Shown here in pieces: positions 1 to 64,000 of a stretch of DNA of 64,000 nt. The notes under the pieces were generated by a model that saw only the letters and a program-made list of their open reading frames with translations, did not search any database and was not told the DNA's origin. The stretch is taken from positions 124,001-188,000 of IMG/VR virus record IMGVR_UViG_3300029258_002750; one strand, written 5' to 3'. Numbering within the stretch: the first letter of the stretch is position 1; every line of letters begins with the position of its first letter. The translations under genes and the position numbers were made by a program.

Positions 1-6
1 TCGGCC

Positions 7-402
7 TCAGAAGGGGAACTCACTCGGATCGATCCCTGGTTCAATGTCGTTCGCGACCTCGGCCAGTCCGACGACGGCGCCCTTGTGGTCGAGGATCTGC
101 TCCCGCATCTTGTCTCGGTAGACCTCTCCCGCGTACGCGCGAGCAGTGTTGTCGAGGCTCTCCCACGTGCTCCTGTGCTGGATCGAGCAGAAGATGAGCA
201 CGCGCTTCTTCGGTCCCTTTCGGAACATGCCGCCCATCTCCAGCACCGTCGAGACGTGGGAGGCGTTGTGTGCTACCCAGCCGGGCGGCAGGTCGCCCCG
301 GAAGTAGTCCTTGGCGTCCCGCGCCTGCTTGTGGATCGCAGCCTCGGCCTTCATCTTCGTTCCGCACAGTTCGCACGTGAAGGTGACATCGATGCCGCTC
401 AC
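7..402 (-). CDS. hypothetical protein, Cys/His metal-binding (CELC...CSIQH)
   Basis: GTG start re-called at 402, GTGA overlap with upstream stop. Confidence 0.75.
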   Translation of the reverse strand: MSGIDVTFTCELCGTKMKAEAAIHKQARDAKDYFRGDLPPGWVAHNASHVSTVLEMGGMFRKGPKKRVLIFCSIQHRSTWESLDNTARAYAGEVYRDKMREQILDHKGAVVGLAEVANDIEPGIDPSEFPF

Positions 403-680
403 GTGCTCTCTCCGACACTCGCCAGCCGATCGATCGCCGAGCACGAGTCGAGCGGGGCCTCGGCCCACTCGTACTGGCAGGTCCGACAGGAGCGGTGCAT
501 GTGCTCCTCGGCGGAGAGCCTGCCTTCCATCAGGCGATTGCCGATCGTCGCCGGTACTGACAGCCCGCTCTTCAGCCTCTTCTTCAAGAACGGCTGTGCC
601 TTGACCCACACCACGTGGATGTCGCGCTGGCCGCACTTGGGGCAGGAGCGATCGTGTCGGTAAGGCTTCAGCTCGCTCAC
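399..680 (-). CDS. Zn-ribbon protein with C-tag
   Basis: CPKC...CRTC; ends SAIDRLASV; GTGA-coupled start. Confidence 0.8.
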   Translation of the reverse strand: MSELKPYRHDRSCPKCGQRDIHVVWVKAQPFLKKRLKSGLSVPATIGNRLMEGRLSAEEHMHRSCRTCQYEWAEAPLDSCSAIDRLASVGEST

Positions 681-865
681 GCGTTCGCCTTGTAGTGCAG
701 GTCGCCGATCCACATCCCGCAGACACAGCAGCAGCCGACGTCACCGGCCCAGTGATCGGTGCGTAGGACGGTGGTGAGTTCCCCCTCCACCTCAGCCTGC
801 TTCGGCTCGTGGTCCTTGCACCAGACCGTGCTCTTCTCATCGAACCAGGCGATAACCTCGTCCAT
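677..865 (-). CDS. small Cys-rich hypothetical protein
   Basis: coupled ORF; WCKDH, CCCVC. Confidence 0.7.
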   Translation of the reverse strand: MDEVIAWFDEKSTVWCKDHEPKQAEVEGELTTVLRTDHWAGDVGCCCVCGMWIGDLHYKANA

Positions 866-1149
866 CAGTCCATCCCACTTGGAGCGGTCGATCTCTTCGC
901 CTGCTCCTCGGCGTAGATCCGATTCGCGTAGTCCGCGTAGGCGGAGAAGATCTCCCTGTCATCTCCCCAACTGGCGATCTCCTTTCGGCCCCTCTCGGTG
1001 CAGTGACCGGCCGAGATGAGACCGAGACGCGACAGGGAGATGACCAGCTCGCGGCCCTCTTGGGTATCGGTCACGCCGACGCTGAACCAGTGGTAGTAGT
1101 AGCGCAGGAGCATCAGCTTTTGCTCTTGCGTCAGGTCCGAACCGGCCAC
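865..1149 (-). CDS. hypothetical protein
   Basis: coupled ORF (TGATG overlap). Confidence 0.7.
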   Translation of the reverse strand: MAGSDLTQEQKLMLLRYYYHWFSVGVTDTQEGRELVISLSRLGLISAGHCTERGRKEIASWGDDREIFSAYADYANRIYAEEQAKRSTAPSGMD

Positions 1150-1152
1150 TTC

Positions 1153-1347
1153 TTACTCCTCTGGGATCGGTCCCAGTCGCAGCTTCTTGGAAACGGATAC
1201 CATTCGCTCGTGGGTGACCGATCCCGCGCACGTCTTGCAGAGAGGGCTACAGCTGTTACCCCACCAGTAGCAGGTGTGCTTGCCGCAGATCACGCAGACC
1301 TCGACGACTTCGTCGCACGGCTGTTCTCTGGTCACTGGTACGGGCAT
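1153..1347 (-). CDS. small Zn-finger protein
   Basis: CVIC...CKTC; ATG at 1347 overlaps upstream stop. Confidence 0.7.
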   Translation of the reverse strand: MPVPVTREQPCDEVVEVCVICGKHTCYWWGNSCSPLCKTCAGSVTHERMVSVSKKLRLGPIPEE

Positions 1348-1559
1348 CAGTCCAGCCACTTCTCGCACCCGCGTTTCATGTTCTCCAGCGCCTCGTACTG
1401 GGCTTCGGTCACGTGCCGCCGGTCCTCGATCCAGGCGCGGATGTCCCGCACTTTCTCCTCGACCGACCCGGCGAACTCCTCGGCCTTCTCGGGCAGCTCG
1501 TTGTCGATCATGTCGAGGATCTCATCGGCGATCTCGAGCGCGCTCTCCCAGTCAGCCAT
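1347..1559 (-). CDS. acidic helical hypothetical protein
   Basis: ATG at 1559 with GGAG upstream. Confidence 0.7.
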   Translation of the reverse strand: MADWESALEIADEILDMIDNELPEKAEEFAGSVEEKVRDIRAWIEDRRHVTEAQYEALENMKRGCEKWLD

Positions 1560-2208
1560 CTCGTCTCCCGCAGCAGCGCTTCCACTTCTTCCCGGAGCCA
1601 CAACCGCACGGTGCGTTGCGGCCTGTCTTCTTCCTCGGTCGGCGGTAGGTTCCGGCGTGCTTGAAGTAGCGGTGCAGGTGGCCATCGGACGTCATGGCCT
1701 CCTTGATGCCCAAGCCGGTGGTGAGCAGCCGCTCCAGCCAGTTGTCCGCGAACCACGACCACACGCCCCCGGGCAGCGGCGAGAACCGATCGTTGAGCAG
1801 CTCGGTCAGGTCGGTCAGGCCCTCGGGGGTCTCCTCCGACTCTTCGTTCACGTCCATCTGGTAGACCGCCCAGACGGCGATCTCGATGAGCGTGAGCACC
1901 TCGGTGACGCTGGCGTTGATGACCGATCCCTCGATGTGATCGGCCGCGCCGAACACGCGCAGGAGCAGCTTGGCGATGTCCTCGTCGTCCGGGTGGACGC
2001 CGTTCCGCTTCCGGGAGAGCCGGATACCCTCCTCGACGGCCTCGGGACACGTGGAGATGAGCCACTTGAAGATCAGGCCCGCGCCCTTCGGGGTCTCGAT
2101 CTCCCACGACGATCCCAGGCACGGGAATCCTTTACGGGCCGCGTGCTTGGTGGCGCGCGCCACGTCGGCCTGGATCTCGGCGATCATCTCGGGCGCGGGC
2201 TTCTCCAT
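1552..2208 (-). CDS. SEC-C motif protein
   Basis: C-terminal GRNAPCGCGSGKKWKRCCG; GGGTAGAAC-N6-ATG. Confidence 0.85.
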   Translation of the reverse strand: MEKPAPEMIAEIQADVARATKHAARKGFPCLGSSWEIETPKGAGLIFKWLISTCPEAVEEGIRLSRKRNGVHPDDEDIAKLLLRVFGAADHIEGSVINASVTEVLTLIEIAVWAVYQMDVNEESEETPEGLTDLTELLNDRFSPLPGGVWSWFADNWLERLLTTGLGIKEAMTSDGHLHRYFKHAGTYRRPRKKTGRNAPCGCGSGKKWKRCCGRRDG

Positions 2209-2214
2209 ACCGAT

Positions 2215-2223
2215 GTTCTACCC
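2215..2223 (-). promoter_or_regulatory. GGGTAGAAC putative promoter, leaderless
   Basis: 6 nt before ATG 2208; its TAG is the upstream stop. Confidence 0.75.
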
Positions 2224-2493
2224 GGGACTGGCGCCCATCCAGCCGAGTTGTGTCACAGCATCAGGGATCTTGCAGCGGTCGCGCCGGACCGAGATGACTA
2301 GGCCGCTTGGCAGCTTCACCAGGTAGCAGTCCGGCGGCGCAATCATGTAGACCTTGGTGTGCCAGACGCCCTGGTCCCGCTGGTGTTGGGTGTGGATTCC
2401 CAAGTTCAGGTCTACGACCGTCCCCCACGTGTATCGGCAGCGTGGGAACGGTGGCGAGAAGATCACCCGGGAGCCGACCGTGAGGAAGTTCAC
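2218..2493 (-). CDS. SH3/KOW-like protein with C-tag
   Basis: LTVGSRVIF; ends DAVTQLGWM. Confidence 0.75.
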   Translation of the reverse strand: MNFLTVGSRVIFSPPFPRCRYTWGTVVDLNLGIHTQHQRDQGVWHTKVYMIAPPDCYLVKLPSGLVISVRRDRCKIPDAVTQLGWMGASPG

Positions 2494-3071
2494 CGGACGA
2501 CGGCGGCCAGCTGATCGATCGCGCTCAGGGGTCCCAACTCGTCCAGCTCCACGTGCAGGGAGGCGATCTTGATTCCTTTGGCCTCGAAAACGACCAGGAG
2601 CACGTAGTCCTGGTCTCGGCTCGGCTCGGTGGCGCACTTCCAGTCCTTCGCGCGCCTGCGCCATCGCCGGTAACCCGCGCCGTCGCGCATCCCCTCGGGC
2701 GGGTCGGTGTTGTCCCAGTACGGGTAGTCCTCGACGTAGTCCGGCATTACCAGGTTGCCGCGCAGCTCGTGCTCGCCCCAGGGGGAAGCGAAGGTGAAGC
2801 GACCCTTCTCGGGGATCCAGATCTTCCAGCCGCACTCCAGGTCGAACCACGGTCGCCGGAACGACTCCTTGGCGATCTCGCGGAACATATCCATCGTCGC
2901 CATCACGCGGTGGCTCCAGGTATCGACCTCGACCCTCTCGGCCTTGAGCTGAGATGCGATCAGGCGCGCCCGGTCCCGGATGATCTGCCACTGAGCGTGA
3001 CGGACGTCTCGAATGAACGCCGCCAACTTGGCCTTCGGAAAGCGCTTGCCTTCGTAGATCTTGGTGCTCAC
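2490..3071 (-). CDS. hypothetical protein with C-tag
   Basis: GTG 3071; ends SAIDQLAAV. Confidence 0.8.
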   Translation of the reverse strand: MSTKIYEGKRFPKAKLAAFIRDVRHAQWQIIRDRARLIASQLKAERVEVDTWSHRVMATMDMFREIAKESFRRPWFDLECGWKIWIPEKGRFTFASPWGEHELRGNLVMPDYVEDYPYWDNTDPPEGMRDGAGYRRWRRRAKDWKCATEPSRDQDYVLLVVFEAKGIKIASLHVELDELGPLSAIDQLAAVVR

Positions 3072-3325
3072 TCGCCTTTGCCCTCCTCGCGCAGCAGCCG
3101 ATCGCCCAGGACGGATAGACGGGTGATCGCGTTGTCGGTGTAGGGCTCCCAGTCGTCGTATTCGTCCGCTCGCGACATCTGCATCCACTCATAGGCCACG
3201 TCGCAGACGTAGATGTCTTCCTCGAAGCCGGTCATTCTTTCGGCGTACGCTGGCTCGTTGTTGATCGCGGCCGGTCGCTTCGCCAGGCCGCTCTCGCTCA
3301 TCTCGATCGCGCGGCGGACCTTCAC
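3068..3325 (-). CDS. DUF2829-like-outline protein with C-tag
   Basis: RRAIEMSESGLAKR...DDWEP; NAITRLSVL. Confidence 0.7.
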   Translation of the reverse strand: MKVRRAIEMSESGLAKRPAAINNEPAYAERMTGFEEDIYVCDVAYEWMQMSRADEYDDWEPYTDNAITRLSVLGDRLLREEGKGE

Positions 3326-3573
3326 GTCAGCGCCGCCAGCCGCGAGATGGCGTCGGCCTGGATCAGCTCGTGAGTCCAGCGGTGGTAGGTGGCCCTCGAG
3401 TTGCCGAATCGCGGGCCGAGTTGGAAATCGACGACCCACAAGAGGCACTCGCCGATCCCATCAGGATCGTGACCCTCGGGGCACTCGCCGTGGATGCTGT
3501 CGCACACCCACTTGACGACCTCGCCCTCCCAGCCGTGGTCGCGATCGATCACTCGTAGCCCGGGGCGGATCAT
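3322..3573 (-). CDS. SH3/KOW-like protein with C-tag
   Basis: IRPGLRVID..WEGEVV; ends DAISRLAAL. Confidence 0.8.
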   Translation of the reverse strand: MIRPGLRVIDRDHGWEGEVVKWVCDSIHGECPEGHDPDGIGECLLWVVDFQLGPRFGNSRATYHRWTHELIQADAISRLAALT

Positions 3574-3579
3574 GGTGAC

Positions 3580-3588
3580 GTTCTACCC
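3580..3588 (-). promoter_or_regulatory. GGGTAGAAC putative promoter, leaderless
   Basis: 6 nt before ATG 3573. Confidence 0.75.
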
Positions 3589-3618
3589 CGGGTCAGCGCT
3601 CTACCCCGGGTCAGCGCT
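3583..3618. repeat. 18-bp tandem duplication CTACCCCGGGTCAGCGCT x2
   Basis: read directly; overlaps promoter and a GTCAGCGCTGAC palindrome. Confidence 0.9.
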
Positions 3619-3625
3619 GACTCGG

Positions 3626-4003
3626 CTATGGACTGACGGTAATGGCCGTCACGTGACCGGCCGTCGAGCTTCCATCTGCCGAGCGGACCTCGAACTGGAC
3701 TCGGAAGTTGCCCGCCAGTGTCGGTGTTCCGCTCACCACGCCGTCCGGTGATGTCGCCAGGCCGGTGGCCGAAAGCCCTCCGTCGTCCGAGAACGTGTAC
3801 GGCTGAACGCCGTACTGCGCAGTCAGGCGGTAGCTGTAAGCCTGACCGACCGTCCCATCTGGCGGGGAGATCGTCGCGAACTCGACGGCTCGAGTAGGCG
3901 TGGAGCTGGTTGTTGTCGTCTTGTCTCCATCGGAATCGCTACATCCGGCAGCGAACAAGCCGACGCACAGAACGAACGCGGCGGAGGAGATCAGGGCTCT
4001 CAT
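3626..4003 (-). CDS. lipoprotein with putative Ig (He_PIG-like) domain
   Basis: signal + lipobox FAAG-C; GTVGQAYSYRLTA...G.VSGTPT.AG.F pattern. Confidence 0.8.
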   Translation of the reverse strand: MRALISSAAFVLCVGLFAAGCSDSDGDKTTTTSSTPTRAVEFATISPPDGTVGQAYSYRLTAQYGVQPYTFSDDGGLSATGLATSPDGVVSGTPTLAGNFRVQFEVRSADGSSTAGHVTAITVSP

Positions 4004-4016
4004 CCCTCATGGCTCT

Positions 4017-4316
4017 CTACCACCTTCCCCGAACCACACCCTGTCTTGGTTCCGTGCGGATGTCCAGCTGATCGGCAATGTTCGCCAGGCGATCGACCAC
4101 ATCGAGCGGCCGGAGGAACATCTGCCACGTGTCGGCGGTGGTGTCCGGCTCGGGGCCATCGAGCACCGTGAACTCGTACATCGGGTCGCCGAACTCCTGG
4201 TCTATGAACTGCCGGGTGATGCGCACGCGCCAGGCGGGTGTGATAGTGTCTCCGCGCCACCAGACGACCTCGCCGATCTTGAACAGGAACGGGTAGATGG
4301 GCTCGGTGAATCTCAC
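4017..4316 (-). CDS. SH3/KOW-like protein with C-tag
   Basis: FKIGEVVWW; DVVDRLANI. Confidence 0.75.
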   Translation of the reverse strand: MRFTEPIYPFLFKIGEVVWWRGDTITPAWRVRITRQFIDQEFGDPMYEFTVLDGPEPDTTADTWQMFLRPLDVVDRLANIADQLDIRTEPRQGVVRGRW

Positions 4317-4495
4317 CCGCAGACCGGGCACTTGGCGAGCAGCCGCCGCGCGCCTGCGCCGCTCGCGACCTTCCATCCCTTCGGCAGCTCGAATGGACCG
4401 CCCTTCGCCTTCTTGTGGCAGCCGGGCTTCGCCGTGCCGCGCACGTGCGCCATGCAGGTCCAGTGGGTCTTCTTCGGTTTCTTCGGTCGGCTCAC
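4313..4495 (-). CDS. small basic Zn-binding protein
   Basis: Lys-rich; CPVCG terminus. Confidence 0.65.
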   Translation of the reverse strand: MSRPKKPKKTHWTCMAHVRGTAKPGCHKKAKGGPFELPKGWKVASGAGARRLLAKCPVCG

Positions 4496-4496
4496 G

Positions 4497-4817
4497 CTAG
4501 TATCCGTCGTCCATTTCGCCCGTGTAGTCGATGAACTTGGTACCGGGGGTCTTGGTCGGGTCGTGGCTCAGGTGGTTCGGGTCCACGATCTTGAAGTTCT
4601 CCAGGGGATCGCGCGGAGTGTTGCGCGGAACGTCGAACGACAGCGACACGATGTCGACGCCCTCGGAGTCGCCCGGCTCGATGTCGGCCGTGACGTTCTT
4701 GAGGATGAACTCCTTACCGTCGAGCGCCAGTCGGATCTCGGGTACGGGTTTCTGCTCCAGCACGCGGTTCAGCCACGCTTGGAAGTCGGTGATCACGCCG
4801 AACTCGGGATCGATCAT
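4497..4817 (-). CDS. hypothetical protein
   Basis: ATG 4817 overlaps upstream stop. Confidence 0.7.
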   Translation of the reverse strand: MIDPEFGVITDFQAWLNRVLEQKPVPEIRLALDGKEFILKNVTADIEPGDSEGVDIVSLSFDVPRNTPRDPLENFKIVDPNHLSHDPTKTPGTKFIDYTGEMDDGY

Positions 4818-5065
4818 GATGCGCGCTCGATTCGTGCGTCTGGTTGGAACAGCCCATCGCGGAGCCTCTCGGCCCACACCTTCTCGAAGTGTCTAGCTCG
4901 TCTCCGGTCGGGCGTGTAACGAGTCTCCTGCATTCCGCGTTCGATGCAGATCCGATCGATCCACATCTGCGAGATGCCATCGCCGTACGTGCAGGAGACG
5001 ATGTAGCCCTCGCCCGGCGCGGGGTGCGGGCTACCGATGATGTCAGCGAACTCGTTGTTGTTCAC
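4814..5065 (-). CDS. hypothetical protein
   Basis: coupled ORF. Confidence 0.7.
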   Translation of the reverse strand: MNNNEFADIIGSPHPAPGEGYIVSCTYGDGISQMWIDRICIERGMQETRYTPDRRRARHFEKVWAERLRDGLFQPDARIERAS

Positions 5066-5343
5066 AGGCCCAATACCTCCAGCACGGACGCGGTTTCGTT
5101 ACGCTCGATCTTCTCGCTTCGCACGAGGTGGGAGACGAACGCGACCAGCTCCGACTTCGGGAGCACGAACTTGGCTTCCGCCGACCAGGTGACGGTCTTG
5201 AGACCGTTGCGGTCCTCGGGCTCGCCTTGCATCAGCTGGACGATCTCAACCTCGCCGCCCTCGATGCCGGAATCGCAGCTGAACACGTACTTGGTCTTCG
5301 CCAGGCCGTCATGCTCCACCTCAGTTCGGAACGTGTGGCTCAC
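5062..5343 (-). CDS. hypothetical protein
   Basis: GTG 5343 coupled. Confidence 0.7.
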   Translation of the reverse strand: MSHTFRTEVEHDGLAKTKYVFSCDSGIEGGEVEIVQLMQGEPEDRNGLKTVTWSAEAKFVLPKSELVAFVSHLVRSEKIERNETASVLEVLGL

Positions 5344-5975
5344 GGCTCTCCCTCGGTCTCCCGAATGCGGACAACCTCGTACCAGTCGACCTCGCACCGA
5401 GTGTGAGTCCACGCGGCGTCCTCGTCGACCTCCGGGTTGTCGTCCTCCAGCACGAAGACGACGAACTTGTGACGCTCCTGCTTCGGCGGTACCAGGACGC
5501 GGGCCTTCGCCCACCGCACGCGTTTTCTCCATGCGGCGAGCGATTGATCTGCCGCCTCGCGTGGCGTGATCGGCTCGCTGAGTCGCTGCGTGAGCTGGAA
5601 GCAGCGGTCCACGCCTTCTACGAAGCCCTCGTCGGCGATACGGACGATCTCGCCTGCCTGGATCCACTCGTTCTCGCGGTCGCGCGCCTGTCTGAACGCT
5701 TCGGCCTCGGCCCGCAGGTCTGCGATGGTCTGCTTCCAGCCGATCCAGGCGAGGTGATCCACGACCTCCAGCCGGGCGGTTTCCTCGGGTGCAAACGGGA
5801 ACCGGGCACCACAGGCCGACTCGAGGATCAGCGTGTCGTTCTCGACCTCCGTCGTCGTCTGCTCGACCACCTTGGCCAGGACCCCGGCCCACGCATCGGG
5901 AACGTCCGAGCTGGCAGACACGCGCAGGACATCGCCCGGCTTGATCTCGTTCTTCGCGACCATGTGAGTCAGCAC
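5340..5975 (-). CDS. SH3-like N-terminus plus coiled region
   Basis: IKPGDVLRV; internal tag-like EVVDHLAWI. Confidence 0.7.
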   Translation of the reverse strand: MLTHMVAKNEIKPGDVLRVSASSDVPDAWAGVLAKVVEQTTTEVENDTLILESACGARFPFAPEETARLEVVDHLAWIGWKQTIADLRAEAEAFRQARDRENEWIQAGEIVRIADEGFVEGVDRCFQLTQRLSEPITPREAADQSLAAWRKRVRWAKARVLVPPKQERHKFVVFVLEDDNPEVDEDAAWTHTRCEVDWYEVVRIRETEGEP

Positions 5976-6014
5976 GATGGCCTCACTCGTTGGCGGCCCC
6001 CAGCTCTCGGTGGG

Positions 6015-6551
6015 TCACGACCACTCCTCCAGTCCGGTGATGAGCGCGCCGATCTCCGCCAGCTTGGTCTCGGCGACCGCAACCACGGCGCGGATCGCTT
6101 CTTCGGGCGTGTCTCCGTGCTCGGCCCATCTGCCGCCAGACGAGTCCGGGCTTCCCAGGAACGCGGTGTAGTGATCGGGCAGGATCGCGGCCAGCTGATC
6201 GATCGCCGATCCCTTCAGCGTGGTTTCGCCGGTCCGACAGTTGTACGTGCCGTGTCGCCAGTGCTCCTTGAGCTTGATCCTGCGGCACGGCGACCAGACC
6301 GTGTAGTGCCAGCCCATGTTCTCGTGCACCTCGGCGGTCCAGCCCTTGCCCATGTGCTTGGCCAGTGCGTGCGCACGGCGCCTCGCCACCTGGTAAGCCT
6401 TCCAGGTGCACTTCGTACCGCACCACGGCGCGCAGTAGAGGTCGCCTTTACGAACGGCGCGCTTCGAGTAGAGATCCTCGATCTCTTTCTCTCGCTCGGC
6501 GGCCGTCTTGATCTTCTTCCGCTTCCGCTTCCTCCTCGATCGCGTTGTCAT
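6015..6551 (-). CDS. hypothetical protein with internal C-tag
   Basis: internal SAIDQLAAI; leaderless start. Confidence 0.8.
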   Translation of the reverse strand: MTTRSRRKRKRKKIKTAAEREKEIEDLYSKRAVRKGDLYCAPWCGTKCTWKAYQVARRRAHALAKHMGKGWTAEVHENMGWHYTVWSPCRRIKLKEHWRHGTYNCRTGETTLKGSAIDQLAAILPDHYTAFLGSPDSSGGRWAEHGDTPEEAIRAVVAVAETKLAEIGALITGLEEWS

Positions 6552-6832
6552 GGTGTCGTTCTACCCAGCTCGGCGAGACGCTCGATCGCGCCGCCAGGTC
6601 GTAGCTCGTGCTCCATGAACCACTGACCATCCTCCGGTTGGTGGTTCTCCAAGAAGATGCGGTAGACCGGCGGGTGTAGCTTGGTGCCTCGATCGACGGC
6701 GACCACACGCCCGCGCCGCAGATCGAGCGAGACGACCTCCACCAACTCGCCCTTCTCGAAGCCGATCTTGGGCATGACGAGCGGCTCGACGGTGATCTCT
6801 TCCGATCGCGCGGTCAGGAAGTACTTGGGCAC
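6548..6832 (-). CDS. SH3/KOW-like protein with C-tag
   Basis: FEKGELVEV...WFMEHELRP; GAIERLAEL. Confidence 0.8.
   Translation of the reverse strand: MPKYFLTARSEEITVEPLVMPKIGFEKGELVEVVSLDLRRGRVVAVDRGTKLHPPVYRIFLENHQPEDGQWFMEHELRPGGAIERLAELGRTTP
6558..6566 (-). promoter_or_regulatory. GGGTAGAAC putative promoter, leaderless
   Basis: 6 nt before ATG 6551. Confidence 0.75.
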
Positions 6833-7026
6833 TCGTCCTCCTCGGCCAGCTGAAGCACGAAGAACGACAGCTCGCAGGCCGGACTGTTCTTGCTCTCGGC
6901 CTCGTCGAGCACACGTCGCGCGCACGCGAACATCCGCTCGCACTTGCCGCCGGTCACCGCGTCGATTGCTCGTCGTGCCTGAGCCCGCTTGCGCGCCTGC
7001 CTGTTGTCTGGCGCGCCGTACCTCAC
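6814..7026 (-). CDS. hypothetical protein
   Basis: coupled ORF. Confidence 0.6.
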   Translation of the reverse strand: MRYGAPDNRQARKRAQARRAIDAVTGGKCERMFACARRVLDEAESKNSPACELSFFVLQLAEEDECPSTS

Positions 7027-7361
7027 AGATCCTCGATGCTCCGTAGGCCCAGCCGGACCTCTTCCAGAGCCTTCTTCCTGGCGGTGAGCCGATCGGCTTC
7101 GGCGAGCATGGCGGCAGCCTGGTCTCTAGTGTGCCGGTCGTACTCTCCGTCGGTGTCCCCGGCCACATGCTCTAGTCCTCGGACGGTTGCGGCGAACATC
7201 GCGTTGAGCCTGCGGTCGAATCTCTCCCGGCGACGCCAGTATGCCCAGCTGTGAATGAGCCGATACCACCAGGAGCCGTGGGCGAGCCGGTCGCTCTCGG
7301 CCCTCAGCTTTTCCAGCTCGCGCCGCATCGATTCGTGGAGCTGCATCTCCTCGGGGGTCAT
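7023..7361 (-). CDS. helical hypothetical protein
   Basis: ATG 7361 coupled. Confidence 0.7.
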
Positions 7362-7966
7362 GCGATTCTCCGGCCGCAGCACCGCTTGTACTTCTTCCCG
7401 CTCCGGCATGGGCACGGATCGTTGCGCCTGAGCTTCTCCCCGGGTCGGCGGTAGGTGGACGCGGCCCGCGTGATCCGGCTGTGGTGCTCCCTGGAGGCGC
7501 TGGCTTCCATTGCGGCTCCTGCTGACATGGTGACTCGGTTCCAGAACATCGACCAGGAACCAAACGCCAGGCGATCTCCATCGGCCAGGCACTCGAACCA
7601 CTCGATGAGCCCGTCGCCGGTCTTTCTGTCAACACCGTGCTCCTCGGCCGCGCTCGACAGCGTACCGGCGAGGAGGATCAGCCCTCCCGATCCAGTAAGG
7701 AACCGGACGCCGTAGCCCTCGGGCGTGCCCCGGAGCGCCTCGGTGATGGAGAGCATCTCCTCCTTGTCTCGATCAACCCACGGCTGCGACAGCATGTAGC
7801 GCTGGGCAACGTCCCAGGCCGGGTCGTTGACGACCTTCAGCAGGATCGGGATCGCGGCCCAGTCGACCTCGACGTACCAGCCTTCGTCGACCCACAGGAA
7901 CGTGTCGCGCACGTGTACTACGCCGTCCGCCATGTGGACCTGCATTCCGGGGAACAACTCGCTCAT
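7358..7966 (-). CDS. SEC-C motif protein
   Basis: C-terminal [18 protein letters not shown]; leaderless start. Confidence 0.85.
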
Positions 7967-7972
7967 GCTGAC

Positions 7973-7981
7973 GTTCTACCC
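7973..7981 (-). promoter_or_regulatory. GGGTAGAAC putative promoter, leaderless
   Basis: 6 nt before ATG 7966; TAG is upstream stop. Confidence 0.75.
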
Positions 7982-8206
7982 AGGATCCAACTGAGCTAGC
8001 CGGTCGATCGCCGACGCTGGCCGCAGCTCGCTCTCGGCCATCAGGTAGGGCTTCGAGCGGTTCCCCAGCGCGAGCAGGTAGATCGAGCAGAAGCGATGGC
8101 CCTGTTCGTTGACGATGGAGCCCGCGATCTCAGCCAGGTGACCGTTGAGCACCGAGTTGAAGCCGGTGCTCGCGATGATCACGACGTCGCCCTCGTGGTA
8201 CCTCAC
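7976..8206 (-). CDS. SH3/KOW-like protein with C-tag
   Basis: YHEGDVVII...ESELRP; SAIDRLAQL. Confidence 0.8.
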   Translation of the reverse strand: MRYHEGDVVIIASTGFNSVLNGHLAEIAGSIVNEQGHRFCSIYLLALGNRSKPYLMAESELRPASAIDRLAQLDPG

Positions 8207-8679
8207 GGGTCGCCGGTCAGGCTCCGCAGGTCATCGGCCAGATTCCTCGCCTCCTCGGCCGTCAGCTCGAGTCGCCAATCGGCCGTCTCTCCTGCCTCGA
8301 TGACCACGCCGTTGCCCCACTCGTAGACGGCCAGGCCGTCCATCAGCTCGTGACCGTGGCCGCGCTTCGGCATTTCGGTTTCGGCTGTCGGCAGACGCAG
8401 CAACCGCGTGTCCTGCCGCCGCCGGATGCTCTCACTGGAGCCACGCCCAAGAAGCGTGAGCAATGCAAGAAGCCCGTCGTCGTCCTTATCCTCGCAGAAG
8501 ACGACGTAGCCGGAGCCGATCCCAACAGCGCCCTTCTCTCCTGGCCGCAGCCTCTCGGCCAGCTTGAAGAGACGACCGTCAGACATCACGCGCCAGAGGC
8601 GGGCGATGTCGGCTTCTTCGAGTCGCTCCTGCGCCTTCTGCAAGAAGTGCTCGGTGATCTTCACGTGTCGGACGCACAT
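8203..8679 (-). CDS. hypothetical protein
   Basis: ATG 8679 with GAGGAG; ITEHFLQKAQER motif. Confidence 0.65.
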   Translation of the reverse strand: MCVRHVKITEHFLQKAQERLEEADIARLWRVMSDGRLFKLAERLRPGEKGAVGIGSGYVVFCEDKDDDGLLALLTLLGRGSSESIRRRQDTRLLRLPTAETEMPKRGHGHELMDGLAVYEWGNGVVIEAGETADWRLELTAEEARNLADDLRSLTGDP

Positions 8680-8683
8680 CAGC

Positions 8684-8932
8684 TCATCTCCTCGGGCGCG
8701 CAGAGCGTTCACCCAACTCGGCCAGCGCGTCGATCGCCGACAACTGGACGATCGACGGGTTGTTCTCTACCCACCGTACGGGCTCGTTGCGGCCGTCGAA
8801 CTTGATCAGGTTGTAGCGACAGTAGTCGACGCCATAGTCGAGGTGATCGACGACGGTACCGCGCACTCCTTCCGGGGCCAGGACGACGCGAGAGCCGATT
8901 GGGAGCAGTCCGTTTCCTCCAGCGCGGATCAC
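8684..8932 (-). CDS. SH3-like protein with C-tag (paralog of 31894-32133)
   Basis: LPIGSRVV..GTVVDH..WVEN..IV; SAIDALAEL. Confidence 0.8.
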   Translation of the reverse strand: MIRAGGNGLLPIGSRVVLAPEGVRGTVVDHLDYGVDYCRYNLIKFDGRNEPVRWVENNPSIVQLSAIDALAELGERSARPRR

Positions 8933-9372
8933 CCCATTCCCTCCAGCGCGGCGGTCAGCGCCGACCTCGCGCGCTCGTAGCGCTTCCGCAGCCCGTGGTC
9001 CTCGGGAAGGTCCGAGAGGTTGTCCTCGATGTCGGCCAGCTTCAGCCGGATCGCTCGCCAGCTGTCGCTCGCGACGATGTCTCCGATGAACTCCATGTAC
9101 GTGCGGTCGTCCGGCCGCGAGACGAGCTGGACCGTGTCGGCGACCTCGATACCGAACCACTCCAGCAGCTCCCGGTAGGTCGTCTCGGTGTCCTCCAGTA
9201 CGTCGTGAAGGACGGCGGCCTTCTTGAGCGTCTCGTCGGCGTACAGCACGCCCAGTCGGTTCGCAACTCGGAGCGGGTGCAGCACGTAGGGCTCGCCGCC
9301 CCACCGTGTCTGCCCGTGGTGCGCCTTGACGGCCAGGATGATCGCGTCTTCGTAGGTCATGCGTGTGCCCAT
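8929..9372 (-). CDS. HD-domain hydrolase, RelA/SpoT HD / small alarmone hydrolase-like
   Basis: AHHGQTR.GGEPYVLHPLRVA, AAVLHDVLEDT, KLADIEDN. Confidence 0.85.
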   Translation of the reverse strand: MGTRMTYEDAIILAVKAHHGQTRWGGEPYVLHPLRVANRLGVLYADETLKKAAVLHDVLEDTETTYRELLEWFGIEVADTVQLVSRPDDRTYMEFIGDIVASDSWRAIRLKLADIEDNLSDLPEDHGLRKRYERARSALTAALEGMG

Positions 9373-9374
9373 GA

Positions 9375-9836
9375 TCAGGCGCCGTTGTCCAGCTTGGCCA
9401 AGGCGTCTTCGAGCCGGTGGACGCGGCGACGGACGCCGGGGATCCGGTTCTCGAAGGCGTAGTTGGTCCGGTTGTGCTTGGCCTTGTAGGCGTCGTTCTT
9501 CTTCTCCAGGTCGGCCAGCTTCGCGCGCTTCGCGGCCAGCTCGCGCTCGGCGCGCTCGCGGCTCTGCTCGGTCAGGGCGATCTCGCCCTTGGAGTTGGGG
9601 AAGGTCTCGAACGCGTAGGTCAGTCGCTCGACCGGCTCACCCGTCTTGGTGAAGCGGTTGTGGCGGCCGTTGAGCAGCGACAGGACGATGTAGCCCTTGG
9701 CGCAGCCGCGCCAGTCGATGCCCGACGTGATCGAGTTCGCGGCCCAGGCGGTCCGGTGCGCGCTCAGGTGGCGCGCGGCCTTCATGACTGCCTTGTAGGC
9801 GCCGCTCGTCTTGTCGTGCTTCGTGGTCTCGTTCAT
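9375..9836 (-). CDS. basic coiled-coil hypothetical protein
   Basis: ATG 9836 with AAGGAG; bipartite motif upstream. Confidence 0.75.
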   Translation of the reverse strand: MNETTKHDKTSGAYKAVMKAARHLSAHRTAWAANSITSGIDWRGCAKGYIVLSLLNGRHNRFTKTGEPVERLTYAFETFPNSKGEIALTEQSRERAERELAAKRAKLADLEKKNDAYKAKHNRTNYAFENRIPGVRRRVHRLEDALAKLDNGA

Positions 9837-9857
9837 CTGTGCGTTGCTCCTTCTGCT

Positions 9858-9888
9858 CCTCTCAACAATCTCGTTCTCGGTTCTCACA
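9858..9888 (-). promoter_or_regulatory. bipartite motif TGTGAGAAC-N11-TTGTTGAGAGG
   Basis: exact spacing shared by 5 copies. Confidence 0.7.
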
Positions 9889-9924
9889 GAGTTATTGTAA
9901 GTAGCGCTGACCGAGCGGTTTACG

Positions 9925-10197
9925 CTACACCCCTGCGGGGTGCGGCAGGGGACTGGTGTTCTCGGTCTTGACCTCGACGCCAGCGTGGCGGGCGACGTGG
10001 AGAGCGATCTCCTCCAAGGTCTTCCACTCGCGGTAGAGACGGGTGGAGTCGTCGTTGGTGGTGTTGTAGTGGCCGTAGACCTTGGCATCGGCGATCCGCT
10101 GCCACTCCATTCGGAGGCGACGGTGCGCGCGGCGCGCCTTCAGCGCGGCGTGCTCGGCGACGGCCTTCAGACTCGCGTTCGACCTCAGCTTGCTCAT
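9925..10197 (-). CDS. hypothetical protein
   Basis: AAGGAG RBS; bipartite motif upstream. Confidence 0.75.
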   Translation of the reverse strand: MSKLRSNASLKAVAEHAALKARRAHRRLRMEWQRIADAKVYGHYNTTNDDSTRLYREWKTLEEIALHVARHAGVEVKTENTSPLPHPAGV

Positions 10198-10214
10198 GGG
10201 GTTCTCCTTTCACC

Positions 10215-10245
10215 CCTCTCAACAACTCAAGCGTCGGTTCTCACA
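10215..10245 (-). promoter_or_regulatory. bipartite motif TGTGAGAAC-N11-TTGTTGAGAGG
   Basis: copy 2; also preceded by ACTTACA as in copy 1. Confidence 0.7.
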
Positions 10246-10263
10246 GGTATTCTGTAAGTGCAG

Positions 10264-10458
10264 TCAGCCGCCGCGCTTATCACATCCCCCGGTCTCGGGC
10301 TGGTAGGGAGGGCAGCCGCCGCAGGTGCAGTCGCGCTCCTGGGTGCAGTTGTCCTCGGGCACCGGGTAGTAGATGTTCGGGTAGGTCCGGGTGTCCGGCG
10401 CGGCCAGGAGTACGAGCGACGAAAAGACGACGACAAAGACGATCACGGTGTGTGTCAT
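10264..10458 (-). CDS. small exported Cys-rich protein
   Basis: hydrophobic N-terminus; CTQERDCTCGGC. Confidence 0.7.
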   Translation of the reverse strand: MTHTVIVFVVVFSSLVLLAAPDTRTYPNIYYPVPEDNCTQERDCTCGGCPPYQPETGGCDKRGG

Positions 10459-10464
10459 GCCTAC

Positions 10465-10500
10465 GTTCTACCCGGGAGTGTCGCCGACCCGGGGTAGAAC
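10465..10500. promoter_or_regulatory. divergent pair of GGGTAGAAC motifs
   Basis: minus copy 10465-10473 (N6-ATG), plus copy 10492-10500 (then AGGAGG). Confidence 0.75.
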
Positions 10501-10517
10501 TACCGCAGGAGGCAACA

Positions 10518-10880
10518 ATGAGAATCTGGGGTGAGAAGCCTGGTTTCTGGTTGTCAGGGCTCGTGATCGGCGCCTTCTTCGGGCTCGTGCTGCAAGGCTG
10601 TCCGCCCACGAGCGGACCCGCCAAGGGCACGCCCGCCGAGAAGATCAATGCGCTCTGGGAGTCGGTGCCGGTAGACACGATGCAGATGCATCCGGTTCGC
10701 CGGACTCCTACTCCCCACGGCTGGCTCGTCGTCAGCGGCAACGGTGGTTCGGTGAATTCGGTGACCTACGTTCCCGATCACGAGCACACCTGGCTCGCGG
10801 TGCCGAAGCCCAAGCCGACGCCGCCCACGGCGGCCGAGATCACCGCCGACGACTGGGGAGGAGCGAGTGATGGGCAGTAA
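10518..10880 (+). CDS. putative lipoprotein
   Basis: signal + LQG-C lipobox; AGGAGG RBS. Confidence 0.7.
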   Translation: MRIWGEKPGFWLSGLVIGAFFGLVLQGCPPTSGPAKGTPAEKINALWESVPVDTMQMHPVRRTPTPHGWLVVSGNGGSVNSVTYVPDHEHTWLAVPKPKPTPPTAAEITADDWGGASDGQ

Positions 10881-11103
10881 GCGGTCGGTCCGGGAGAAGG
10901 CGCTGAAGCCGATCTACACCGACCTCTGCCTGGAGGGCTACGGTCAGTGTGAGTTCCTACACGGCCTCGAAGACGCCTTCGACGAGCCGGGCGACTTCGA
11001 GATCGAGCACAGCGACGAGATGCTGATCCTGACCACGAAGAGCGGCACGCAGATTCGCGCGTTCGCGCGCGAGATCATCTACCTGAACCAGGAGCCCGTG
11101 TGA
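10870..11103 (+). CDS. hypothetical protein
   Basis: operon ORF. Confidence 0.7.
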   Translation: MGSKRSVREKALKPIYTDLCLEGYGQCEFLHGLEDAFDEPGDFEIEHSDEMLILTTKSGTQIRAFAREIIYLNQEPV

Positions 11104-11564
11104 CCGACAGGCCGAGCGACGCGTCCGACCTTCTCCGTGACCTGTGCGAGGACCAGCGGAAGGAGATCAAGCGACTCCGCCAGGAGATCGAGGAGTTCCA
11201 GGCCAGCGCTGACCTCCGATGGGACGCGGACATGCGCGCGATCAAGCGCTGGCAGGAGGCGACCGGCGCAACCGACACCTGGCCGGACCACGCCGACCTG
11301 TGCGTCTGGCTGCTGGAGCAGCTGGACACGCACAAGAAGGAGCAGGCGCGGGAGCTGCACGATCGCCTGAGCAAGCTGCGCTTCATGGCGCACGACGAGC
11401 ACTGCGAGATCTACGCGAAGATCATCAGCGATGCCCAGCATCGCCTCGACAACTGGGACCACGAGCCGACGCAGAAGGCCAAGATCGTTCCCGGGTGGTG
11501 GAAGCTGCCGCGCGATCCACAAGGCACGCCGCAGTGCCGCGCGTGCGGCACGTGGCTGGCATGA
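11100..11564 (+). CDS. coiled-coil protein with terminal Zn ribbon
   Basis: coupled; CRACGTW. Confidence 0.75.
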   Translation: MTDRPSDASDLLRDLCEDQRKEIKRLRQEIEEFQASADLRWDADMRAIKRWQEATGATDTWPDHADLCVWLLEQLDTHKKEQARELHDRLSKLRFMAHDEHCEIYAKIISDAQHRLDNWDHEPTQKAKIVPGWWKLPRDPQGTPQCRACGTWLA

Positions 11565-11896
11565 GCGAGCAGCCGAACTACGAACTGCTCTCCATGCTCT
11601 GTGAAGCGCCAGACAGTCAGATGGGCGAGACGCTCGTGGACATGCTCCGCAAGCTGCTTCCGTCGGCCGTCGAGCAGCTCGGCCGCGTGGCCGATCCCGA
11701 CGAAGACGAGGTGGCGCGCGTTCGTCGCGGACTTCACGAAGCGCTGGACCTCGCTGCCTACAGCTCGCTCGCATCTGGGTTCGTGATGCAGGTACTCGAC
11801 ATGGAGTGGAGACGGCTGGGCGGTTCGCCGGACGACCCGGCGCCGTGGCGCGAAGGACCGCCGTGGAATTGGGTCCAAGACGGAACGGAAGCCTGA
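11561..11896 (+). CDS. hypothetical protein with internal C-tag
   Basis: SAVEQLGRV. Confidence 0.7.
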   Translation: MSEQPNYELLSMLCEAPDSQMGETLVDMLRKLLPSAVEQLGRVADPDEDEVARVRRGLHEALDLAAYSSLASGFVMQVLDMEWRRLGGSPDDPAPWREGPPWNWVQDGTEA

Positions 11897-12174
11897 TGGA
11901 GGATCTTGAGGACCCTACCTGCGACGAGTGCGGGCGACCGACCCTGCCCGAGGACGGCATCGCCGTCCCCGGCGCAGGCGCCGATGGCGAGCCGGGCTAC
12001 TACTGCCGGTCCTGCGCAACCGAAGACGAAATCAAGGAGGACGAGCGTGAGAGATCGATACGGAAAGCGCTACGGAAGCCTGATGGACAACTGGCCCAGC
12101 CGATCGAGGGGCGAGTTGCAGCGGGAGGCGGCGGCGGAGCGGAAGAGGAAGGAGGCCAAGAAGAAGCGCCGTGA
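11896..12174 (+). CDS. Zn-finger hypothetical protein
   Basis: CDEC...CRSC; TGATG coupled. Confidence 0.6.
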   Translation: MEDLEDPTCDECGRPTLPEDGIAVPGAGADGEPGYYCRSCATEDEIKEDERERSIRKALRKPDGQLAQPIEGRVAAGGGGGAEEEGGQEEAP

Positions 12175-12310
12175 GAAGCAGCCGCTCATGGTCCGCGTGC
12201 GGGGCCTGGTCTGGTGCCGGGTCTGCGGCAAGGTGCACGAGCGGCGCTCGCAGATGGCCGAGTGCACGCGGTCGGAGTGGTACGCGCTGTGGAGGGAGAA
12301 GATCAGGTAG
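12083..12310 (+). CDS. basic Zn-finger protein
   Basis: WCRVCGKVH...C. Confidence 0.6.
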   Translation: MDNWPSRSRGELQREAAAERKRKEAKKKRREKQPLMVRVRGLVWCRVCGKVHERRSQMAECTRSEWYALWREKIR

Positions 12311-12592
12311 ATGGCCAGCAAGAACACAAGGGAGCTGGCCCTGATCATGCTGGAAGGGGAGCGGCTCACCGGCGGGGTAACCGTGGAGATGCTGCGGCAA
12401 CGCGCCCAGGTCTCGGACAGGGTGGCGCACCGGATCCTCGGCGACCTGTTCAAGAAGGGACAGGCCGCGCGAACGAAGCGGTGGTGCGCACGGGCCGGTC
12501 GGAACGTGTGGCACTACTACGATCCGAAGACGGGCGGCGGTGCCGAACAGCCGAAGCATCGGACACGGGCCGCGCGGAGGGCCGGTGGCTAG
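12311..12592 (+). CDS. putative winged-HTH protein
   Basis: VTVEMLRQRAQVSDRVAHRILGDLFKKG pattern. Confidence 0.55.
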   Translation: MASKNTRELALIMLEGERLTGGVTVEMLRQRAQVSDRVAHRILGDLFKKGQAARTKRWCARAGRNVWHYYDPKTGGGAEQPKHRTRAARRAGG

Positions 12593-12905
12593 CCAGCTGA
12601 CCGTTGCGCAACGGCTCGTGCTCGAGGCCGATCGGGAGCGCGGCCTGGAGGACGGTCCGCTCGACGAGCCTGCCCAGGAGGGTGAGTTCGACCGGCGGAC
12701 GCGCGCGCAGATGGTTGAGGCTCTCGCCACGTCGATCATCCGAAACGCGCGGGACATGCGGCCCTACCACAAGGAGGAGGCGGCCCTGCGGCGGGTGCTC
12801 GGTCACCCGGACTCGGCCGTCGATGAGCTGGCCGCGCTCTGGAAGGAGCCGACCATGCTGCACGGTCTGCGCGAGGCCCTCGACGAGCTGAGAAAGGAGG
12901 CGTGA
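12585..12905 (+). CDS. hypothetical protein with C-tag
   Basis: SAVDELAAL. Confidence 0.7.
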   Translation: MASQLTVAQRLVLEADRERGLEDGPLDEPAQEGEFDRRTRAQMVEALATSIIRNARDMRPYHKEEAALRRVLGHPDSAVDELAALWKEPTMLHGLREALDELRKEA

Positions 12906-13300
12906 TGGATCCGCTGGTGGACCTGCCGCGCGATCAGCAGGCGCGCCTTCGAGAGCTGAAGAAGCAGCGCGACAAGATCGACGAGGAGATCCTCGTGGTG
13001 CAAGCACGAGGCGATACCTGGTACCCACGACCACTATGCGACCTACTGCCGCCACTGCGGCCACATGATGGACTCGTGGCTCTGAGGTGGGAGCGGCTGG
13101 CTTGTGGCGCTCTGCGGTTCCACGGCAGGAAAGCCATGACGGAGATCGTCGAGCTGCTGCATGGGGATGACGACTACACCACGTCGATCCCAACCGGCTG
13201 GCCCGCGCCCTTCTGGATTGACGTCTACCCGAAGAACATCGAGGCCCAGAACGAACTACTCCGGCTGGTCGAGGAAGACGAGGGTAGAACGACAGCATGA
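12902..13300 (+). CDS. hypothetical protein
   Basis: coupled ORF. Confidence 0.7.
   Translation: MMDPLVDLPRDQQARLRELKKQRDKIDEEILVVQARGDTWYPRPLCDLLPPLRPHDGLVALRWERLACGALRFHGRKAMTEIVELLHGDDDYTTSIPTGWPAPFWIDVYPKNIEAQNELLRLVEEDEGRTTA
13282..13290 (+). promoter_or_regulatory. GGGTAGAAC putative promoter, leaderless
   Basis: 6 nt before ATG 13297. Confidence 0.75.
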
Positions 13301-13800
13301 AGATCAAGATCAGCTACGAGCGAGCGCGAACAGGTTTCCCCGAGGCGGTGAAGGAGGCTGTTGCCAAGCTACGCAAGGGCAGGAGCAAGCATCGCAACGC
13401 GGCCCCCGCCGACCTCCGGTGGAGCCTCTCGTGGGGTGTTCGTATCGAAGGCGGCGCGTTCTCGTTCAAGGATCTGCTGGACGGCACGGCGCGGGCCAGA
13501 GCGGCGGCCCGCCGCGCGATGACGGTTGAGGAGCGCATTGCCGACGAAGTGCGCCGGGTCTTCGCATCCGTCGAGGCGGCCATACCCACCGGGCACTGCT
13601 ACTACGGCGGCGCGCCTCTCACTCCCGTTCCCGACGAGATCGTTCGGTACATCACCGAACGCAAGACCGAGATCTACCGGGAGGAGCAGCGGGAGGAGCG
13701 GCGGGTCGCGGCGATGAGCGACGAGGAGCGCGCGGCCGAGGCCGAACAGTTGCTCAACAAGCTGCGCGGTACGCCCGGGTTCGTGGAGGTGAACCTGTGA
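13297..13800 (+). CDS. hypothetical protein
   Basis: leaderless start. Confidence 0.75.
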   Translation: MKIKISYERARTGFPEAVKEAVAKLRKGRSKHRNAAPADLRWSLSWGVRIEGGAFSFKDLLDGTARARAAARRAMTVEERIADEVRRVFASVEAAIPTGHCYYGGAPLTPVPDEIVRYITERKTEIYREEQREERRVAAMSDEERAAEAEQLLNKLRGTPGFVEVNL

Positions 13801-14063
13801 GTCTGCCGAAAGCCGTCGAGGAGCTGACCGATCGAGTTGGGGGACAGGAGGCGGCCCGGCTGCTGCGCGAGATCGCCGGGACGCTGGATGGGCTGCCGCC
13901 GCCGCCCGAGCCCGAGATCATCATCGCCTGCCTGCACTGCGGCTGCCGGTCGTTCGACTCCAACCTCATGCCGATCACTCACCTGAACGCGATCGTGGGG
14001 TACGTGTCTCGCGGCGTGCACTGCGCGAGGTGCGGCAAGCCGCTCGATTTGAGGCCCAGCTGA
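13797..14063 (+). CDS. Zn-ribbon protein
   Basis: CLHC...CARC. Confidence 0.75.
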   Translation: MSLPKAVEELTDRVGGQEAARLLREIAGTLDGLPPPPEPEIIIACLHCGCRSFDSNLMPITHLNAIVGYVSRGVHCARCGKPLDLRPS

Positions 14064-14299
14064 TGGACGGGGACCTCGGACTCCCACTGCGGCGGTGCAA
14101 GGCTGGCCGGTGTTGCGCTCACGCCGATCCCAGGTGGGTCAAGGAGGCGACGATCCGCCGCGCCGAAGACGGCTGGGAGATCGAGACGGTCGATGGTCAG
14201 GTGCTCACCGTGGGCCAGCTGACGTTCGAGGAAGATCCGAGACGTGAGCAGTTCGAGAAGCAGGCTCGCGCCGACATCCGAGCGATCTGGGGGCGATGA
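14063..14299 (+). CDS. hypothetical protein
   Basis: TGATG coupled. Confidence 0.65.
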   Translation: MDGDLGLPLRRCKAGRCCAHADPRWVKEATIRRAEDGWEIETVDGQVLTVGQLTFEEDPRREQFEKQARADIRAIWGR

Positions 14300-15129
14300 T
14301 GGCCGACTACGAGCGAGAGGACTGGATGCTTGAGGCGCTGAGGTGGGCATCCGCGTACGGATGGACGTGGGTCAGCGCTGACGAGGAGTTCGTGTTCGCC
14401 GACCGGCCCGAGCATCTGAAGGTCATCAAGAACCCGAACTCCGAGGCCAAAGGCGGCTGGTGTCCGTGGTTCTCCCCAATCGGTGCGGTCCAGATGGAGG
14501 CGCCGTTCGGACATCCGATCGCCGCGCTCAAGGCGGCGACCAAGGTCTATGAGATGTTCGTCGGCGAGGATGAGATCGCGCGGCTTGAGAAGGAGAAGGA
14601 GGAGGCAGTCGCGGTGGCGCATCTCCGAGATCGGATCGAGAAGATCAAGAGCCCGCCGCAGGCACCGGCGCCGATGATCGGACTGAACGAGCCGGTCACC
14701 GCCCACGTGCTCATCCAGCGCGTCCAGTGCGAGCGGTGCGGGCTGGCCTTTGACTCACCGGCCAGCAACGCCGGGAGGGTCGCGCTCTGCGGCGGCTGCG
14801 GGATCATGATCCGCTTCCCCGAGATCAACCAGACTGAGCCGTTCCGCGCCCCGTCCAAGGTGGCCAGTTTCCTCCACTGCCCCAGCTGCGGTGTCGCTGT
14901 TCCGTCGTGCAGGAGGGGGAAGCTGTGCCTCAAGTGCGAGGTAGATGGTGTCGACGAGAAGGAGTCGCCGGACGAACGACCGCTCGCGGCCCGCGTCGAG
15001 ATGCTGGAGAAGCGTCTGGACTGTATGCCCTGCCCCTCGAAGGGACCTGGCGGGCGCCCCTGCACCAAACCGTTCGGCCACCAGGCTGATGGCAACCTCG
15101 CGCACACGAACGGAGACTTCGGCTGGTGA
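14296..15129 (+). CDS. multi-Zn-finger hypothetical protein
   Basis: CERC, CGGC, CPSC, CLKC, C..C...H..H. Confidence 0.75.
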   Translation: MMADYEREDWMLEALRWASAYGWTWVSADEEFVFADRPEHLKVIKNPNSEAKGGWCPWFSPIGAVQMEAPFGHPIAALKAATKVYEMFVGEDEIARLEKEKEEAVAVAHLRDRIEKIKSPPQAPAPMIGLNEPVTAHVLIQRVQCERCGLAFDSPASNAGRVALCGGCGIMIRFPEINQTEPFRAPSKVASFLHCPSCGVAVPSCRRGKLCLKCEVDGVDEKESPDERPLAARVEMLEKRLDCMPCPSKGPGGRPCTKPFGHQADGNLAHTNGDFGW

Positions 15130-15338
15130 GCGGCGTCAACCGCGTCAAGCTGCTGTGTCCGGTCTGCGGGAAGACTCCGGTGTCCCGCGACTACCCGAGC
15201 GGCCTGCCGACTCTGGCGGACTTCATCTGCGAGGCGTGCGTCAAGGACGGCAAGACCAAGAAGGACATCCCGTCGCCGTCTCCCGAGGAGCAGGAGATGA
15301 TCGACTGGCTGATGGGAACCGTGGAGGAGCAGCGATGA
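15126..15338 (+). CDS. Zn-ribbon protein
   Basis: CPVC...CEAC. Confidence 0.7.
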   Translation: MSGVNRVKLLCPVCGKTPVSRDYPSGLPTLADFICEACVKDGKTKKDIPSPSPEEQEMIDWLMGTVEEQR

Positions 15339-15949
15339 CGACCGCAGGGTTCGTGCCTTTCTATCCGGTCGGCGACCCGGACAACGACTGGCGGATCGAC
15401 GAGGACGATTTCTACCGCTTCGTGGATGCGGCCTTCGACGAGTGGTACGACTCCGCGTTGGCCGACAGCCACCTCGGTGCGCGTATGCCATACGAGCTGA
15501 CGGCCCGGGAGCCCGAAGCCCGGCCAGTCAGCTGGCCCGACGATCGGACATCCCTGGGACGCCGCGAGTGGAGACGGCCGGTCCACCCCGAGGTGGCGGC
15601 CGAGGCCGAGCGACTCGACCAGATGCACCGGCCGAGCAAGGAGGATGTCGAGGACGTGCTGTTCAGCCCGAGCCCCCTGGCCTGCTACCGGCAAGGCTTC
15701 TCCACCGGGGCCGTGCGGGAGAAGGCCCGCGCCAACGAGGAGTGGAAGGAGCGGCTGGACCGCGACAAGGACGGCGGGTGGGCGGTCGGCTGCCTCCACC
15801 GGGCGATCCGCGCGCGCGGCGCGGACTACGCGCGAGCCCTACTGGAGCGGGCGATCGAGGATGTGACCCGTCAGGACGAGGCCGCAGAACCTCCGCCGCA
15901 GCTCCAGCTCGGCCGGTCCCGCCGCCTGCGCGGTCAGCTCGGACAGTAG
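15335..15949 (+). CDS. hypothetical protein
   Basis: ATG 15335 coupled. Confidence 0.7.
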   Translation: MTTAGFVPFYPVGDPDNDWRIDEDDFYRFVDAAFDEWYDSALADSHLGARMPYELTAREPEARPVSWPDDRTSLGRREWRRPVHPEVAAEAERLDQMHRPSKEDVEDVLFSPSPLACYRQGFSTGAVREKARANEEWKERLDRDKDGGWAVGCLHRAIRARGADYARALLERAIEDVTRQDEAAEPPPQLQLGRSRRLRGQLGQ

Positions 15950-15950
15950 C

Positions 15951-16184
15951 ATGGCCAACGAGAACCTGGTCGATGTCCTGTCTGCGGACTGCCCGACCTG
16001 CGGCGCCTACGCAGGCCAGGTCTGTACCGAGATGGAAGGCGAGAAGGGCTGCTGCCAGAACGTGCCCCAGGGCGTGGTCGAGCACTTCCCTTCCGAGGTG
16101 CATCGGGAGCGGTTCCTCGCGGTCGTGCGCGCGATCTCTGTGGTGGATCGGCTGGCGGCTGTTCCGACCGAGGTGATCGAGTGA
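15951..16184 (+). CDS. Zn-finger protein with C-tag
   Basis: CPTCGA..GQVC...H.ER; SVVDRLAAV. Confidence 0.75.
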   Translation: MANENLVDVLSADCPTCGAYAGQVCTEMEGEKGCCQNVPQGVVEHFPSEVHRERFLAVVRAISVVDRLAAVPTEVIE

Positions 16185-16342
16185 ATGCTGGCGAGCCGTT
16201 CCAGGCCAATGACCAGTTCGAGTTGTGGTGGCGAGCCTACTACGGGCGGCCAGAGGACTACGCTGATCCAGAGGAGTTCTGGGTGCGGAAGTACTTCGCC
16301 TGGGCCGGTTGGCAGGCTGGTCTCGGCGGCGTTCTGACCTGA
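16181..16342 (+). CDS. 53-aa Trp-rich hypothetical protein
   Basis: GTG 16181 and TGA 16342 both coupled; below ORF-track cutoff. Confidence 0.6.
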   Translation: MNAGEPFQANDQFELWWRAYYGRPEDYADPEEFWVRKYFAWAGWQAGLGGVLT

Positions 16343-16614
16343 TGGCTGCGCCCAGCGAGCTTCTCGCGGCGCGTGTCCAGAAGATCGACCCTCGGATGAA
16401 GTGCCGCTGCTGCCTCCGGTGGATGCGCTACAAGCCGACCGAGAAGACGCCAGCCCAACGACGACTCCCGCCGAGCGCGAATGTCTGTACAGACTGCCGA
16501 CCAGCTGATGGCGCGCCGGTTCGGCCGGACTTCATGTCGCTGTCGGTTCCGCTCTGCGCCCGGCGTCGGTGCCCCGACGCGGTGGAGCGGCTGGGGAACC
16601 TGGTGAGGCCGTGA
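16342..16614 (+). CDS. Cys-rich paralog family member with C-tag
   Basis: CRCC..W...CTDC.P...CARRRC; DAVERLGNL. Confidence 0.8.
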   Translation: MAAPSELLAARVQKIDPRMKCRCCLRWMRYKPTEKTPAQRRLPPSANVCTDCRPADGAPVRPDFMSLSVPLCARRRCPDAVERLGNLVRP

Positions 16615-16859
16615 AGTCATGGGATGAGCTTGGCCTCGGCCCGCGCGGCCGGATGCGGTGTGTCTGCTGCCGCCAGTGGATGAGCCACGAGCCGACTGAG
16701 GAGGAGCCTGTTCGCAGGCGGCCTGGCCCCAACGCCTCGGTCTGCATGGGCTGCAAGCCCGTCGGCTGGACCGAGCCCTACCCGAGAGAGAACGAGACCA
16801 ACTGCGCCAGGCGCGGCTGTCCGAGCGCGGTGGAACGCCTGGGGGACCTCGTGCGATGA
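16611..16859 (+). CDS. Cys-rich paralog family member with C-tag
   Basis: CVCC..W...CMGC.P...CARRGC; SAVERLGDL. Confidence 0.8.
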   Translation: MKSWDELGLGPRGRMRCVCCRQWMSHEPTEEEPVRRRPGPNASVCMGCKPVGWTEPYPRENETNCARRGCPSAVERLGDLVR

Positions 16860-17071
16860 ACTGGATGGCTGACTACGAGGTGGGCGACGTCTTCCGGTGG
16901 TGCCGAGAGCGAGACGACCTCTGCCGGATCACGCACATCCGCGACGACGAGATCAACTTCGTCCACATCACCGGCCCGCACAAGGGGATGCCCGGCTACA
17001 CGCTGCCGCCACAGGATGTGGAGTTGGTATCGGCCGTCGAACTGCTCGGACTACTGGCGAAGCCCGGGTAG
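16856..17071 (+). CDS. SH3/KOW-like protein with C-tag
   Basis: YEVGDVFRW; SAVELLGLL. Confidence 0.8.
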   Translation: MNWMADYEVGDVFRWCRERDDLCRITHIRDDEINFVHITGPHKGMPGYTLPPQDVELVSAVELLGLLAKPG

Positions 17072-17074
17072 AAC
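17066..17074 (+). promoter_or_regulatory. GGGTAGAAC putative promoter, leaderless
   Basis: 6 nt before ATG 17081 of a 9-aa mini-ORF. Confidence 0.7.
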
Positions 17075-17106
17075 GTTGGTATGAGCGACCAACCGATGTG
17101 CGGGCG

Positions 17107-17361
17107 ATGACACCATCGCCAGGAGAGCAGCTCTGGGTCCGTCTTCCCGAGTGGGAGATGGGGAGGGATTCGCTCGACCTCATGGGCTACACCTGGTGGC
17201 GCGCGACCTACCAGGGAACGGTGACGACCGGCGCCGACTGCGAGCTGTGGGACGTCGAGCTGCACGCGCCTGATGGGAAGGCCCGGCCGCGACAGCACGT
17301 ACACCCCGAGGACACGCTCCCCATCTCGGCGATCGACCTCCTGGCGGAGCTGTCCCCATGA
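17107..17361 (+). CDS. SH3-like protein with C-tag
   Basis: PSPGEQLWVR; SAIDLLAEL. Confidence 0.75.
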   Translation: MTPSPGEQLWVRLPEWEMGRDSLDLMGYTWWRATYQGTVTTGADCELWDVELHAPDGKARPRQHVHPEDTLPISAIDLLAELSP

Positions 17362-17561
17362 GCGGCTGCAACCACCTGCCCATGCTCTCGGAGCCCACGC
17401 TCACGCTCTACTGCGCGAAGTGCGGCGCGTGGCTACGCCAGGTCAGCGCTGACCAGCTGACGGTCGTTCCTCGAGCTGAGGCCACGCGAGGTATCCACGT
17501 CTGCGAGAAGTGCGGCCACGAATGGATCGGCGACTCCGAGTACTGCGAGGAGTGCGGGTGA
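17358..17561 (+). CDS. Zn-ribbon protein
   Basis: CAKC...CEKC. Confidence 0.7.
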   Translation: MSGCNHLPMLSEPTLTLYCAKCGAWLRQVSADQLTVVPRAEATRGIHVCEKCGHEWIGDSEYCEECG

Positions 17562-17785
17562 GGCGCGGCGATCCGGTCCTGATCATGGTGCCGAAGCACG
17601 AGCCCGAGGAGTGGGCGCGCGGCATCTTCGTCGGGGACACGCCCTACCGCACGCCGGGCGGTGGGCGCGGCGAGCGGCTGTACCACGTCACGCGGGAAGG
17701 CGAGGGCTGCTACCTGACCGCGTCCGAGTTCCGGCTGCTATCGGCAGTAGAGCGGCTCGCCGAGCTGGTCGAGGGGGGCAGATGA
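17558..17785 (+). CDS. SH3/KOW-like protein with C-tag
   Basis: RRGDPVLI; SAVERLAEL. Confidence 0.8.
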   Translation: MRRGDPVLIMVPKHEPEEWARGIFVGDTPYRTPGGGRGERLYHVTREGEGCYLTASEFRLLSAVERLAELVEGGR

Positions 17786-18042
17786 ACATCAACAGTGCAT
17801 TGCGCCTGAGCCGTAACAGGTCCGCCGTCCGGCGGCCCAATAACCAGTGGGAGCCGAGCCGGGTCGAGCTGCACGAGGACAAGGACACGCTCGCCTGGTA
17901 CCTCCGATGGCGGCGACAGTGCTGGAACCGGCTGGGCGAGCGCATCTCCCACCATCTGGCCAGCGATCACGATGACTGGGAGCCCGATCGACCGAAGTCG
18001 GCGGTCGATGCGCTTGGAGAGTTGTCCCGTCGGCCTGGGTAG
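17782..18042 (+). CDS. DUF2829-like-outline protein with C-tag
   Basis: MNINSALRLSRNRSAVRR...DDWEP; SAVDALGEL. Confidence 0.75.
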   Translation: MNINSALRLSRNRSAVRRPNNQWEPSRVELHEDKDTLAWYLRWRRQCWNRLGERISHHLASDHDDWEPDRPKSAVDALGELSRRPG

Positions 18043-18045
18043 AAC
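18037..18045 (+). promoter_or_regulatory. GGGTAGAAC putative promoter
   Basis: TAG is upstream stop; followed by AGGAGG and ATG 18066. Confidence 0.7.
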
Positions 18046-18065
18046 GAAGGACAGGAGGACGTTCC

Positions 18066-18416
18066 ATGCAGGACCCGATGGAAGTCGGCGACGGCAAGTA
18101 CACCTACTACCTCGACGATGACGACGGCCTGCTGAACTGCGACCGGCACGGCGAGCCCTGGCCAGCCTTCCGTGAGACCGGAAGCCACCACGAGGGCTGC
18201 ACGCTGGCGCTCTACCAGGCGCTCGTCGAGGCCCGCGCCGAGAACGACAAGCTGCGCCACCAATTGCTCGTGGCCAAGGTCGAGTGGGACCGTACCATCA
18301 CGCGGCTGAACAGTGCGGTCAACGCGGCCGAGAACGCGGCGACCGTCATTCGCGGCTACTACGAGCGCACGCTCAACGACAGGGAGCGGGAGCGAGGATC
18401 GGACGAGATCTGGTGA
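18066..18416 (+). CDS. hypothetical protein with coiled coil
   Basis: AGGAGG RBS. Confidence 0.75.
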   Translation: MQDPMEVGDGKYTYYLDDDDGLLNCDRHGEPWPAFRETGSHHEGCTLALYQALVEARAENDKLRHQLLVAKVEWDRTITRLNSAVNAAENAATVIRGYYERTLNDRERERGSDEIW

Positions 18417-18637
18417 ATCGCGGCGATGTTCGCGTCGGTATGATCGTCGAGATCGTGAGGCTCGCGCCCATCGGCTGGGGCGACTGTCCCCTGGCCAGGG
18501 TCGTCGATGTTCCTCAGGACGGCAGCGTCACCATCCGGGGGCTGGTCGATGACCGAGACCGGCACTACTACTTCGCCAGCGAGCTGGAGGAGGCGTCAGC
18601 GATCGATCAGCTTGCCGAGATCGTGAGAGATCGATGA
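18413..18637 (+). CDS. SH3/KOW-like protein with C-tag
   Basis: VRVGMIVEI...FASELE; SAIDQLAEI. Confidence 0.8.
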   Translation: MNRGDVRVGMIVEIVRLAPIGWGDCPLARVVDVPQDGSVTIRGLVDDRDRHYYFASELEEASAIDQLAEIVRDR

Positions 18638-18987
18638 TCAGGCGGCCGACAGAAGAGGACCGAGATCGGCTGGCCGATGTGCTAGTGCGCCTGTCATTCG
18701 CCGTGCGCATGGCCTCCGACACAGCGACGATCGCGCGATTCAGTGAGAAGAGCAAGATCCCGAAGGAGCTAGCGGACGAGGCCAGAGATCGCGCCAGCCT
18801 GAGCCGAGACGCGCTGGCCGAGATCCTCAGCTGGGTCGCGGCCCGACACCCCGAGGCGTACGCCCTCGCGCAGATGCGCCTCATGGAGCTGACCGCCGAG
18901 GAGATCACCAAGGAGCACGCCCGCCGGATCATCGACGAGCTGGCCGACATGCGCGACGTGGTGACCGACCTGGGAGAGCTGTCGTGA
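18634..18987 (+). CDS. helical hypothetical protein
   Basis: coupled ORF. Confidence 0.75.
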   Translation: MIRRPTEEDRDRLADVLVRLSFAVRMASDTATIARFSEKSKIPKELADEARDRASLSRDALAEILSWVAARHPEAYALAQMRLMELTAEEITKEHARRIIDELADMRDVVTDLGELS

Positions 18988-19298
18988 GACTGGAAGCCGC
19001 GCGGCGCAAGCCCCGGCCGAGGCGGCCACGGTGCTCCTGCTGCTGTCGGCTGATGGCGTTCGAGCCCTACAAGCGCGGCGACGCGATCCGCCGCCAGCCT
19101 CCCCTCGCGAGCATCTGCCTGGACTGCAAGCCGTTCAAGCGCGGCGAGCACGCGCTCGTCAACCAACGGGACCGGATCTACGGACGGCAGCGCGGCGATG
19201 CGCTGTGCGAGCAGCGCCGATGCGACGAGTACCGGCAGCAGCAGAATGCGGTCGATCAGCTGGCTCGGGTCGGCCGGAAGATGGAGCCTGGCCGGTGA
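18984..19298 (+). CDS. Cys-rich paralog family member with C-tag
   Basis: CSCCC...CLDCKP...CEQRRC; NAVDQLARV. Confidence 0.75.
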   Translation: MRLEAARRKPRPRRPRCSCCCRLMAFEPYKRGDAIRRQPPLASICLDCKPFKRGEHALVNQRDRIYGRQRGDALCEQRRCDEYRQQQNAVDQLARVGRKMEPGR

Positions 19299-19615
19299 GA
19301 GGCGCGAACGGTGGACTGAACGGTGGACTGATTATCTGGACGGTCCAGAACCAGGTGGGACAGACCGTGGAGCTGTGGTCAACCCCCGAGCTGGCCCACA
19401 CGGCGGCCAGGCGGCTGGCCGAGGATAACCTCGCGGCCTACCAGCAGAATCCGATGCTGAACGGCGTCCGCTTCACCCTCCGCGAGATCCCCTACTGCGG
19501 CGGCTGGGTGATCCAGAGGAGCGGCCGGGACGATGAGCCGTGGAAGGTACGGCGGCGGGAGATCTGGGGCCTGTCGGCGGTGGATCGGCTCGCGGCCCTG
19601 GCGAGGCCCCCATGA
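19295..19615 (+). CDS. hypothetical protein with C-tag
   Basis: SAVDRLAAL. Confidence 0.7.
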   Translation: MRGANGGLNGGLIIWTVQNQVGQTVELWSTPELAHTAARRLAEDNLAAYQQNPMLNGVRFTLREIPYCGGWVIQRSGRDDEPWKVRRREIWGLSAVDRLAALARPP

Positions 19616-19854
19616 AGCTCGAAGTCGGCAAGGTCTACCGAGTCATGCGTGGCGGCGCGTTGTGCGTCAGCGGCTTCGTCGGCTGCCTGGTGCGCGTCGA
19701 GAAGCTGGGCCACGAGCCTGAGGGCGAGAAGTGGGCCTGGGCGCGGCGGCTGAACAGCGGCGAGGCCCAGTGGTTCTACGAGAACGAGCTGCGGGAGGTG
19801 TCGGCGATCGATGCGCTGGCCGAGATCGTCCGGCCGGGTAGAACGAAGGCATGA
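19612..19854 (+). CDS. SH3/KOW-like protein with C-tag
   Basis: LEVGKVYRV...WFYENELRE; SAIDALAEI. Confidence 0.8.
   Translation: MKLEVGKVYRVMRGGALCVSGFVGCLVRVEKLGHEPEGEKWAWARRLNSGEAQWFYENELREVSAIDALAEIVRPGRTKA
19836..19844 (+). promoter_or_regulatory. GGGTAGAAC putative promoter, leaderless
   Basis: 6 nt before ATG 19851. Confidence 0.75.
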
Positions 19855-20117
19855 CCCTCCACCAGGCGATCGAGTGTTCCAGGTCCGGCCGGGCAGAGCG
19901 CGCGCCAGCCAACGGGCGGGAGCCCTACCGAGTGCGGAAGCTGTCGCAGCGGTGGATGTTTGGCTGTCGGACGCCACGCTACGCCACCGTCACGGTCGGC
20001 GGCGATGAGTTCGTCGATTGGCGCGAGGCGCTGAAGTTCGAGGACTGGCTGCCGCTGGACCCGAAGGATGCGGTGACGCGGCTCGGCGAGATCGCGCGGC
20101 CCGAGAGCGGTCCATGA
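19851..20117 (+). CDS. DUF2829-like-outline protein with C-tag
   Basis: MTLHQAIECSRSGRAER...EALKFEDWLP; DAVTRLGEI. Confidence 0.75.
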   Translation: MTLHQAIECSRSGRAERAPANGREPYRVRKLSQRWMFGCRTPRYATVTVGGDEFVDWREALKFEDWLPLDPKDAVTRLGEIARPESGP

Positions 20118-20344
20118 AGGTCGGCGACCGGATCGTCTACCGAGAGCTGTACGGCGACCGCATCCGCAGGCCGGGCCGGATCGAAGCAGACGGCTCGCGC
20201 GGCGGTGATGGACCTCCCTTCTGGATCATCCGGCTGGACGACGGCATCTCCTCCTTCCCAGTCGATGCCGACGCGCCCCAGCTCGAGCCCGAGCCCGCCG
20301 TGGATCAGCTCGCGCGGCTGGCCCCGGACCCCGACGGCCCATGA
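20114..20344 (+). CDS. SH3/KOW-like protein with C-tag
   Basis: MKVGDRIVY; PAVDQLARL. Confidence 0.8.
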   Translation: MKVGDRIVYRELYGDRIRRPGRIEADGSRGGDGPPFWIIRLDDGISSFPVDADAPQLEPEPAVDQLARLAPDPDGP

Positions 20345-20769
20345 AGCTAGAGACCGACCGCGTTTACCGAATCAAGGCGACTGTGTCACTTGCCTACGGG
20401 GGTCGGCTGGTTCGCATCGCGGCTCTCATCGGCGGCGGCGACGTGGGGGTCGGCTGGTTCCTCGACGCACCATCGGCGCAGACCGAGCGCTGGTTCTACG
20501 CGTCCGAGCTGGAGCCCGCGTCGGCCATCGATCTGCTGGCCGCCCTCGCCCCACGAGAGCCGAGTCAGCGCCGACCTCCCTCCTGTGAGGAGAATCGGGC
20601 CGCGCAGTCCGTGACCGAGCACCTGGTCAGGCAGCGGTACCAGTCTCCGTCGGCGATCGAGCGGCTGGCGGCGGTTACGGATGCGGCGGCTCGAGAGCGA
20701 GTGCGGGTCTACGATGATCGTGTGCGGGAGCTGGAGGAGTTCTTCAGGCTGACGCTGCCGGGGAGCTAG
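20341..20769 (+). CDS. SH3-like protein with two C-tag copies
   Basis: WFYASELEP SAIDLLAAL ... SAIERLAAV. Confidence 0.8.
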   Translation: MKLETDRVYRIKATVSLAYGGRLVRIAALIGGGDVGVGWFLDAPSAQTERWFYASELEPASAIDLLAALAPREPSQRRPPSCEENRAAQSVTEHLVRQRYQSPSAIERLAAVTDAAARERVRVYDDRVRELEEFFRLTLPGS

Positions 20770-21062
20770 CTCGCGGCGGCCAGCGCTTCGAGATCGGCCA
20801 GCAGCGAGACCAGCCGAGCCTTCTTGACGCGGCGCTCGGCGGCCATCGAGCCGATGACGCTCGCGAGCGTCTGGGTGAAGGGGACCCGCTCCAGCCGCTT
20901 GGTGGTGGGGTTCCAGTCGAGCCCGTAGGTGGTCCGGCCAACGAGCCCGAGCCGGGCGCGGATGTGGGCGACGGCCCACTGGCTGTCGGCGGCGACCTCG
21001 TCGCCGTGGTCGGGCAGCAGGGGAACGATCGCAGTCAGCAGCTCGGTCTTCGTCTTCCTCAT
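20766..21062 (-). CDS. hypothetical protein
   Basis: ATG 21062, GGGAG RBS, bipartite motif upstream. Confidence 0.7.
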   Translation of the reverse strand: MRKTKTELLTAIVPLLPDHGDEVAADSQWAVAHIRARLGLVGRTTYGLDWNPTTKRLERVPFTQTLASVIGSMAAERRVKKARLVSLLADLEALAAAS

Positions 21063-21081
21063 GGCGGCTCCCTTCTCTGCC

Positions 21082-21112
21082 CCTCTCAACAACCGAGCGG
21101 CGCGTTCTCACA
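21082..21112 (-). promoter_or_regulatory. bipartite motif TGTGAGAAC-N11-TTGTTGAGAGG
   Basis: copy 3. Confidence 0.7.
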
Positions 21113-21387
21113 CGCGATGACCGCCGGACATCGCCCCCCGACGTAAGTGCTTGAAAAAGGGGCGCGGCCGAGATGGCAACCTGAGCCCCCATATGAGGAA
21201 GAACCTGACGACCTCGACGACCCTGGCTGCCGCAGGCCCGATCGACGACGCCCGATCGACGACGGACAGCTTGGGCTGCACCCTGGTCGATGCAGTGCCT
21301 CTAAGCCCCCCAACCGAGGCCCCGTCCGACACACATAACGACGCCAAAGGACATACGTCGCTCCATCCTCAATAAAGGACTTAGGGT

Positions 21388-22413
21388 TGCCCCCAGGATG
21401 GGGGCACCGGACGCTTGTGTAAGCCCAGCTGGTGCCCCCATGATGGGGGCAGACCCACGGTCGGATTATGGGTTACGGCGGGGTCCCCGCCTGTGACCCG
21501 TCTAAAATTGGCTCTCCTCGGTCCTAGCGGGCACTCTGGCGAGCCCATTTTCAAAACTCGACCCTAGCTACCTGCCATCGAGAGTTGCCCCTCAGAGGCC
21601 CGTAGAGGCCCGTGGTGAAGAGCGGCTTCCGGCCGCCGATGAGGCCCGATCCCAGGAGGGCGCCTGGTCACACTGGTCTGTCACACACCTCGGGCGCGGG
21701 CCGCCGCCAGGCCGCCAGCCGCCAGGCCGCCAGCCGCCTGGGCTCCAGGCGGTCGGTCACGCCGGGTGTCACATCTCTGCCTGGTGCCCCCATCGTGGGG
21801 GCACGTAGCTCGGCTTCGGCCGCGCGCGTTTCCGAGCTGTGCTCGAGCGCACGGCCGGTGCCCCCATCGTGGGGGCACCGGACAGCGAGTGGCGTTCACG
21901 GTGGTGCTAACGAGTAAGGCGCGATCACGATGAAGGCGACCGGCCGAAGGCCGCCTGGCTACTGGGCTCCAGGCCGGGCATTACAGCAGCATCGTGGCGA
22001 GTGAGTATTCACGGCGAGGTCAACTGGGTGCGCGGGATTGAGGAAGGGGGTACCGTGTCCGTCCCCTACTAACAGCTACCGACAAGTAGGACACGGTCGC
22101 GGCCGGTGCCCCCGCCATGGGGGCACCTGACACCGAGCCTGAAGAACTTGTGGAGATCCCCTAGCGGGCAGCCCGCCCCCCAAGCGAACTGACCCGGGGG
22201 TGGCCCTCGACTCTTGGTCGAGGCCCGGCCGCCGGTGCCCCCGTGGCGGGGGCACTCGAGGCCGAGGGTGATACCCCTTTCGATTGGGGGTCGTGATCGA
22301 TTGCGCCGGTCAACGATGGAATAGTTGCTCAGAACCGGCTGCCAGCTCGATGTTTGTGGCGATTCGTCTTCGAGGCGGCAGAAACGCGGCCGGTGCCCCC
22401 ATGACGGGGGCGC
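21388..22413. repeat. array of 7 palindromes GTGCCCCC-N5-GGGGGCAC in a non-coding region
   Basis: copies at about 21388, 21431, 21783, 21855, 22105, 22234, 22392. Confidence 0.85.
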
Positions 22414-22414
22414 G

Positions 22415-22423
22415 GGGTAGAAC
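22415..22423 (+). promoter_or_regulatory. GGGTAGAAC putative promoter
   Basis: abuts last palindrome, upstream of HTH gene. Confidence 0.65.
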
Positions 22424-22442
22424 GAGGGTACTCGGGGGTCCG

Positions 22443-22673
22443 GTGAACCTGGCGCAGAGAGCCCGTATAGCCACAGGACTTAGCCAGCGCGAGCTGGCCA
22501 GGCGGCTTGGGGTCAGCCACTCGAGCTTCGAGCGCTGGGAGGCCGGAACAGTACCATCGTCGATGGCGCGCAACTTGTTGAGGCTGATCGAGTTGCACCC
22601 GCAGTTTGTTCTCGACGAGTTGGAGAAGAACGGGCCAGCGGTGTCCAACGGCCCATCCCGGGGCGCCACTTGA
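22443..22673 (+). CDS. XRE-family HTH regulator (HigA/MqsA-like)
   Basis: RARIATGLSQRELARRLGVSHSSFERWEAG...P. Confidence 0.85.
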   Translation: MNLAQRARIATGLSQRELARRLGVSHSSFERWEAGTVPSSMARNLLRLIELHPQFVLDELEKNGPAVSNGPSRGAT

Positions 22674-22737
22674 TGTCCAGTGGTCCATTTTCTATGCTGT
22701 CGGCGTTGTCCAGTAGACCATCGGAGGTGCAAGCGCG

Positions 22738-23358
22738 ATGACCCTTGTGTCGGAAGCCCGTGCTGCGACGGGGCTTACGCAGCGTGAGTTCGCGGCCATC
22801 GTTGGCGTCGATCCGTCCCAGATCGGCCACTGGGCGAGCGGCCGGAAGCGCGTAGCTAAAGCCGTGTCCTCACTGATGGTTGTGATCAAGGCCATGCCCG
22901 CCGAGGCCGTTGCTATTCTGGCCGAGCACCACGGGGTGAAACTCAAGGGCGAGGTCAGCGCTGCCCTCAACCGTGCGGGTTCCAGCCCAGCTGTTGTGCA
23001 GCGACCCGTTGAAGAAGTCGACCTCGAGGAGGCCGACCTCGGGGAGGCGGAGGACGGGTTCCGGCAGCTCGACTCGGGCTACCTGGTCTTCCCCGACCGG
23101 GGCATCGTGGCCGAGTTCGATGAGGACGACCCCCATGGGGGCGTCGAGCCGTCGCCCGAGCCCGACGATGCGGGCTTTGCGGGCGATGGCGGCCCGCCGC
23201 CCGGCCGCGCGCGGCCGGGTACCGAGGAGGACCGGGCCTACGGCCCGAATCGGCGGGGCGACACCGGCAAGCGCCGGGCAGTCGATGAGCAGGTCCCCGA
23301 CTACACGCCCGAGTTCGGCTACACGGGCGGCCAGGAGCCGCCCGGCGGCGGCCCTTGA
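22738..23358 (+). CDS. XRE-family HTH regulator with acidic disordered tail
   Basis: ARAATGLTQREFAAIVGVDPSQIGHWASG. Confidence 0.85.
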   Translation: MTLVSEARAATGLTQREFAAIVGVDPSQIGHWASGRKRVAKAVSSLMVVIKAMPAEAVAILAEHHGVKLKGEVSAALNRAGSSPAVVQRPVEEVDLEEADLGEAEDGFRQLDSGYLVFPDRGIVAEFDEDDPHGGVEPSPEPDDAGFAGDGGPPPGRARPGTEEDRAYGPNRRGDTGKRRAVDEQVPDYTPEFGYTGGQEPPGGGP

Positions 23359-23641
23359 CGCCGGGCATGACTCTGGGGTAGCCTACGGCTACCCCAGGTG
23401 AACTGGGGAACCCAGTCCAGTCTCGAGCCCGGCCCCATGCTGGTCGGGCTCGCGGTCCGTACAGGCCGCGACCCCGCTCGTGGGGATGGGGCGAGCGGGG
23501 CCGGGCGCAGAAGAAGCCTGACCAAGAGCCAGGAGGTAACGCCCAGCATCGTAGCCGAGCCCGGCCCGGCGGGCCACCAGATACCCCCTAGCGGGCAAGT
23601 CCTTATTTCTCGGTGCCGGGCCGCGCCGTAGACTGGGCCGG

Positions 23642-24037
23642 ATGAACGTGCTCGTGATCGAGGAGAGGGCCGAGGCCCGCGACCGGCTGCTCGACGCCCT
23701 GGTCGATGAGCACGCCGCGTGGCCAGCCGCGAGCTGGGAGGATGTTGCCCTCGTGGTGAACGAGGGCCGATGGTGGCCGCAGGCGGTCGTGCTTGGGCAG
23801 GCCGCCAGCCGGGGCGAGCTGGTTCGGGTGCTTCGGCACACCTACGGGGAGCATCTCCGGGTCGTGCTCTACATCGAGGAGCCCACGGTCGCGGCCGTGC
23901 TCGCGAAGGCCCTCGTGAGCGTGGCCCACGCCAACGCCTGGGTCACCGATGCAGAGCTACCCCTTCTGCACGAGGTCGTGGCCGGGCGCGTCGCGCCGGA
24001 CGCCGATACTCCACGCGGCGGGTTTCCCCTGCCGTAG
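23642..24037 (+). CDS. degenerate receiver-domain-like protein
   Basis: MNVLVIEE..EARDRLLDAL; PQAVVLG in place of PDLVLLD. Confidence 0.5.
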   Translation: MNVLVIEERAEARDRLLDALVDEHAAWPAASWEDVALVVNEGRWWPQAVVLGQAASRGELVRVLRHTYGEHLRVVLYIEEPTVAAVLAKALVSVAHANAWVTDAELPLLHEVVAGRVAPDADTPRGGFPLP

Positions 24038-24204
24038 GTCCGGCCCGCCGCGCGGGCACACCACGTCGCCGTTGCTGAAGCCGCCGTGGCAGCAGCGGCC
24101 GTGCACGCGGTAGTAGCAGCCAGCGCCAGCGGCGCCCAGGGGGCAGCAGTCTCGCTCGGCAACGGACATCCCAGACCGCCACCAGCGTAGCGCGCGCGGC
24201 CGAC

Positions 24205-24528
24205 CTAGTCCTCGTCGTTCTTGAAGCGCTCCCAGTCCTCTTCCCAGGCGAGGTCCGACTCCGGCTCCGGCCGCTCCGCAGGGAGCAGCGGATCGTCTTG
24301 GAGGATCGGCCGGGCGGGCGGCGGATCGGTCAGCCACGCGTTCGAGAGCGCGTGCAGATGGGCGTGCAGCTCGTCGGTCATGCAGTCCACGTGTACGAGC
24401 TGGCCGGAGTCGTGGTGCCACCAGTAGCGGTCGCCGAGCCCGATGTGGGCGCGGCGGCAGCCGTCGCAGTGGCGGGGAACGGGAGAGTAGCACCGCACGA
24501 GGCGGAGACCGGGGTGGGAGAGCGACAT
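24205..24528 (-). CDS. Zn-finger hypothetical protein
   Basis: CDGC...HVDC. Confidence 0.6.
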   Translation of the reverse strand: MSLSHPGLRLVRCYSPVPRHCDGCRRAHIGLGDRYWWHHDSGQLVHVDCMTDELHAHLHALSNAWLTDPPPARPILQDDPLLPAERPEPESDLAWEEDWERFKNDED

Positions 24529-24618
24529 AGTAGGGAGCCCCGTCCTTTCTGCCCACACCGTAGCGCAGACCCCCGACAACTGAGCGCGCGGTCAGCGCTG
24601 CCCCCGTAGACTGGGAGG

Positions 24619-24807
24619 GTGAGCCCGGCCCGCGCCCTCCTGTGCCCCATCTGCAAGCGGCCGATCGACGTGCACCACCGCGCGGCGATCGACACCAAGC
24701 GCGACCGCATCTACCACGTCTCCTGCTGGTGCAAGCTGCAAGGCTGGCCGCTACCAAGGTGGCTCGACGAGCGGTATCATCGGCGGCCAGGAGGCACACG
24801 ACCATGA
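24619..24807 (+). CDS. Zn-finger hypothetical protein
   Basis: CPIC...YHVSC. Confidence 0.65.
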   Translation: MSPARALLCPICKRPIDVHHRAAIDTKRDRIYHVSCWCKLQGWPLPRWLDERYHRRPGGTRP

Positions 24808-25220
24808 GCTTGTTCGAGCGATGCGCGACGCCTGGGATGAAGATCCGCAGCAAGGGCAAGGGCATGGCGCGCGGCCAGGGCAAGGGTCCCATCGGAGAGC
24901 CGACTGGTGAGGTCGAGGAGGACAAGACGAGCCTGCTCGGCCGCGCGATGACGGCCTACTACGTGGACCTGGGCGATCTCTCGACCGAGGAAGCCGAGGA
25001 AGCGCTGGCTGCCGCGAAGGACGAGCTGGCCGAGGACAAGGACGTGACCCAGGCGCAGAAGGAGCTGGACCATCTGCTCCAGATGCTCCGCACGCTGGCG
25101 AAGAAGCACACCAAGCGGCTGGAGTGGGCTGGCTCGCACCACCAGGACTACCAGAGCGCGGCCCAGGAGGCGAAGCGCGGCCTCCTGGGGATGGTGGCGG
25201 CACTCGCCAACCTGCACTAG
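24804..25220 (+). CDS. coiled-coil hypothetical protein
   Basis: AGGAGG RBS; starts MSLFER. Confidence 0.75.
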   Translation: MSLFERCATPGMKIRSKGKGMARGQGKGPIGEPTGEVEEDKTSLLGRAMTAYYVDLGDLSTEEAEEALAAAKDELAEDKDVTQAQKELDHLLQMLRTLAKKHTKRLEWAGSHHQDYQSAAQEAKRGLLGMVAALANLH

Positions 25221-25223
25221 CTG

Positions 25224-25586
25224 CTACGGAACGAGCAGGTCAGCGTCGACCCCGGCCCAGAACGCTTCGCGAGCGCGGGCACCATCGACGCAGCCCTCCG
25301 CGCCGGGGATCGCGGGACGCGGGCAGCAGGGCGCACCGGCCCACCAGTCTGGTACCTCCCCGAGCCCCAGCCGGGCACCGCACTCGAAGCAGCGGCGGCC
25401 CTCCCCGCCGCCGCCGACCCCGGCCCAGTCAGCGCTGACCTCGAGCGGCGACCGGTCCAGCGGCCGAGCGTGCAGCTCACGCGGCTTGCTCCCGGCGCGG
25501 CGACGCTCCACCAGCAGCCGCAGCCCGGCCTCGATGTCACCCGTGGCCGCCGCCCGCTCCAGCTCCCGTAGTCGTTGGTCGCTCAT
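25224..25586 (-). CDS. hypothetical protein with MSDQRLRELER leader
   Basis: clean ORF; CFEC...CC. Confidence 0.65.
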   Translation of the reverse strand: MSDQRLRELERAAATGDIEAGLRLLVERRRAGSKPRELHARPLDRSPLEVSADWAGVGGGGEGRRCFECGARLGLGEVPDWWAGAPCCPRPAIPGAEGCVDGARAREAFWAGVDADLLVP

Positions 25587-26224
25587 ACCTGCCTGACGGG
25601 CGAGCCGCAGCCGACTGACACGGCCCCCGGTGCGGGCGACCCACAGGCCCCCTAGCGGGCAGTGCCCCCTCGAGTCGGCGATGACCCCCTCCCCCTAGCG
25701 GGCAGTGGGGTCTCGCCGAGCGGTTCCTGCGTTTTGTAGAGGGTCTCAACGCCCAGAACGGGCGGAACGTAAGGGGAGTCTCCAGCTCACCTTTCCGAAA
25801 CCGACCCTAACAGTAGCCGAACCCGGCCCTGCCCCACACCTGCGCACTGGACCCCGGCCCCCTGGCCATCTGCTTGGTTCCTGCGTTACCGAGGCCCCCC
25901 ATCGAAGGATGGGCGACGGAACCGGGTGGGACTATGGACCCACCCTCTTGGAAACTCACCCTGTAGGGGTGCAGCCCGCGCCCCCAGAGGGCTTCTGCGA
26001 CACGGGCACGCCATGATGCACAGCTCCCCAGCCCGAACACGACACCCGAACCTGCCATGACAGCTCACCGGCCGCGATCCGGTGGACGAGGAGTCGTTCG
26101 GGGGATAATCCAGGTCCCCAAAATCGCGCGGGAAGTGGTTGGTAGAGAGAAGAGCGCGCGCTCTCCCTCTCCGACTACCTCCGCTTACCCCCACAGCATC
26201 CCTTGGCGTCTTCGCCGCGTGTTT

Positions 26225-26233
26225 GGGTAGAAT
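26225..26233 (+). promoter_or_regulatory. GGGTAGAAT promoter variant
   Basis: upstream of ATG 26256. Confidence 0.55.
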
Positions 26234-26255
26234 CGTCGGCTGTGTGGAGATCTGG

Positions 26256-26588
26256 ATGAGCCTGCGCGATCGTCTGCTCGATGAAGCTGCGGCTCCCAAG
26301 GCGGACGTGGGGTGGGCGAACTCGCAGGCGAAGGCCGCGAAGAAGGCCGCGCAGTCTCGCTGGGGAGCCGGATGGAACCTGCTGTCGGTGGAGCAGCAGA
26401 AGGGCGCGGTCGCGCTGGTGCGATCGGCTGGCGGTGTGGAGGAGTCTGAACCGCACCCGGACTCACCTGCTGGGATCACGGCGCACTTTCGCCGCGAGCG
26501 GGAGATGAAGCTCAAGGTCGCGCGCGCGAAGAAGGAGCGCGCGAAGGCCGAGCGCGAGTGGAACAAGAAGAGGAAGGCGGGACGATGA
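26256..26588 (+). CDS. basic protein, possible internal head protein
   Basis: MSLRDRLLDE-A; Lys/Arg-rich. Confidence 0.7.
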   Translation: MSLRDRLLDEAAAPKADVGWANSQAKAAKKAAQSRWGAGWNLLSVEQQKGAVALVRSAGGVEESEPHPDSPAGITAHFRREREMKLKVARAKKERAKAEREWNKKRKAGR

Positions 26589-27199
26589 GCCTGTTTGATC
26601 GCGTGACCGTTCGCCGCGTGGACCTGGGCGAGATGGACGACGGTGGCTACGGTCCGCGCAAGACCTACTCGTACGACTACGACCAGTACGGTGTCCACAA
26701 GACCACCCACTACGGCGAGCCGGAGGTTTCGCCGTCCAAGTTTCCACCGTCCAAGCCGTCCAAGCCCAAGCCCAAGAGGAAGCCCAAGAAGAAGGGCTCG
26801 CTCAGGCAGCTCAAGACCAAGGTCTGGATGCGCCCGCCGAACGGCGACTACGAGCTGGTGGCCGCGTTCAAGGCGAAGGGCGACGGGCACCTGTTCGCTG
26901 ACAGCAAGAAGAGCAGCCCGCTCGTGAGAGGCGGCGGCAAGTTCGTGGTCGAGGACAAGGACGAGGCCAGCGAGCTGACCGAGAGCTTCTACAAGCGGAC
27001 ATCCGGCTTCCAGGTGGACGACATCGACGTGAGCTTCGGTCCGTACAACATCGGCACGCCCGACCACTTCGGCCTGGTCTTCAAGCAGGGGATGAGCGAG
27101 CACTCCGTCACGCTCATGCCGATCCAGCTCAAGCCGATGGCCGATGGGCTGCGGAAGCTGGCCCGCCACATCGAGAAGGCCAAGCTGCCGAGGAAGTAG
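26585..27199 (+). CDS. Lys-rich protein
   Basis: MSLFDRV; ATGA coupled. Confidence 0.8.
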   Translation: MSLFDRVTVRRVDLGEMDDGGYGPRKTYSYDYDQYGVHKTTHYGEPEVSPSKFPPSKPSKPKPKRKPKKKGSLRQLKTKVWMRPPNGDYELVAAFKAKGDGHLFADSKKSSPLVRGGGKFVVEDKDEASELTESFYKRTSGFQVDDIDVSFGPYNIGTPDHFGLVFKQGMSEHSVTLMPIQLKPMADGLRKLARHIEKAKLPRK

Positions 27200-27203
27200 C
27201 GAT

Positions 27204-27554
27204 TCAGGCGTCGTCGTTCGGGTTGTAATGCCAGCTCACCTTGAGCGGTACGCACACCAGCGGATCGTGCGTCTCGATGACGCCGGTCTTGTAGTTGATC
27301 TCGCCGACCGTGTTCCCCTGGCAGCGGAGCTTGCCCATCCCGTCGTCCGTCATCGGGTACGGATCGGTGACCAGCACCGAGCCGGGTCCCACGGGGAAGT
27401 AGGGCAGACGATAGCGGGTGGGTCGGCGCTGACCCGTCGCTACGTCGCCTAGCCGCTCGACTGCTGAGGGCTCCTCTGGCTCGATGGTGCTGCCGTCGAT
27501 GCGGTTGGAGGAGTAGTACTTGTTGGGCGGCGCGATGTCGTTGTAGTTGGTCAC
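27204..27554 (-). CDS. hypothetical protein with internal C-tag
   Basis: SAVERLGDV. Confidence 0.7.
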   Translation of the reverse strand: MTNYNDIAPPNKYYSSNRIDGSTIEPEEPSAVERLGDVATGQRRPTRYRLPYFPVGPGSVLVTDPYPMTDDGMGKLRCQGNTVGEINYKTGVIETHDPLVCVPLKVSWHYNPNDDA

Positions 27555-27841
27555 GGCCGGGCCAGGTCGGCCAGATAGTCGATGACCATCTTGGGTGACA
27601 CCGGCTCCCAGTTGTTGGTCTTCTCGGCGTCGAGCATGGGGACGAGCTGGATGCGGATCTTGCCGGGCTCGTGCTCGCCGAGATGCTTGAGTGCGCGAGC
27701 GCGGGCGACCTGGCCGACGTTGCAGAGCTGGCGGCGCACGTAGGACATGGACCCGAGCGAGCAGTAGAAGACGAGCGGCTCGTAGCTCTCATCGACGGCG
27801 ATCTTGACGCGGCTGGCCGCGATGGCGTCGGTCGGGCTCAT
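27551..27841 (-). CDS. hypothetical protein with C-tag
   Basis: MVIDYLADL. Confidence 0.7.
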   Translation of the reverse strand: MSPTDAIAASRVKIAVDESYEPLVFYCSLGSMSYVRRQLCNVGQVARARALKHLGEHEPGKIRIQLVPMLDAEKTNNWEPVSPKMVIDYLADLARP

Positions 27842-28062
27842 TCGACCGGGTCTCCGAGCTTCCAGCGCGCGAGGTCACCGAGCTGCTCGACGGCCGAGAT
27901 CACGCGGACCTGCTCGGTCGGGATGCCGACCAACGGCCGGTCCCACTGGTCCGGCTGGATGTTCACAAACGTGCCCATGGGGCCGACTCCGAAGACCGTT
28001 CCGCGCAGGCCGCGAGTGCCGGGGAGGCCCTCGAAGATCTCCACCCGGTCGCCGGGCTTCAT
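27838..28062 (-). CDS. SH3/KOW-like protein with C-tag
   Basis: MKPGDRVEI; SAVEQLGDL. Confidence 0.8.
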   Translation of the reverse strand: MKPGDRVEIFEGLPGTRGLRGTVFGVGPMGTFVNIQPDQWDRPLVGIPTEQVRVISAVEQLGDLARWKLGDPVE

Positions 28063-28280
28063 CCGCCGCCGCCGATCCAGAGATCGTCGCCGCGCAGGAA
28101 CACGTCATGGGCGATATTCCAACCCTTCTTGGACTCGGCCTTTAGGGTGCCCATGAAGTGCCCCTTGTCCACGCGAATGTAGGCTCCCATCTCGCCGAAC
28201 AGGTCGTCGATCCAGATGTAGACGTCATCGCACTCCGCGAGGGCCTCATCGATCTGATCGGGCTTGAGCTTGAGCTGCAC
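28059..28280 (-). CDS. hypothetical protein
   Basis: GTG 28280 with GGAGG 8 nt upstream. Confidence 0.65.
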   Translation of the reverse strand: MQLKLKPDQIDEALAECDDVYIWIDDLFGEMGAYIRVDKGHFMGTLKAESKKGWNIAHDVFLRGDDLWIGGGG

Positions 28281-28299
28281 GGTTCTCGCCTCCGCCACC

Positions 28300-28318
28300 G
28301 TTCTACCCGGGGTAGAAC
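28300..28318. promoter_or_regulatory. back-to-back promoter pair GTTCTACCCGGGGTAGAAC
   Basis: 19-bp inverted repeat at strand switch; plus copy N6-ATG 28325. Confidence 0.75.
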
Positions 28319-28324
28319 GAGGGC

Positions 28325-28702
28325 ATGACCTACTTGCTCCTGGGAATCGCGGCCGTGGCTCTTCTGTCCGTCTTGTCCTACGCGGCTACGCCAGCCGAGG
28401 TCGGGCGCGCGTGTTCGTGTGAGCACTGCTCGTGGTACCTGAACAAGCGGCCGGGGTGCTCGGGGCCGATGGTGCGGGCGCCCTACATCCCGATCTCGAT
28501 CATCGAGGGTCTTCTCCTCAAACCGATTACCGAGCCCGGCCCGGTCACCTTCCTCCGCTACAAGTACCCGCTCATTCGCCGCGTCAACGCGCGCACGGTG
28601 GCTGAGAAGCTGGTGCGGGTCGAGCCGATGCCGAAGGACTGGCTGCCTGCCGAGCTACGCGTCTTTGAGGGTATGCCTCCTCCGATGAGGAATCGCGTGT
28701 GA
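28325..28702 (+). CDS. exported/membrane-anchored hypothetical protein
   Basis: hydrophobic N-terminus; CSCEHC. Confidence 0.7.
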   Translation: MTYLLLGIAAVALLSVLSYAATPAEVGRACSCEHCSWYLNKRPGCSGPMVRAPYIPISIIEGLLLKPITEPGPVTFLRYKYPLIRRVNARTVAEKLVRVEPMPKDWLPAELRVFEGMPPPMRNRV

Positions 28703-29064
28703 CCGACGCCGAGGCCATCAAGTGGCTCCGCAAGCACGGGTGTGTGGTGATCTTCCACGAGGACCGGATCATCGCGTTCCGGCCGCGAGGTCTGGTCAAC
28801 CTGTCCGCCGCCGGTAACAGCGACTCGCCGTCGCCGATGATCTCGTTCCCGCACGGCTCGACGTTCGGCTACACGGAGCACGCTGGCGAGACCGTCGCCG
28901 AGCTGGTCGAGCACGTTCGATCATGCTGGCTGGACAACGACGCTGGGGTAATCGATGGCCTGGCAGACTGCTGTGAGGAGAGCAGTCCGCCCGGCGTTGA
29001 GTTGTACGTCGGCACATCGATGCGGGAGAGATACCCAGGGCTCGTGGAGGAGGGTAAGGAATGA
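28699..29064 (+). CDS. hypothetical protein
   Basis: coupled ORF. Confidence 0.7.
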   Translation: MTDAEAIKWLRKHGCVVIFHEDRIIAFRPRGLVNLSAAGNSDSPSPMISFPHGSTFGYTEHAGETVAELVEHVRSCWLDNDAGVIDGLADCCEESSPPGVELYVGTSMRERYPGLVEEGKE

Positions 29065-29378
29065 GCTACGAGGACTACGAGGCCCACAAGGCGGAGATGG
29101 AGCGAGTTGTTCCGCAGATCGCCACCGAGCTTGGAGAGGCGCTGGAGTCCGCGCCGCCGGAGGTGAAGGGAGCCTTCTTCATCGTCGCCGGGTCGCTCGG
29201 CAACGGGATGATGGGCCTGTTCGGAGGGCGTCGAGCCGTCGCCCGAGCCCGACGACGCGGGCTTTGCGGGCTAACGTCGTTGTTCAACTCGACGGCGCGG
29301 GACGCGGCCTTCGGGATTCTGCGCAAGTGGATGGTCGAGACGTTCGACTGGTACTCCGCGCACGAAGGACTGTCGTGA
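29061..29378 (+). CDS. hypothetical protein
   Basis: coupled ORF. Confidence 0.7.
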   Translation: MSYEDYEAHKAEMERVVPQIATELGEALESAPPEVKGAFFIVAGSLGNGMMGLFGGRRAVARARRRGLCGLTSLFNSTARDAAFGILRKWMVETFDWYSAHEGLS

Positions 29379-29641
29379 ACGATCGCGGCTTCCGACCCGG
29401 TGACCGCGTGTGGATCGATCCCTCTCAGGAGGAGGTCTGGAGGGAGACTCGTCGGCCGATCTACGTGATCTCCTACTTCGGCCAGCGCGAGATCGGCGGT
29501 CGCGAGCGGCCGTGCGCGAGGCTTGCTGTAGCACCGGGGCCGAGCACCTGGGCGTCCAGGCAGAATCCGCCGTCGTGGGTCCCAATCGAATGGCTGCGGC
29601 ACGCCGATGATCTGGTGACGCGCCTCGGGAGGCTCGCGTGA
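29375..29641 (+). CDS. SH3/KOW-like protein with C-tag
   Basis: FRPGDRVWI; DLVTRLGRL. Confidence 0.8.
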   Translation: MNDRGFRPGDRVWIDPSQEEVWRETRRPIYVISYFGQREIGGRERPCARLAVAPGPSTWASRQNPPSWVPIEWLRHADDLVTRLGRLA

Positions 29642-29877
29642 GCGAGTTCCGCGTTCGCGATCGGGTGAGGATCGCCGAGGATCGTCGGCGTCCCGGCAAG
29701 TTCATGATTCTGGGACTCGAGCCCAAGCGGGCACGCGGGGCCGACCTGGCGGTTCCGTGTGCGCTCGTGCAGCGGCTCAGGGAGGGTCTGGGAGAGATCA
29801 ATCAGGTCTTCTGGATCGAGGAGAGCGCGCTGGAGCACGCCGAGGATGCTGTGTCGCGGCTCGGGAGGCTCGCGTGA
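29638..29877 (+). CDS. SH3/KOW-like protein with C-tag
   Basis: FRVRDRVRI; DAVSRLGRL. Confidence 0.8.
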   Translation: MSEFRVRDRVRIAEDRRRPGKFMILGLEPKRARGADLAVPCALVQRLREGLGEINQVFWIEESALEHAEDAVSRLGRLA

Positions 29878-30278
29878 GGGGCAACACGACGACCTGTCCG
29901 ATGTGCCGTGGGGAGGCCAAGCGTACCGGGGCTTCCGAGGTTGATCTGGTCCTTCAGCTCCGCCAGCTGTTCGCCTGTCAGTTTTGCGACTGGTCGGGAT
30001 GGTTACCCGGCGAGGAGCTGGACAACATGCGCGCGCTCGGCGGTGTCTCGCCCGAGTTCCGCGTTGGGGATCGCGTGCGAGTCAACGAGCACTACGGCCT
30101 CCAGCCTGGCATCTACGTGGTGATGGAGACGGGCCTGCGCGTCGATCCCGAGACTCACGGACTGAGGATGTCGGCTCTCATCTCGCTCGAACGGGTCGGC
30201 GTTGACGCCGTCACGATCTCTGTCGAGTACCTTGACCATGTGGACGACGCTGTGACCAGGCTGGGTAGGCTCTCGTGA
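29874..30278 (+). CDS. Zn ribbon + SH3-like protein with C-tag
   Basis: CPMC...CQFC; FRVGDRVRV; DAVTRLGRL. Confidence 0.8.
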   Translation: MRGNTTTCPMCRGEAKRTGASEVDLVLQLRQLFACQFCDWSGWLPGEELDNMRALGGVSPEFRVGDRVRVNEHYGLQPGIYVVMETGLRVDPETHGLRMSALISLERVGVDAVTISVEYLDHVDDAVTRLGRLS

Positions 30279-30511
30279 GCTTCGCGACACTGTTCTGCGG
30301 CGGCTTCCGCGCGGGTGACCGTGTGCGTGTGAAGGGCGTCGAGATCATCGGCCGGATCAGGAAGTTTGAGATGCGCGCGGAGGAAGTGAAGGGCCTCGTG
30401 ATGTGGGCGATGGTGGTGTCGGAGACCCCTCGCATCGGCGCCGTCTGGTCGAAGATCGCCGAGCTGGAGCACGCGAGCGATGCCGTCACACGGCTGGGTC
30501 GGTTGGTGTGA
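30275..30511 (+). CDS. SH3/KOW-like protein with C-tag
   Basis: FRAGDRVRV; DAVTRLGRL. Confidence 0.8.
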   Translation: MSFATLFCGGFRAGDRVRVKGVEIIGRIRKFEMRAEEVKGLVMWAMVVSETPRIGAVWSKIAELEHASDAVTRLGRLV

Positions 30512-30604
30512 AGGTCTACCTGATCTATCTTCGTCGTCGCGCTCGTGCGCGAGAGGGAGGTCCGGGGATCGGTCGTCGATGCACTGGCGGAGGTGGTGCG
30601 ATGA
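30508..30604 (+). pseudogene. frameshifted C-tagged mini-gene
   Basis: GTG 30508 frame VKVYLIY; +1 frame FVVALVREREVRGSVVDALAEVVR* ends in ATGA overlap. Confidence 0.5.
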
Positions 30605-30840
30605 GGGAGACGGCCTTCGCCGTTGGCGACCGCGTGCGGTGGGCGGTTGGTGTCGAGCATGTTGCGCATCTCGCAGCGTCTCGTATGCGGGGAAGGGTCA
30701 CGAATATCGTAAGAGGTGGTCGTCTGCACGTGGTCTGGGACGGATCGTGCTACGAGTGTCCTCCGGTCTTCGTGTGGCCCAAAGACCTGGAGACGGTAGA
30801 CGCCGTCTCTCAGCTTGGGGAACTGGCCGATGGAGTATGA
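30601..30840 (+). CDS. SH3/KOW-like protein with C-tag
   Basis: FAVGDRVRW; DAVSQLGEL. Confidence 0.8.
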   Translation: MRETAFAVGDRVRWAVGVEHVAHLAASRMRGRVTNIVRGGRLHVVWDGSCYECPPVFVWPKDLETVDAVSQLGELADGV

Positions 30841-31099
30841 AGGCCCTGCGTTCCGGCCTGGTGATCGTGTCCGCTGGCTCTCGTGGAAGAACAACCGCGC
30901 TGGCTTCCCGTCTGTTCGACACGGATGGGTCCGCCGAATCGTCGAGCCAGCGCGCTCCGCTCACGGGCCGCGTCTGCTGATCGATGTCGATCCGTTCTGG
31001 GGCGAGGTACCGACGGCGATTGAGCTTCTGCCGCACCTGCACGGGGTCCGCAAGCTCTCGGCCATCGACGCGCTCGCCCAGCTGATGAGGAACCCGTGA
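30830..31099 (+). CDS. SH3/KOW-like protein with C-tag
   Basis: FRPGDRVRW; SAIDALAQL. Confidence 0.8.
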   Translation: MEYEGPAFRPGDRVRWLSWKNNRAGFPSVRHGWVRRIVEPARSAHGPRLLIDVDPFWGEVPTAIELLPHLHGVRKLSAIDALAQLMRNP

Positions 31100-31144
31100 T
31101 CGACGGCGATCGAGTGCGCTATCGCGGCCCGAAGGAGAAGTAGC

Positions 31145-31897
31145 GTGGGAATGCAGGGTCGCGCTGTTCCGCCAGGGCCGCCGCGTCGGCCTATGCGCTC
31201 ATTCCACACGAAGCCGCCCGAGCCGCCGATGTTTAGCCTTCGGCCGAGCGAGCGTCGTGAGGACGAGCGGTGCGCGCTCTGTCATGACGGGCCGACCGGC
31301 CTGGTCATCTGCCGGGGATGCGGCGCGCTGACGCACGCCCAGTGCCTCCTCCACCACGGCTCGTGCCCGACCCCGGGCTGCGACGAGCGCGATCCCATGC
31401 AGGAGCCGCCGCCGAGCGTGCGCGGCCAGCTCAAGGAGTGGCGCAACTTCTTCCGGGGCGAGAAAGGTCCGAGAGAGGAGCCTCGCTGTCGTCACAAGTT
31501 CGGCAAGGACCAGCGGTGCGTCTACTGCCACAGGGACGTGGACGACATCTGGCAGGACGGTCCGCCGGTCTACGAGGATCCTGACGCTCGCGGGCCGTGC
31601 AAGAAGTGCGGCAAGGAGGTCTTCGCCGGGCTGAACTGCCTAGCAGAGCAGGACCAGTACGGCGAGGATGCCGCCTACTACCACATGAGCTGCTGGCGGA
31701 AGCTCAAGGACCAGGAGCGAGAGAAGCGCAGGCCGCGCTGGTGGGCGAGTGCAGAGCTGTGGGTAGCCGCGCTCTTCGTGATGTTCCTGATTGCTGGTAT
31801 AGGCGAGTTGATCGTCACCGGGGAGCCCACGTTGATGCTCACCGCCATCTTGGCATTGGTGCTCTGGCTCATGGACCAGAAGCGGCGGCGGCGATGA
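31145..31897 (+). CDS. multi-Zn-finger protein with C-terminal membrane anchor
   Basis: several CxxC/HxxC; two C-terminal hydrophobic segments. Confidence 0.75.
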   Translation: MGMQGRAVPPGPPRRPMRSFHTKPPEPPMFSLRPSERREDERCALCHDGPTGLVICRGCGALTHAQCLLHHGSCPTPGCDERDPMQEPPPSVRGQLKEWRNFFRGEKGPREEPRCRHKFGKDQRCVYCHRDVDDIWQDGPPVYEDPDARGPCKKCGKEVFAGLNCLAEQDQYGEDAAYYHMSCWRKLKDQEREKRRPRWWASAELWVAALFVMFLIAGIGELIVTGEPTLMLTAILALVLWLMDQKRRRR

Positions 31898-32133
31898 GCC
31901 TGATCCCTGTTGGCACCAGAGTCCGGCGCTGCGGCTGGCCGACCGATCCTCACCACGACTACGTGGGGACCGTCATCGACCACAACCACAACACCGAGAA
32001 TCCGCAGAGCCGCCTGCGCTACGACGTGATCGAGTGGGACCATCTTCCGGGCACGCGCTCCCAGTGGGTCGAGAACCACGCTGGCATCGTGCCGCTGAAC
32101 GCGATCGAGCTGATGGGAGAGCTGGTCGAATGA
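31894..32133 (+). CDS. SH3-like protein with C-tag (paralog of 8684-8932)
   Basis: IPVGTRVR..GTVIDH..WVEN..IV; NAIELMGEL. Confidence 0.8.
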   Translation: MSLIPVGTRVRRCGWPTDPHHDYVGTVIDHNHNTENPQSRLRYDVIEWDHLPGTRSQWVENHAGIVPLNAIELMGELVE

Positions 32134-32507
32134 CCGAGGTCATCTGCCCCTACTGCGGCCAGCCCGCCCAGCTGACCGACTCGGCCGAGGTCTACGGCGG
32201 CCGGTCCTACGGCAACATCTGGCTCTGCCGACCGTGCGGTGCGCGCGTGGGTACCCACAAGCGCGACGGCAAGACCCCGCTTGGGACGCTTGCTGACGCC
32301 CCGCTGCGAGCGCTCAGGATGCGCGTGCACGGAGACTTCGATCCGCTCTGGAAGCAGGACCCCGAGCCGAGAGGCGCGCGCCTCCGCTGGTACCGGCGGC
32401 TCGCCGAGGCGATGGGGATCGAGCTGAAGGACTGCCATATGGCCATGTTCGACGAGGAGTCGTGTCGTCGGGCGTTGGAGGCGATCGAGATCATCCGACC
32501 CGGGTAG
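32130..32507 (+). CDS. DUF3268-like zinc-finger protein
   Basis: CPYCG..A.L....VYG......WLC..C.A.VG.H.....PLGTLA...LR..R...H..FDPLW. Confidence 0.8.
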   Translation: MTEVICPYCGQPAQLTDSAEVYGGRSYGNIWLCRPCGARVGTHKRDGKTPLGTLADAPLRALRMRVHGDFDPLWKQDPEPRGARLRWYRRLAEAMGIELKDCHMAMFDEESCRRALEAIEIIRPG

Positions 32508-32510
32508 AAC
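32502..32510 (+). promoter_or_regulatory. GGGTAGAAC putative promoter, leaderless
   Basis: 6 nt before ATG 32517; TAG is upstream stop. Confidence 0.75.
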
Positions 32511-32516
32511 GTCAGT

Positions 32517-32756
32517 ATGGTGCGAGCCGGGCTAAGAGAGGGCGAGAGGGTCTGGGTGCGGGCGATCGGGGGGTCGCTCGAGCGCGCGCCCCGCCGGGCC
32601 ACGGTCACCTGCACCGGGTCTTCGGCTCTGCCGACCCCGGCTCGCTACTACGACGTCGAGTTCGACGCGGGCGATGAGCGGCGGCTCTGGCTCGGCGACC
32701 ACAACTACGACGTGTGGAAGCGATCCGCGATCGATCGGCTAGGAGAGCTGGCATGA
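32517..32756 (+). CDS. SH3/KOW-like protein with C-tag
   Basis: LREGERVWVR; SAIDRLGEL. Confidence 0.8.
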   Translation: MVRAGLREGERVWVRAIGGSLERAPRRATVTCTGSSALPTPARYYDVEFDAGDERRLWLGDHNYDVWKRSAIDRLGELA

Positions 32757-33331
32757 CTCCCGACCAGAAGGTGAAGGCGGCCGAGGCCGCGCTCAAGAAG
32801 GCGCAGGACGAGGCGAAGCAGGCGAAGCTCGAACAACTCGCGCTCGCGGCCGACAAGAAGCTCGCCGAGGCGGCCCGCGCCGTCTGGGACATCGCCGATG
32901 CGGCCGATCATCCTGAGTGGCTCCACGACATGGAGAAGCAGGTCCACCTGGTGCGCGACAGGATCGCCCTCTCGCTCCTCGGGGCCGGGCCGCGCGTCGA
33001 GGGCCTGGAGAAGCTCGACCCGCATCGGTGGGGGCCGGGCGAGTTCGCAACCAACGAGCCGCACACCTACACGACCGACGAGGATGTGCACCACGCCATC
33101 GCGACCTGGATCTTCGATACGCTCGGTGTGCGCGGCTACGAGCGAGGCCGTCAGGAGAAGTGGGAAGAGCAGTGGTCCAAGGAGGAGATGGACGGGCACG
33201 AGGAGGCGCTGGCCCGGATCCGCGAGCTGATCTTCAACGCCTTCAAGGCGGCCTACGGCAACGAGTCGCGCGCCCGCGAGTTCGCCAACGAGAGCACCCG
33301 GGCCTGGCGCGAGGGCAGACACGACACGTGA
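32753..33331 (+). CDS. hypothetical protein
   Basis: ATG 32753 coupled. Confidence 0.75.
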   Translation: MTPDQKVKAAEAALKKAQDEAKQAKLEQLALAADKKLAEAARAVWDIADAADHPEWLHDMEKQVHLVRDRIALSLLGAGPRVEGLEKLDPHRWGPGEFATNEPHTYTTDEDVHHAIATWIFDTLGVRGYERGRQEKWEEQWSKEEMDGHEEALARIRELIFNAFKAAYGNESRAREFANESTRAWREGRHDT

Positions 33332-33621
33332 CTACCGTCTTCGTCGTCCTGCGCGACTACATGGGCGATCATCACGCCCACCCCGAGTTCGAGTCGGTCT
33401 GGTGGAACAGGGAAGAGGCCCGGGAGGAGTGTTTGCGGCTCGCGGAGGAGGAGATGACAAGGAGCACCGGCTACATCCTCCGCCTTCGGGTCACCGACAG
33501 CGTAGTACGTATTGAGCACAAGCTCACTGGTGGCACCTGGGCGGATCGGACGCTCTTCTTCACGAAGCCCGTCGGGATTCGCGGGTCAGCTGTCATGGCG
33601 CTAGCGAGTCTGGTGCGATGA
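33328..33621 (+). CDS. hypothetical protein with C-tag
   Basis: SAVMALASL. Confidence 0.7.
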   Translation: MTTVFVVLRDYMGDHHAHPEFESVWWNREEAREECLRLAEEEMTRSTGYILRLRVTDSVVRIEHKLTGGTWADRTLFFTKPVGIRGSAVMALASLVR

Positions 33622-33851
33622 GAGCGCGGCCGACGGACGACTTCTGGTACCGCTTCGACCCCGGCGACCGGGTGGAGGGCATTCCCGGCTCGGCGACGCT
33701 TCGCGGCCGACGCGGCACCTTTCTCGGCTACCACGACCGCAACGACACGCTGGTCGTCGTCCAGTTCGACGACGAGGTCGACCCGGAATCCGAGCCGATC
33801 TCGCTGCTCCAGAAGCTCGGGGCGGTGGAGAGTCTGGGAGAACTGGCGTGA
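33618..33851 (+). CDS. SH3/KOW-like protein with C-tag
   Basis: FDPGDRVEG; GAVESLGEL. Confidence 0.8.
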   Translation: MRARPTDDFWYRFDPGDRVEGIPGSATLRGRRGTFLGYHDRNDTLVVVQFDDEVDPESEPISLLQKLGAVESLGELA

Positions 33852-34261
33852 ACCGGCTCGAGGCAGCGGAGCAGCTCGGCCCGGCCGACGACACGGTCTT
33901 CATCGTGTTCGAGTGGCGCGAGGAGGGCTACACGGCCAACGTCGGCCGCCGCGAGCTGAGGAAGACGAGGGACAAGCTCATCATCCTCGGCCTCTACTGG
34001 ACCGAGGGCCTCGCGCGGCGGCGAATCCACGAGGAGATGGCGAAGCCATCAGGCGAGGACTGGGGAAGCGCGGGCGCGCACGAGGTCCCCAGCCCGCCGC
34101 TCCCGATCGACATCTCCTCGCCGGTGGCGATGTGGCGACTCCGGCGGCGGCGAAAGGACTCCTACCGCAAGTTCCTTGCGATCTGGAAGGTCCAGGTCTT
34201 CGGCTGCGCGATCGACCGCCTGGCGGCCATGGTCGAGGAGCACAACGAGCGAGCAACGTGA
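33848..34261 (+). CDS. hypothetical protein with C-tag
   Basis: CAIDRLAAM. Confidence 0.75.
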   Translation: MNRLEAAEQLGPADDTVFIVFEWREEGYTANVGRRELRKTRDKLIILGLYWTEGLARRRIHEEMAKPSGEDWGSAGAHEVPSPPLPIDISSPVAMWRLRRRRKDSYRKFLAIWKVQVFGCAIDRLAAMVEEHNERAT

Positions 34262-34533
34262 ACATGAAGACGCACATCACCCAGGCCGGTGAGGAGATCT
34301 CCCAGCACCTCGATCTCGGCCAGCGCGAGTTTCCGCCCGGCTGCTCCGGCGAGGGGATCGTGGTGTGCGCGACCTCGTCGTGCGATGCGTCGTTCCTCTA
34401 CGGTCCTGTCCCGGCATTCTGGGAGTACGTCGAGGCGGCCGGGATCGGCTCCTACCACTGCCCGAAGCACGCGCTCCATCCGGCGTCGGCCGTGGACCAG
34501 CTCGGCGGCCTCGCCGACGAGGAAGACGAGTGA
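34258..34533 (+). CDS. Zn-binding protein with C-tag
   Basis: CATSSC...HCPKH; SAVDQLGGL. Confidence 0.75.
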   Translation: MNMKTHITQAGEEISQHLDLGQREFPPGCSGEGIVVCATSSCDASFLYGPVPAFWEYVEAAGIGSYHCPKHALHPASAVDQLGGLADEEDE

Positions 34534-34784
34534 ACCGCTACGACGACTATGCGGAGATGGACCAGTACGGCGAGTCGATTCTCAGCAAGGCGATGCGCAT
34601 CTACCGGCCGCCCGAGGCATCCGCGATCGACCGCCTGGCAGCTGTGACCGACAAGGAGGCGGCCCGCCGCGTTCGGGAGTGGGACGAGCACGTCGAGCGG
34701 ATGCGGGAGAACCTCGAGATCGTCAAGAGGCTCTCGCTTACGCCCGCCCGGTTCGAGTTCAAGATCGACGTGGGAGAGCTGTGA
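34530..34784 (+). CDS. helical protein containing C-tag
   Basis: SAIDRLAAVTD...; similar to 20341 second half. Confidence 0.75.
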   Translation: MNRYDDYAEMDQYGESILSKAMRIYRPPEASAIDRLAAVTDKEAARRVREWDEHVERMRENLEIVKRLSLTPARFEFKIDVGEL

Positions 34785-35107
34785 TGCTGAGTGCCAAGAA
34801 TCTGCTGCGGAACATCCTCGGCCCGAACGTCGAGCTGGTGAAGGTCGATGCGCCGATCTTCAAGGCCGGGATCGGTGAACCGTTGGTGGCCGCCCTCCGA
34901 CGTTTCGAGGACGAGGACCACCTGATCGACTCGGCCTTCGCCGAGGGGTGGGAGAAGCTCTACGTCTACGAGATTCGCGGGTGGCTGCGCGGTCCCTACT
35001 TCATTCGTGGGGCCGTCGAGCCCGGCCCATGGCTCTGCGGACACCACGGACGGTGCTCGTGCCTCTGGCATCACCAGACGCAGCGGCGGCGACGGAGGTG
35101 GATGTGA
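34781..35107 (+). CDS. hypothetical protein
   Basis: coupled ORF. Confidence 0.65.
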   Translation: MMLSAKNLLRNILGPNVELVKVDAPIFKAGIGEPLVAALRRFEDEDHLIDSAFAEGWEKLYVYEIRGWLRGPYFIRGAVEPGPWLCGHHGRCSCLWHHQTQRRRRRWM

Positions 35108-35664
35108 GCGAGTTCGATCCCGGCCACGGCTACAACGACGGCTACGGAGACTTCGGCCGCGATCCGGCTCCATACGATCCCCAGACTGCGCTGTGGGTGA
35201 TGGGGGCGATCGACGAGCTGCGCGGCCTCGGGATCATCGAGGAGATCGCGGGCGAGAATCCCCTTGGCGGCCGTGAAGACAGGAAGCGCTACCGCGAGCT
35301 GAAGAAGTCCGGCTTTGTTCCCCAGCTGACCGAAGCGATGAAGGTCGTCAAGGCCCACGTGCTCGCCGAAGATCAGCCTCTCTTCGAGCGCCTGTTCCGA
35401 GGGATCATCGAAGAAGGGTGGGAGTCGATCCGACGCGAGCGTGATCTCATGCTCGAAGAAGAACGACAGTCGCAGGTCAGCGCTGACGACGACGATGATC
35501 CCTACGCGCCGTTCCGCGAGTTCTACAAGCGGCACGGGATCTATCTGCCCAAGGATTCGACTGCCGAGGGGCGCCCAGATGCGCAAAAAAAGGTGCCATC
35601 GGAAGAAGAGCCGCGCCCGCGCCCCGAGGACTACGGCTTCCCGAGCGACTGGGTGCTGCTATGA
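35104..35664 (+). CDS. acidic hypothetical protein
   Basis: GTG 35104 coupled. Confidence 0.7.
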   Translation: MSEFDPGHGYNDGYGDFGRDPAPYDPQTALWVMGAIDELRGLGIIEEIAGENPLGGREDRKRYRELKKSGFVPQLTEAMKVVKAHVLAEDQPLFERLFRGIIEEGWESIRRERDLMLEEERQSQVSADDDDDPYAPFREFYKRHGIYLPKDSTAEGRPDAQKKVPSEEEPRPRPEDYGFPSDWVLL

Positions 35665-36008
35665 CGAGTGTTCCGCCGATCGACCCACCATGCGCTGAGT
35701 GCGGGGCTGGCGAAGGTGAGCCGTGCGTAGGGCCGCACAGCGCGGACGTCGAGGGCGAGGAGCACGTCTACGCGATCGGCGACCGGGTCCAGTGGACCTC
35801 CTCCAGCGACGGCGGAATGAGCCGACGCCAGGTCGGCCCGATCGAGGGGACCGTTGCTGAGATCATGGACTCCGGCCGCGTTTGCGTGGACTGGGACAAG
35901 CCGTTCGACAGGAAGTATCGGTCGATCCCGATCGTCGTCTGGCCCGCTGACATCGAGCCGGTTGATGCTGTCTCGCGACTGGGGGATCTGCTCGATGACG
36001 GCGCCTGA
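35661..36008 (+). CDS. Zn finger + SH3-like protein with C-tag
   Basis: CAECGA..GEPC; YAIGDRVQW; DAVSRLGDL. Confidence 0.8.
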   Translation: MTSVPPIDPPCAECGAGEGEPCVGPHSADVEGEEHVYAIGDRVQWTSSSDGGMSRRQVGPIEGTVAEIMDSGRVCVDWDKPFDRKYRSIPIVVWPADIEPVDAVSRLGDLLDDGA

Positions 36009-36240
36009 GCCGGAGTTCAGCGTCGGCGACCACGTCGTTCACTATGTGCCTGAGGTCGGCATCCGCGAGCGCGGCGAGGTCAACTGGGTGCGCACGAGCA
36101 AAACACGCGTCAGCTACGATGTGATCTTCAGGCACGGGGACGGCCGTCTCAAGGGCCTGCTCAAGGAGGTCGATCCGGCGTGGCTGCTGCCGCTCTCAGC
36201 CGTCGAGCGGCTCGGAGACCTGGGAGACCTGGCAGGATGA
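35995..36240 (+). CDS. SH3/KOW-like protein with C-tag
   Basis: FSVGDHVVH; SAVERLGDL. Confidence 0.8.
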   Translation: MTAPEPEFSVGDHVVHYVPEVGIRERGEVNWVRTSKTRVSYDVIFRHGDGRLKGLLKEVDPAWLLPLSAVERLGDLGDLAG

Positions 36241-36605
36241 GCGGGCTGGCCGCGCTTGATCAGGCCGTGGTCGACCCGCGCGAGGGGTGGAAGCGCGTCT
36301 CCCAGTTCATCTGTCGGAGACAGTTCGACCGCGCGAAGGTCAAGTACTCGTCCGAGCGCGGTGGTCGTGTGCTGATTCGGCTGGTGGACGATGTCCCCGA
36401 GCGCACGATCACAACGCTGACCGCGCCCGGCTACCCCAACGAGATCGTGGTGGCAACGATGGCCCTCCTGGCGGACAGGATGCCGGAGGACCAGGCGATC
36501 TGCTCGTTGTGGGTGTGCTCACTGGCCGGACAGGTCACGGTCTACAGCCTGGAGCTTCATCCAGAGCCGTCTGCTGTTGATCAGCTCGGAGACCTGACGC
36601 GATGA
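36237..36605 (+). CDS. hypothetical protein with C-tag
   Basis: SAVDQLGDL. Confidence 0.75.
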   Translation: MSGLAALDQAVVDPREGWKRVSQFICRRQFDRAKVKYSSERGGRVLIRLVDDVPERTITTLTAPGYPNEIVVATMALLADRMPEDQAICSLWVCSLAGQVTVYSLELHPEPSAVDQLGDLTR

Positions 36606-37108
36606 GCAACCCCTTCATCGTCCCTGTTCCGCGCGGCGCGACCCAGATCGACCTGCGGCCCTACCTGGCGCCGATCCTGCGGGAGCTACTGCTGATCGCG
36701 CAGCGCGGTCAACCGTGGGGCGAGGCGCATACCGAGATCGAGCTGGAGGACTGGATTGGTCGCGTCTACGGGCGCGACCGACTCGCTCGCGCGATCGAGC
36801 TGGTGCAGCGGGAGTGGTTCTCGGAGTACATGCTCTCGAGGAAGTGGCGCCGGAGCGGCGGCCTCGACGGCGGATTCGCCCAGTACTATCCTCCCGAGCC
36901 GGAGATGAAGCGGCGGGGGCACTTGTGCATCCGGCTGAAGGAGGAGTTCATTCCCGAGAGCCTGCCTCTGATCAGCCAGCACTGGAGGGCGATCCACGAG
37001 ATCGCAAACTGGGAGAAGCGCGCGCCAGCCGAGGTTGCTCGCGACATCCTGGCGATTGGTGGACTGGCTGTGGATGCGCTTGCGCTCCTCGGCGCGGAGA
37101 CCGAGTGA
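36602..37108 (+). CDS. hypothetical protein with C-tag
   Basis: LAVDALALL. Confidence 0.75.
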   Translation: MSNPFIVPVPRGATQIDLRPYLAPILRELLLIAQRGQPWGEAHTEIELEDWIGRVYGRDRLARAIELVQREWFSEYMLSRKWRRSGGLDGGFAQYYPPEPEMKRRGHLCIRLKEEFIPESLPLISQHWRAIHEIANWEKRAPAEVARDILAIGGLAVDALALLGAETE

Positions 37109-37458
37109 GCCTGCTGATCTACCCGGTTGAGGTTTACATCGATCATCGGCTGCGCGAGCGGTTCCCGGATGCCGTAGTCGCGGTTCGCCGCCACTGTGGG
37201 ATGCCGCACTGGTACATCGGCGGCGAGCCAAAGCGCGGCGGGTGGATCCGCTGCCCCGGAGCCGACGGCTGGATGCAGGCACCGTTCCGGCTTTGGCTCA
37301 CCAGAGGATCTGGCAGCCGATCGATTGGTTACACGAGTAGGGGCGAGCTGAATCCGACCTTCGTGCGAGTCGACGACGACAAGCGGTCGTGGGAGTCAGC
37401 GGTGGGGCGGGTGATGCGCGCCGCCGACGATGCGCTTGTTGGGTGGTCTCTTGTATGA
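37105..37458 (+). CDS. hypothetical protein
   Basis: GTG 37105 coupled. Confidence 0.7.
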   Translation: MSLLIYPVEVYIDHRLRERFPDAVVAVRRHCGMPHWYIGGEPKRGGWIRCPGADGWMQAPFRLWLTRGSGSRSIGYTSRGELNPTFVRVDDDKRSWESAVGRVMRAADDALVGWSLV

Positions 37459-37790
37459 GCCTGTCCATCGGCGTCTACACGAGCAACAACGGCAATCGGC
37501 GGATTCATCTCGGCGACACCGACCAGTGGAGCGAAGGTCTCCGGCCGAGTCTGTGCGGTCTTCACTTTCTTGTGTGGTCGCCGGTTCGGGTGATCGAGGA
37601 CGACAACACGGTCCAGTCACCGGCGACGCGCGGCAAGCGCTCAAGAGACGCGGATGTCGAAGAGGTGCTGCGCTACTACCAGGAGTACAAGAAGGCCCCG
37701 CACTGCCAACGATGCCTGAGACTAGCGCAGAGATTCCGTGACGCTGTTTCTCAGCTCGGCGCCATCGCCCCTCGATCTGGTGGGGCGTAG
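37455..37790 (+). CDS. Zn-binding protein with C-tag
   Basis: H....SLCG...CQRC; DAVSQLGAI. Confidence 0.75.
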   Translation: MSLSIGVYTSNNGNRRIHLGDTDQWSEGLRPSLCGLHFLVWSPVRVIEDDNTVQSPATRGKRSRDADVEEVLRYYQEYKKAPHCQRCLRLAQRFRDAVSQLGAIAPRSGGA

Positions 37791-38092
37791 GGGCAAGCCT
37801 CAACGGCGTCGGCGATCTCGTCGCGCGGATTAGTCACCCGCGCGAGTCGGTCCACGGCCGACAACTCGTAGACGGTTACTTTGCCGCGCGGGCGTTCTGG
37901 ATTGCCCGGCCGCCAGTACCACTTCACGCGGACGCCGTGACTCTCGGCCAGGTTCGGGAACCTCTCCTTGAACGTCTCCCGCAGGGCGTGCAGGACGATC
38001 GGCCGGTAAGGCTCGCGGCGGAGGTAGTTCTCGAGCAGCGTGGTCAGTCTCTCCTCGGCCATCTCGGGCGTGTGGTAGTCGGGGTCGATCAT
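37751..38092 (-). CDS. hypothetical protein with C-tag
   Basis: SAVDRLARV. Confidence 0.7.
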   Translation of the reverse strand: MIDPDYHTPEMAEERLTTLLENYLRREPYRPIVLHALRETFKERFPNLAESHGVRVKWYWRPGNPERPRGKVTVYELSAVDRLARVTNPRDEIADAVEACPYAPPDRGAMAPS

Positions 38093-38340
38093 GCGAGCTT
38101 GCCCAGCTGATCGACGATGTTGCGCAGCTCGACCTGGCAGGGCCAGACGAGTTTGCCCTCGAATGGGGAGCTTTCGGGCACGAAGATCCACGGCTGGTGG
38201 CACCGCTGGCACCCGCACAGGAACCGGCCGCGCACGATCGACTCCACGACAGCTTGGTCGGCCGACATGACAGCGCCCTCCTGGCCGGTCTTGATGAGTG
38301 TCACCAGTGCGCATTCCCACAGCTCGCCTTCACTCGCCAT
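38089..38340 (-). CDS. Zn-binding protein with C-tag
   Basis: CGCQRC; NIVDQLGKL. Confidence 0.7.
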   Translation of the reverse strand: MASEGELWECALVTLIKTGQEGAVMSADQAVVESIVRGRFLCGCQRCHQPWIFVPESSPFEGKLVWPCQVELRNIVDQLGKLA

Positions 38341-38842
38341 CGGCCAGCGCTCCGAGCAGATCCACGGCCGGGATCAGGGTGTAGATCGATTCGAGAAGGA
38401 ACTGGAGGACCCGCTTCGCGTCCTCGCCGTCCAGGTCGGCCGGATCGTCTGGGGCCTTCCCTTCTCGGTTGACCGAGCACAGCATCAAGACGGTGGCGTG
38501 GATGTTGATCTTCGCGGCCAGCATTCCACTGGGCTGCTCGTCGTAACGCTGCTTGATCAGTTCGGATAAGGTCACGCCGGTCGCGAGCGCGTCAAATCCG
38601 GCGTCGGGAACCTCGGTGCTGAGGTCAAACTCGGCCACGTCGGTGTAGAGCGGCCGGGCGATGGAGTGCCATTCCATGGCGAGCTGGAACGGCTCCCGGC
38701 CTACGTGCCGATTCCAGTCTCCCGCGTTGGACAGGATCTCGGCGAACTTCCTGAGCATGTGACTGGCGAGAGCGTGGGCCGAGATCGTTTTGCCGTCTTG
38801 CTGCTCCAACAGCTTGAAGATGTCCTCGATCGAGACGGTCAC
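38330..38842 (-). CDS. helical protein with C-tag
   Basis: PAVDLLGAL. Confidence 0.8.
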   Translation of the reverse strand: MTVSIEDIFKLLEQQDGKTISAHALASHMLRKFAEILSNAGDWNRHVGREPFQLAMEWHSIARPLYTDVAEFDLSTEVPDAGFDALATGVTLSELIKQRYDEQPSGMLAAKINIHATVLMLCSVNREGKAPDDPADLDGEDAKRVLQFLLESIYTLIPAVDLLGALADGE

Positions 38843-39177
38843 GGCCTGTCCTCGGCCACCTCGGCCAGCGCAACCACAGCTCCGCGCGCGCGTAGGATCG
38901 CGGCCCGCATTTCGCTCTGGAAGATCTCCCGGGCGATGCGCTGTCCCTCTCTCTGGGCCTTCTTGGCGATGTCATCCTCAGCCTTCAGCAGCTCCATCCT
39001 GCACTCCTTGGAGCAGAAGATGAGCGTCGGGTCCATGCCTTCGGTGAGGAAGCGCACAGGGCGCATACTCGGACGATCGACCCAGTTCTCAGGGAGCTTG
39101 ATCTGGGTATTCGGCCTGTGCTTCCGCTCGTTGCGCTTCCCGCACCAGCAGCAGACCGTGGTCACCTTCATCGTCAT
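38839..39177 (-). CDS. Zn-finger protein (CxxC...FCSxxC)
   Basis: CCWCG...FCSKEC; leaderless start. Confidence 0.75.
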   Translation of the reverse strand: MTMKVTTVCCWCGKRNERKHRPNTQIKLPENWVDRPSMRPVRFLTEGMDPTLIFCSKECRMELLKAEDDIAKKAQREGQRIAREIFQSEMRAAILRARGAVVALAEVAEDRP

Positions 39178-39183
39178 GCCTTC

Positions 39184-39202
39184 GTTCTACCCCGGGTAGA
39201 AC
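39184..39202. promoter_or_regulatory. back-to-back promoter pair GTTCTACCCCGGGTAGAAC
   Basis: each copy 6 nt from a start codon (39177 minus, 39209 plus). Confidence 0.8.
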
Positions 39203-39208
39203 GAGGTC

Positions 39209-39445
39209 GTGAGCCAGATCCCCATCCGCGCCCGGGTCATGCTGCGGCGAGCTATCGACTGCTGGCAGGAGCACGTCGAGGATCACAGTGGAAATCAAGC
39301 ACGCCTACGGGCGGCCGTAGCCGATCCCACGCGACTCCTCCAGGGCGGCCTTGTAGAATGCCCCCTGCGGAGGAGGCGCTACGCATGGCTATTCGTACGT
39401 CGGTCCGGGCTTCGATCGGGGGGAACACCGAGGGAGGGGCGCTAG
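39209..39445 (+). CDS. hypothetical protein
   Basis: leaderless GTG; overlaps next gene by 61 nt. Confidence 0.5.
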   Translation: MSQIPIRARVMLRRAIDCWQEHVEDHSGNQARLRAAVADPTRLLQGGLVECPLRRRRYAWLFVRRSGLRSGGTPREGR

Positions 39446-40020
39446 CCGCAGCGGCCTACGACTTCTACCTCGACGACCAGGACCAGCACAACCAGCTGAC
39501 GGTGACGGTCGAGCCCGGCGATGTCCTCAAGCCGGTGACCCTGCCGACCCAGCCAGCCGAGGCCGGGGCGAAGCAGACGTTCTTCATGCTGCGCACCGAT
39601 GGCGACATCCAGGTGCGGCTGAACGACAACACGACGCTGACCTTCAGCATCGCCGCGAACGGGCTGATGGTCTTCTCGGGCCTGCCCGAGATCAGCCGGA
39701 TGGAGTTCAGCTACGTTGGAGCTGGGACCGAGGAGGTCAAGGTCCACATCACCAAGATCATCGGTGACCAGCTCCTCCCCGACCCGGGCGGGCCGGGCGG
39801 TGCGATCGGCCGCGTCGAGGACAAGTGGGCCGCGACCATCGGTCAGACGGTCTTCACGCTCACGCGCGCGCCGGAGGAGCCCGACTCGTGGCCGCTCTTC
39901 ATCGAGGGCGTCCAGTACTCCTCGCCGGACTTCTTCACGGTCTCGGGAACCACGCTCACCTGGCTCGATGTGCCGTTCACGCTGCCTGCCGGTGCGCGGG
40001 TCGAGTTCTACTACGAGTAG
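39385..40020 (+). CDS. beta-rich putative virion structural protein
   Basis: AGGAGG RBS; ATIGQTVFTL...LFIEGVQY...DFFTVSGTTLTW. Confidence 0.65.
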   Translation: MAIRTSVRASIGGNTEGGALAAAAYDFYLDDQDQHNQLTVTVEPGDVLKPVTLPTQPAEAGAKQTFFMLRTDGDIQVRLNDNTTLTFSIAANGLMVFSGLPEISRMEFSYVGAGTEEVKVHITKIIGDQLLPDPGGPGGAIGRVEDKWAATIGQTVFTLTRAPEEPDSWPLFIEGVQYSSPDFFTVSGTTLTWLDVPFTLPAGARVEFYYE

Positions 40021-40029
40021 GAGGACGCT

Positions 40030-40902
40030 ATGGGAATCTTCGGTGCACAACTGGACGATGACGCCATCCCGCAGGCGAAGCTCTCCCCGGATGTCCAGGC
40101 GAAGCTCCCCACCTGGGAGACCAAGACCGAGAACTTCGCGATCACAACCGCCGACAACGGCAAGGGCTACATCAACACGGGTGCGACCGGGCCGGTCAAG
40201 GGCACGTGCGCTGTGGGCCTGCCAGACGGCTTCGAGGTCTCCTTCCTCCGGGTCACGGCTCAGGACTTCTGGTTCCAGCCAGCGCCGGGCGAGGAGTGCT
40301 ACCGCACCGACCTCGGTACCTTGACCGGCTGGGGCACCAACCTTGCGGTCTCGATCAACGCCCTGGTCAATCGCATCACCTGGAAGCTCGTGGTCGACGG
40401 CGCCAATCGGATGTGGGTTCCGCTCGTCGGCACCGTGAACCTGAAGGCGCAGTACCCGCTCCAGGGTCTCGACCTCAAGGACAAGACCCCAGACGGAGCG
40501 GCCTTCAACGTCAATCCGCCGACATGCGCGGCCGGGCGCTGGGAGATCCGCATCCGGGCCGAGCCATCGGCCACGCTCCTGGGATCGCTCGAGTGGGACG
40601 GCGGGTTCACCTGGACAGATGGCGCCGTCGCTGGCGTGTCTGACCTGCTCTATCTGGAGATCGACGCTTCCCTGACGCACGCGGGCGACGATGTGGTCTG
40701 GTCCGACGATCCGGCCGACGACCAGTTCCTCACCCTTTCCTACAGCACCGGCGGCGGCTTCCTCACGCTCTCCACGATCAAGCCCTACGAGGGGCCGCTG
40801 ACCATCGGCCGGGGACAGCTGCTCGACTACTGGATCGGCCAGGACGGACGGCTCTACGCGCGCAACGGCGGTGCGACCCCGTTCCCCTACGAGGCGGTCT
40901 AG
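40030..40902 (+). CDS. putative tail fibre / structural protein
   Basis: AIPQAKLS repeat-like motif; Thr/Gly/Trp beta-rich. Confidence 0.55.
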   Translation: MGIFGAQLDDDAIPQAKLSPDVQAKLPTWETKTENFAITTADNGKGYINTGATGPVKGTCAVGLPDGFEVSFLRVTAQDFWFQPAPGEECYRTDLGTLTGWGTNLAVSINALVNRITWKLVVDGANRMWVPLVGTVNLKAQYPLQGLDLKDKTPDGAAFNVNPPTCAAGRWEIRIRAEPSATLLGSLEWDGGFTWTDGAVAGVSDLLYLEIDASLTHAGDDVVWSDDPADDQFLTLSYSTGGGFLTLSTIKPYEGPLTIGRGQLLDYWIGQDGRLYARNGGATPFPYEAV

Positions 40903-41135
40903 CTCTCCGGCAAGCTACCCAGCTGACTGACCGCGTCCTTCGGTTTGACCGGCTCCCAGTCGGCGAACAGCTCTGCGTTGGCCCAGCGCTCGTCCTGCGT
41001 CTCCGGCCCAATCCCGTGGTACATCACGTAGACGCCTAGTTCGGTCCAGGTAACCGAGTACGGTTCCTCGCTGTTCGCCGGTTTGCGGCGGGCTGCGGGT
41101 ACCTCGCTGCGTCGTAGCGCCGTGTAGAGCTGCAT
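40899..41135 (-). CDS. DUF2829-like-outline protein with C-tag
   Basis: MQLYTALRRSEVPAARR...AELFADWEP; DAVSQLGSL. Confidence 0.75.
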   Translation of the reverse strand: MQLYTALRRSEVPAARRKPANSEEPYSVTWTELGVYVMYHGIGPETQDERWANAELFADWEPVKPKDAVSQLGSLPES

Positions 41136-41141
41136 GTCGGT

Positions 41142-41150
41142 GTTCTACCC
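41142..41150 (-). promoter_or_regulatory. GGGTAGAAC putative promoter, leaderless
   Basis: 6 nt before ATG 41135. Confidence 0.75.
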
Positions 41151-41662
41151 TACGCGGCCGAGAGGGAGAACACCTCCGCGTTCGCGTCGAGCAGGGCGCC
41201 GAGTGAGGTAACGACGTCATCGTTCGGTGCGCCCTCCGGCCACCACCGGACCACGATCGGCTCGAGGTTCCGCTCCAGCAGGGCGCGCACGTCATCCCAG
41301 TGGCACGGGTGGCGGTGCTCGTGGAACAACTCGGTCGCCCACAGCGCGGCGAGCAGGATCCTCTCCAGCTTGTCGCGGCCCGATGGTGTGATCTGCTCAC
41401 GGAGCTGCGGACCCTCGTCCTCGTAGAAGGCGAAACAGCTCGGCCGGAACTGCGGGAAGACCTGGCAGATGAGGTAGTCGATGTAGGACTGGTAGTGGTC
41501 GGGATCGTCGCCCCCGGCCACGGTTTCCACTGCCGCCTTCAGCTTGCTCCGGTCGTGGAGCGTCTTCTCGATGAGCGGAAAGATGGTCGTAGTGGTGCCG
41601 CCGTCAATCTCCAGCCCGAGCACGAGTTGGAGCTGAACGGTCTGGGTGAGTTGCAAAAGCAT
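41150..41662 (-). CDS. hypothetical protein with C-tag
   Basis: GGAGG RBS; DVVTSLGAL. Confidence 0.75.
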   Translation of the reverse strand: MLLQLTQTVQLQLVLGLEIDGGTTTTIFPLIEKTLHDRSKLKAAVETVAGGDDPDHYQSYIDYLICQVFPQFRPSCFAFYEDEGPQLREQITPSGRDKLERILLAALWATELFHEHRHPCHWDDVRALLERNLEPIVVRWWPEGAPNDDVVTSLGALLDANAEVFSLSAA

Positions 41663-41741
41663 GGCTGCCTTCCTCCGGGTTGGTTGAGCAGCAGTTCCTT
41701 TCGCATGAGGCGTGCCGAGGAAACCCCGACCAACCTCTACT

Positions 41742-41772
41742 CCTCCCAACAGCTCACCGGCCCGTTCTCACG
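41742..41772 (-). promoter_or_regulatory. degenerate bipartite motif CGTGAGAAC-N11-CTGTTGGGAGG
   Basis: same N11 spacing as the other copies. Confidence 0.5.
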
Positions 41773-42125
41773 GCTGGAGTTCCGGCAGAAGATTCTTTGT
41801 GCGTTCGGAAGATCCCTTGTGCCTCGATCCGGCCTGGAGCGGATTCCGATCCGGCCAGGGCCGGATTGGGGTGAGCGGCGGGATCGTCGGCTATCCCCTG
41901 GGATAGCTCCGGGGCGCCCCGGGGCTCGCCAGAGAGCCCGACATAAACGCTTGGGGGACGAGGTTGCCCCCGACTATCGATGTAAGTCCTTTAGAATCAA
42001 CGCAGCGCTTCCAGAGCCCGCGTGTGGTTCGATCATCAGGCCGAGGGCTCGTGGCCCCTGTGCGCCGAGATCGTGTCTCCTGATCAAGGACGTGGCGCCA
42101 GGGAGCCTGCCAGGACGTCTGCCCG

Positions 42126-42134
42126 GGGTAGAAC
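42126..42134 (+). promoter_or_regulatory. GGGTAGAAC putative promoter, leaderless
   Basis: 6 nt before ATG 42141. Confidence 0.75.
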
Positions 42135-42140
42135 GTCAGC

Positions 42141-42560
42141 ATGGCGCGTAAGAAGACTCCGGGCATCCCGCTCGCGATGACCACGAATATGTGGATCGGC
42201 TTGCGACTGATCGGCTCCCACTACCTGTGGGAGCGCGCCTGGCCCGACCCGGATCACGAGCCGAAGGAGTACGAGAAGGTCTGCGCTGTGGAGAAGCTCT
42301 ACGAGGAGCTGCCCGGCGACTGGCCAGCGACCGAGGGGCCGAATCGACGCCGCGCCTATGGCGGTCGGCGGGGGCGCGCTCTGAAGAGGCGCCAGAAGAT
42401 GCACCTTCGGCCCGAGCAGGTCGAGCCGATGCTGGACCTGCTGCGCTATGCGGTGTCGGTGCCCGGCGGCTTCATGGACAACCTGGTCTCGGGCTACCAC
42501 ATGCGGATCGCGCAGTTGGAGAAGCTCGACCTGATCACGATCATGGGCTCGCTCGCGTGA
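42141..42560 (+). CDS. hypothetical protein, paralog of 43510-43860, degenerate C-tag
   Basis: RKK.PGIP...LR..G.H.L.E; DLITIMGSL. Confidence 0.8.
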   Translation: MARKKTPGIPLAMTTNMWIGLRLIGSHYLWERAWPDPDHEPKEYEKVCAVEKLYEELPGDWPATEGPNRRRAYGGRRGRALKRRQKMHLRPEQVEPMLDLLRYAVSVPGGFMDNLVSGYHMRIAQLEKLDLITIMGSLA

Positions 42561-42811
42561 AGCGTCGGCTTCCAGTCGGAACCCCGGTAGTGATCACCGG
42601 CGGCGGCCACGAAGGGGCACTCGGCTACATCACCTGGGACGAGGCTCTCAGCGCGCTGCCGGGCTTCGTTACGGTCCAGCCGGACGACTACAGGGGATTT
42701 GCCGTTCGAGTGCGGATCGAGGACGTGGAGCCCCGCAGCGCGGTCGATGCCCTGGCATCGGTCGTGAGGGAGGAAGAACGTGGAGCGGACGCTGGTACTG
42801 ATCAAGCCTGA
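42557..42811 (+). CDS. SH3/KOW-like protein with C-tag
   Basis: LPVGTPVVITGGGHEGALG; SAVDALASV. Confidence 0.8.
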   Translation: MKRRLPVGTPVVITGGGHEGALGYITWDEALSALPGFVTVQPDDYRGFAVRVRIEDVEPRSAVDALASVVREEERGADAGTDQA

Positions 42812-43229
42812 CGCGGTCTCGCGCGGGCTCGTCGGAGAGATCATCTCCCGCTTCGAGCGGAAGAAGCTGAAGCTCCTCGGTCTGAAGATGCTGCGCGCCG
42901 ACGGGGAGCTTGTCGCACAGCACTATGCCGAGCACGTTGACAAGCCGTTCTACGCGGAGCTGGCCCTCTTCACGATGAGCGGGCCGATCGTGGCGATGGT
43001 TCTGGCGGGTCACCAGGCCGTTCACGTCGTGCGCACCTTGATGGGACCGACCGATGGGGTAGGCGCGCCGCTCGGAACGATCCGGGGTGACTTCGCGTCC
43101 GGCGATCCGATCCGCGAGAACCTCGTCCACGGCTCCGACTCAGCTGAGTCGGCTGCGCGGGAACTCGAGTTGTTCTTCGGCGGCGACTTCGATGTGGACG
43201 ACCATCGGGTCAGCGCTGACGGGCCGTGA
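42780..43229 (+). CDS. ndk: nucleoside-diphosphate kinase
   Basis: ERTLVLIKPDAV.RGLVGEIISRFE, GTIRGDF, NLVHGSDS. Confidence 0.95.
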   Translation: MERTLVLIKPDAVSRGLVGEIISRFERKKLKLLGLKMLRADGELVAQHYAEHVDKPFYAELALFTMSGPIVAMVLAGHQAVHVVRTLMGPTDGVGAPLGTIRGDFASGDPIRENLVHGSDSAESAARELELFFGGDFDVDDHRVSADGP

Positions 43230-43513
43230 CCGAGAACGAGTTCATACGAGAGATCACGGCTCTCGGGTTCTACCCGCTCACCGGCCACGGCACGCGGCCA
43301 GCGAGCGACCTCGTCCACGATCGCCTGAGCATGATGGTCGATCTTCGCGGGCTGAGGCGGCGAGCAACCTACCGCCGTGGCAATCCCTACCTCAGCGCTC
43401 TTGCGGCAATAGCGCGTGAGATCAGCAAGCTCGATGCGATTGATCAGCTCGCCCTGCTGGGAGATACGCTGCCGACCGAGGTAGAACAGGGGTTAGAGGA
43501 ACATGATCTATGA
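43226..43513 (+). CDS. hypothetical protein with C-tag
   Basis: DAIDQLALL. Confidence 0.7.
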   Translation: MTENEFIREITALGFYPLTGHGTRPASDLVHDRLSMMVDLRGLRRRATYRRGNPYLSALAAIAREISKLDAIDQLALLGDTLPTEVEQGLEEHDL

Positions 43514-43860
43514 GCAGGAAGAAGCCCGGAATCCCGATGAGAATCACGGGGCCGGTCCTGTTGGCCTTGCGAATGGCTGGGGCGCATCATCTTTACGAGA
43601 ACGAGAACGATGACGAGGTCCGGTGGTGGCTGGACCGGCTGCCTCGACCGGACTGGGAAGAGGCGGCTCGTAGCTACACAGGTGTTGGCTCGAAGACTAT
43701 TCGGATTCCGGCCGCCAAGGTGGACTCGTTCATCCGCTTCTTGAAGATTGCTGCCACGAATCCGCACCAGGGGCCTGGGGTCGGTGGTGCGATCGAGAGC
43801 CGGATCGAGAAGCTCGAGTCGATGAGCAGCATCGAGCGGCTCGGTGCGATCGAGCCGTGA
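43510..43860 (+). CDS. hypothetical protein, paralog of 42141-42560, with C-tag
   Basis: SSIERLGAI. Confidence 0.8.
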   Translation: MSRKKPGIPMRITGPVLLALRMAGAHHLYENENDDEVRWWLDRLPRPDWEEAARSYTGVGSKTIRIPAAKVDSFIRFLKIAATNPHQGPGVGGAIESRIEKLESMSSIERLGAIEP

Positions 43861-44216
43861 GGTTCTGGGAGGCGGTCCGCTGGAGCAAGAGCGGTGTTGC
43901 GTCCTACGTGGTGAAGGAGCCAGGCTGTCCAGAAAACCCGATGACTGAGGAGGAGATCGAGGAGGCGTTCTGCCTCTCCAGCCGCCTGAACGTGAAGATC
44001 GCGCAGGGTCAGCCGGTTCTCATCAACGACAACCACTACGCAGCCGATCGCGTGCCGGATCTGATCGAGAACAGCGTCGAGTGGGAGCCATTTCCGCCCG
44101 TCCGCGACGCGATTTCTGAGCTGGGGAGTCTGACCCCCGAGGTAGAACTGGGGCATGACCCTGGACGAGGCCCTGGGATGGAGCGATCGGCGCGCGGCGG
44201 TCCGTACACCAGCTGA
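43857..44216 (+). CDS. DUF2829-like-outline protein with C-tag
   Basis: MRFWEAVRWSKSGVA...VEWEP; DAISELGSL. Confidence 0.7.
   Translation: MRFWEAVRWSKSGVASYVVKEPGCPENPMTEEEIEEAFCLSSRLNVKIAQGQPVLINDNHYAADRVPDLIENSVEWEPFPPVRDAISELGSLTPEVELGHDPGRGPGMERSARGGPYTS
44140..44148 (+). promoter_or_regulatory. AGGTAGAAC promoter variant, leaderless
   Basis: 6 nt before ATG 44155. Confidence 0.65.
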
Positions 44217-44385
44217 TCCGATCGAACCGTGCGCGGTCATAGATCCACCGTGCACGTGTTGTCCGACGGTTGCGCTCACGGCCACGCGCGAGCCGACTGA
44301 CGTCGCTTGGGCCTACACCTTCGAGAACTGGGAGCCGGTCAGCGCCGACCTGGGCGCGCTGGCGATGAGCGGGACGCGCCGGTGA
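44155..44385 (+). CDS. DUF2829-like-outline protein
   Basis: MTLDEALGWSDRRAAVR...FENWEP. Confidence 0.7.
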   Translation: MTLDEALGWSDRRAAVRTPADPIEPCAVIDPPCTCCPTVALTATREPTDVAWAYTFENWEPVSADLGALAMSGTRR

Positions 44386-44600
44386 AGTTCCGTGTGGGGC
44401 AGGAGGTAGTGGTTACGGCAGGCGATGCCCAGGTCAACCGAGGGGCGGTCGCCAAGGTGACTCAGATCGAACATGCGTCTGTGAACCCCCACCGGGTGCG
44501 GATCAGCCACCACGGATGGAGCACGTGGGTCACGCCCGATCAGATCGAACATGCGAACGCGATCGAGGGCCTCGGTGGCCTGGCGGATGTCGTCCGATGA
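44382..44600 (+). CDS. SH3/KOW-like protein with C-tag
   Basis: KFRVGQEVVV; NAIEGLGGL. Confidence 0.8.
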   Translation: MKFRVGQEVVVTAGDAQVNRGAVAKVTQIEHASVNPHRVRISHHGWSTWVTPDQIEHANAIEGLGGLADVVR

Positions 44601-44950
44601 GCCTCTCGGATGTTCCCCTGTCCGACCTGGCCGACGAGGTGTTGTTCCACGGGGTAGAGCAAACGCTGCTCAACAAGGTCCGTGAGCGCTCTCGCTCGGT
44701 CTACAAGGTCGCCCGCGACCTCATCGATCATGCGGAAGGTCCCAAGACCATCGGACGGTTCATCGACGCGCGTGATCAGGCAGAGCACGGCATGGACTCG
44801 AACAGACTCTCCTCGGCGCTCATGGCGCTCTGTCGAGCCGAGGCCAAGCTCGCCAACACCGACGATGTGAAGCACCGCGCCCGGCGCTACTTGGTCTCAG
44901 TTCTGCCTGCCGTCGATGCGCTTGCCATCCTGGGTAGGGAGGAATCGTGA
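44597..44950 (+). CDS. helical protein with C-tag
   Basis: PAVDALAIL. Confidence 0.75.
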   Translation: MSLSDVPLSDLADEVLFHGVEQTLLNKVRERSRSVYKVARDLIDHAEGPKTIGRFIDARDQAEHGMDSNRLSSALMALCRAEAKLANTDDVKHRARRYLVSVLPAVDALAILGREES

Positions 44951-45225
44951 CCTACCAGCAGGCGTGCAAGCTCAGTGAGGTTGGGATCGCTGTCCGATGC
45001 AGCGGTGACCTCGCGATCTACTGGACGTGGGACCCAGACGCGCAGGCGGTGCCGAATCCTCGAGCGCCAGCTCGCGCGGTGTGCCCACGCGCGGCCCGCA
45101 TGGTGGACCACCGCTATGCCGGTCTCAACGACGACTGGCAGCCGTGGATGCCGCGCGACGTGATCACAATGCTCGGTGACCTCGTCCGCGAGAAGGAGGA
45201 ACGAGCGTGGCTGTCGGTAGCGTAG
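44947..45225 (+). CDS. DUF2829-like-outline protein with C-tag
   Basis: MTYQQACKLSEVGIAVR...NDDWQP; DVITMLGDL. Confidence 0.75.
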   Translation: MTYQQACKLSEVGIAVRCSGDLAIYWTWDPDAQAVPNPRAPARAVCPRAARMVDHRYAGLNDDWQPWMPRDVITMLGDLVREKEERAWLSVA

Positions 45226-45241
45226 AGGGGAGAGGGGCGCT

Positions 45242-45751
45242 GTGAACTTGGATTCGGCGATACGGTCTAGTGGCATTCGCGTTGCGGTTCGCGAGAGCCT
45301 CGTACCGCTGGTCACGGGCCGGGGCCGGTACCGTACCCGTGAGGAGTGGCGGAAGATCCGCATCTGGGAACTGCCCTACATTGCTACGAAGAACCTGGTC
45401 AAGTTCGACGACAGGACAGGGGAGCCGGTCTACGAGACGAGGGTCTACACCAACCAAGGGCAGCCGGTTGCGCTCGCGCTCGCGAAGCGTCGGGACGACG
45501 ATGACTGGGTTCCGGTCGACCGTGTGGACCCGATCACGCTCATGGGCAACCTGCTCGATCGCGAGGAGATCGTGGCCCGGCAGCGTCGGATCACGACCAG
45601 GAAGCGCGAGCTGGGGGTTCCCGAGGGACAGGAGTGGACCTGTACCTGGATCCACGACCTGATCGACGATGGCGAAGACGAGCGCGACCTGATGGACCGG
45701 ATCTTCGGCGGTCCTCCTGCCGCCATCAAGCCGCCGATTCCGCCGGTATGA
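45242..45751 (+). CDS. DUF2829-like-outline protein with C-tag
   Basis: MNLDSAIRSSGIRVAVR...DDDWVP; DPITLMGNL. Confidence 0.75.
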   Translation: MNLDSAIRSSGIRVAVRESLVPLVTGRGRYRTREEWRKIRIWELPYIATKNLVKFDDRTGEPVYETRVYTNQGQPVALALAKRRDDDDWVPVDRVDPITLMGNLLDREEIVARQRRITTRKRELGVPEGQEWTCTWIHDLIDDGEDERDLMDRIFGGPPAAIKPPIPPV

Positions 45752-45758
45752 TGCCGGT

Positions 45759-46124
45759 ATGAGCAAGACGACCTCGATCCGCCTTACTCACCGCATCTGC
45801 AACGACCTGCGGATCGTCCTTCGGAAGAAGAGCGACGAGGTGCTCGTGACCAACCGGAACGAGTACGTCCACTACAAGAAGGTCGCCGAGCAGCTCGATC
45901 GGGAGAAGGCCAGCGTGAAGGGTGGTGTCACCGTCCACATGAGCTACTGGTCGAGGTCGGCGCTTCTCGTCCTCCGCGAGCTGCTCTTCGCTCTGCTCGA
46001 GGACTGCACCCAGGTCCAGATCCGCCGCGCGGTCCTCAAGCGGATCGCGACGATCGAGGACTATGCCGAGGTCTCGGCCGTCGAGCGGCTCGGCAACATC
46101 GTCCAGCTGAAAGTAGCTTCGTGA
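45759..46124 (+). CDS. hypothetical protein with C-tag
   Basis: SAVERLGNI. Confidence 0.8.
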   Translation: MSKTTSIRLTHRICNDLRIVLRKKSDEVLVTNRNEYVHYKKVAEQLDREKASVKGGVTVHMSYWSRSALLVLRELLFALLEDCTQVQIRRAVLKRIATIEDYAEVSAVERLGNIVQLKVAS

Positions 46125-46468
46125 GTTTCGTGCGTCCCGTGTTCAATGCCCGGGGAACCTGGACGGGTAGGTTTTCGGCGGGTAGGCGGCAGACGCACCC
46201 GAAGTTCAAGATGCGGCCGTTCTCGTATCGCTCGCGGCAAGTGATCAAGCGGCACGTGGATCGGTGGGAAGCCTGGAGGGCCGCTCCCAACAACCAGGCG
46301 AATGCAGAGCACCTCATCTTCCTGGTCGATGCCTGTACGCCATCGGCGCTCAAGGCGCGAGGCATGGGCCGAGCCGCACGGCTGGCACGAGACGAGATCT
46401 TGGACCGGCTGTACGAGCTTCAGCAGATGAGTGCTGTGGAGCTGATGACGCTGCTCATCGAGTTCTAA
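46121..46468 (+). CDS. hypothetical protein with degenerate C-tag
   Basis: SAVELMTLL. Confidence 0.75.
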   Translation: MSFVRPVFNARGTWTGRFSAGRRQTHPKFKMRPFSYRSRQVIKRHVDRWEAWRAAPNNQANAEHLIFLVDACTPSALKARGMGRAARLARDEILDRLYELQQMSAVELMTLLIEF

Positions 46469-46536
46469 CCCCAGGCGGAAGCTCTCCTTGCCTCCGGCCC
46501 CCTTGGACGAGATCATAGGGGTTCCCCGGAGGCTCC

Positions 46537-49500
46537 ATGAACCTGACCGAGCTTAGGGACTCCTGCATCCAGTGCGTGTGCAAGCATCTTGCCCAGGCCG
46601 AGGTGCTGATGGGCGAATCGGTCCAGGGTTACCCCGAGCACAGGTGGCTGGCGATTGGTCATATGGGCGAGGCGGCTGACGAGTGCTGCAAGGACTTCCC
46701 GAAGCTCGCGGCCGAGATCCGCAAGCACCGGACGCGTTACATGGCCGATCCCTCCTACTCCGTTCCGGTCATGGAGCTGATCGAGAAGGCGAATCGCATG
46801 GCGACCAAGACCGAGAACATCCAACCGGCGCGTACCCTCGATGAGGCCCTGGCCTTTCTGGATGAGGGGCGGCGGCGGAAGCACCGGGAGACGGAGCTAC
46901 TCACGCCCGCGCAACTGCACGCTCTGGTGAATCACGAGGCCGACCAGGACTACCTCAAGTGGGCGCACGGCTTCGCCAGCCGCTACAACGAGCGCGCCGG
47001 TCTCGATCTGCACGGGCCGGGCGGCGACGCCAAGGGCGCCGCCGAGGTTGCCGAGCAGGCCGAGGCGCTCGACGACGAGCGAGTCGACGGCCGGTTGGAC
47101 GAGGGCTCGTGGAAGGACAAGTTCTCCGAGCAGTGGCCCGGTGGTCCAGTCTCGCAGGACGAGAAGCTGTTCAAGGACCACGGCCACAAGCTCGGCGACT
47201 GGCTCCGCAAGTTCATGGACGACAACATCCCGAAGAAGGCCAAGGGGTGGCTCGCCAGCAAGAGTCAGGCGAAGTGGTACAAGAAGGGCCTGGAGGAGCT
47301 TGAGAAGGCGGCGAAGGCCGGTGGCGAGCCCCCGCCACCTCCGAAGAAGAAGAAGAAGTTCAAGCCCAGCCACTACCAGCAGGCGATCTTCGACTGGGTC
47401 GCCGATGCGTCGAAGAAGGACAAGGCCGCGCTCGTCGTGGACGCGAAGGCGGGCGCGGGAAAAAGCACCACCATGGAGCAGGCGCTCGAGTTCGTGCCGC
47501 CCGGCCAGAAGGTCGTGTTCCTGGCCTTCAACACCGACATTGCCAACGCGCTGGCCGAGCGCGTCAAGGACATGAAGAACGTCGAGGCCGCGACGATCAA
47601 CGCCTACGGGCGCGCGTCGGTGGTCAAGGCGTTCAAGAAGGGCGGCAAGCCGCCTGAGCTGGTGAAGAACAAGAACCGGCTCATCTGCGACGAGCTGGTG
47701 AAGAAGCTCGCCCCCGACAAGAAGACAGCCGAGAAGTACGAGTCGACCTACGGCTACGACATGGGCGAGGCCATCACCAAGCGCAAGATGATGGGCACGC
47801 TCGACGAGAAGGGCGAGATGCAGTTCCCGCCCTGGAAGGAGGTCTTGGCCAGGTTCGAGATCGACCTTCCGACGTCTGGGACCCAAGGCGAGTACCTCAC
47901 GCCGCAGCAGGTCACGGACACGCTGGAGGAGGCGTTCCAGCGGAGTGTCGATGACAAGGTGACGATGGAGTACGCCGACCAGGTGCTCTGGCCGGTGATG
48001 CACAACCTGCCGATCATCAGCCGGGCGACTGGGAAGAAGGCCAACCTCGACTGGGCGATGGTTGACGAGGTCCAAGACCTCTGCCCGCTCGAGCGCGAGT
48101 TCGCCAAGCGACTCGCCCCGCGCCACATGCTGGTGGGCGACCCGAACCAGTCGATCTACGCCTTCAAGGGCTCAGATCCCGACTCGATGTCGAAGATGCA
48201 GGAGCAGCTCGGCGCGGAGGAGAAGCCGCTCTCGATCTGCTATCGCTGCCCGAAGAAGGTCATCACCGAGGCGCAGACGCTCGTTCCCACGATCGAGGCG
48301 GCCCCGAACGCACCTGACGGCGACGTCCAGACCATCAAGCACGCGCAGTTCTACGAGACCCTCAAGCCGGGGGACTTCGTGCTCTGCCGCACCAACGCGC
48401 CGAACGTGGCCGCCGCGCTGGGGCTGATCGCTCAGGGCAAGAAGGCGAACGTCGTCGGCCGTGACATCGGGAAGTCCCTGAGCAGGCTGATCGAGAGGAT
48501 CGGCGGCAAGAAGGGCCACAAGGACATGCCCATCGACGAGTTCGCTGGGAAGGTGCAGAGCTGGCACGCGAAGGAGACCAAGCGGCTGACGGCCGAGAAG
48601 AAGGAGCACTTGCTCCAGGGTCTCGACGACAAGCGCGACTGCCTCCAGGCTCTCATGTCGAAGGGCGACGTGAAGGTCGCCGGTGACCTGATCAAGGTGG
48701 TCAACCAGCTGTTCGTGCAGGACCCGACACCGGCCATCAACTTCTCCTCGGTGCACAAGGCGAAGGGTCTGGAGGCGGACAACGTCTACATCCAGCGGCC
48801 CGACCTCCTGCCGCTACCGAAGGCGCTGAAGTCCGAGGATCCGGTCCAGATCCAGCAGGAAGACAACCTCAAGTACGTGGCGATCACGCGCGCGAAGAAG
48901 GCGCTGACGTGGGTCCTGCCGCCGCCGAAGGAGGGCGAGGACGAGGGGCCGACCGCTCCGCTGCCGTCACCGCCTCCGCCTCCCAAGCCCTCGCCCGCGC
49001 CTCCCCCGCCACCCGCGCCGGAGGCGAAGAAGCCCAAGGCGAAGAAGAAGGTCACCAAGAAGAAGAAGGTCACCAAGAAGAAGGTCAAGAAGAAGAAGGT
49101 CACCAAGAAGAAGGTCAAGAAGAAGGGTGTCACGAAGGCCGACATCGCCAAGCTGATGTCGATGATCCCGGACGACGCCACAATGGCCGACTGGGGCGAG
49201 TCAATTGACCCGAACGGCGCGACGCTGTTCGAGCGTGTTGTCGGGGTCCTCGATGAGGGTGCCGACTTCACCAAGGGCCGACGGAAGGTCTCCAAGAAGA
49301 AGCTGGTCGCGAAGAAGAAGGCTGCGGCCAGCGTCAAGATGCCCAAGAACGCGGCCCAGGCGGCCGAGCAGATCAAGGCCGCGCTGGCGAAGGGCGATCA
49401 GGCGACGGCGAACCGCGTCTGGGAGCTGTACGTGCACGGCGGCGGGCTGGGCGAGCCGGGGATGTGGGGCTACCAGTCGCGCAAGGCCGACATTCGCCAG

Positions 49501-51789
49501 ACCAAGCTCGCCAAGCTCGGCGTCTCGTGGAAGGGGTCTGGGCCGGTCGTCGAGGGGAAGGAGACGACTGCGGATCTGGTGCTGGCCGAGGTGAACGCGC
49601 TGACCGGAGGGAACACCATCAGCGCGACCGCGCTGGCCAGGAAGATCGGTCGAGCGCGAGGAACCGTCGTCAAGGCGGCCAGTAGGCTGGCCATGCGCGG
49701 CAAGATCGAGCGGTTGTCTGGTCTGGACGTCTACGCGCCTCTTCGAGAGGGGCGCGAGGTCAACAAGGACGGCACGATGTCCTGCGGCGTCTTCCTGCCG
49801 GTGCCGTCGAACCTGGCTCGCTACTTCCCGGACAAGAGCGAGGAGGACGACTCGGTCCCGCACTTCACGGTGCTCTACGCCGGTGATCTCTCGCCAGCTG
49901 ACTACGGGAAGCTGGTCGATGTGGTCGGCAAGGTCGCTCGGAAGCACGAGCCCTTCCTGATGCGGATGGGCGGCTACGGCGAGTTCACGAACAACAACGG
50001 CCAGACGATCCCGCACATGATCGGCAACGCCTGGCCCGAGAAGGCGAGCCTCAACGATCTGCACGCGGCTATCCGCAAGGCGGCCGAGCAGGCCGGTGTT
50101 CCGATCGCGCACACGTATGGACCAAACGAAGACAAGAAGAAGGGCTACGCCGAACAGTTCAAGGCGCACGCGACGCTGGCCTACATCAACCCGGGCGAAC
50201 CGGCCTACAAGGGCCACAGGCCCGAAGGGAGCTGGAAGGTGACCGACCTGGAGCTGTGGGGCCACGAGAAGTATCGGGTGCCGCTCGGTGCGACCGTGAC
50301 CGAGGACTACAAGGCGACCAAGAAGAAGGCGAAGAAGAAGGCGAAGAAGCCCAAGGGGTCCAAGGCATTCCTCAAGGACGTGGAGGAAGCCGCCAGCAAG
50401 CTCGCTGGCAAGCCGCTCAAGGTCGACAAGCACTCGACGACGCTTGGGAAGGGATTCGACTACTCGTTCAAGAGCGGTGGCCGGTTCAAGATCCGGCTTC
50501 GCCCGGATGGCTCGTTCACGGTCAAGCTCCAGGGACAACCGAAGCCGCACTATCGCTACCGGGGCGACGGCGCGACCCTCGCTGGCGCGCTGGCTTCGAT
50601 GAAGTCGGAGAAGACCAAGGGTAAGAAGCCTCCCGAGCACCACGTGCAGATCGCGAAGGCCGGGAAGAAGCCCAAGATGAAGCCGTGGGCAGTCGGCGAG
50701 CCTGGCCCCAAGCAGGCGAAGGTGAATGGCATCATGCTGTTCAACGACCTGGGCGTGGACCAGGAGACCTGGGACCGCTACGCGACGGCCTGCAAGGACT
50801 CGATGGACCTGCTCAAGAAGCGCGGCTTCGGCTTCATGCTGCCGAACGTGACGATGCACCTCCGCACCGGCACGGCGCTGGGAAACTACGACATGAAGAC
50901 GAAGATCGTCGAGATCTTCGTGAACACGATCGGCGCGAAGCAGACTCCGGCCAAGATCATGACCACGATGGTCCACGAGATGGGACACCACTACTACTAT
51001 CGGGAGATCCCTCGCGCGCGCAGGAAGACCTACGCCTGGTACTTCGGGCTCGCGAAGAAGCCAACCGAGAAGGGGAAGAAGCACGGCGACTTCCCCAGCT
51101 CCTACGGGGCGACGAAGCGCTACGAGGACTTCGCCGAGATCTTCGCGGCCTACATCGGCAAGGGGCACAAGATCCAGAGTCGCTACAAGCTCACGAAGGA
51201 CATCATGGACCGCTTCCGTACGTTCATGGCGCCCGACAAGCGCGTGGACCTGCGCGAGGACGAGGAGCTGTTCGGCGATGGCCTCTCGTCGGTGCTCGAG
51301 CGGCGCGAGGTGGTGACCCTGGGCGTCTGCTGCGCGCTCTGCGAGGCCGAGGGCAGCAAGACCGGAGGGGGCAGCAAATGGGTGCATCCGCTGGCGCTGC
51401 TCGCCAGGAGGCGCGCCAGGATCGATGCCAGGGACGGTCACGACGACGCGGCCGAGTATTGGCGCGGGTGGGCTGTCGGTTCGTTCCTGACGGCCAAGAA
51501 GGGCAAGGGCGACGACCCGGGCAGCAAGAGCACTCATCGTCTCGCGCTCCGCGCGCGCGACTGGGCCGAGAAGGATGACGAGGAGGGGCACAGCGACGCG
51601 GCCGAGTACTGGCGCGGGTGGGCAGCCGGGGCGTTCCTGACGGCCGAGGCTGTGGACTTCCCTCACCGCTACAGCTCGCCTGCCCAGGGCTCCTCGCGCA
51701 CGGGCGTGGGGACTGCTCCCGTCGAAGACCCGGGGGAAGCGCTGCCGCCGCCCGCGAAGCGGCGGAAGCTGAAGACGCCGCGCCCGTAA
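46537..51789 (+). CDS. 1750-aa polyvalent protein: UvrD/SF1 helicase + 2H phosphoesterase + zincin metallopeptidase-like
   Basis: AKAGAGKST, DEVQD, VGDPNQSIYAF, YRCP, SVHKAKGLE, YVAITRAK; PHFT (49858) and HATL (50167); HEMGH (50974) ...EDFAE. Confidence 0.9.
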   Translation: MNLTELRDSCIQCVCKHLAQAEVLMGESVQGYPEHRWLAIGHMGEAADECCKDFPKLAAEIRKHRTRYMADPSYSVPVMELIEKANRMATKTENIQPARTLDEALAFLDEGRRRKHRETELLTPAQLHALVNHEADQDYLKWAHGFASRYNERAGLDLHGPGGDAKGAAEVAEQAEALDDERVDGRLDEGSWKDKFSEQWPGGPVSQDEKLFKDHGHKLGDWLRKFMDDNIPKKAKGWLASKSQAKWYKKGLEELEKAAKAGGEPPPPPKKKKKFKPSHYQQAIFDWVADASKKDKAALVVDAKAGAGKSTTMEQALEFVPPGQKVVFLAFNTDIANALAERVKDMKNVEAATINAYGRASVVKAFKKGGKPPELVKNKNRLICDELVKKLAPDKKTAEKYESTYGYDMGEAITKRKMMGTLDEKGEMQFPPWKEVLARFEIDLPTSGTQGEYLTPQQVTDTLEEAFQRSVDDKVTMEYADQVLWPVMHNLPIISRATGKKANLDWAMVDEVQDLCPLEREFAKRLAPRHMLVGDPNQSIYAFKGSDPDSMSKMQEQLGAEEKPLSICYRCPKKVITEAQTLVPTIEAAPNAPDGDVQTIKHAQFYETLKPGDFVLCRTNAPNVAAALGLIAQGKKANVVGRDIGKSLSRLIERIGGKKGHKDMPIDEFAGKVQSWHAKETKRLTAEKKEHLLQGLDDKRDCLQALMSKGDVKVAGDLIKVVNQLFVQDPTPAINFSSVHKAKGLEADNVYIQRPDLLPLPKALKSEDPVQIQQEDNLKYVAITRAKKALTWVLPPPKEGEDEGPTAPLPSPPPPPKPSPAPPPPPAPEAKKPKAKKKVTKKKKVTKKKVKKKKVTKKKVKKKGVTKADIAKLMSMIPDDATMADWGESIDPNGATLFERVVGVLDEGADFTKGRRKVSKKKLVAKKKAAASVKMPKNAAQAAEQIKAALAKGDQATANRVWELYVHGGGLGEPGMWGYQSRKADIRQTKLAKLGVSWKGSGPVVEGKETTADLVLAEVNALTGGNTISATALARKIGRARGTVVKAASRLAMRGKIERLSGLDVYAPLREGREVNKDGTMSCGVFLPVPSNLARYFPDKSEEDDSVPHFTVLYAGDLSPADYGKLVDVVGKVARKHEPFLMRMGGYGEFTNNNGQTIPHMIGNAWPEKASLNDLHAAIRKAAEQAGVPIAHTYGPNEDKKKGYAEQFKAHATLAYINPGEPAYKGHRPEGSWKVTDLELWGHEKYRVPLGATVTEDYKATKKKAKKKAKKPKGSKAFLKDVEEAASKLAGKPLKVDKHSTTLGKGFDYSFKSGGRFKIRLRPDGSFTVKLQGQPKPHYRYRGDGATLAGALASMKSEKTKGKKPPEHHVQIAKAGKKPKMKPWAVGEPGPKQAKVNGIMLFNDLGVDQETWDRYATACKDSMDLLKKRGFGFMLPNVTMHLRTGTALGNYDMKTKIVEIFVNTIGAKQTPAKIMTTMVHEMGHHYYYREIPRARRKTYAWYFGLAKKPTEKGKKHGDFPSSYGATKRYEDFAEIFAAYIGKGHKIQSRYKLTKDIMDRFRTFMAPDKRVDLREDEELFGDGLSSVLERREVVTLGVCCALCEAEGSKTGGGSKWVHPLALLARRRARIDARDGHDDAAEYWRGWAVGSFLTAKKGKGDDPGSKSTHRLALRARDWAEKDDEEGHSDAAEYWRGWAAGAFLTAEAVDFPHRYSSPAQGSSRTGVGTAPVEDPGEALPPPAKRRKLKTPRP
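49041..49130 (+). repeat. AAGAAG(AAG)GTC(ACC) microrepeats encoding a KKKVT linker
   Basis: read directly. Confidence 0.8.
51445..51645 (+). repeat. 150-nt-period repeat encoding DAAEYWRGWAxGxFLTA twice
   Basis: copies 51445-51495 and 51595-51645. Confidence 0.85.
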
Positions 51790-51850
51790 GTCGTTTAGAA
51801 CTCACCAACCGCGTCGAGATGCTCGACGTGGCTCGGGTGTCTGGCGAGCT

Positions 51851-51859
51851 GGGTAGAAC
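51851..51859 (+). promoter_or_regulatory. GGGTAGAAC putative promoter, leaderless
   Basis: 6 nt before GTG 51866. Confidence 0.75.
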
Positions 51860-51865
51860 CTCGGT

Positions 51866-52330
51866 GTGGAAGACCGTATCGTCGGCCTACAGGGACTCTT
51901 CGACAAGTGTGTCGCACGCGGCGTGAGCTGGAAGAAGCTCGCGGCCGTGTTCGATGGCATCGGCGGCTACCTCGGCGTGCGCGGCCGGGAGCTGGGCTAC
52001 GACGATGTCCAGTGGAACGCGGCCACGGTGCGAACAGCTCTCCACACGATGAGGCTCGCGGCCGAGCCGAAGACCCATCGTGTGCGCGGCGGCTACCACC
52101 CGACGAGGCCGCGCTACGCGCACGTGGATCTCAGTGTGGAGGAGATCCAGAGGCGGTCGATCCCGCACCTACAGCGGTGCATGGAGGCTACGCTCGACGC
52201 TTTCCGCTTCTTCGCCAGGCGGTACCGTGACGAGTTCGCGGACGAGCTGGAGCGCATTCTCAAGATCGGACTCACCGAGCACCTGGACGCGATCGACGCG
52301 CTGGGTGCGCTGACACCAGTAGAGGACTGA
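51866..52330 (+). CDS. hypothetical protein with C-tag
   Basis: DAIDALGAL. Confidence 0.8.
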   Translation: MEDRIVGLQGLFDKCVARGVSWKKLAAVFDGIGGYLGVRGRELGYDDVQWNAATVRTALHTMRLAAEPKTHRVRGGYHPTRPRYAHVDLSVEEIQRRSIPHLQRCMEATLDAFRFFARRYRDEFADELERILKIGLTEHLDAIDALGALTPVED

Positions 52331-52332
52331 GT

Positions 52333-52683
52333 ATGGACGGCAACGCCTATCAGGAGAAGACCAGGACGACCGCGATCTACGTGGAAACGGTCCAGCCGAT
52401 CTCGCAGGAGGAGGCCAGGATCGTCTACACGATGTTCGGCATGATGGGCGAGCTGGGCGAGCTGGCCGAGAAGGTCAAGAAGACCCTGCGCGGCGGGAAG
52501 ACGCTCGCCTCGATCAAGGGTGACCAGCGGTTCGCGAAGGAGCTGGGCGACATCGCCTGGTATTTCTCGGAGACCTGCACCGAGCTGGGCTTCAAGGTCA
52601 ACGACGTGCTCGAGGGCAACGTCGCCAAGCTGGCATCCCGGAAGGAGCGCGGCGTCCTGCACGGGGAGGGAGACGATCGCTGA
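52333..52683 (+). CDS. mazG: MazG-like nucleotide pyrophosphohydrolase
   Basis: GMMGELGELAEKVKK...KELGDIAWY...N..KL.SR..RG.L.G.GD.R. Confidence 0.9.
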   Translation: MDGNAYQEKTRTTAIYVETVQPISQEEARIVYTMFGMMGELGELAEKVKKTLRGGKTLASIKGDQRFAKELGDIAWYFSETCTELGFKVNDVLEGNVAKLASRKERGVLHGEGDDR

Positions 52684-53075
52684 ACGATCCTCTTGTTCCG
52701 CTCACGCCCGGCCCGCCGTGCCCGTCCTGTGGCTCGCGCGTGTCCATGCGCGCGCTCATGATGCTGCGCGACTCGCTGGAGGAGCGGAAGAAGAGGATCG
52801 AGCAACGTCGTCGGGAGGCCGCAGCTCCGCCCGGCTCTCTACTCGCTGGCAACAGCGCGGTCATCGGGGCGATGAACGTGATTCAGCAGCACGTGATCGT
52901 CACCGGGCCTGGAGGAGTCAGTAGTGAGGACGAGGTCTGTGCCGACTGCGGCACCCACTGGAAGCCGACAGCGAAGGTCGAAAGCGACGAACTGCGCGCG
53001 GAGATACGCAGGCTCCGTACGGAGATCGACTCGGCCGTAGATCTGCTCGGAGAGCTGGGTAGAACGTCACCATGA
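52680..53075 (+). CDS. double Zn-ribbon protein with C-tag
   Basis: possible CTG start at 52680 (CTGA overlap) restores CPSC...CADC; SAVDLLGEL. Confidence 0.65.
   Translation: MNDPLVPLTPGPPCPSCGSRVSMRALMMLRDSLEERKKRIEQRRREAAAPPGSLLAGNSAVIGAMNVIQQHVIVTGPGGVSSEDEVCADCGTHWKPTAKVESDELRAEIRRLRTEIDSAVDLLGELGRTSP
53057..53065 (+). promoter_or_regulatory. GGGTAGAAC putative promoter, leaderless
   Basis: 6 nt before ATG 53072 of a 29-aa mini-ORF. Confidence 0.7.
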
Positions 53076-53099
53076 GCGAGCGTCAGATCAGGAGGTCCG

Positions 53100-53768
53100 A
53101 TGTCTGGGGGCGAGATGCGTACCTGTGCGAGCGAGGGATGCGAGGAGCCGACGAAGGATGAGCGGTGTCCTCTGTGCCAAGCGGAGGACGAGGTCTTCTC
53201 CGAGGAGAAGCTCTCGCCGCGCGAGCTGCTGAAGGCTAGCCTCGCCCGACTACGACAAGTCGAGGAGGAGCACCGTGCGCTCTGCGAGAGGCTGGCGGAC
53301 AGCGAGGGCCTCGACGGCATGGCCGAGGATCTGATCGAGATCGGCCGTCTGCCGCCGTCCAAGCTCAAGTACCCGATCGAGATCACCGACGTCCGTGGAT
53401 CGGGCCTGCTCGAGTGGCTCGAAGAGAACAGGCTCAACTGGCGCAAGCCGGGCACGTTCGTCAGCGTCCGGCCATGCGGCGACGAGTACGAGGGCAAGAC
53501 CTACTTCGGCATCCTCATCGGCGATCTGCCGATCAGCGTCGGCATCAGCTATGACGACGAGACGGGTCAGCTTCACGTGTGCGCTGGGCACGGCAACCCG
53601 GCGATCTTCGTGCCCGCTCTCGGCAAGCTCATCTTCGGCTGCGGCTCGTTCTGGGGGCCGATCAAGGACCCGGAGCAGGTCCGAAAGATCACCGACGACG
53701 AGATCCAGAATCTCTGGTACATGAAGGCGATCAAGGCCCAGCTGGCTGGGCTGGAAGGCGACGCGTGA
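53100..53768 (+). CDS. hypothetical protein with N-terminal Zn finger
   Basis: CASEGC...CPLC; GGAGG RBS. Confidence 0.8.
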   Translation: MSGGEMRTCASEGCEEPTKDERCPLCQAEDEVFSEEKLSPRELLKASLARLRQVEEEHRALCERLADSEGLDGMAEDLIEIGRLPPSKLKYPIEITDVRGSGLLEWLEENRLNWRKPGTFVSVRPCGDEYEGKTYFGILIGDLPISVGISYDDETGQLHVCAGHGNPAIFVPALGKLIFGCGSFWGPIKDPEQVRKITDDEIQNLWYMKAIKAQLAGLEGDA

Positions 53769-54217
53769 CCGCCGAGGCTGTCACGATCGGGCTACCGCTG
53801 ATCACCTGGGAGAGGCTGCTGCTCGTCTTCCAAAACGCATATCAGCTTGATGCCGAGCCGCCGATGGGATGGAGCGAGGAGGAGCGCAAGCGGGAGAAGC
53901 GCGCCATGTTCTCCGCGATGGCGGCTGTAGGTCGGCAGCAGGAGGAAGCGAGGGAGCTGCCGCCTGGCGACTGGATGGTTGTCTGGGACGAGGTCGATCG
54001 TCTAACCAGGTGGAAGAACCTCAGCCAGGGAGATCGAGCGGCCATCCGCGAATTCCGGTCAGCCGTTGAGCGAGCGCCTGCGCTGCGCCCCACCTTCCGC
54101 ATCCTCGGGCTCGTGAAGCGGGCGCAGGGGTCGGTCCTCGCGGCGCAGCAGCAGGTCAGCGCTGCCCAGGAAGACGTGGGCAAGGCCCTGAAGGCGATCT
54201 TCCTTGATGGCTCGTAG
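53765..54217 (+). CDS. helical hypothetical protein
   Basis: GTG 53765 coupled. Confidence 0.7.
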   Translation: MTAEAVTIGLPLITWERLLLVFQNAYQLDAEPPMGWSEEERKREKRAMFSAMAAVGRQQEEARELPPGDWMVVWDEVDRLTRWKNLSQGDRAAIREFRSAVERAPALRPTFRILGLVKRAQGSVLAAQQQVSAAQEDVGKALKAIFLDGS

Positions 54218-54560
54218 GAAGAAGGCGAAGCGCAGGCACCTAGTTCCGACGCGACCGGAGCCAAGGCTAAAGCCGAAGTCGTTCTCGCCGAGCGCCACCA
54301 TCCGCGAGCTGGTGCGAATGCTGTTCGGTTCGGAGGTCAAGCCGGAGGGCGAGGTCTACTTGCAGTGCGGATCGGCTGACGAGCGGAGTGGCGAGATCTA
54401 CCTCCAGATTGGCCTCACCATCATCCCGGACCCCGATGCGAGCGTCGTGGATCGTCTTGGCGATCTCCTCAGGCGCGAGGAGCGAGAGGCGCTCACGCGC
54501 GGAAGCGACGGGTTCGTCGGCACACGCTTCGGCGAGGTCGGGATCGACCCCCTGGGATGA
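54207..54560 (+). CDS. hypothetical protein with C-tag
   Basis: SVVDRLGDL. Confidence 0.75.
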   Translation: MARRKKAKRRHLVPTRPEPRLKPKSFSPSATIRELVRMLFGSEVKPEGEVYLQCGSADERSGEIYLQIGLTIIPDPDASVVDRLGDLLRREEREALTRGSDGFVGTRFGEVGIDPLG

Positions 54561-54901
54561 CAGATCGGGAGAAGGAACTCATCGCGCGGCGGGCCTACGG
54601 CGAGTACGCCGTCAACGAGCAGTGCACGCGCATCTGGGAGAAGTACAGGAAGAAGCGGCGGGGGTCGATCTACATCGAGTTCTTACGCGTGATCCACCAG
54701 AGAAGCTACACGTGGGAGGAGTACGAGGCCGCAGCTCGGCCAATCCACAAGGAGCATCCCAGGGAGCCGTCTCCAGCCTTCGGGCCGGAACCCGGGCCGG
54801 AGCCGGAGCACGAGGGTCTCCTGGCTGACCGGGATTCGATCCTCGAAGCGCTCCGGCGACCGTGGCCGCGTCGTGGATTATCTGACGAGGAGAAGTCGTA
54901 A
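54557..54901 (+). CDS. hypothetical protein
   Basis: coupled ORF. Confidence 0.7.
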   Translation: MTDREKELIARRAYGEYAVNEQCTRIWEKYRKKRRGSIYIEFLRVIHQRSYTWEEYEAAARPIHKEHPREPSPAFGPEPGPEPEHEGLLADRDSILEALRRPWPRRGLSDEEKS

Positions 54902-54979
54902 GCTCCCATTGTAGCCCAACTTGCGATCGTGCGACGAGCGTACTAGATGTCGGACGTCTAGGGTAGGAACAGGAGAGCC

Positions 54980-55189
54980 ATGCTGCCGGACTACCTGATC
55001 GCCCTGACGGACCTTCACGAGAAGACGCCCCAGTTCTTCCGGGACGAGGTCTTCGCTCACGGGGATGCCAAGACCAGGATCGTCGCGCTCAGGATCCTAC
55101 GCGATGGCCTGGACCCCGTGCGGCGCTCCTCGCCTGTTCTCCGGGCGATGATGCAGATCGAGTCCAAGGAGCACGGAAACGCTGGGTAG
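54980..55189 (+). CDS. hypothetical protein
   Basis: AGGAG RBS. Confidence 0.7.
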   Translation: MLPDYLIALTDLHEKTPQFFRDEVFAHGDAKTRIVALRILRDGLDPVRRSSPVLRAMMQIESKEHGNAG

Positions 55190-55192
55190 AAC
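55184..55192 (+). promoter_or_regulatory. GGGTAGAAC putative promoter
   Basis: TAG is upstream stop; followed by AGGAGG. Confidence 0.7.
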
Positions 55193-55213
55193 CACATCAG
55201 GAGGTGGTTACCC

Positions 55214-55735
55214 ATGCCTTTCGTGAGGCTCGACGCAGACGAGATGGAGTTGATCCTGCTCCACCTGCCGGACGACACCGTGTGCCACGATCTCCGCTTG
55301 CGCCTTGGCACGATCCTGCCGATGGTCCCCCATCTACCTGAGAACTTCGTGGTTGCTGGGTCGGACGAGCACCACGTGGCGAGCAGCGAGGGCGTACCCG
55401 AGGAGCCCAAGGCCGAGGAGACCTGTTCGCCTCCCACTCAGGCCCACGCCGAGAAGCCCTGGCCCGAGGGCGTCGTGCCCTTCGGAACCCTGCCCTTCGG
55501 TTGGCGTCGACACGGCGAGCGCGTCGTGCGCGCCAAGGAGGAGCAGGACGTCATGAAGTGGATCCTGAAGGGGAAGAAGAAGGGGTGGACTCACGCCCAG
55601 ATCGCTGCCGATCTGAACGGCCGTCTCCTTCGCACCCGTCGTGGCTCCAAGTGGGAAGGGAGCGGCGTGGGACGTCTGCTGAAGACGTCAATCGAGCACG
55701 AGATGAACAAGCACCTCAAGAAGCGCTGGGGCTAG
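55214..55735 (+). CDS. serine-recombinase DNA-binding (Recombinase) domain protein lacking catalytic domain
   Basis: PFGW...EQDVMKWI...G.T.AQIAADLN.....TRRGSKW....V.RLL. Confidence 0.7.
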   Translation: MPFVRLDADEMELILLHLPDDTVCHDLRLRLGTILPMVPHLPENFVVAGSDEHHVASSEGVPEEPKAEETCSPPTQAHAEKPWPEGVVPFGTLPFGWRRHGERVVRAKEEQDVMKWILKGKKKGWTHAQIAADLNGRLLRTRRGSKWEGSGVGRLLKTSIEHEMNKHLKKRWG

Positions 55736-55775
55736 ACGATCGCACGCGCGCCCGCTGATCGTTAGAATCGCGGTC

Positions 55776-57239
55776 ATGACCACGCTGACCGCACTGCTGC
55801 TCGAGGCCCGTCGAGGCAGGATGGGCCGCTCCGGCCGCCGCCGTCCGCTCAAGACGGCTCCGCGTCACAAGACATCGGCCAGGCGCGAGAAGAAGTCCGC
55901 CAAGCCCATCAAGATCACCAAGGAGATGCTCAAGAAGGGCGTCAAGCCCGAGGGCGTCACCTGGAAGGACTGGATGCAGGCAGGCGGCAAGTTCGGTGGC
56001 GGTACAGGCAAGCCCAGGCCGAAGAAGCTCCGCGTCCCGAGCCATGTGGAGGTTGAGATCGGCCGCTGGGCGCTCGATCGGGTCTACATCAGCGACTCGA
56101 ATCTCGAGCACCACCTCCAGCGATCTGGCCGCAAGGGAGATCTCCCGCACACGGCCGCATGGGTCGGTACGGACAAGGAGCGGATGAAGCTCCTGCTCAA
56201 GTTAGGCGTTCGTCACTACCGCAAGAAGGGCCGGAAGTCGAAGGAGAAGGAGAAGGCGAAGTCGGTCTCGAAGTCGATGGGGAAGGCGCTCTCGGCCGAC
56301 CCGTTCGCGGGAGCCAGCTGGGGAGACGAGGACAAACTCCAGCAGACCGGCTGGTGGGGCGTGGGCGGCGGCAAGAAGGCATCGAAGCGGCTCCCGAAGC
56401 CGAAGCCGAAGCTCACGCCCGAGCAGCAGAAGCTCCGAGATCTGGTGAGCGGCTTCAAGAAGAAGATGTCGCACATCCCGCGTACGGCGGCCGGTGGCAT
56501 CGTCTTCAAGACGTTCGAGGGTCCCGATCTCTGGGATCTGCCGGTGCTGGCCTGCCAGGTCGCGCCCAAGTACGGCACCTACTGGGTGTTCCCGAAGGGT
56601 GGTCTCGACATTGGCGAGAGCCTGCACAAGGGGGCGGCTCGCGAGGTCAAGGAGGAGAGCGGTGTTCGTGCGAAGGTCGCGAACAACCAGGCGCACGTTA
56701 CCAAGAGCAAGTTCGGTGACCGTGGCAAGTACGACCTTCCGCTCATCCTGAAGCTGATGAAGGAGCAGTACCCCAAGGAGGCCAAGTTCATCGAGTCCCA
56801 GGCTGAGGAGATCAAGGGGATGTTCTTCTCCTGGGAGAATGAGACCCACTACTACGTGATGAAGCACACCGGCGGCTCGCCGGGGTCTGGCACCGATCAC
56901 GAGATGGCCCGCTCCGAGTGGGTATCGCTGCGCGACGCGTTCAAGCGCAGCTATCGGATGGAGGAGGTCGTCACGAAGCTCTTCCCGGTGATCAGGCGGA
57001 TGTGGAAGCCGACCGGCGAGGCGAAGAAGCCGCTGCCGATCTCGGCGCTGCGGACGCCCAAGCCGAAGACGATGCCGGTCGGCAAGCCATCGGGCAAACC
57101 GATCGGCCCGAGCCGGATCGTGATTACACCGGCCACGAAGCAGTCGCAGAAGCACACGCCGCTGAAGCAGTGGCCGCCGCCGAAGAAGCAGACCAGCTAC
57201 AAGAGCTACCCGATCTGGAAGCTCTACGGCGGCAGCTAG
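55776..57239 (+). CDS. Lys-rich protein with Nudix hydrolase domain
   Basis: WVFPKG + Nudix box GGLDIGESLHKGAAREVKEESGV. Confidence 0.9.
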   Translation: MTTLTALLLEARRGRMGRSGRRRPLKTAPRHKTSARREKKSAKPIKITKEMLKKGVKPEGVTWKDWMQAGGKFGGGTGKPRPKKLRVPSHVEVEIGRWALDRVYISDSNLEHHLQRSGRKGDLPHTAAWVGTDKERMKLLLKLGVRHYRKKGRKSKEKEKAKSVSKSMGKALSADPFAGASWGDEDKLQQTGWWGVGGGKKASKRLPKPKPKLTPEQQKLRDLVSGFKKKMSHIPRTAAGGIVFKTFEGPDLWDLPVLACQVAPKYGTYWVFPKGGLDIGESLHKGAAREVKEESGVRAKVANNQAHVTKSKFGDRGKYDLPLILKLMKEQYPKEAKFIESQAEEIKGMFFSWENETHYYVMKHTGGSPGSGTDHEMARSEWVSLRDAFKRSYRMEEVVTKLFPVIRRMWKPTGEAKKPLPISALRTPKPKTMPVGKPSGKPIGPSRIVITPATKQSQKHTPLKQWPPPKKQTSYKSYPIWKLYGGS

Positions 57240-57628
57240 CTCTCGCTCGGATCAGGGTGCGTCGCGGCCAGCACATCGATCGTGCTGGTCGAGTCGCCGA
57301 CGATCGCCTGGATCTCGGCTGCGCTGACGCCCTTCAGGATGAGCGCTCGCATGAGGCGCAGGATCGCCTCGCTCTTGGCGCTCTCCCGCGTGTCCTTCGA
57401 TCGCCAGCCGCAGCTCGGACAGAACGGCTGGGCCAGCTCCCAGGAGGCGGCCACGATCTGCACGCGGGAGGTCTTGATCGAGGACTTCGTGAAGCCGACG
57501 CCCTCCCAGGGGTAGGGCGCCGACATGGTGACGTTGTAGAGCGCGACCAGCTTGCCGTCACAGCCTGGCGCCGGGCAGGGGCACGCCTCGAACTCGTTGG
57601 CCTTGCTCCAGTTCTTGTCCTTCGCCAT
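57236..57628 (-). CDS. Zn-ribbon protein with degenerate C-tag
   Basis: CP.PGC...CPSC; STIDVLAAT. Confidence 0.75.
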   Translation of the reverse strand: MAKDKNWSKANEFEACPCPAPGCDGKLVALYNVTMSAPYPWEGVGFTKSSIKTSRVQIVAASWELAQPFCPSCGWRSKDTRESAKSEAILRLMRALILKGVSAAEIQAIVGDSTSTIDVLAATHPDPSES

Positions 57629-57634
57629 GCGATC

Positions 57635-57643
57635 GTTCTACCC
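57635..57643 (-). promoter_or_regulatory. GGGTAGAAC putative promoter, leaderless
   Basis: 6 nt before ATG 57628. Confidence 0.75.
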
Positions 57644-57648
57644 CGGCC

Positions 57649-58467
57649 TCAGCTGATCTTGCCGGTCTTCTCGGTGATCTTGGTGGCCAGCACATGGAGC
57701 TTGCGATCTGCGATCTTCTTCTTGGCCTCCTCCCAGGCCGTCCACGACTTGATCCACTCGGTGAGCTTGTTCTTCCACTGGACTAGGGCGTCGCCCTTGG
57801 CTCGCGCGATGGCGTGTTCGACCTCGTTCGCGTTCCAGCTCGTGTCTCCCTTGGTCTTGCCGTTGAGCAGTTCCCTCTTGGCCTCGGTTCGCGCGGTCCG
57901 AATGTGGCCGATCAGAGCGCCCTCCCTTTCGGCCAGCCCCTCGGCCCACTCGCGTTGGAAGTCGACGATGGCCGCACGTCGGATGTCCTTGTGCTTCGCT
58001 GTGTAGACGATCCCGTTCTTGGTGATCGAGCGCGCGATCCCCTCCTGGTGCTCCTTGCAGCGCTGGGCGAAGGCTTCCACCGAGTCCCGGATTTCCTTCA
58101 CGAGGTCGCGGGCCGCGTGCTCGCGAAGCGCCTTCTCAGCTTGCGCCTCCTTCTTCAGCTCCTCGAGAATCTCCTCGGCCTTCACCTTGTTTCGGCCGAG
58201 GTCCACGACCTCGAACTGGGCGTCGTAGCGCTGCCAGTCCTGGTAGGGCGCGCGCGGCTCGGCCCCGAGCATCGTCACGATGTCGACCTCACTTCCCCAG
58301 GCCCCGCGCATCGCGGCGACGAGGTCGCGGGTCTTACTGGAGAGCCTCCACTCCCACCTGTGGCGCAGGCCATAGTACTGGAACGTGCGCAGGCCGCGCG
58401 TGCGGGTGGCCAGAGTGATCTCCGGCTTCTCGTCAGCCTTGGTGGTCTCGGTGGTCTCTTCGGTCAC
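57649..58467 (-). CDS. coiled-coil hypothetical protein
   Basis: long clean ORF, coupled. Confidence 0.8.
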   Translation of the reverse strand: MTEETTETTKADEKPEITLATRTRGLRTFQYYGLRHRWEWRLSSKTRDLVAAMRGAWGSEVDIVTMLGAEPRAPYQDWQRYDAQFEVVDLGRNKVKAEEILEELKKEAQAEKALREHAARDLVKEIRDSVEAFAQRCKEHQEGIARSITKNGIVYTAKHKDIRRAAIVDFQREWAEGLAEREGALIGHIRTARTEAKRELLNGKTKGDTSWNANEVEHAIARAKGDALVQWKNKLTEWIKSWTAWEEAKKKIADRKLHVLATKITEKTGKIS

Positions 58468-59297
58468 GCTGCCTTCTCTTCGGCCTCGGGCGTCTTGAAC
58501 CAGTCCGGCTCGCGCCAGCCGTCTTCCTTCGCTTCCTCGATTGAGTCGTAGCCGGAGGCGATGGCCTCGTCTTCGGGTGTCCAGGTCTCACCCCTGTTGA
58601 TCGCCTGGCGGCCCTCGTATGTCAGGTCGATCTCGTCGCCGTCGTGCGAGCTGTCGTAGTCGGTGTCGGCATTGGCGAGCACGTAGCCCCATCCACCGCA
58701 CAGCTTGCACACGTCCTTCGCGTAGGGCCTGCCGCCCATGTGCCCCTCGCCCTCGCATCGGGGGCACGCCCAGACGGGCGCGTCGTGCGGCGAGGCGTAG
58801 TGATGGCTCTCCTCGCGCGCCTTGTGCAGCAGCTTCAGGATGGGCAGTACTTGCTCTTCGCACCCCGCGTACTCCAGCAACGCCATGGCGAGCCGGACGA
58901 CTTCGTGCGCAGGCTGCTCTCGCGCGAACTTGCCGACTGGTGAGGAGTAGCCCTCGATGATCTTGTCCACGGCCAGGGAGAAGACGACCTCGCGCTCGGC
59001 GTCGGCCTTTGCCTCGGCCTCGGTCTTCTTCGCAACCTCGGCCAGCTTCTCGACCGCGCTCATGTCGTGGCGGTCGCACAACTTCTTCGCCGACTCGTGT
59101 GCCAGCTGCCAGAGCCTTTCCTCCTCTTCGTCGAGGCAATTCCTGGGCTCCAGCCCTTCGCAGATGGTGTGCTCGTAGCGATACCGCGCGAGGGACAGGT
59201 CGGTGCCGAGACTCGCGACGTGGGACAGGAACTCCTCCTTGGTGAGCGGGGTGTTGTGCCCGTCCGGGACCGGAACGTATCGCCGCTGGTAGGTCAC
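58464..59297 (-). CDS. hypothetical protein with DnaJ-like CxxCxGxG Zn finger
   Basis: CPRCEGEG...CKLCGGWG. Confidence 0.75.
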   Translation of the reverse strand: MTYQRRYVPVPDGHNTPLTKEEFLSHVASLGTDLSLARYRYEHTICEGLEPRNCLDEEEERLWQLAHESAKKLCDRHDMSAVEKLAEVAKKTEAEAKADAEREVVFSLAVDKIIEGYSSPVGKFAREQPAHEVVRLAMALLEYAGCEEQVLPILKLLHKAREESHHYASPHDAPVWACPRCEGEGHMGGRPYAKDVCKLCGGWGYVLANADTDYDSSHDGDEIDLTYEGRQAINRGETWTPEDEAIASGYDSIEEAKEDGWREPDWFKTPEAEEKAA

Positions 59298-59467
59298 TTC
59301 TTCTCCGTGCACCGCTTGCAGCGTCGCCGTCTCGCGATCGGTTTGCTCGCGTCGACCAGCGTGTAGTGACCGCACTCCAGGTACTCGACGCGGAACTGGC
59401 TCATGACCGACTCGCCGTTCGGCTTGTCGTTCGACTGTCGCACGACCCTGCGGAGCGGAGCGGCCAT
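59294..59467 (-). CDS. small Zn-finger protein
   Basis: LECGH...RRCKRC; both ends coupled. Confidence 0.7.
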   Translation of the reverse strand: MAAPLRRVVRQSNDKPNGESVMSQFRVEYLECGHYTLVDASKPIARRRRCKRCTEKK

Positions 59468-60483
59468 TAGTAGCGCGCCCCAGAGATTCCGCTCGCGCTC
59501 ACGTAGTCCGGGTCGCCGGGGATGGCCGAGGCGCCGACCGTCGCGGGCTCCTCGGTGGTCCCGTTTGCGGCCTTCTCCAGCTTGTTGACGAGCTTCTCGA
59601 AGAAGCCGCGCTGCTTGCCGCCCGGCGCGAACGAGCCGAACTTGACGACCTTCGCGGCGATGTCCTTGATCGCGTTGCGCTCGTAGTCGTCGAGCTTGCT
59701 CGCGCCAGCGTCCCACGCCTTCCGGGAGCGGTTGATCAGTTCGGCGTCGTCGGCCGCCAGCTCGGCCAGGTCGTCGTCGGGGACCGGCTGGGTGGGCTCG
59801 CCCATCTTGACCGTCTCGGGCTCCGGCTCGCTGGCCTTCTGGGCGTCCAGCTCGGCCTGCTTGTCGAGCACCGGCTCGAGCCGCTTGATCCACTCCTGCG
59901 CGGTCTTCCGCACGCAGGTGCCGTCGAGCACCTTGTAGGCGTTCTTCGAGAGTGCCTTGCGGTCGTACCAGGAGAGGACCGACCGTGCCTTGTAGCCGGT
60001 CTTGTGGAAGAGCGCGTAGACCGTCTGGCGCGCCGTCTTGTCCTCCTCGACCGAGAGACCGCGCGTCTCCAGCAGCTCCAGGCAGAGGTCTTCGCAGACC
60101 TTCACCTTCATCGCGGCCTTGCACTTGGACATCTCCTTGTCCCAGCGCTTGAGGGCCTCGAGCTTCTCGGCCGACTCCGGCACCGCGTCCAGCCAGTCGG
60201 TGATGCACTTGGACCCGACCGGGGAGAGGGTGACCTCCTCGGTTCGCACGAGGCCGGTCGCGACCTTGCCGAGCGCGGTCGGCGTGTCGGGCGCCTCGAA
60301 GTGGATCGCGAAGAGCCACTTGATGTTCTTGTGCTCGCAGAGGATGCAGTCGTCGCCGTCGTCCTCGTAGCCGATGAACTCGGGGTGTGCGAAGGCGACG
60401 TCGTGGTCGCCGAGGCCGTGCTTCGCGAACACCTCGGCGCGCTTCAGGTTGTGCTTGTTGATCGTCTTCTTGCTGAGTGCCAC
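59467..60483 (-). CDS. hypothetical protein with Zn finger
   Basis: CILCEH...VGSKCI; AAGGAG RBS. Confidence 0.8.
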   Translation of the reverse strand: MALSKKTINKHNLKRAEVFAKHGLGDHDVAFAHPEFIGYEDDGDDCILCEHKNIKWLFAIHFEAPDTPTALGKVATGLVRTEEVTLSPVGSKCITDWLDAVPESAEKLEALKRWDKEMSKCKAAMKVKVCEDLCLELLETRGLSVEEDKTARQTVYALFHKTGYKARSVLSWYDRKALSKNAYKVLDGTCVRKTAQEWIKRLEPVLDKQAELDAQKASEPEPETVKMGEPTQPVPDDDLAELAADDAELINRSRKAWDAGASKLDDYERNAIKDIAAKVVKFGSFAPGGKQRGFFEKLVNKLEKAANGTTEEPATVGASAIPGDPDYVSASGISGARY

Positions 60484-60501
60484 TGTGTGACTCCTTCCAC
60501 C

Positions 60502-60532
60502 CCTCTCAACAACCAGGCGTCTGGTTCTCACA
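60502..60532 (-). promoter_or_regulatory. bipartite motif TGTGAGAAC-N11-TTGTTGAGAGG
   Basis: copy 4. Confidence 0.7.
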
Positions 60533-60545
60533 CCTCTCTTTGAAG

Positions 60546-60554
60546 GTTCTACCC
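60546..60554 (-). promoter_or_regulatory. GGGTAGAAC putative promoter
   Basis: upstream of bipartite motif. Confidence 0.6.
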
Positions 60555-60565
60555 AGCTCGCGCGA

Positions 60566-61126
60566 ATGGACTTGTGCTCGCCAGGAATGCCCTCTAGCCG
60601 TAGGATGTCTGGGTCCTACGAGGCCATGGGGGTTACGACAATGCTGGACTTACGTCTGTCCGACTCACGGCTGTGGCACTATCGGGCGGTGGTCACCCGA
60701 GTGATCGACGGTGACACCGTCGAAGCGCACATCGACTGCGGGTTCGGTAACTACCGGGTCGAGCGGCTCCGGCTCGCGAGGGTGGACGCGCCCGAGATGA
60801 GGCCGCGTCGGGGCACGCCCGAGCAGAAGGAGGCCGAGCGAGCTGTCGCGGCAGAGTCCAAGGACCGTGTGATCGAGTTGGTCCAGGGCCGCGAGTGCAT
60901 GATCCGCACCTACAAGACCGGCAACTTCGGCAGGTGGATCGCCGACGTCCACCTCCCTGACGATGCGGTCTCCGCGCTAGGCCGTGTCGCATCGGACGAG
61001 CCGTTGAAGACCGTCAACGAGGTGCTCATCGAGGAGAAGCTGGCGATCCAGTACGGAGGGAAGAAGCCGGACAACTGGGAGGAGTACCGCAACCAGCCCC
61101 GGCCCGAGGAGGCCGGAGAGGCGTAG
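60566..61126 (+). CDS. thermonuclease (SNase-fold) with inserted C-tag
   Basis: RVIDGDT, RLARVDAPE, NFGRWIADV, VNEVLIEEKLA; start may be later (60605-60641). Confidence 0.85.
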   Translation: MDLCSPGMPSSRRMSGSYEAMGVTTMLDLRLSDSRLWHYRAVVTRVIDGDTVEAHIDCGFGNYRVERLRLARVDAPEMRPRRGTPEQKEAERAVAAESKDRVIELVQGRECMIRTYKTGNFGRWIADVHLPDDAVSALGRVASDEPLKTVNEVLIEEKLAIQYGGKKPDNWEEYRNQPRPEEAGEA

Positions 61127-61169
61127 CGATCGGGCCAATCTGCTATCCTCGCTGCTTGGAGATGATCTG

Positions 61170-61694
61170 GTGACGACGACCGTGGTGCTGAAGCGTCGGC
61201 CGCTGAAGACACTCCCGTGGGAGAAGATGTCCCAGCAGCTCAAGGACGCGATGCAGGCGTGGATCGATTCGGGCGGCGATCCAGCGCTCTTGGACAAGGT
61301 CGAGGCGCTCACCAAGAAGGTCCAGCAGGCGTCGAAGAAGGAGCTGCCGCCGCGCAAGCGGGTGAAGTCGAAGAAGGGCCTGGGCGGACGCCACTTCCGG
61401 GAGGAGCTACTCAGCTGGCTCAGGGAGGCGATGCCGAACCCGCGCTTTCCAATGCTCCCTGGGGAGCGCGACAAGTTCTCCTACACTGAGCTGGGGATGC
61501 GCTCGCGCGTGCAGCGCGCTGCGCGCACGGGCGAGTGGACCGTGGTCTTCACCAACGGATTCGTGAAGAAGCCGGTGAAGGTGAAGGCGAGCGCCGAGCG
61601 AATGGCGGAGCGGGCTGCCTGGAAGAAGACCGGCTACAGCAAGAGGCTCTGGAAGATCGTCCGTACCGTGCCACCCGTCAAGAAGGTGAAGTGA
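61170..61694 (+). CDS. basic hypothetical protein
   Basis: Lys-rich; GGAG RBS. Confidence 0.75.
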   Translation: MTTTVVLKRRPLKTLPWEKMSQQLKDAMQAWIDSGGDPALLDKVEALTKKVQQASKKELPPRKRVKSKKGLGGRHFREELLSWLREAMPNPRFPMLPGERDKFSYTELGMRSRVQRAARTGEWTVVFTNGFVKKPVKVKASAERMAERAAWKKTGYSKRLWKIVRTVPPVKKVK

Positions 61695-62056
61695 TGGGGG
61701 AGCCGCTCGACGAGACGATGGCCCGGCGGCCAGAGATCAGGAAGCGGATGGTCTACATTCGCCGCAAGGCGATGGGGCCGCCGCCGCCGGAGACGCCCGA
61801 GGCCGAGCTGGTCGACGAGATGATCCGCGAGGCCGCGATCGACTTCGATCTCTCGCCGGTCCTCTCAGGCGACAAGCTCCTGGCCCAGCGAGTGGCCGAT
61901 GACTTCGTGAGGGACCTCAGGAAGAAGGTCAGCGCCGACACGGAGATATCGGATGAGGATCTCGAGAAACGGCTTGAGATGCTGTGGCCGTGGTTCTACC
62001 GCTCGCTGAACATCTTCCGCAACCGGCTCAAGACCGCAATTGGAGGACAGTCGTGA
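61694..62056 (+). CDS. hypothetical protein
   Basis: TGATG coupled. Confidence 0.75.
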   Translation: MGEPLDETMARRPEIRKRMVYIRRKAMGPPPPETPEAELVDEMIREAAIDFDLSPVLSGDKLLAQRVADDFVRDLRKKVSADTEISDEDLEKRLEMLWPWFYRSLNIFRNRLKTAIGGQS

Positions 62057-62607
62057 GTTTCTACGATCGCATCGTCGAAGGCGGCGGCTACGACGACCCG
62101 CCCGACCTTTCCGAGTTCCAGCGCCAGGTGCTCAGGGCTGCGCGGGCGACGCCCAGCGTGAGTGGCACGGGCCGGTTTATCGGCGGAAAGGCGGCGGGTT
62201 CAGTCATCAAGACCATGCGCAAGCAGGGCGTCACCGTGAAGGCGGCGGAGGGCAAGAAGAAGGTAGAGAAGGCGCTCGCCCAGCTCCACAAGCGCGGCCT
62301 AGTCTGGACCCGGCGCGAGGGTACCTGGTCCGGCAAGGCAGGTGGCGAGGTCTTCCACACGCGCGTCTCCACGCCATCCGCAACCTCGATCAAGAGGGGC
62401 GGCTACGTCGACCTGTTGCTCAAGAAGCTGAAGAAGGCTGGCATCAAGACGGCGACGACGTGCCAGCTCGACTACAGCAAGACCCTGAACCGGCGCGAGG
62501 GGATCGGTATGTCCATCGCCGATGTCGTGAAGCTCGCCGCACTTCCGTCCTTCAAGCTCCCGACGAAGGACGAAGCCCGCGCCCACAGGCACGCGAAGGG
62601 GAAGTAG
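62053..62607 (+). CDS. basic protein, possible internal head protein
   Basis: starts MSFYDRIVE-G; Lys-rich. Confidence 0.7.
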   Translation: MSFYDRIVEGGGYDDPPDLSEFQRQVLRAARATPSVSGTGRFIGGKAAGSVIKTMRKQGVTVKAAEGKKKVEKALAQLHKRGLVWTRREGTWSGKAGGEVFHTRVSTPSATSIKRGGYVDLLLKKLKKAGIKTATTCQLDYSKTLNRREGIGMSIADVVKLAALPSFKLPTKDEARAHRHAKGK

Positions 62608-63092
62608 TGGTCCCGTACGGTCTGGCAGAAGGAGCGCTCATCTACGCGGCCGATGGTTCGATCATCATGCCAACGTCGATCGAGAAGCTCGCCAAGACCG
62701 GGGAGCAGCCCGAGGTTCTCGCCTACCACAAGAAGAAGGACAGGATCGTCAAGGTTGTGGCGCAGTACCCACGGATGGCCAGTACCGAGGCCGAGATCGT
62801 GGAGGTGACCCTCTTCAACATGCACAAGCTCCGATGCACGCCGAACCACAAGGTGCTCACGACGGTTGGCCTCATCGAAGCCAGGGACCTGAGGACGGGC
62901 GACAAGCTCGTTAGTCCGTCTGCCGGAGCGGGCATTCCCGGCCAGTTCATGTTCACCGCCAACAGGGCCAATCGCGTGGCGGTCGCGGGCGACCCTGTCC
63001 CAGCTGGAAAAGCGCGTGTGTTCGACATCACCACCACGACGGGCAACTTCGTTTGCGAGGGTATCGTCGTCTGCGGCAAGGATGCGAAGTGA
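62607..63092 (+). CDS. stand-alone Hint (intein-like) domain, predicted splicing-inactive
   Basis: block A GLAEGALIYAADG, block B LRCTPNHKVL, block F VFDITT..GNFVCEGIVVC. Confidence 0.8.
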   Translation: MVPYGLAEGALIYAADGSIIMPTSIEKLAKTGEQPEVLAYHKKKDRIVKVVAQYPRMASTEAEIVEVTLFNMHKLRCTPNHKVLTTVGLIEARDLRTGDKLVSPSAGAGIPGQFMFTANRANRVAVAGDPVPAGKARVFDITTTTGNFVCEGIVVCGKDAK

Positions 63093-63826
63093 GCATTGCG
63101 GGCGACACGGTTATCCACACCCTCACCGGCCCGCAAACCGTCACTCGCATCGCCAACACCGACAAGGCTGTTCACGTCTTCGCCTGGAACGGGGCGAAGA
63201 TCGCGGGCGGCCGGATCTACATTCCGCCGACACCGTGCCGCGCTCAGACGTATCGCGTCGTCCTCGACAACGGCCGCAGCTTGCGGGTCAGCGCCGACCA
63301 GCGCTTCCTGGTATTCACCAAGAGCGAACCGAAGGGCGTTGAGACCGTTCAGGCGATAGACCTCAAGCCGGGCACGAGCCTGCTCCCCCTCTACCTCGGT
63401 CGTATCAAGCAAGGTGGCTATCCGACCTTCAAGCAGGTGGGCGATCATTGGAAGCGATCGGCGTGCGCCAGCGACCGGAAAAGATGGCGGAGCGTCGCTC
63501 GAATGGTGTATGAATGGGCCTCTGGCGACGCTCTCGTTCCTGGGCTTCGGGTGAAGCACAAGGACGGCAATCCTGACAACTGCCACCCCAAGAATCTCTA
63601 CATCGACGGGACCCCACGGCCGGGGAACCGCAGCAAGCTCAATCGTCTTCTCGATCTCCAGAGGAAGATCATGCCAGGCAACCACAAGGTCGCCGGTTGC
63701 GAACCCTGGATCGAAGAGGAAGATGTATACGACGTCCTTCCACAAGACTGCTCGAGCGTTGCGGCGACCGAGGTCTTCTTGGGGGTCGGCGAGGAGACTG
63801 GAGGACTAGATGGCCCTCCGCGATAG
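63089..63826 (+). CDS. stand-alone Hint domain with HNH endonuclease insertion
   Basis: SIAGDTVIHT..G, LRVSADQRFL, RMVYE...KHKDGNPDNCHPKNL, NHKV...DVYDV. Confidence 0.8.
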   Translation: MSIAGDTVIHTLTGPQTVTRIANTDKAVHVFAWNGAKIAGGRIYIPPTPCRAQTYRVVLDNGRSLRVSADQRFLVFTKSEPKGVETVQAIDLKPGTSLLPLYLGRIKQGGYPTFKQVGDHWKRSACASDRKRWRSVARMVYEWASGDALVPGLRVKHKDGNPDNCHPKNLYIDGTPRPGNRSKLNRLLDLQRKIMPGNHKVAGCEPWIEEEDVYDVLPQDCSSVAATEVFLGVGEETGGLDGPPR

Positions 63827-64000
63827 GGCGGTCAAGGCGCTCCGAAACGTGTTCGGCGCTCCTCAAGCGGAGCGCGCCAAAGCCGACTCGCCCTCGGTCG
63901 CGGCGATGCGGCATCACGTGCCCAGCATGTTCACGGTCTGGGGACGCGAGGACATCGGCGGCCTGCTCACCGTCTCCCAGTCCCTCATGGATCGGTTCGC
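63810..64000 (+). CDS. partial CDS running off the window, function unknown (portal-like N-terminus is only a guess)
   Basis: GGAGG RBS, ATG 63810, MALRDRAVKALRNVFG...SLMDRF, open to end. Confidence 0.55.
   Translation, partial: MALRDRAVKALRNVFGAPQAERAKADSPSVAAMRHHVPSMFTVWGREDIGGLLTVSQSLMDRF

Follow-up and report, generated by a model that had tools for sequence, protein, structure and literature searches.

A polyvalent protein of a T4-type-headed jumbo myophage joins a UvrD-like helicase, a 2H phosphoesterase and a lethal-factor-like zincin

Polyvalent proteins are regarded as the earliest weapons that enter a cell with a phage or plasmid; to our knowledge, how their domains are delivered and separated is largely unexplained. 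In the part of their survey drawn on here, Iyer et al. 2017 describe a lethal-factor-like metallopeptidase (MPTase) as a hub of polyvalent proteins and list 2H domains, MPTases and, rarely, UvrD-type helicases among their modules (PMC5512222). The same part states that the 2H versions of polyvalent proteins never associate with RNA ligases, and favours RNase-like or nucleotide-signal-degrading roles for them (PMC5512222). The internal proteins of phage T4 offer a second comparison. The T4 capsid-targeting sequence (CTS) is an N-terminal propeptide of 10–19 amino acids, in which residues 4 and 7 serve targeting and residues 8 and 10 direct cleavage, and it is the sole feature common to otherwise diverse internal anti-defence proteins (PMC9026906; PMC3012670). 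Its sequence is MKTYQEFIAE (PMC8442874).

We analysed a window of 64,000 nucleotides (positions 124,001 to 188,000 of the IMG/VR record IMGVR_UViG_3300029258_002750) in the complete 275-kb genome of a jumbo myophage with a T4-type head module. A sequence-only reading of this window had described a single 1750-aa ORF with complete UvrD-like motifs, a Pro-rich plus KKKVT linker, an HTH-like segment, a 2H domain likened to Acb1 and RNA ligases, and an HEMGH...EDFAE zincin. It had placed the ORF in the polyvalent-protein class as an unfamiliar combination that may be injected and processed, to be checked domain by domain with profiles and structures and against an assembly chimera. The ORF is intact: it runs from 46537 to 51789 on the plus strand, starts with ATG, has zero internal stops and is preceded by a Shine-Dalgarno sequence (GGAGG) 5 nt ahead of the ATG. 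Its GC3 of 0.905 in a genome of 65% GC marks it as strongly coding. An antisense 821-aa ORF (49201-51666) was set aside as an ordinary stop-free antisense frame of a high-GC gene.

The giant gene lies about 12 kb upstream of the start of the portal gene, and thus outside the structural block, with no adjoining head genes. Its surroundings look early, being made up of small unidirectional genes and nucleotide-metabolism genes (NUDIX, SNase); the orthologous locus holds NDK and MazG. In the head module, a Peptidase_S77 of the T4 gp21 type (PF03420 match; G000, 191916-194747) adjoins the portal and a gp23-like major capsid protein (MCP). Elsewhere the genome carries a large array of 36 tRNAs, a tmRNA, a beta-clamp (DnaN; G000, 31955-33067), a HAD_SAK_1/T4-Pnkp-phosphatase-like protein and a polynucleotide-kinase-like P-loop protein. 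A megablast search with the giant ORF against 50,697 phage records gave zero matches, only the helicase part was matched by tblastn, and PHROGs returned nothing for any part save the helicase. The features of the giant protein are collected in the table.

Table. Features of the giant gene, with positions in the protein and in the window.
Feature	Residues (aa)	Window position	Strand	Basis or content
Nt domain, four-helix bundle	1-95	46537..46821	+	AF2; 20 relatives
Helical N-extension of the helicase	96-275	46822..47361	+	Co-occurrence, AF2
UvrD/Rep-like SF1A helicase core	276-794	47362..48918	+	Pfam, PHROG, motifs
Pro-rich then Lys-rich (KKKVT)n linker	795-867	48919..49137	+	Translation, tandem repeat
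Border segment with leader-like tag G-A-T-L-F-E-R-V-V-G-V-L-D-E	895-907 (tag)	49138..49257	+	Same segment after the helicase in P0001, P0002, P0003
Lineage-specific insert	908-1065	49258..49731	+	Missing from P0001
LigT/CPDase-type 2H phosphoesterase	1066-1262	49732..50322	+	Pfam, conservation, AF2 fold
Second Lys-rich linker, KKKAKKKAKK		50323..50358	+	Translation; repeat 50320-50349
Beta subdomain and lethal-factor-like zincin metallopeptidase	1275-1372 and 1373-1576	50359..51264	+	Conservation, AF2 fold
Degenerate tag-like border E-L-F-G-D-G-L-S-S-V-L-E	1577-1588	51265..51300	+	Conserved end of the zincin module
C-terminal variable region	1589-1703	51301..51645	+	Cys cluster and two AAEYWRGWA repeats
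Conserved C-terminal tail	1704-1750	51646..51786	+	E-A-V-D-F-P-H-R-Y-S-S-P...S-S-R-T-G-V-G-T-A-P...basic end (KRRKLKTPRP)

The helicase is complete, as had been read from its motifs. Pfam UvrD-helicase (PF00580; aa 292-557, E 2e-15) and UvrD_C (PF13361; aa 732-791, E 2e-12) match over their gathering scores, PF13245 is likewise above its cut-off, and PHROG 1967 'DNA helicase' matches with E 1e-77. All SF1 motifs (Q, I, Ia, II, III, IV, V and VI) are intact, including GAGKST (306-311), DEVQD (510-514), GDPNQSIY (534-541), CYRC (568-571), VHKAKGLE (739-746) and VAITRAK (781-787). The NCBIfam models uvrD, rep and pcrA match partially, with 30-47 bits against cut-offs of 911-1168, so that these equivalog scores give no orthology to cellular UvrD, Rep or PcrA. 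Helicases that stand alone in other phages share some 30% identity with the core. The N-extension starts with a degenerate border peptide (LDEALAFLDE), ends in PPPPPKKKKK and accompanies the helicase only (P0001, P0002, P0003 and P0022); AF2 models it as helices, partly with low confidence. The Nt domain ahead of it is predicted with a pLDDT of about 97 for aa 10-90, with helices at 11-29, 35-50, 55-70 and 78-92. Its conserved motifs are R-x-S-C-x-x-C-x-x-K-H-L, Q-G-Y-P, G-H-[LM]-G-E-A-x-D-E and E-I-R-x-H-R, and in the relatives that share it its position is variable, often together with 2H, DUF5661 or HAD_SAK_1. The fold had no PDB match, AFDB gave uncharacterised clusters alone and a language-model atlas search yielded no usable lead. 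On this model we regard the predicted four-helix bundle as a new domain, which matched no Pfam or PDB family in these searches. Sequence searches of the PDB with the Nt, 2H and zincin segments each gave chance-level matches only.

The 2H domain was recognised correctly, with both H-x-T motifs in place, and its kinship has to be revised. Pfam 2_5_RNA_ligase2 (PF13563) matches aa 1105-1245 above its cut-off (E 9e-8), and the predicted catalytic pairs H1109-x-T1111 and H1211-x-T1213 are conserved across 52-61 aligned relatives. The AF2 model (pLDDT >90) matches the LigT/CPDase group best (Deinococcus radiodurans CPDase 5h7f, Z 16.2; 2d4g, 14.6; 4qak, 13.7); an Acb1-type 2H was rejected on its Z of 8.2 (7t27). 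A BFVD search with the same model returned a match to an actinophage 'capsid morphogenesis protein', and PaBG Acb1 came at rank 43. Further residues are invariant (H1176, H1192, Y1194, E1239 and W1241), and in the alignment these set apart a 2H clade specific to phages, with over 140 members. This is the sole 2H domain in the genome. Among the 66 further relatives, 2H is fused to Portal_Mu (four times), to an XkdF-type prohead protease (six times) and to Mu_F (once). P0059, P0060, P0063 and P0077 combine a portal with 2H, and domains 46-49% identical to the one described here form C-terminal appendages of Mu-type portal proteins.

The zincin also stood up, despite a Pfam match below threshold (Peptidase_Mx1, PF15890; E 0.012, 15.4 bits against a cut-off of 25.6). 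The motif H1480-E-M-G-H1484 is followed by a third-ligand region, E1530-D-F-A-E1534, and H1480-E-x-x-H1484 together with E1530, D1531, F1532 and E1534 is invariant in 16-17 homologues. Anthrax lethal factor (1yqy) matches the AF2 model (pLDDT 84) with a Z of 12.3 over 177 residues, and PPEP-3 (Z 9.7) and PPEP-2 (Z 9.4) follow; the sequence profile matches the PDB zinc metallohydrolases 9urd and 4l7a weakly. In 17 proteins, a few of which consist of little else (P0008, 372 aa; P0028), the beta subdomain and the zincin are conserved together as a single module. The zincin also has distant relatives in a large ORF (2030 aa or more) that contains an LPD22 domain. All three enzymatic domains thus pass profile tests, fold tests or both.

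The first linker is as had been described, and is encoded by a tandem repeat (49040-49137) with a period of 15/30 nt. Apparent skip joints in the read table, such as 49082>50311, were rejected: each reflects a 20-nt match of one Lys-linker repeat with the other, their lengths are not divisible by three, and they do not reach the tool's own reliability limit. The HTH-like segment lies in the lineage-specific insert, which may hold a MarR-type winged helix at about aa 1008-1060. The language-model atlas leads are all wHTH, in keeping with the earlier description; the match to Pfam MarR (PF01047) is below the cut-off (E 0.07, 13.5 bits against 24.6), and that to PcaV in the PDB is at chance level (E about 1; 1.2). 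At the other end of the protein, P0001 carries DUF5661 in place of the C-terminal variable region. The C-terminal tail closes at least 15 otherwise differing relatives, with a Glu always 3 residues ahead of D-F-P, and within this genome it is found in the giant protein only. It matched no Pfam or PDB family in these searches, and from its recurrence we regard it as a new motif.

With the helicase, 2H and zincin all verified, two or more unrelated enzymatic domains reside in one phage polypeptide. The giant protein is polyvalent as Iyer et al. 2017 use the word, its architecture is new, and the earlier assignment to this class is supported. The class fits because close relatives reorder the modules, with 2H first, NUDIX added, the helicase absent or DUF5661 swapped in; because the zincin is a lethal-factor-like MPTase whose distant relatives carry LPD22; because related 2H domains cap Mu-type portals; and because 2H, MPTase and rarely a UvrD-type helicase are already named in the part of the survey drawn on here (PMC5512222). 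Module combinations vary among P0001-P0005 and the 66 further relatives, with partners that include NUDIX, HAD and DUF5661, and even 86%-identical orthologues differ by module swaps exactly at the borders. Virion genes do not adjoin the giant gene here; in relatives, the 2H domain is fused to portal, MuF or prohead protease. Relatives are found in an anti-defence neighbourhood that includes Acb2/Tad1-like and NUDIX genes.

We found a short leader peptide, newly observed here, of 9-12 residues with the pattern M-S-L-[FY]-[DE]-R-[VIL]..E. About 8 other proteins of the phage start with it (M/V-S-L-[FY]-[ED]-R-[VL]); their genes have Shine-Dalgarno sites and encode it with differing synonymous codons. 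L[FY][ED]R occurs 13 times in the genome against 3.2 expected. Many standalone modules elsewhere also begin with the leader, among them the zincin P0008 (MSLFDRVLTE) and the 2H protein P0017 (MSLFDRIVEE). It recurs at module borders. The giant protein has no leader at its own N-terminus, and carries one canonical internal copy (aa 895-907) and two degenerate ones. Of the 50 tags in relatives, 31 have [LIVM]-x-E after them, where random positions give 6.1 +/- 2.3, and we postulate that this downstream [LIVM]-x-E would be the cut site. The first ten residues of the gp23-like MCP finish in L-A-E. In P0157, a tag-rich protein with the Nt domain, the tags stand in tandem triplets, and its gene lies two genes past a T4 gp13-like neck gene on a 359-kb contig. 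The S77 protease is present also in a related genome (G001), and the co-occurrence of tag and S77 rests on very few genomes. The leaders at the joins suggest that the giant protein may be packed into the head, cut and injected as an enzyme cocktail; together with the gp21-type protease they lend indirect support to the injection and processing raised in the earlier reading.

We propose that the gene product is a polyvalent protein with multiple effector modules, made by a jumbo phage with a T4-type head, and give an even chance to the reading that this protein is packaged, cleaved and injected; here we infer packaging, cleavage, ejection and substrates from the features above. The modules would be autonomous, joined via flexible Pro/Lys linkers and copies of the short leader peptide. 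The precursor would be taken into the prohead, like the T4 internal proteins and Alt. Its leader-like borders would be cut behind a Glu by the gp21-type (S77) prohead protease, by its own zincin or by both, and on infection the pieces would exit together with the DNA. Inside the host, the helicase would act on DNA. The 2H domain may hydrolyse phosphodiesters of the 2',3'-cyclic or 2'-5' kind, either at damaged RNA ends or in nucleotide immune signals, and the zincin may process the precursor or host proteins. In favour of this explanation as a whole count the domains with their intact catalytic motifs; the repeated joining of 2H domains to proteins of the head interior; the leader statistics, the S77 protease and the likeness to the T4 CTS; the module swaps exactly at borders and the LPD22 of zincin relatives; and the place of P0157 near a gp13-like neck gene and of relatives in an anti-defence neighbourhood. 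Against packaging count the place of the giant gene among early-looking genes outside the structural block, its N-terminus without a leader, and an Asp in many tags where T4 gp21 would need a Glu. The C-terminal tail (D-F-P...R-T-G-V-G-T-A-P and a basic end) may be a second signal, resembling a cargo-loading peptide. A broader version, which we hold somewhat more tentatively, is that in a clade of T4-headed jumbo phages the leader M-S-[LIV]-[FY]-[DE]-x-[IVL]-x-E would be a joint capsid-targeting and Glu-protease signal, and the giant proteins would be true polyproteins, loaded into heads, cut into single enzymes and injected. The fast-shuffling cargo of this leader would then comprise 2H, NUDIX, HAD phosphatase, P-loop kinase, zincin, helicase and the new four-helix domain.

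The early-looking and nucleotide-metabolism neighbours would also suit an unpackaged, cytoplasmic multi-enzyme, a 'Swiss-army-knife' of nucleic-acid repair and anti-defence that works either with all modules tethered in a single chain or after processing by its own zincin. The 190-kDa helicase protein could equally be a cytoplasmic replication or repair enzyme. The leader would then be a recombination joint or a docking peptide, for example for DnaN. The tag core S-L-F resembles bacterial clamp-binding motifs (QL[SD]LF) and the tail of the RB69 polymerase, and the phage has its own beta-clamp. The tandem triplets of P0157 might suit a multivalent hub, and tags are borne by the polynucleotide-kinase-like P-loop protein and by the Pnkp-like HAD phosphatase (at aa 174, downstream of the HAD match). 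However, 11 of the 50 tags in relatives come directly after Met1 and, in contrast to T4-type clamp peptides, none of the twelve real tags in this genome stands at a C-terminus. The coupled [LIVM]-x-E has no role in clamp binding, and the tagged proteins do not belong to the replisome. Elsewhere, moreover, the 2H family is joined to portals and prohead proteases. We consider a purely cytoplasmic role rather unlikely on this balance.

A role in RNA end-healing is more doubtful still. Here the 2H domain, whose fold is nearest to LigT/CPDase enzymes, would open the 2',3'-cyclic phosphates that anticodon nucleases or ribotoxic nucleases of the host leave behind, and work with the kinase-like and HAD-phosphatase-like proteins of the phage and its 36 tRNAs, and the helicase would remodel RNA or DNA. 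The HAD_SAK_1/T4-Pnkp-phosphatase-like and P-loop proteins are indeed encoded, P0159 joins the Nt domain to HAD_SAK_1, which also occurs as a neighbouring gene at another locus (L019), and the large tRNA array and the tmRNA point the same way. However, searches of the complete genome found neither RtcB nor an Rnl2-type RNA ligase (PF09414), and the search controls worked. The absence of RNA ligases beside polyvalent-protein 2H domains, as stated in the part of Iyer et al. drawn on here, also speaks against it (PMC5512222), and the zincin and the leaders would be left unexplained.

The assembly also bears on whether the protein is one unit. Three runs from three studies contain 99% of the words of the sequence, and the phage is present in sediment and seawater samples. 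The Logan contigs of these runs break only within the two Lys-linker repeats; a 52-kb and a 118-kb contig end at 49085 and 49096, in the repeat, and are bridged solely by 40-50-nt unitigs. Such a break is what a k=31 graph would produce at the 15/30-nt tandem repeat. Read depth is alike on either side (28 vs 24, 26 vs 22 and 29 vs 27 in the three runs). An 86%-identical orthologue, P0001 (1670 aa), has the same module order, is syntenic and was assembled in two other samples; in P0001, P0002 and P0003, from other samples and other assemblers, the helicase runs through a Lys linker into the same KADIAKL..SLFERV segment. That two separate genes were fused in frame across the low-complexity repeat is therefore highly improbable, contig ends inside the repeat notwithstanding, given the equal depth, the expected break, the relatives that run through the linker likewise and a 275-kb record that closes with terminal repeats; as far as testable, the ORF is not a chimera.

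Returning to the packaged and injected polyvalent protein, the leader offers a testable sequence signature common to standalone proteins and module borders, in a phage with a matching T4-type protease. If it serves for packaging and cleavage, one could read the proteins that uncultured jumbo phages inject directly from their sequences. Counter-defence tools that are made in advance and injected would then include enzymes such as the UvrD-like helicase, the LigT-like 2H phosphodiesterase and NUDIX hydrolases, and the leader would be a portable tag to load foreign proteins in large capsids. Whatever the role of the leader, this work defines the phage-specific 2H clade, the new four-helix domain and the new C-terminal motif.

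Compared with known systems, each enzymatic module keeps a familiar core in an unusual setting. The helicase shares the full SF1 motif set and the Pfam and PHROG matches with UvrD/Rep/PcrA SF1A enzymes and the standalone PHROG 1967 helicases, whereas it adds a private helical N-extension and sits inside a polyvalent protein. The 2H domain has the fold and both H-x-T motifs of LigT and of bacterial and archaeal 2',3'-cyclic phosphodiesterases (5h7f; Escherichia coli LigT, 4qak/5ldm), but is just 15-20% identical to them and has the extra invariant residues; Acb1 is more distant. With anthrax lethal factor and the Pro-Pro endopeptidases (M34-like), the zincin shares the fold, HExxH and a downstream Glu helix. 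It is 11-14% identical to these, has its own N-terminal beta subdomain and no toxin-type targeting domains, and belongs to a phage protein that would be directed at bacterial or phage substrates.

Like the polyvalent proteins of Iyer, Burroughs, Anand, de Souza and Aravind (2017; archetypes P1 DarB/DdrB and MuF fusions), the giant protein combines many effector domains in one mobile-element polypeptide, and, as far as the part of their survey drawn on here goes, it shares with them the zincin hub, the 2H domain, the rare UvrD-type helicase and architectures that vary between close relatives. Its module order, already noted as unfamiliar, was found in no other protein searched except the 86% orthologue, and its Nt domain and C-terminal tail match no Pfam or PDB family in these searches. 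The element that carries the gene is a jumbo myovirus with a T4-type head, neither Mu/P1-like nor conjugative, and the giant gene adjoins neither a MuF nor a portal gene. The borders of the giant protein carry a CTS-like leader, whereas the part of Iyer et al. drawn on here mentions zincin self-processing only (PMC5512222). As with the gp21-cleaved CTS of T4 IPI-III and Alt, a short N-terminal leader is the only feature linking unrelated proteins of one phage. MKTYQEFIAE of T4 and MSLYERVLGE of this phage both have an aromatic residue at position 4, hydrophobic residues at 7-8 and a Glu near 10. The two have no homology past this pattern, and the leader described here, known from sequence alone, occurs also inside large proteins and in tandem. 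As in T4, this phage encodes an S77 protease of the gp21 type, along with a portal and an MCP resembling gp23.

The gene of the giant protein is a single stop-free ORF of 1750 codons (GC3 0.905; genome GC 65%), whose ATG is preceded by GGAGG 5 nt upstream. We found 99% of its 31-mers in three runs from three studies, where contigs end only inside the two repeats encoding Lys linkers and the depth is the same on both sides. The Pro/Lys linker DNA is a tandem repeat, and k-mer assemblies break at the Lys-rich linkers because of AAG-rich tandem repeats. The relative P0001 (86% identity, 1670 aa) shows the same synteny in contigs of two other samples, and in the relatives P0002 and P0003 the helicase is likewise followed by a Lys linker and then by the segment that comes next in the giant protein. 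These 31-mers, contig depths and relatives, rather than single repeat-spanning reads, indicate one real gene and make a chimeric ORF, the concern raised by the sequence-only reading, very unlikely. The AAG-rich linker repeats also occur in short contigs of other organisms from the same samples. An 821-aa antisense ORF was judged to be the stop-free shadow frame usual in high-GC coding DNA.

The source phage, a jumbo myovirus, has its morphogenesis genes in a block of T4 type. Its record has ends overlapping by 144 bp, is classed in IMG/VR as a virus with direct terminal repeats, and has a CheckV completeness of 100%. The block includes two acidic scaffold-like proteins, and tail sheath and baseplate proteins are among the morphogenesis genes. 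The gp23-like capsid protein, whose residues 1-10 finish in L-A-E, has just ~30% identity to any isolate. Other genes encode 36 tRNAs, a tmRNA, class II RNR, CobT and PolA. Inteins (Intein_splicing; Hom_end_hint + LAGLIDADG) are found in two genes, those for PolA and the prohead protease.

Coordinates of the features discussed (G000, whole phage record; L018, locus of a relative)
Feature	Sequence	Position (strand)	Remark
Window	G000	C1:124001-188000	part of a single record of 275,101 bp
Giant protein	window	46537-51789 (+)	
AAG-rich linker repeats	window	49040-49137; 50320-50349	
Giant-protein tail	window	51646-51786	
Antisense ORF	window	49201-51666 (-)	
Leader-starting genes	window	24804-25217; 26585-27196	
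Leader-starting genes	G000	79474; 92715; 93662; 107837; 108641; 208921	
Internal leader copies	G000	85169; 94813	two further proteins
NUDIX gene	window	55776-57239	
Staphylococcal-nuclease-like gene	window	60566-61123	
Acb2/Tad1-like (hairpin) gene	L018	16877-17215	
tRNA array and tmRNA	G000	6525-28298 (all -)	tmRNA tag ANAPVRLAA
DnaN-type sliding clamp	G000	31955-33067	
Gene after DnaN	G000	33064-33684	A-T-L-Y-E-R-V close to C-terminus of product
CobT/VWA-like protein	G000	36989-38950	
Family A DNA polymerase (PolA)	G000	40799-43639	
2123-aa protein	G000	63202-69573	no Pfam match
Portal	G000	187810-189711	
Peptidase_S77 (gp21-type) prohead protease	G000	191916-194747	
gp23-like major capsid protein	G000	194762-196195	

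The complete UvrD-like motifs reported at first were confirmed: Pfam UvrD-helicase, UvrD_C and AAA_19 all score above cut-off, PHROG 1967 matches with an E-value of 1e-77, and the full set of SF1 motifs is legible. Standalone phage helicases align to aa 278-800 with ~30% identity, and the helicase is not orthologous to cellular UvrD, Rep or PcrA. Its constant companion is aa 96-275. The N-terminal (Nt) domain (aa 1-95), found in 20 proteins, is a confident four-helix bundle in the predicted structure, for which a search by fold found no known relative. Searching exhaustively with HMMER and aa 871-1750 as query yielded 430 proteins; the 2H domain accounts for more than 140 of these hits. An AF2 model spans aa 1066-1620 (mean pLDDT 84). 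The Pfam match of the zincin is below threshold; in 17 proteins, a number of which are standalone, aa 1263-1612 are conserved as a single "beta subdomain + HExxH" module. Invariant residues in these relatives (H1480, E1481, H1484, E1530, D1531, F1532 and E1534) and the match of the model to anthrax lethal factor (Z 12.3, 177 residues; Pro-Pro endopeptidases match too) bear out the HEMGH...EDFAE zincin. In ~40-kb prophage-like records, distant relatives of the zincin belong to an ORF that is at least 2030 aa long and also encodes LPD22 and GNAT.

The modules recur in other orders among the relatives. P0002 has the order 2H, Nt, DUF5661 and helicase, P0003 adds a NUDIX, P0004 combines 2H, Nt and NUDIX and lacks a helicase, and P0005 has a different zincin and 2H. 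P0001 differs from the giant protein by two clean module swaps, each exactly between borders; it lacks the wHTH insert and has DUF5661 in place of AEYWRGW repeats. The insert (aa 908-1065), noticed earlier as an HTH-like segment, is present and lineage-specific, but its identity as a MarR-type wHTH is weakly supported. Pfam over 66 relatives gave 2H in 54, DUF5661 in 12, XkdF-type prohead protease, NUDIX and UvrD in six each, Portal_Mu in four, and Mu_F, Zeta-toxin kinase, Fic, GNAT, topoisomerase I, pyrophosphatase and the wHTH families HTH_24, MarR_2, HTH_11 and HTH_Crp_2 in one each. A C-terminal 2H of the giant-protein type is found on Mu-type portals (P0059, P0060, P0063 and P0077). Neighbouring genes in the window and in relatives encode NUDIX, SNase, NDK, MazG, dUTPase and HAD_SAK_1. 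The NUDIX gene is syntenic in all relatives; its 487-aa product in the window has a long N-terminal stretch rich in Lys, with NUDIX at aa 257-390, and the protein start (MTTLTALLLE in the window, MSLADRLNRR in the locus L019) is possibly a degenerate leader. The staphylococcal-nuclease-like gene is kept downstream in the loci L001 and L019. The Acb2/Tad1-like gene is located between the NUDIX gene and the polyvalent gene encoding P0005; a search of the phage record, run without a working control, gave no match to a counterpart.

We then investigated the leader, a short peptide at gene starts and module borders. The phage proteome contains 13 L[FY][ED]R sites, where 3.2 would be expected. About eight genes begin with (M/V)-S-L-[FY]-[ED]-R-[VL] and typically have Glu at residue 9-12 (VSLYERVLGE, VSLFDRVLGE, VSLYDRVLAE, VSLYERVVLLTE and others); they differ in synonymous codons, and most have a Shine-Dalgarno site. 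The leader-bearing proteins, mostly without assigned function, include a polynucleotide-kinase-like P-loop protein, and a Pnkp-phosphatase-like HAD protein, one of the two further proteins with an internal copy, has the motif at aa 174. In the giant protein the leader lies at a module border (aa 895-907). Standalone zincin/2H relatives start with it (P0008, MSLFDRVLTE; P0017, MSLFDRIVEE; P0024; P0160), and multi-module relatives have it between modules, three in a row in P0157. Among 165 relatives, 11 of the 50 instances directly follow Met1, and 31 have [LIVM]-x-E after them, whereas random positions give 6.1 ± 2.3.

A tail, E-x-x-D-F-P-x-[KR]-Y-x-S-P...S-x-R-T-G-[VIL]-G-T-A-P with a spacer and a basic end, closes at least 15 otherwise differing modular relatives (P0001-P0004, P0007, P0014, P0017, P0021, P0024, P0029-31, P0036, P0040 and P0160); the giant protein is its only carrier in the phage. 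A cut specific for Glu would be compatible with the invariant Glu three residues ahead of D-F-P, and the G-[VIL]-G-[ST] core may resemble encapsulin cargo-loading peptides.

The T4 capsid-targeting sequence (CTS), N-terminal and of 10-19 residues, is the sole feature common to diverse injected anti-defence proteins, with residues 4 and 7 serving targeting and residues 8 and 10 gp21 cleavage (PMC9026906, PMC3012670); its sequence is MKTYQEFIAE (PMC8442874). The leader has the same pattern, and a gp21-type protease is also encoded in this phage. Weaker observations point to a CTS-like role as well: S77 is present in one leader-sharing relative and in none of four distant tag-less zincin-bearing jumbo contigs, and the P0157 gene lies two genes downstream of a T4 gp13-like neck gene. 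The best-supported mechanism, to which we give an even chance, is that the giant polyprotein would be packed into the prohead and cut, and that the pieces would be ejected. The main rival, which we consider less likely, is that the protein works in the cytoplasm as a multi-enzyme, with the leader as a docking peptide for a hub, for instance the clamp; the phage does encode its own DnaN clamp.

PF13563 matches the 2H domain above cut-off, and H1109-x-T, H1211-x-T, H1176, E1239 and W1241 are conserved in its relatives. The 2H assignment with both HxT motifs is upheld, whereas the likeness to Acb1 is not: the closest structures to the 2H part of the model are D. radiodurans CPDase (Z 16.2), YjcG, P. 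horikoshii 2'-5' ligase and LigT; Usb1 and viral 2'-5' PDEs come next, and Acb1 is at only Z 8.2. A role of this domain, the single 2H of the phage, in RNA repair is possible, but a search of the genome found no RtcB or Rnl2-type ligase. Iyer et al. (PMC5512222) propose, from the fact that polyvalent-protein 2H versions never occur together with RNA ligases, that these versions are RNases or break down nucleotide signals.

Both the set of domains and, as first suggested, the assignment to the polyvalent proteins are secure, with three enzymatic domains verified and modules reordered among relatives. The components match those of Iyer et al. (PMC5512222), who already list 2H domains and MPTases and, as a rarity, UvrD helicases among the parts of polyvalent proteins and report the same kinship of the MPTases to lethal factor. 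While the class itself is already known, the module architecture, the Nt domain and the tail are new, and the chief new element is a CTS-like leader that a T4-type jumbo phage has both on standalone genes and at internal borders.

What the first reader, a model, noticed from the sequence alone, without database searches (positions are those of the whole stretch)
60953..61012. C-tag inserted into a loop of an otherwise canonical SNase nuclease
In SNase-family nucleases the segment GR.LA.V is usually followed within a few residues by VN..LV..GLA. Here about 20 extra residues, LPDDAVSALGRVASDEPLKT, containing a good tag, sit at that position. Internal tags also occur in 6015-6551, 11561-11896 and 27204-27554. 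This suggests the tag is a mobile module that does not need a free C-terminus, which argues for a docking helix and against a classical C-terminal degron.
Basis: partly seen in the sequence, partly recalled or inferred. Interest (0 to 1): 0.7.

Follow-up and report, generated by a model that had tools for sequence, protein, structure and literature searches.

The report
Shared helix tag inside phage nuclease
A staphylococcal-type nuclease of an uncultivated 275-kb phage carries, in a surface loop, an 11-12-residue copy of a short helical motif found on about a quarter of the phage's proteins, so the motif is probably a docking label, though its partner is unknown.

Summary
Window 60953-61012 encodes LPDDAVSALGRVASDEPLKT inside an intact SNase-fold nuclease: Pfam PF00565 is above its cutoff, Foldseek matches S. 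aureus nuclease, and the catalytic residues align.

The surplus is 11-12 residues, not 20. The closest homolog (81% identical over the tree's alignment columns) differs by a clean 33-nt indel, DDAVSALGRVA.

That segment matches a genome-wide motif, xxP[S/D]A[V/I][D/E][R/Q]L[G/A]x[L/I/V][A/V]. There are 89 hits in 85 of about 307 crudely called proteins, against about 2 in reversed sequences. The nuclease's leave-one-out score is 15.8 bits.

- Conservation lies at codon positions 1-2, so it acts on the protein.
- Tagged proteins are mutually unrelated.
- 48 of 89 tags lie within 12 residues of the C-terminus and 29 lie more than 40 away.
- The virion module has almost none.
- DNA polymerase A has three tags in loops that vary by indel among homologs.

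These points argue against a classical C-terminal degron and fit a portable helical module. "Docking" remains inference. No partner was found, and a clamp-nuclease complex prediction gave no answer. Nothing shows recent DNA-level mobility.

The parts
60566..61126 (+). SNase-family nuclease gene. This is the longest ORF. The start is probably ATG 60641, because homologs begin about 8 residues before the conserved RLWxYR.
60707..60718 (+). DGDT motif, aligned to S. aureus nuclease D19-T22. It includes the Ca2+ ligand D21.
   Evidence: (invariant columns)
60770..60796 (+). RLARVDAPE, aligned to S. aureus R35...D40-T41-P42-E43 (catalytic Arg, Asp and Glu).
60932..60934 (+). Arg of the GRW motif, equivalent to S. 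aureus R87. It is invariant among 36 homologs.
60953..61012 (+). The flagged 20-residue loop LPDDAVSALGRVASDEPLKT, lying between the beta-strand WIADVH and the helix VNEVLIEE.
60953..60994 (+). 14-residue tag match LPDDAVSALGRVAS. It scores 17.8 bits, or 15.8 leave-one-out. AF2 models PDDAVSALG as a helix, followed by a low-confidence linker.
60959..60991 (+). 33-nt segment DDAVSALGRVA, absent from the closest homolog P0002. An equivalent register of 36 nt (60959-60994) is flanked by a 5-nt GACGA repeat.
6177..6218 (-). Internal tag LKGSAIDQLAAILP in the 178-aa ORF 6015-6551, 53 residues from the C-terminus.
11654..11695 (+). Internal tag LLPSAVEQLGRVAD in ORF 11561-11896. My crude gene call missed this ORF.
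27435..27476 (-). Internal tag EEPSAVERLGDVAT in the 116-aa ORF 27204-27554, 76 residues from the C-terminus.
29836..29877 (+). Example of a C-terminal tag (HAEDAVSRLGRLA, then stop). It belongs to a cluster of small proteins at 28955-31099. An ESM Atlas look at a similar tagged 79-aa protein (32517-32756) suggests SH3-like barrels.
2493..2534 (-). C-terminal tag GPLSAIDQLAAVVR of the 232-aa ORF 2490-3188. It is conserved in nine orthologs down to 52% identity.

Best explanation
The window comes from a 275-kb, 65% GC genome of an uncultivated phage with a T4-type head. About a quarter of its non-virion proteins carry one short motif, xxP-[S/D]-A-[V/I]-[D/E/T/S]-[R/Q]-L-[G/A]-x-[L/I/V]-[A/V]. 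The motif reads as an N-capped amphipathic helix. It usually sits at or near the C-terminus, but it is also embedded in surface loops of folded enzymes.

The SNase nuclease at 60566-61126 is one such enzyme. An 11-12-residue tag core sits in the turn between the strand that follows the catalytic GR motif and the next helix. From the known S. aureus structure this turn is away from the active-site residues, and those residues are all intact.

Shown: the motif is real, it is selected at the protein level, it is shared by unrelated proteins, it is conserved in orthologs, it can be gained or lost as a unit, and it is predicted to be helical.

Inferred: the helix is a docking element that brings its carriers to one common partner. 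On this reading the nuclease is an optional client, recruited in this lineage and not in its sister. The partner could be phage-encoded or from the host and is not identified. The phage's own bacterial-type beta sliding clamp is one testable candidate.
For: - Abundance: 89 hits in 85 of about 307 proteins, against about 2 in reversed sequences. At >=15 bits there are 78 hits against 0.18 expected from shuffles.
- Protein-level selection: the information lies at codon positions 1-2. Codon identity among tags is 0.44 against 0.42 expected. 32 of 35 DNA-pattern hits inside called genes are sense and in frame.
- Carriers are unrelated: with tags masked there are 83 BLAST clusters for 85 proteins.
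- Position: 48 of 89 tags lie within 12 residues of the C-terminus (10.7 expected), and 29 lie more than 40 away.
- Distribution: 4 of 69 genes in the virion module carry a tag, against 81 of 238 elsewhere (Fisher 6e-7).
- Nuclease: the loop is 20 residues against 5-12 in homologs without the insert. There is a clean 33-nt indel against the sister sequence. The window protein and P0002 are sisters (99/93) and differ in this state; starred branches force at least 2 changes, and the best tree needs 5.
- Structure: helix at 106-114, then a low-pLDDT linker.
- Independent case: PolA carries three tags at loop sites that are indel-polymorphic among 22 homologs. Two of the three are modelled as helices.
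- Purifying selection: the C-terminal tag of the 232-aa protein is kept in nine orthologs down to 52% identity.
- Clade-wide: the tag family is present in related genomes, including three whose nuclease lacks the insert.
Against: - No binding partner was identified.
- The clamp-dimer plus nuclease complex prediction scored 0.00, and the tool says to treat that as no evidence either way.
- Inserts in other SNase homologs score lower on this genome's PSSM (5.8-15.5; one does not register). The insert could therefore have drifted, or could have been a plain loop helix first.
- One of the three PolA tags is not modelled as a helix.
- The tag helix in the nuclease has fairly high pLDDT (about 81), so it may pack on its own domain rather than stand free.
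- My gene calls are crude (GC3 filter), so the exact counts are approximate.
Confidence: 0.5

Rival explanations
1. The tag is a turnover signal. A host or phage protease (Lon, FtsH or ClpXP type) recognises the exposed amphipathic segment and clears non-structural proteins on schedule. On this reading the nuclease copy limits the enzyme's lifetime.
For: About half of the tags are near the C-terminus. Nine end exactly in -LA, -LV, -LS, -LL or -LT followed by the stop, which recalls the non-polar end of ssrA tags. Tags are nearly absent from virion proteins, which must persist.
Against: 41 of 89 tags are more than 12 residues from the C-terminus, and 0-12 variable residues follow most 'C-terminal' ones. 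There are three copies inside the essential DNA polymerase. The conserved features are those of an N-capped helix over about 11 residues, not a terminal tripeptide.
Confidence: 0.15
2. The nuclease insert is an ordinary lineage-specific loop elaboration. It is a short helix that stabilises or tunes the enzyme and resembles the tag only because both are small amphipathic helices built from the same GC-rich amino-acid palette.
For: Loop length varies across the SNase family; one IMG/VR homolog has a 21-residue loop that is not tag-like. Several homolog inserts score below the tag threshold. The helix has pLDDT of about 81.
Against: The leave-one-out score is 15.8 bits, with chance about 5e-4 for this protein. 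The indel against the sister equals the tag core. P0018 carries a differently registered insert at the same loop that scores 18.5. The same behaviour is seen at three PolA loops.
Confidence: 0.12
3. The tag is specifically a binding motif for the phage-encoded bacterial-type beta sliding clamp. This is a sub-case of docking. Polymerase, helicase, nucleases and many small proteins would ride on or compete for the clamp.
For: The genome encodes a DnaN-type clamp at genome 31955-33067. Known clamp-binding motifs are short and lie at termini or in loops. M. tuberculosis PolI has a lineage-specific internal motif, QLSLLDD (bioRxiv 10.64898/2026.09.19.751633). PolA, a ResIII helicase, SNase and an HNH nuclease are tagged, while DnaB, the DnaC-like loader, primase and RecA are not. 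A clamp is also present in a related genome.
Against: The tag does not fit QL[S/D]LF. Its fourth position is polar and it has no aromatic residue (the consensus is from my own knowledge). Conservation extends over an 11-residue helix. About 60 small proteins of unknown function would be an odd set of clamp clients. The complex prediction gave no support, though the tool says this is not evidence against binding.
Confidence: 0.1
4. The repeat is a DNA- or RNA-level element that merely gets translated. It could be a promoter, a terminator, a recombination or cassette-boundary site, or an in-frame selfish insert like Rickettsia palindromic elements.
For: Many tags sit at the 3' ends of small genes in densely packed arrays. 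There is some codon bias inside the tag: Asp is GAT in 62% of cases against 39.5% expected before a C (p=0.0025), and CGG is enriched for Arg.
Against: Third codon positions carry no more information than background. Codon identity among tags is 0.44 against 0.42 expected. Hits are sense and in frame. Distance to the stop varies from 0 to 855 codons. The GAT bias mostly reflects genome-wide GATC enrichment.
Confidence: 0.05

Closest known systems
Staphylococcal nuclease / thermonuclease family (Pfam PF00565; S. aureus Nuc)
   Same: OB-fold, the catalytic residues (D21, R35, D40, E43, R87 equivalents), size, and a phage-borne context shared with many homologs.
   Different: The turn after the strand that follows GR is 11-15 residues longer and holds a helix absent from S. 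aureus Nuc and from most homologs.
Hub-docking short linear motifs such as bacterial beta-clamp-binding motifs and PCNA PIP boxes
   Same: A short motif shared by unrelated proteins, found at termini or in loops, sometimes in several copies, and gained or lost in particular lineages. The M. tuberculosis PolI internal motif is an example.
   Different: The consensus is different and longer. The tag is predicted helical with an N-cap and has no aromatic anchor. It is present on about 28% of a viral proteome, and the partner is unknown.
Cargo-targeting peptides: encapsulin cargo-loading peptides, microcompartment encapsulation peptides, the T4 capsid-targeting sequence
   Same: A portable short peptide, often an amphipathic helix on a linker, that addresses unrelated proteins to one assembly (from my own knowledge).
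   Different: Those peptides are terminal, whereas this tag also sits inside folded domains. Virion proteins here are almost tag-free, so it is not a capsid-packaging signal. I did not search for a shell or compartment gene.
ssrA-type C-terminal degrons
   Same: A subset of tags ends in non-polar -LA or -LV at the very C-terminus.
   Different: Most tags are followed by more residues or are internal, and the nuclease copy is 43 residues from the end.
Rickettsia palindromic elements (in-frame selfish DNA in coding genes)
   Same: Short segments found inserted in frame in unrelated genes, including conserved enzymes (from my own knowledge).
   Different: There is no DNA-level repeat identity here, and conservation is on the peptide. 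The tag is 11-14 residues long, whereas those elements encode about 30-50.

Membership tests
SNase / thermonuclease (PF00565) | Profile match above the curated threshold | tested here: met
   25.4 bits against a cutoff of 21, E = 2e-5. Most of the 38 homologs carry PF00565.
SNase / thermonuclease (PF00565) | OB-fold barrel with three helices, as in S. aureus nuclease | tested here: met
   AF2 pLDDT 89 and pTM 0.82. Foldseek probability 1.00 to 1stn, 1syc and others, TM 0.55-0.67.
SNase / thermonuclease (PF00565) | Catalytic and Ca2+-binding residues (D21, R35, D40, E43, R87 of S. aureus) | tested here: met
   DGDT, RLARVDAPE and GR align to them. D25, R44, E52 and R98 are invariant in 36 homologs. 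T41 is Ala here.
SNase / thermonuclease (PF00565) | Ca2+-dependent nuclease activity | not testable with these tools
   Needs an enzyme assay.
This genome's tag motif (xxP[SD]A[VI][DE][RQ]L[GA]x[LIV][AV]) | PSSM score above the reversed-sequence threshold | tested here: met
   17.8 bits, or 15.8 leave-one-out, against a threshold of 12.55.
This genome's tag motif (xxP[SD]A[VI][DE][RQ]L[GA]x[LIV][AV]) | Predicted short helix starting after the S/D cap | tested here: met
   Helix at 106-114 of the 161-aa protein. Also seen at PolA sites 2 and 3, but not at site 1.
This genome's tag motif (xxP[SD]A[VI][DE][RQ]L[GA]x[LIV][AV]) | Location at or near the C-terminus | tested here: not met
   The tag is 43 residues from the end. 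The same holds for 41 of 89 tags, so this is not a defining feature of the family.
This genome's tag motif (xxP[SD]A[VI][DE][RQ]L[GA]x[LIV][AV]) | Binds the same partner as the other tags | not testable with these tools
   The partner is unknown, and the one complex job gave no answer.
Beta-clamp-binding motif | Consensus QL[S/D]LF or QLxLxL | tested here: not met
   The tag core is [RQ]L[GA][DEA][LIV][AV]. Position 4 is polar or small and there is no Phe. The consensus is from my own knowledge.
Beta-clamp-binding motif | Docks in the clamp's hydrophobic cleft | tested here: inconclusive
   Clamp dimer plus SNase scored 0.00, and the tool states this is no evidence for or against binding.
ssrA-like C-terminal degron | Motif abuts the free C-terminus | tested here: not met
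   The nuclease tag is internal. Only 14 of 89 tags end at the stop.
In-frame selfish DNA repeat (RPE-like) | Copies recognisably similar at the DNA level, synonymous sites included | tested here: not met
   Codon identity at identical residues is 0.44 against 0.42 expected. The best DNA match of the nuclease tag to another tag is 25 of 42 nt.
Capsid or compartment cargo-targeting peptide | Carriers end up in one assembly, and a shell or scaffold gene is present | not tested
   Virion-module proteins are nearly tag-free, which argues against capsid packaging. I did not search for other shells.

The most novel reading that the evidence does not exclude
The tag is an address label of a proteome-wide recruitment system in a clade of uncultivated T4-type jumbo phages. 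A linear, portable helix, usable at a terminus or in a loop and in up to three copies per protein, would send the polymerase, helicases, nucleases and dozens of small early proteins to a single phage-built hub or replication compartment. This would be a viral counterpart of an NLS or PIP box. Enzymes such as this nuclease would be enrolled or dropped simply by gaining or losing 11 codons.
Probability: 0.2. Interest if true: 0.9.

Novelty: new variant of a known kind. Interest (0 to 1): 0.62.

Why it matters
If the tag is a docking label, one 11-residue peptide organises roughly a quarter of a large phage's proteome. Whole enzymes would be plugged into or out of that network by a tiny indel. 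That would be a simple, evolvable wiring principle not described for phages in the literature I could search.

It also gives a practical handle. The tag peptide is a ready bait for finding the hub, and the hub could explain what dozens of small 'hypothetical' early proteins have in common.

For the nuclease itself, the insert-bearing and insert-free sister sequences are a natural experiment for testing recruitment separately from catalysis.

Tried and rejected
- Megablast of the region against GenBank phages: no match.
- Major capsid protein by tblastn: only about 30% identity to known T4-type phages, so no named relative.
- Pfam on eight tagged small proteins: nothing.
- Literature search for six tag strings: no paper. 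Keyword searches for phage short motifs and clamp motifs gave only the M. tuberculosis PolI precedent.
- IMG/VR scans with SNase and PolA profiles: only distant relatives (at most 48% and 31% identity), useless for tag co-occurrence.
- The metagenome scan with PolA gave short, more distant contigs with few tags and no clamp in reach.
- Clamp-dimer plus SNase complex prediction: score 0.00, no answer.
- The idea that the small tagged proteins are one paralog family whose conserved end is the 'tag' was rejected. With tags masked they do not match each other, though an Atlas search suggests at least some share an SH3-like fold.
- The idea of a DNA element was rejected on codon-position and synonymous-site evidence.
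- The neighbour's PDTPTALGKVATGL (ORF 59467-60531) looks tag-like by eye but scores -21 to -26, so it is not a tag.
- Several contigs of homologs could not be read because the sample file was too large.
- No model coordinates were available, so I could not measure whether the helix's hydrophobic face is exposed.

Full report
**1. The observation**

Window 60953-61012 on the + strand translates to LPDDAVSALGRVASDEPLKT, in frame within ORF 60566-61126. The protein is a staphylococcal-type nuclease on four counts:
- Pfam PF00565 scores 25.4 bits against a curated cutoff of 21.
- An AlphaFold2 model built on 36 homologs has mean pLDDT 89.
- Foldseek matches that model to S. aureus nuclease structures with probability 1.00.
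- A phmmer alignment to the S. aureus enzyme places DGDT, RLARVDAPE and GR on D21, R35, D40, E43 and R87. These residues are invariant or nearly so among the homologs.

The likely start is the ATG at 60641, because homologs begin a few residues before the conserved RLWxYR.

**2. Size of the insertion**

Between the strand WIADVH and the helix VNEVLIEE the window protein has 20 residues. The 26 homologs without the insert have 5-12. In S. aureus the corresponding stretch is about 15 residues shorter. Of 23 IMG/VR SNase loci that a regular expression could parse, 22 have 8-15 residues in a slightly wider stretch where the window has 23. The remaining one has 21 residues that look nothing like the tag.

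A codon-level alignment with the closest homolog, P0002, shows a clean 33-nt indel, DDAVSALGRVA. P0002 is 73% identical by BLAST and 81% over the columns used for the tree. The DNA on both sides of the indel is nearly identical. The surplus is thus 11-12 residues, and it equals the core of the tag. The flanking LP and P..T are part of the ordinary short loop.

**3. What the tag is**

The whole 275,101-bp contig was laid out, and a GC3-based gene call gave about 307 genes. An iterated 14-column PSSM found 89 hits in 85 proteins, while reversed sequences gave about 2 at the same threshold. At 15 bits or more there are 78 hits, against 0.18 expected from 200 shuffles of the proteome.

The consensus is xxP-[S/D]-A-[V/I]-[D/E/T/S]-[R/Q]-L-[G/A]-x-[L/I/V]-[A/V]-x. 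Read as a helix, Pro followed by Ser or Asp is an N-cap, and A5, V6, L9, G/A10, L12 and A13 form one hydrophobic face. That reading is my inference from the pattern.

The nuclease segment LPDDAVSALGRVAS scores 17.8 bits, or 15.8 when it is left out of the matrix. For a protein of this length that is a chance of about 5e-4.

My gene call missed at least five further tagged ORFs in the window, so the counts are lower bounds.

**4. Protein-level or DNA-level**

- Information content sits at codon positions 1 and 2. Third positions inside the motif look like third positions outside it.
- At residues that two tags share, the codons are identical 44% of the time, against 42% expected from genome codon usage.
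- The best DNA match between the nuclease's tag and any other tag is 25 of 42 nt.
- A degenerate DNA pattern for the core hits the genome 53 times, against about 1 in shuffles. Of the 35 hits inside called genes, 32 are sense and in frame.
- An excess of GAT for Asp in the tag (62%) is largely explained by a genome-wide preference for GATC. GAT is used 39.5% of the time before C and 8-23% otherwise, and GATC is 3.2 times over-represented.

The motif is therefore kept by selection on the peptide. There is no sign of recent copying of DNA.

**5. Who carries it**

With tags masked, the 85 carriers fall into 83 BLAST clusters. None of the eight small carriers tested has a Pfam family. One looks like a small SH3-like barrel in the ESM Atlas.

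Larger carriers include:
- DNA polymerase A, with three tags.
- A ResIII helicase.
- A DnaB_C-like ATPase.
- An HNH endonuclease.
- A 2123-residue protein.
- This nuclease.

No tag was found in the following:
- the clamp, DnaB, the DnaC-like ATPase, primase and RecA;
- the UvrD-like giant helicase;
- ribonucleotide reductase, thymidine kinase and a nucleotidase;
- NUDIX, the methylases and a radical-SAM enzyme;
- MazG.

Only 4 of 69 genes in the virion module (187-265 kb) carry a tag, against 81 of 238 elsewhere (Fisher 6e-7).

48 of 89 tags lie within 12 residues of the C-terminus (10.7 expected if placement were uniform). 29 lie more than 40 residues away, and only one is near an N-terminus.

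**6. Is the nuclease insert a unit that comes and goes**

Among 36 homologs, ten have the long loop: the window protein, P0003-P0009, P0012 and P0018. All of them sit in the same gene neighbourhood, upstream of a T4-type portal.

On a tree built without the loop columns:
- The window protein and P0002 are sisters (99/93) yet differ in state.
- P0012 and P0018 form a supported pair inside an otherwise short-loop group.
- Starred branches force at least two changes, and the best tree needs five.

The tree is unrooted for this purpose, so gain cannot be told from loss. All distant family members are short, which suggests the short loop is ancestral.

The homologs' inserts keep P-E/D-D-V/A-I/V-x-x-L-x-R while the following linker varies. 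On this genome's matrix they score from 18.5 (P0018) down to 5.8, and P0008's insert does not register.

**7. An independent case: DNA polymerase A**

The three tags in the polymerase's exonuclease half lie at three loop positions. Among 22 homologs each position is either short or holds a tag-like segment, in different combinations:
- Site 1 is filled in 5 homologs.
- Site 2 is filled in 7.
- Site 3 is filled in about 7.

AF2 models sites 2 and 3 as helices starting right after the cap residue. Site 2 is followed by a low-confidence linker, and site 1 is modelled as coil. This is the same behaviour as in the nuclease, in an unrelated enzyme.

**8.

The test was whether close homologs from tag-free genomes carry the same insertion. 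I found no tag-free genome in the clade.

Tags occur in the neighbours of the insert-less nucleases P0002 and P0015. They occur on the 120-kb contig of the insert-less P0011, through the ortholog P0236 with GMPSVVELLAKLAP. They also occur in the replication modules of three more relatives, whatever the state of their polymerase.

The nuclease is therefore an optional carrier within a clade that has the tag system throughout. The refuting case was not met, but contigs holding insert-bearing homologs were mostly too short or unreadable to test it fully.

**9. Reality of the sequence**

The 1.2-kb stretch, insert included, is present without indels in Logan contigs from sediment runs of 2018 and seawater runs of 2021. 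Variant contigs differing by a few substitutions keep the insert as well. Some of these runs may be the source of the window's assembly, so they are not all independent.

**10. Mechanism**

What is shown is a protein-level, portable, mostly helical motif. It is shared by unrelated non-virion proteins, tolerated at termini and in loops, sometimes multivalent, and conserved in orthologs.

The simplest reading is a docking helix for one common partner, and I hold that at about 0.5. I could not name the partner.

The genome encodes a bacterial-type beta clamp. Clamp-binding motifs share several properties with the tag, and M. tuberculosis PolI offers a precedent for a lineage-specific internal motif in a family A polymerase. 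However:
- The tag does not fit the clamp consensus.
- Sixty small clients would be odd.
- The only complex job (clamp dimer plus nuclease) scored 0.00, which the tool says is no evidence either way.

The rivals (degron, plain structural loop, DNA element) are weighed in their own sections. A degron that reads the free C-terminus is excluded for the nuclease and for about half of all tags. A protease that reads internal segments is not excluded.

**11. Novelty**

String searches for six tag variants found no paper, and keyword searches found nothing similar in phages. The phage itself has only about 30% capsid identity to named phages.

The kind of thing is known: a short motif that addresses many proteins to one partner. 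Its scale on a viral proteome, and its use inside folded enzymes, appear to be new. I rate it a new variant of a known kind. The nuclease insertion is a clean and useful instance rather than the whole story.

Noticed in passing
G000 genome 40799-43639 (outside the window; locus L090:799-3639): DNA polymerase A carries three tags in its exonuclease half, at loops that are indel-polymorphic among homologs. It also contains an intein.
   Followed up: yes
Whole genome; in the window the effect is seen in every tag with I/V-D-R/Q: GATC is 3.2 times over-represented (2805 observed against 887 expected). Asp is coded GAT 39.5% of the time before C and 8-23% otherwise. Two N6/N4 DNA methylase genes lie at genome 43662-46072.
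   Followed up: partly
window 60959-60999: A 5-nt direct repeat, GACGA, flanks a 36-nt register of the tag-coding segment (CCT|GACGAT...GCATCG|GACGAG). Deletion between the repeats would give LP-DE-PLKT, much like the short-loop homologs. It may be chance.
   Followed up: no
window 28955-31099: A run of small adjacent ORFs begins with F-R-x-G-D-R-V-R-like strands and ends in the sub-flavour H-x-D-D-A-V-[ST]-R-L-G-R-L-[ASV] followed by the stop. An Atlas search of a similar 79-aa protein (32517-32756) points to SH3-like barrels (DUF3104, DsrB, R67 DHFR, ROF).
   Followed up: partly
window 1552-2208 (-), 7358-7966 (-); genome 120667-121314 (-): Three paralogous proteins of about 200-218 aa end in a SEC-C-like metal-binding tail (for example RNDPCWCGSGKKHKRCCGRR). 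I recognised this by eye and did not test it against Pfam.
   Followed up: no
window 62040-63092 and downstream; genome 187810-194747: There are Hint/intein-like sequences just downstream of the nuclease, and inteins and homing-endonuclease domains in the portal and prohead-protease genes of relatives. HNH endonuclease genes are frequent across the genome.
   Followed up: no
genome 1960-4367, 17340-19016, 36989-38950: The phage encodes a Ro60/TROVE-vWA protein, an AAA_5 (MoxR/CobS-like) ATPase, a DUF2201 metallopeptidase-VWA protein and a CobT-like VWA protein. These could be chaperone-like or hub candidates. None was tested.
   Followed up: no
window 59467-60531 (-): The divergently transcribed neighbour contains PDTPTALGKVATGL. 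It looks like a tag by eye but scores -21 to -26 on the PSSM, so it is not a member.
   Followed up: yes
window 60946-60974: In two metagenome runs, short pieces of other contigs (3.2 kb and 4.0 kb) match the strand-to-tag junction with 3 mismatches in 29 nt. They may be related nuclease alleles that also carry the insert.
   Followed up: no
window 20341-20769 (+): A 142-aa protein carries two tags (EPASAIDLLAALAP and QSPSAIERLAAVTD), 43 residues apart. It is another multivalent carrier besides PolA.
   Followed up: no
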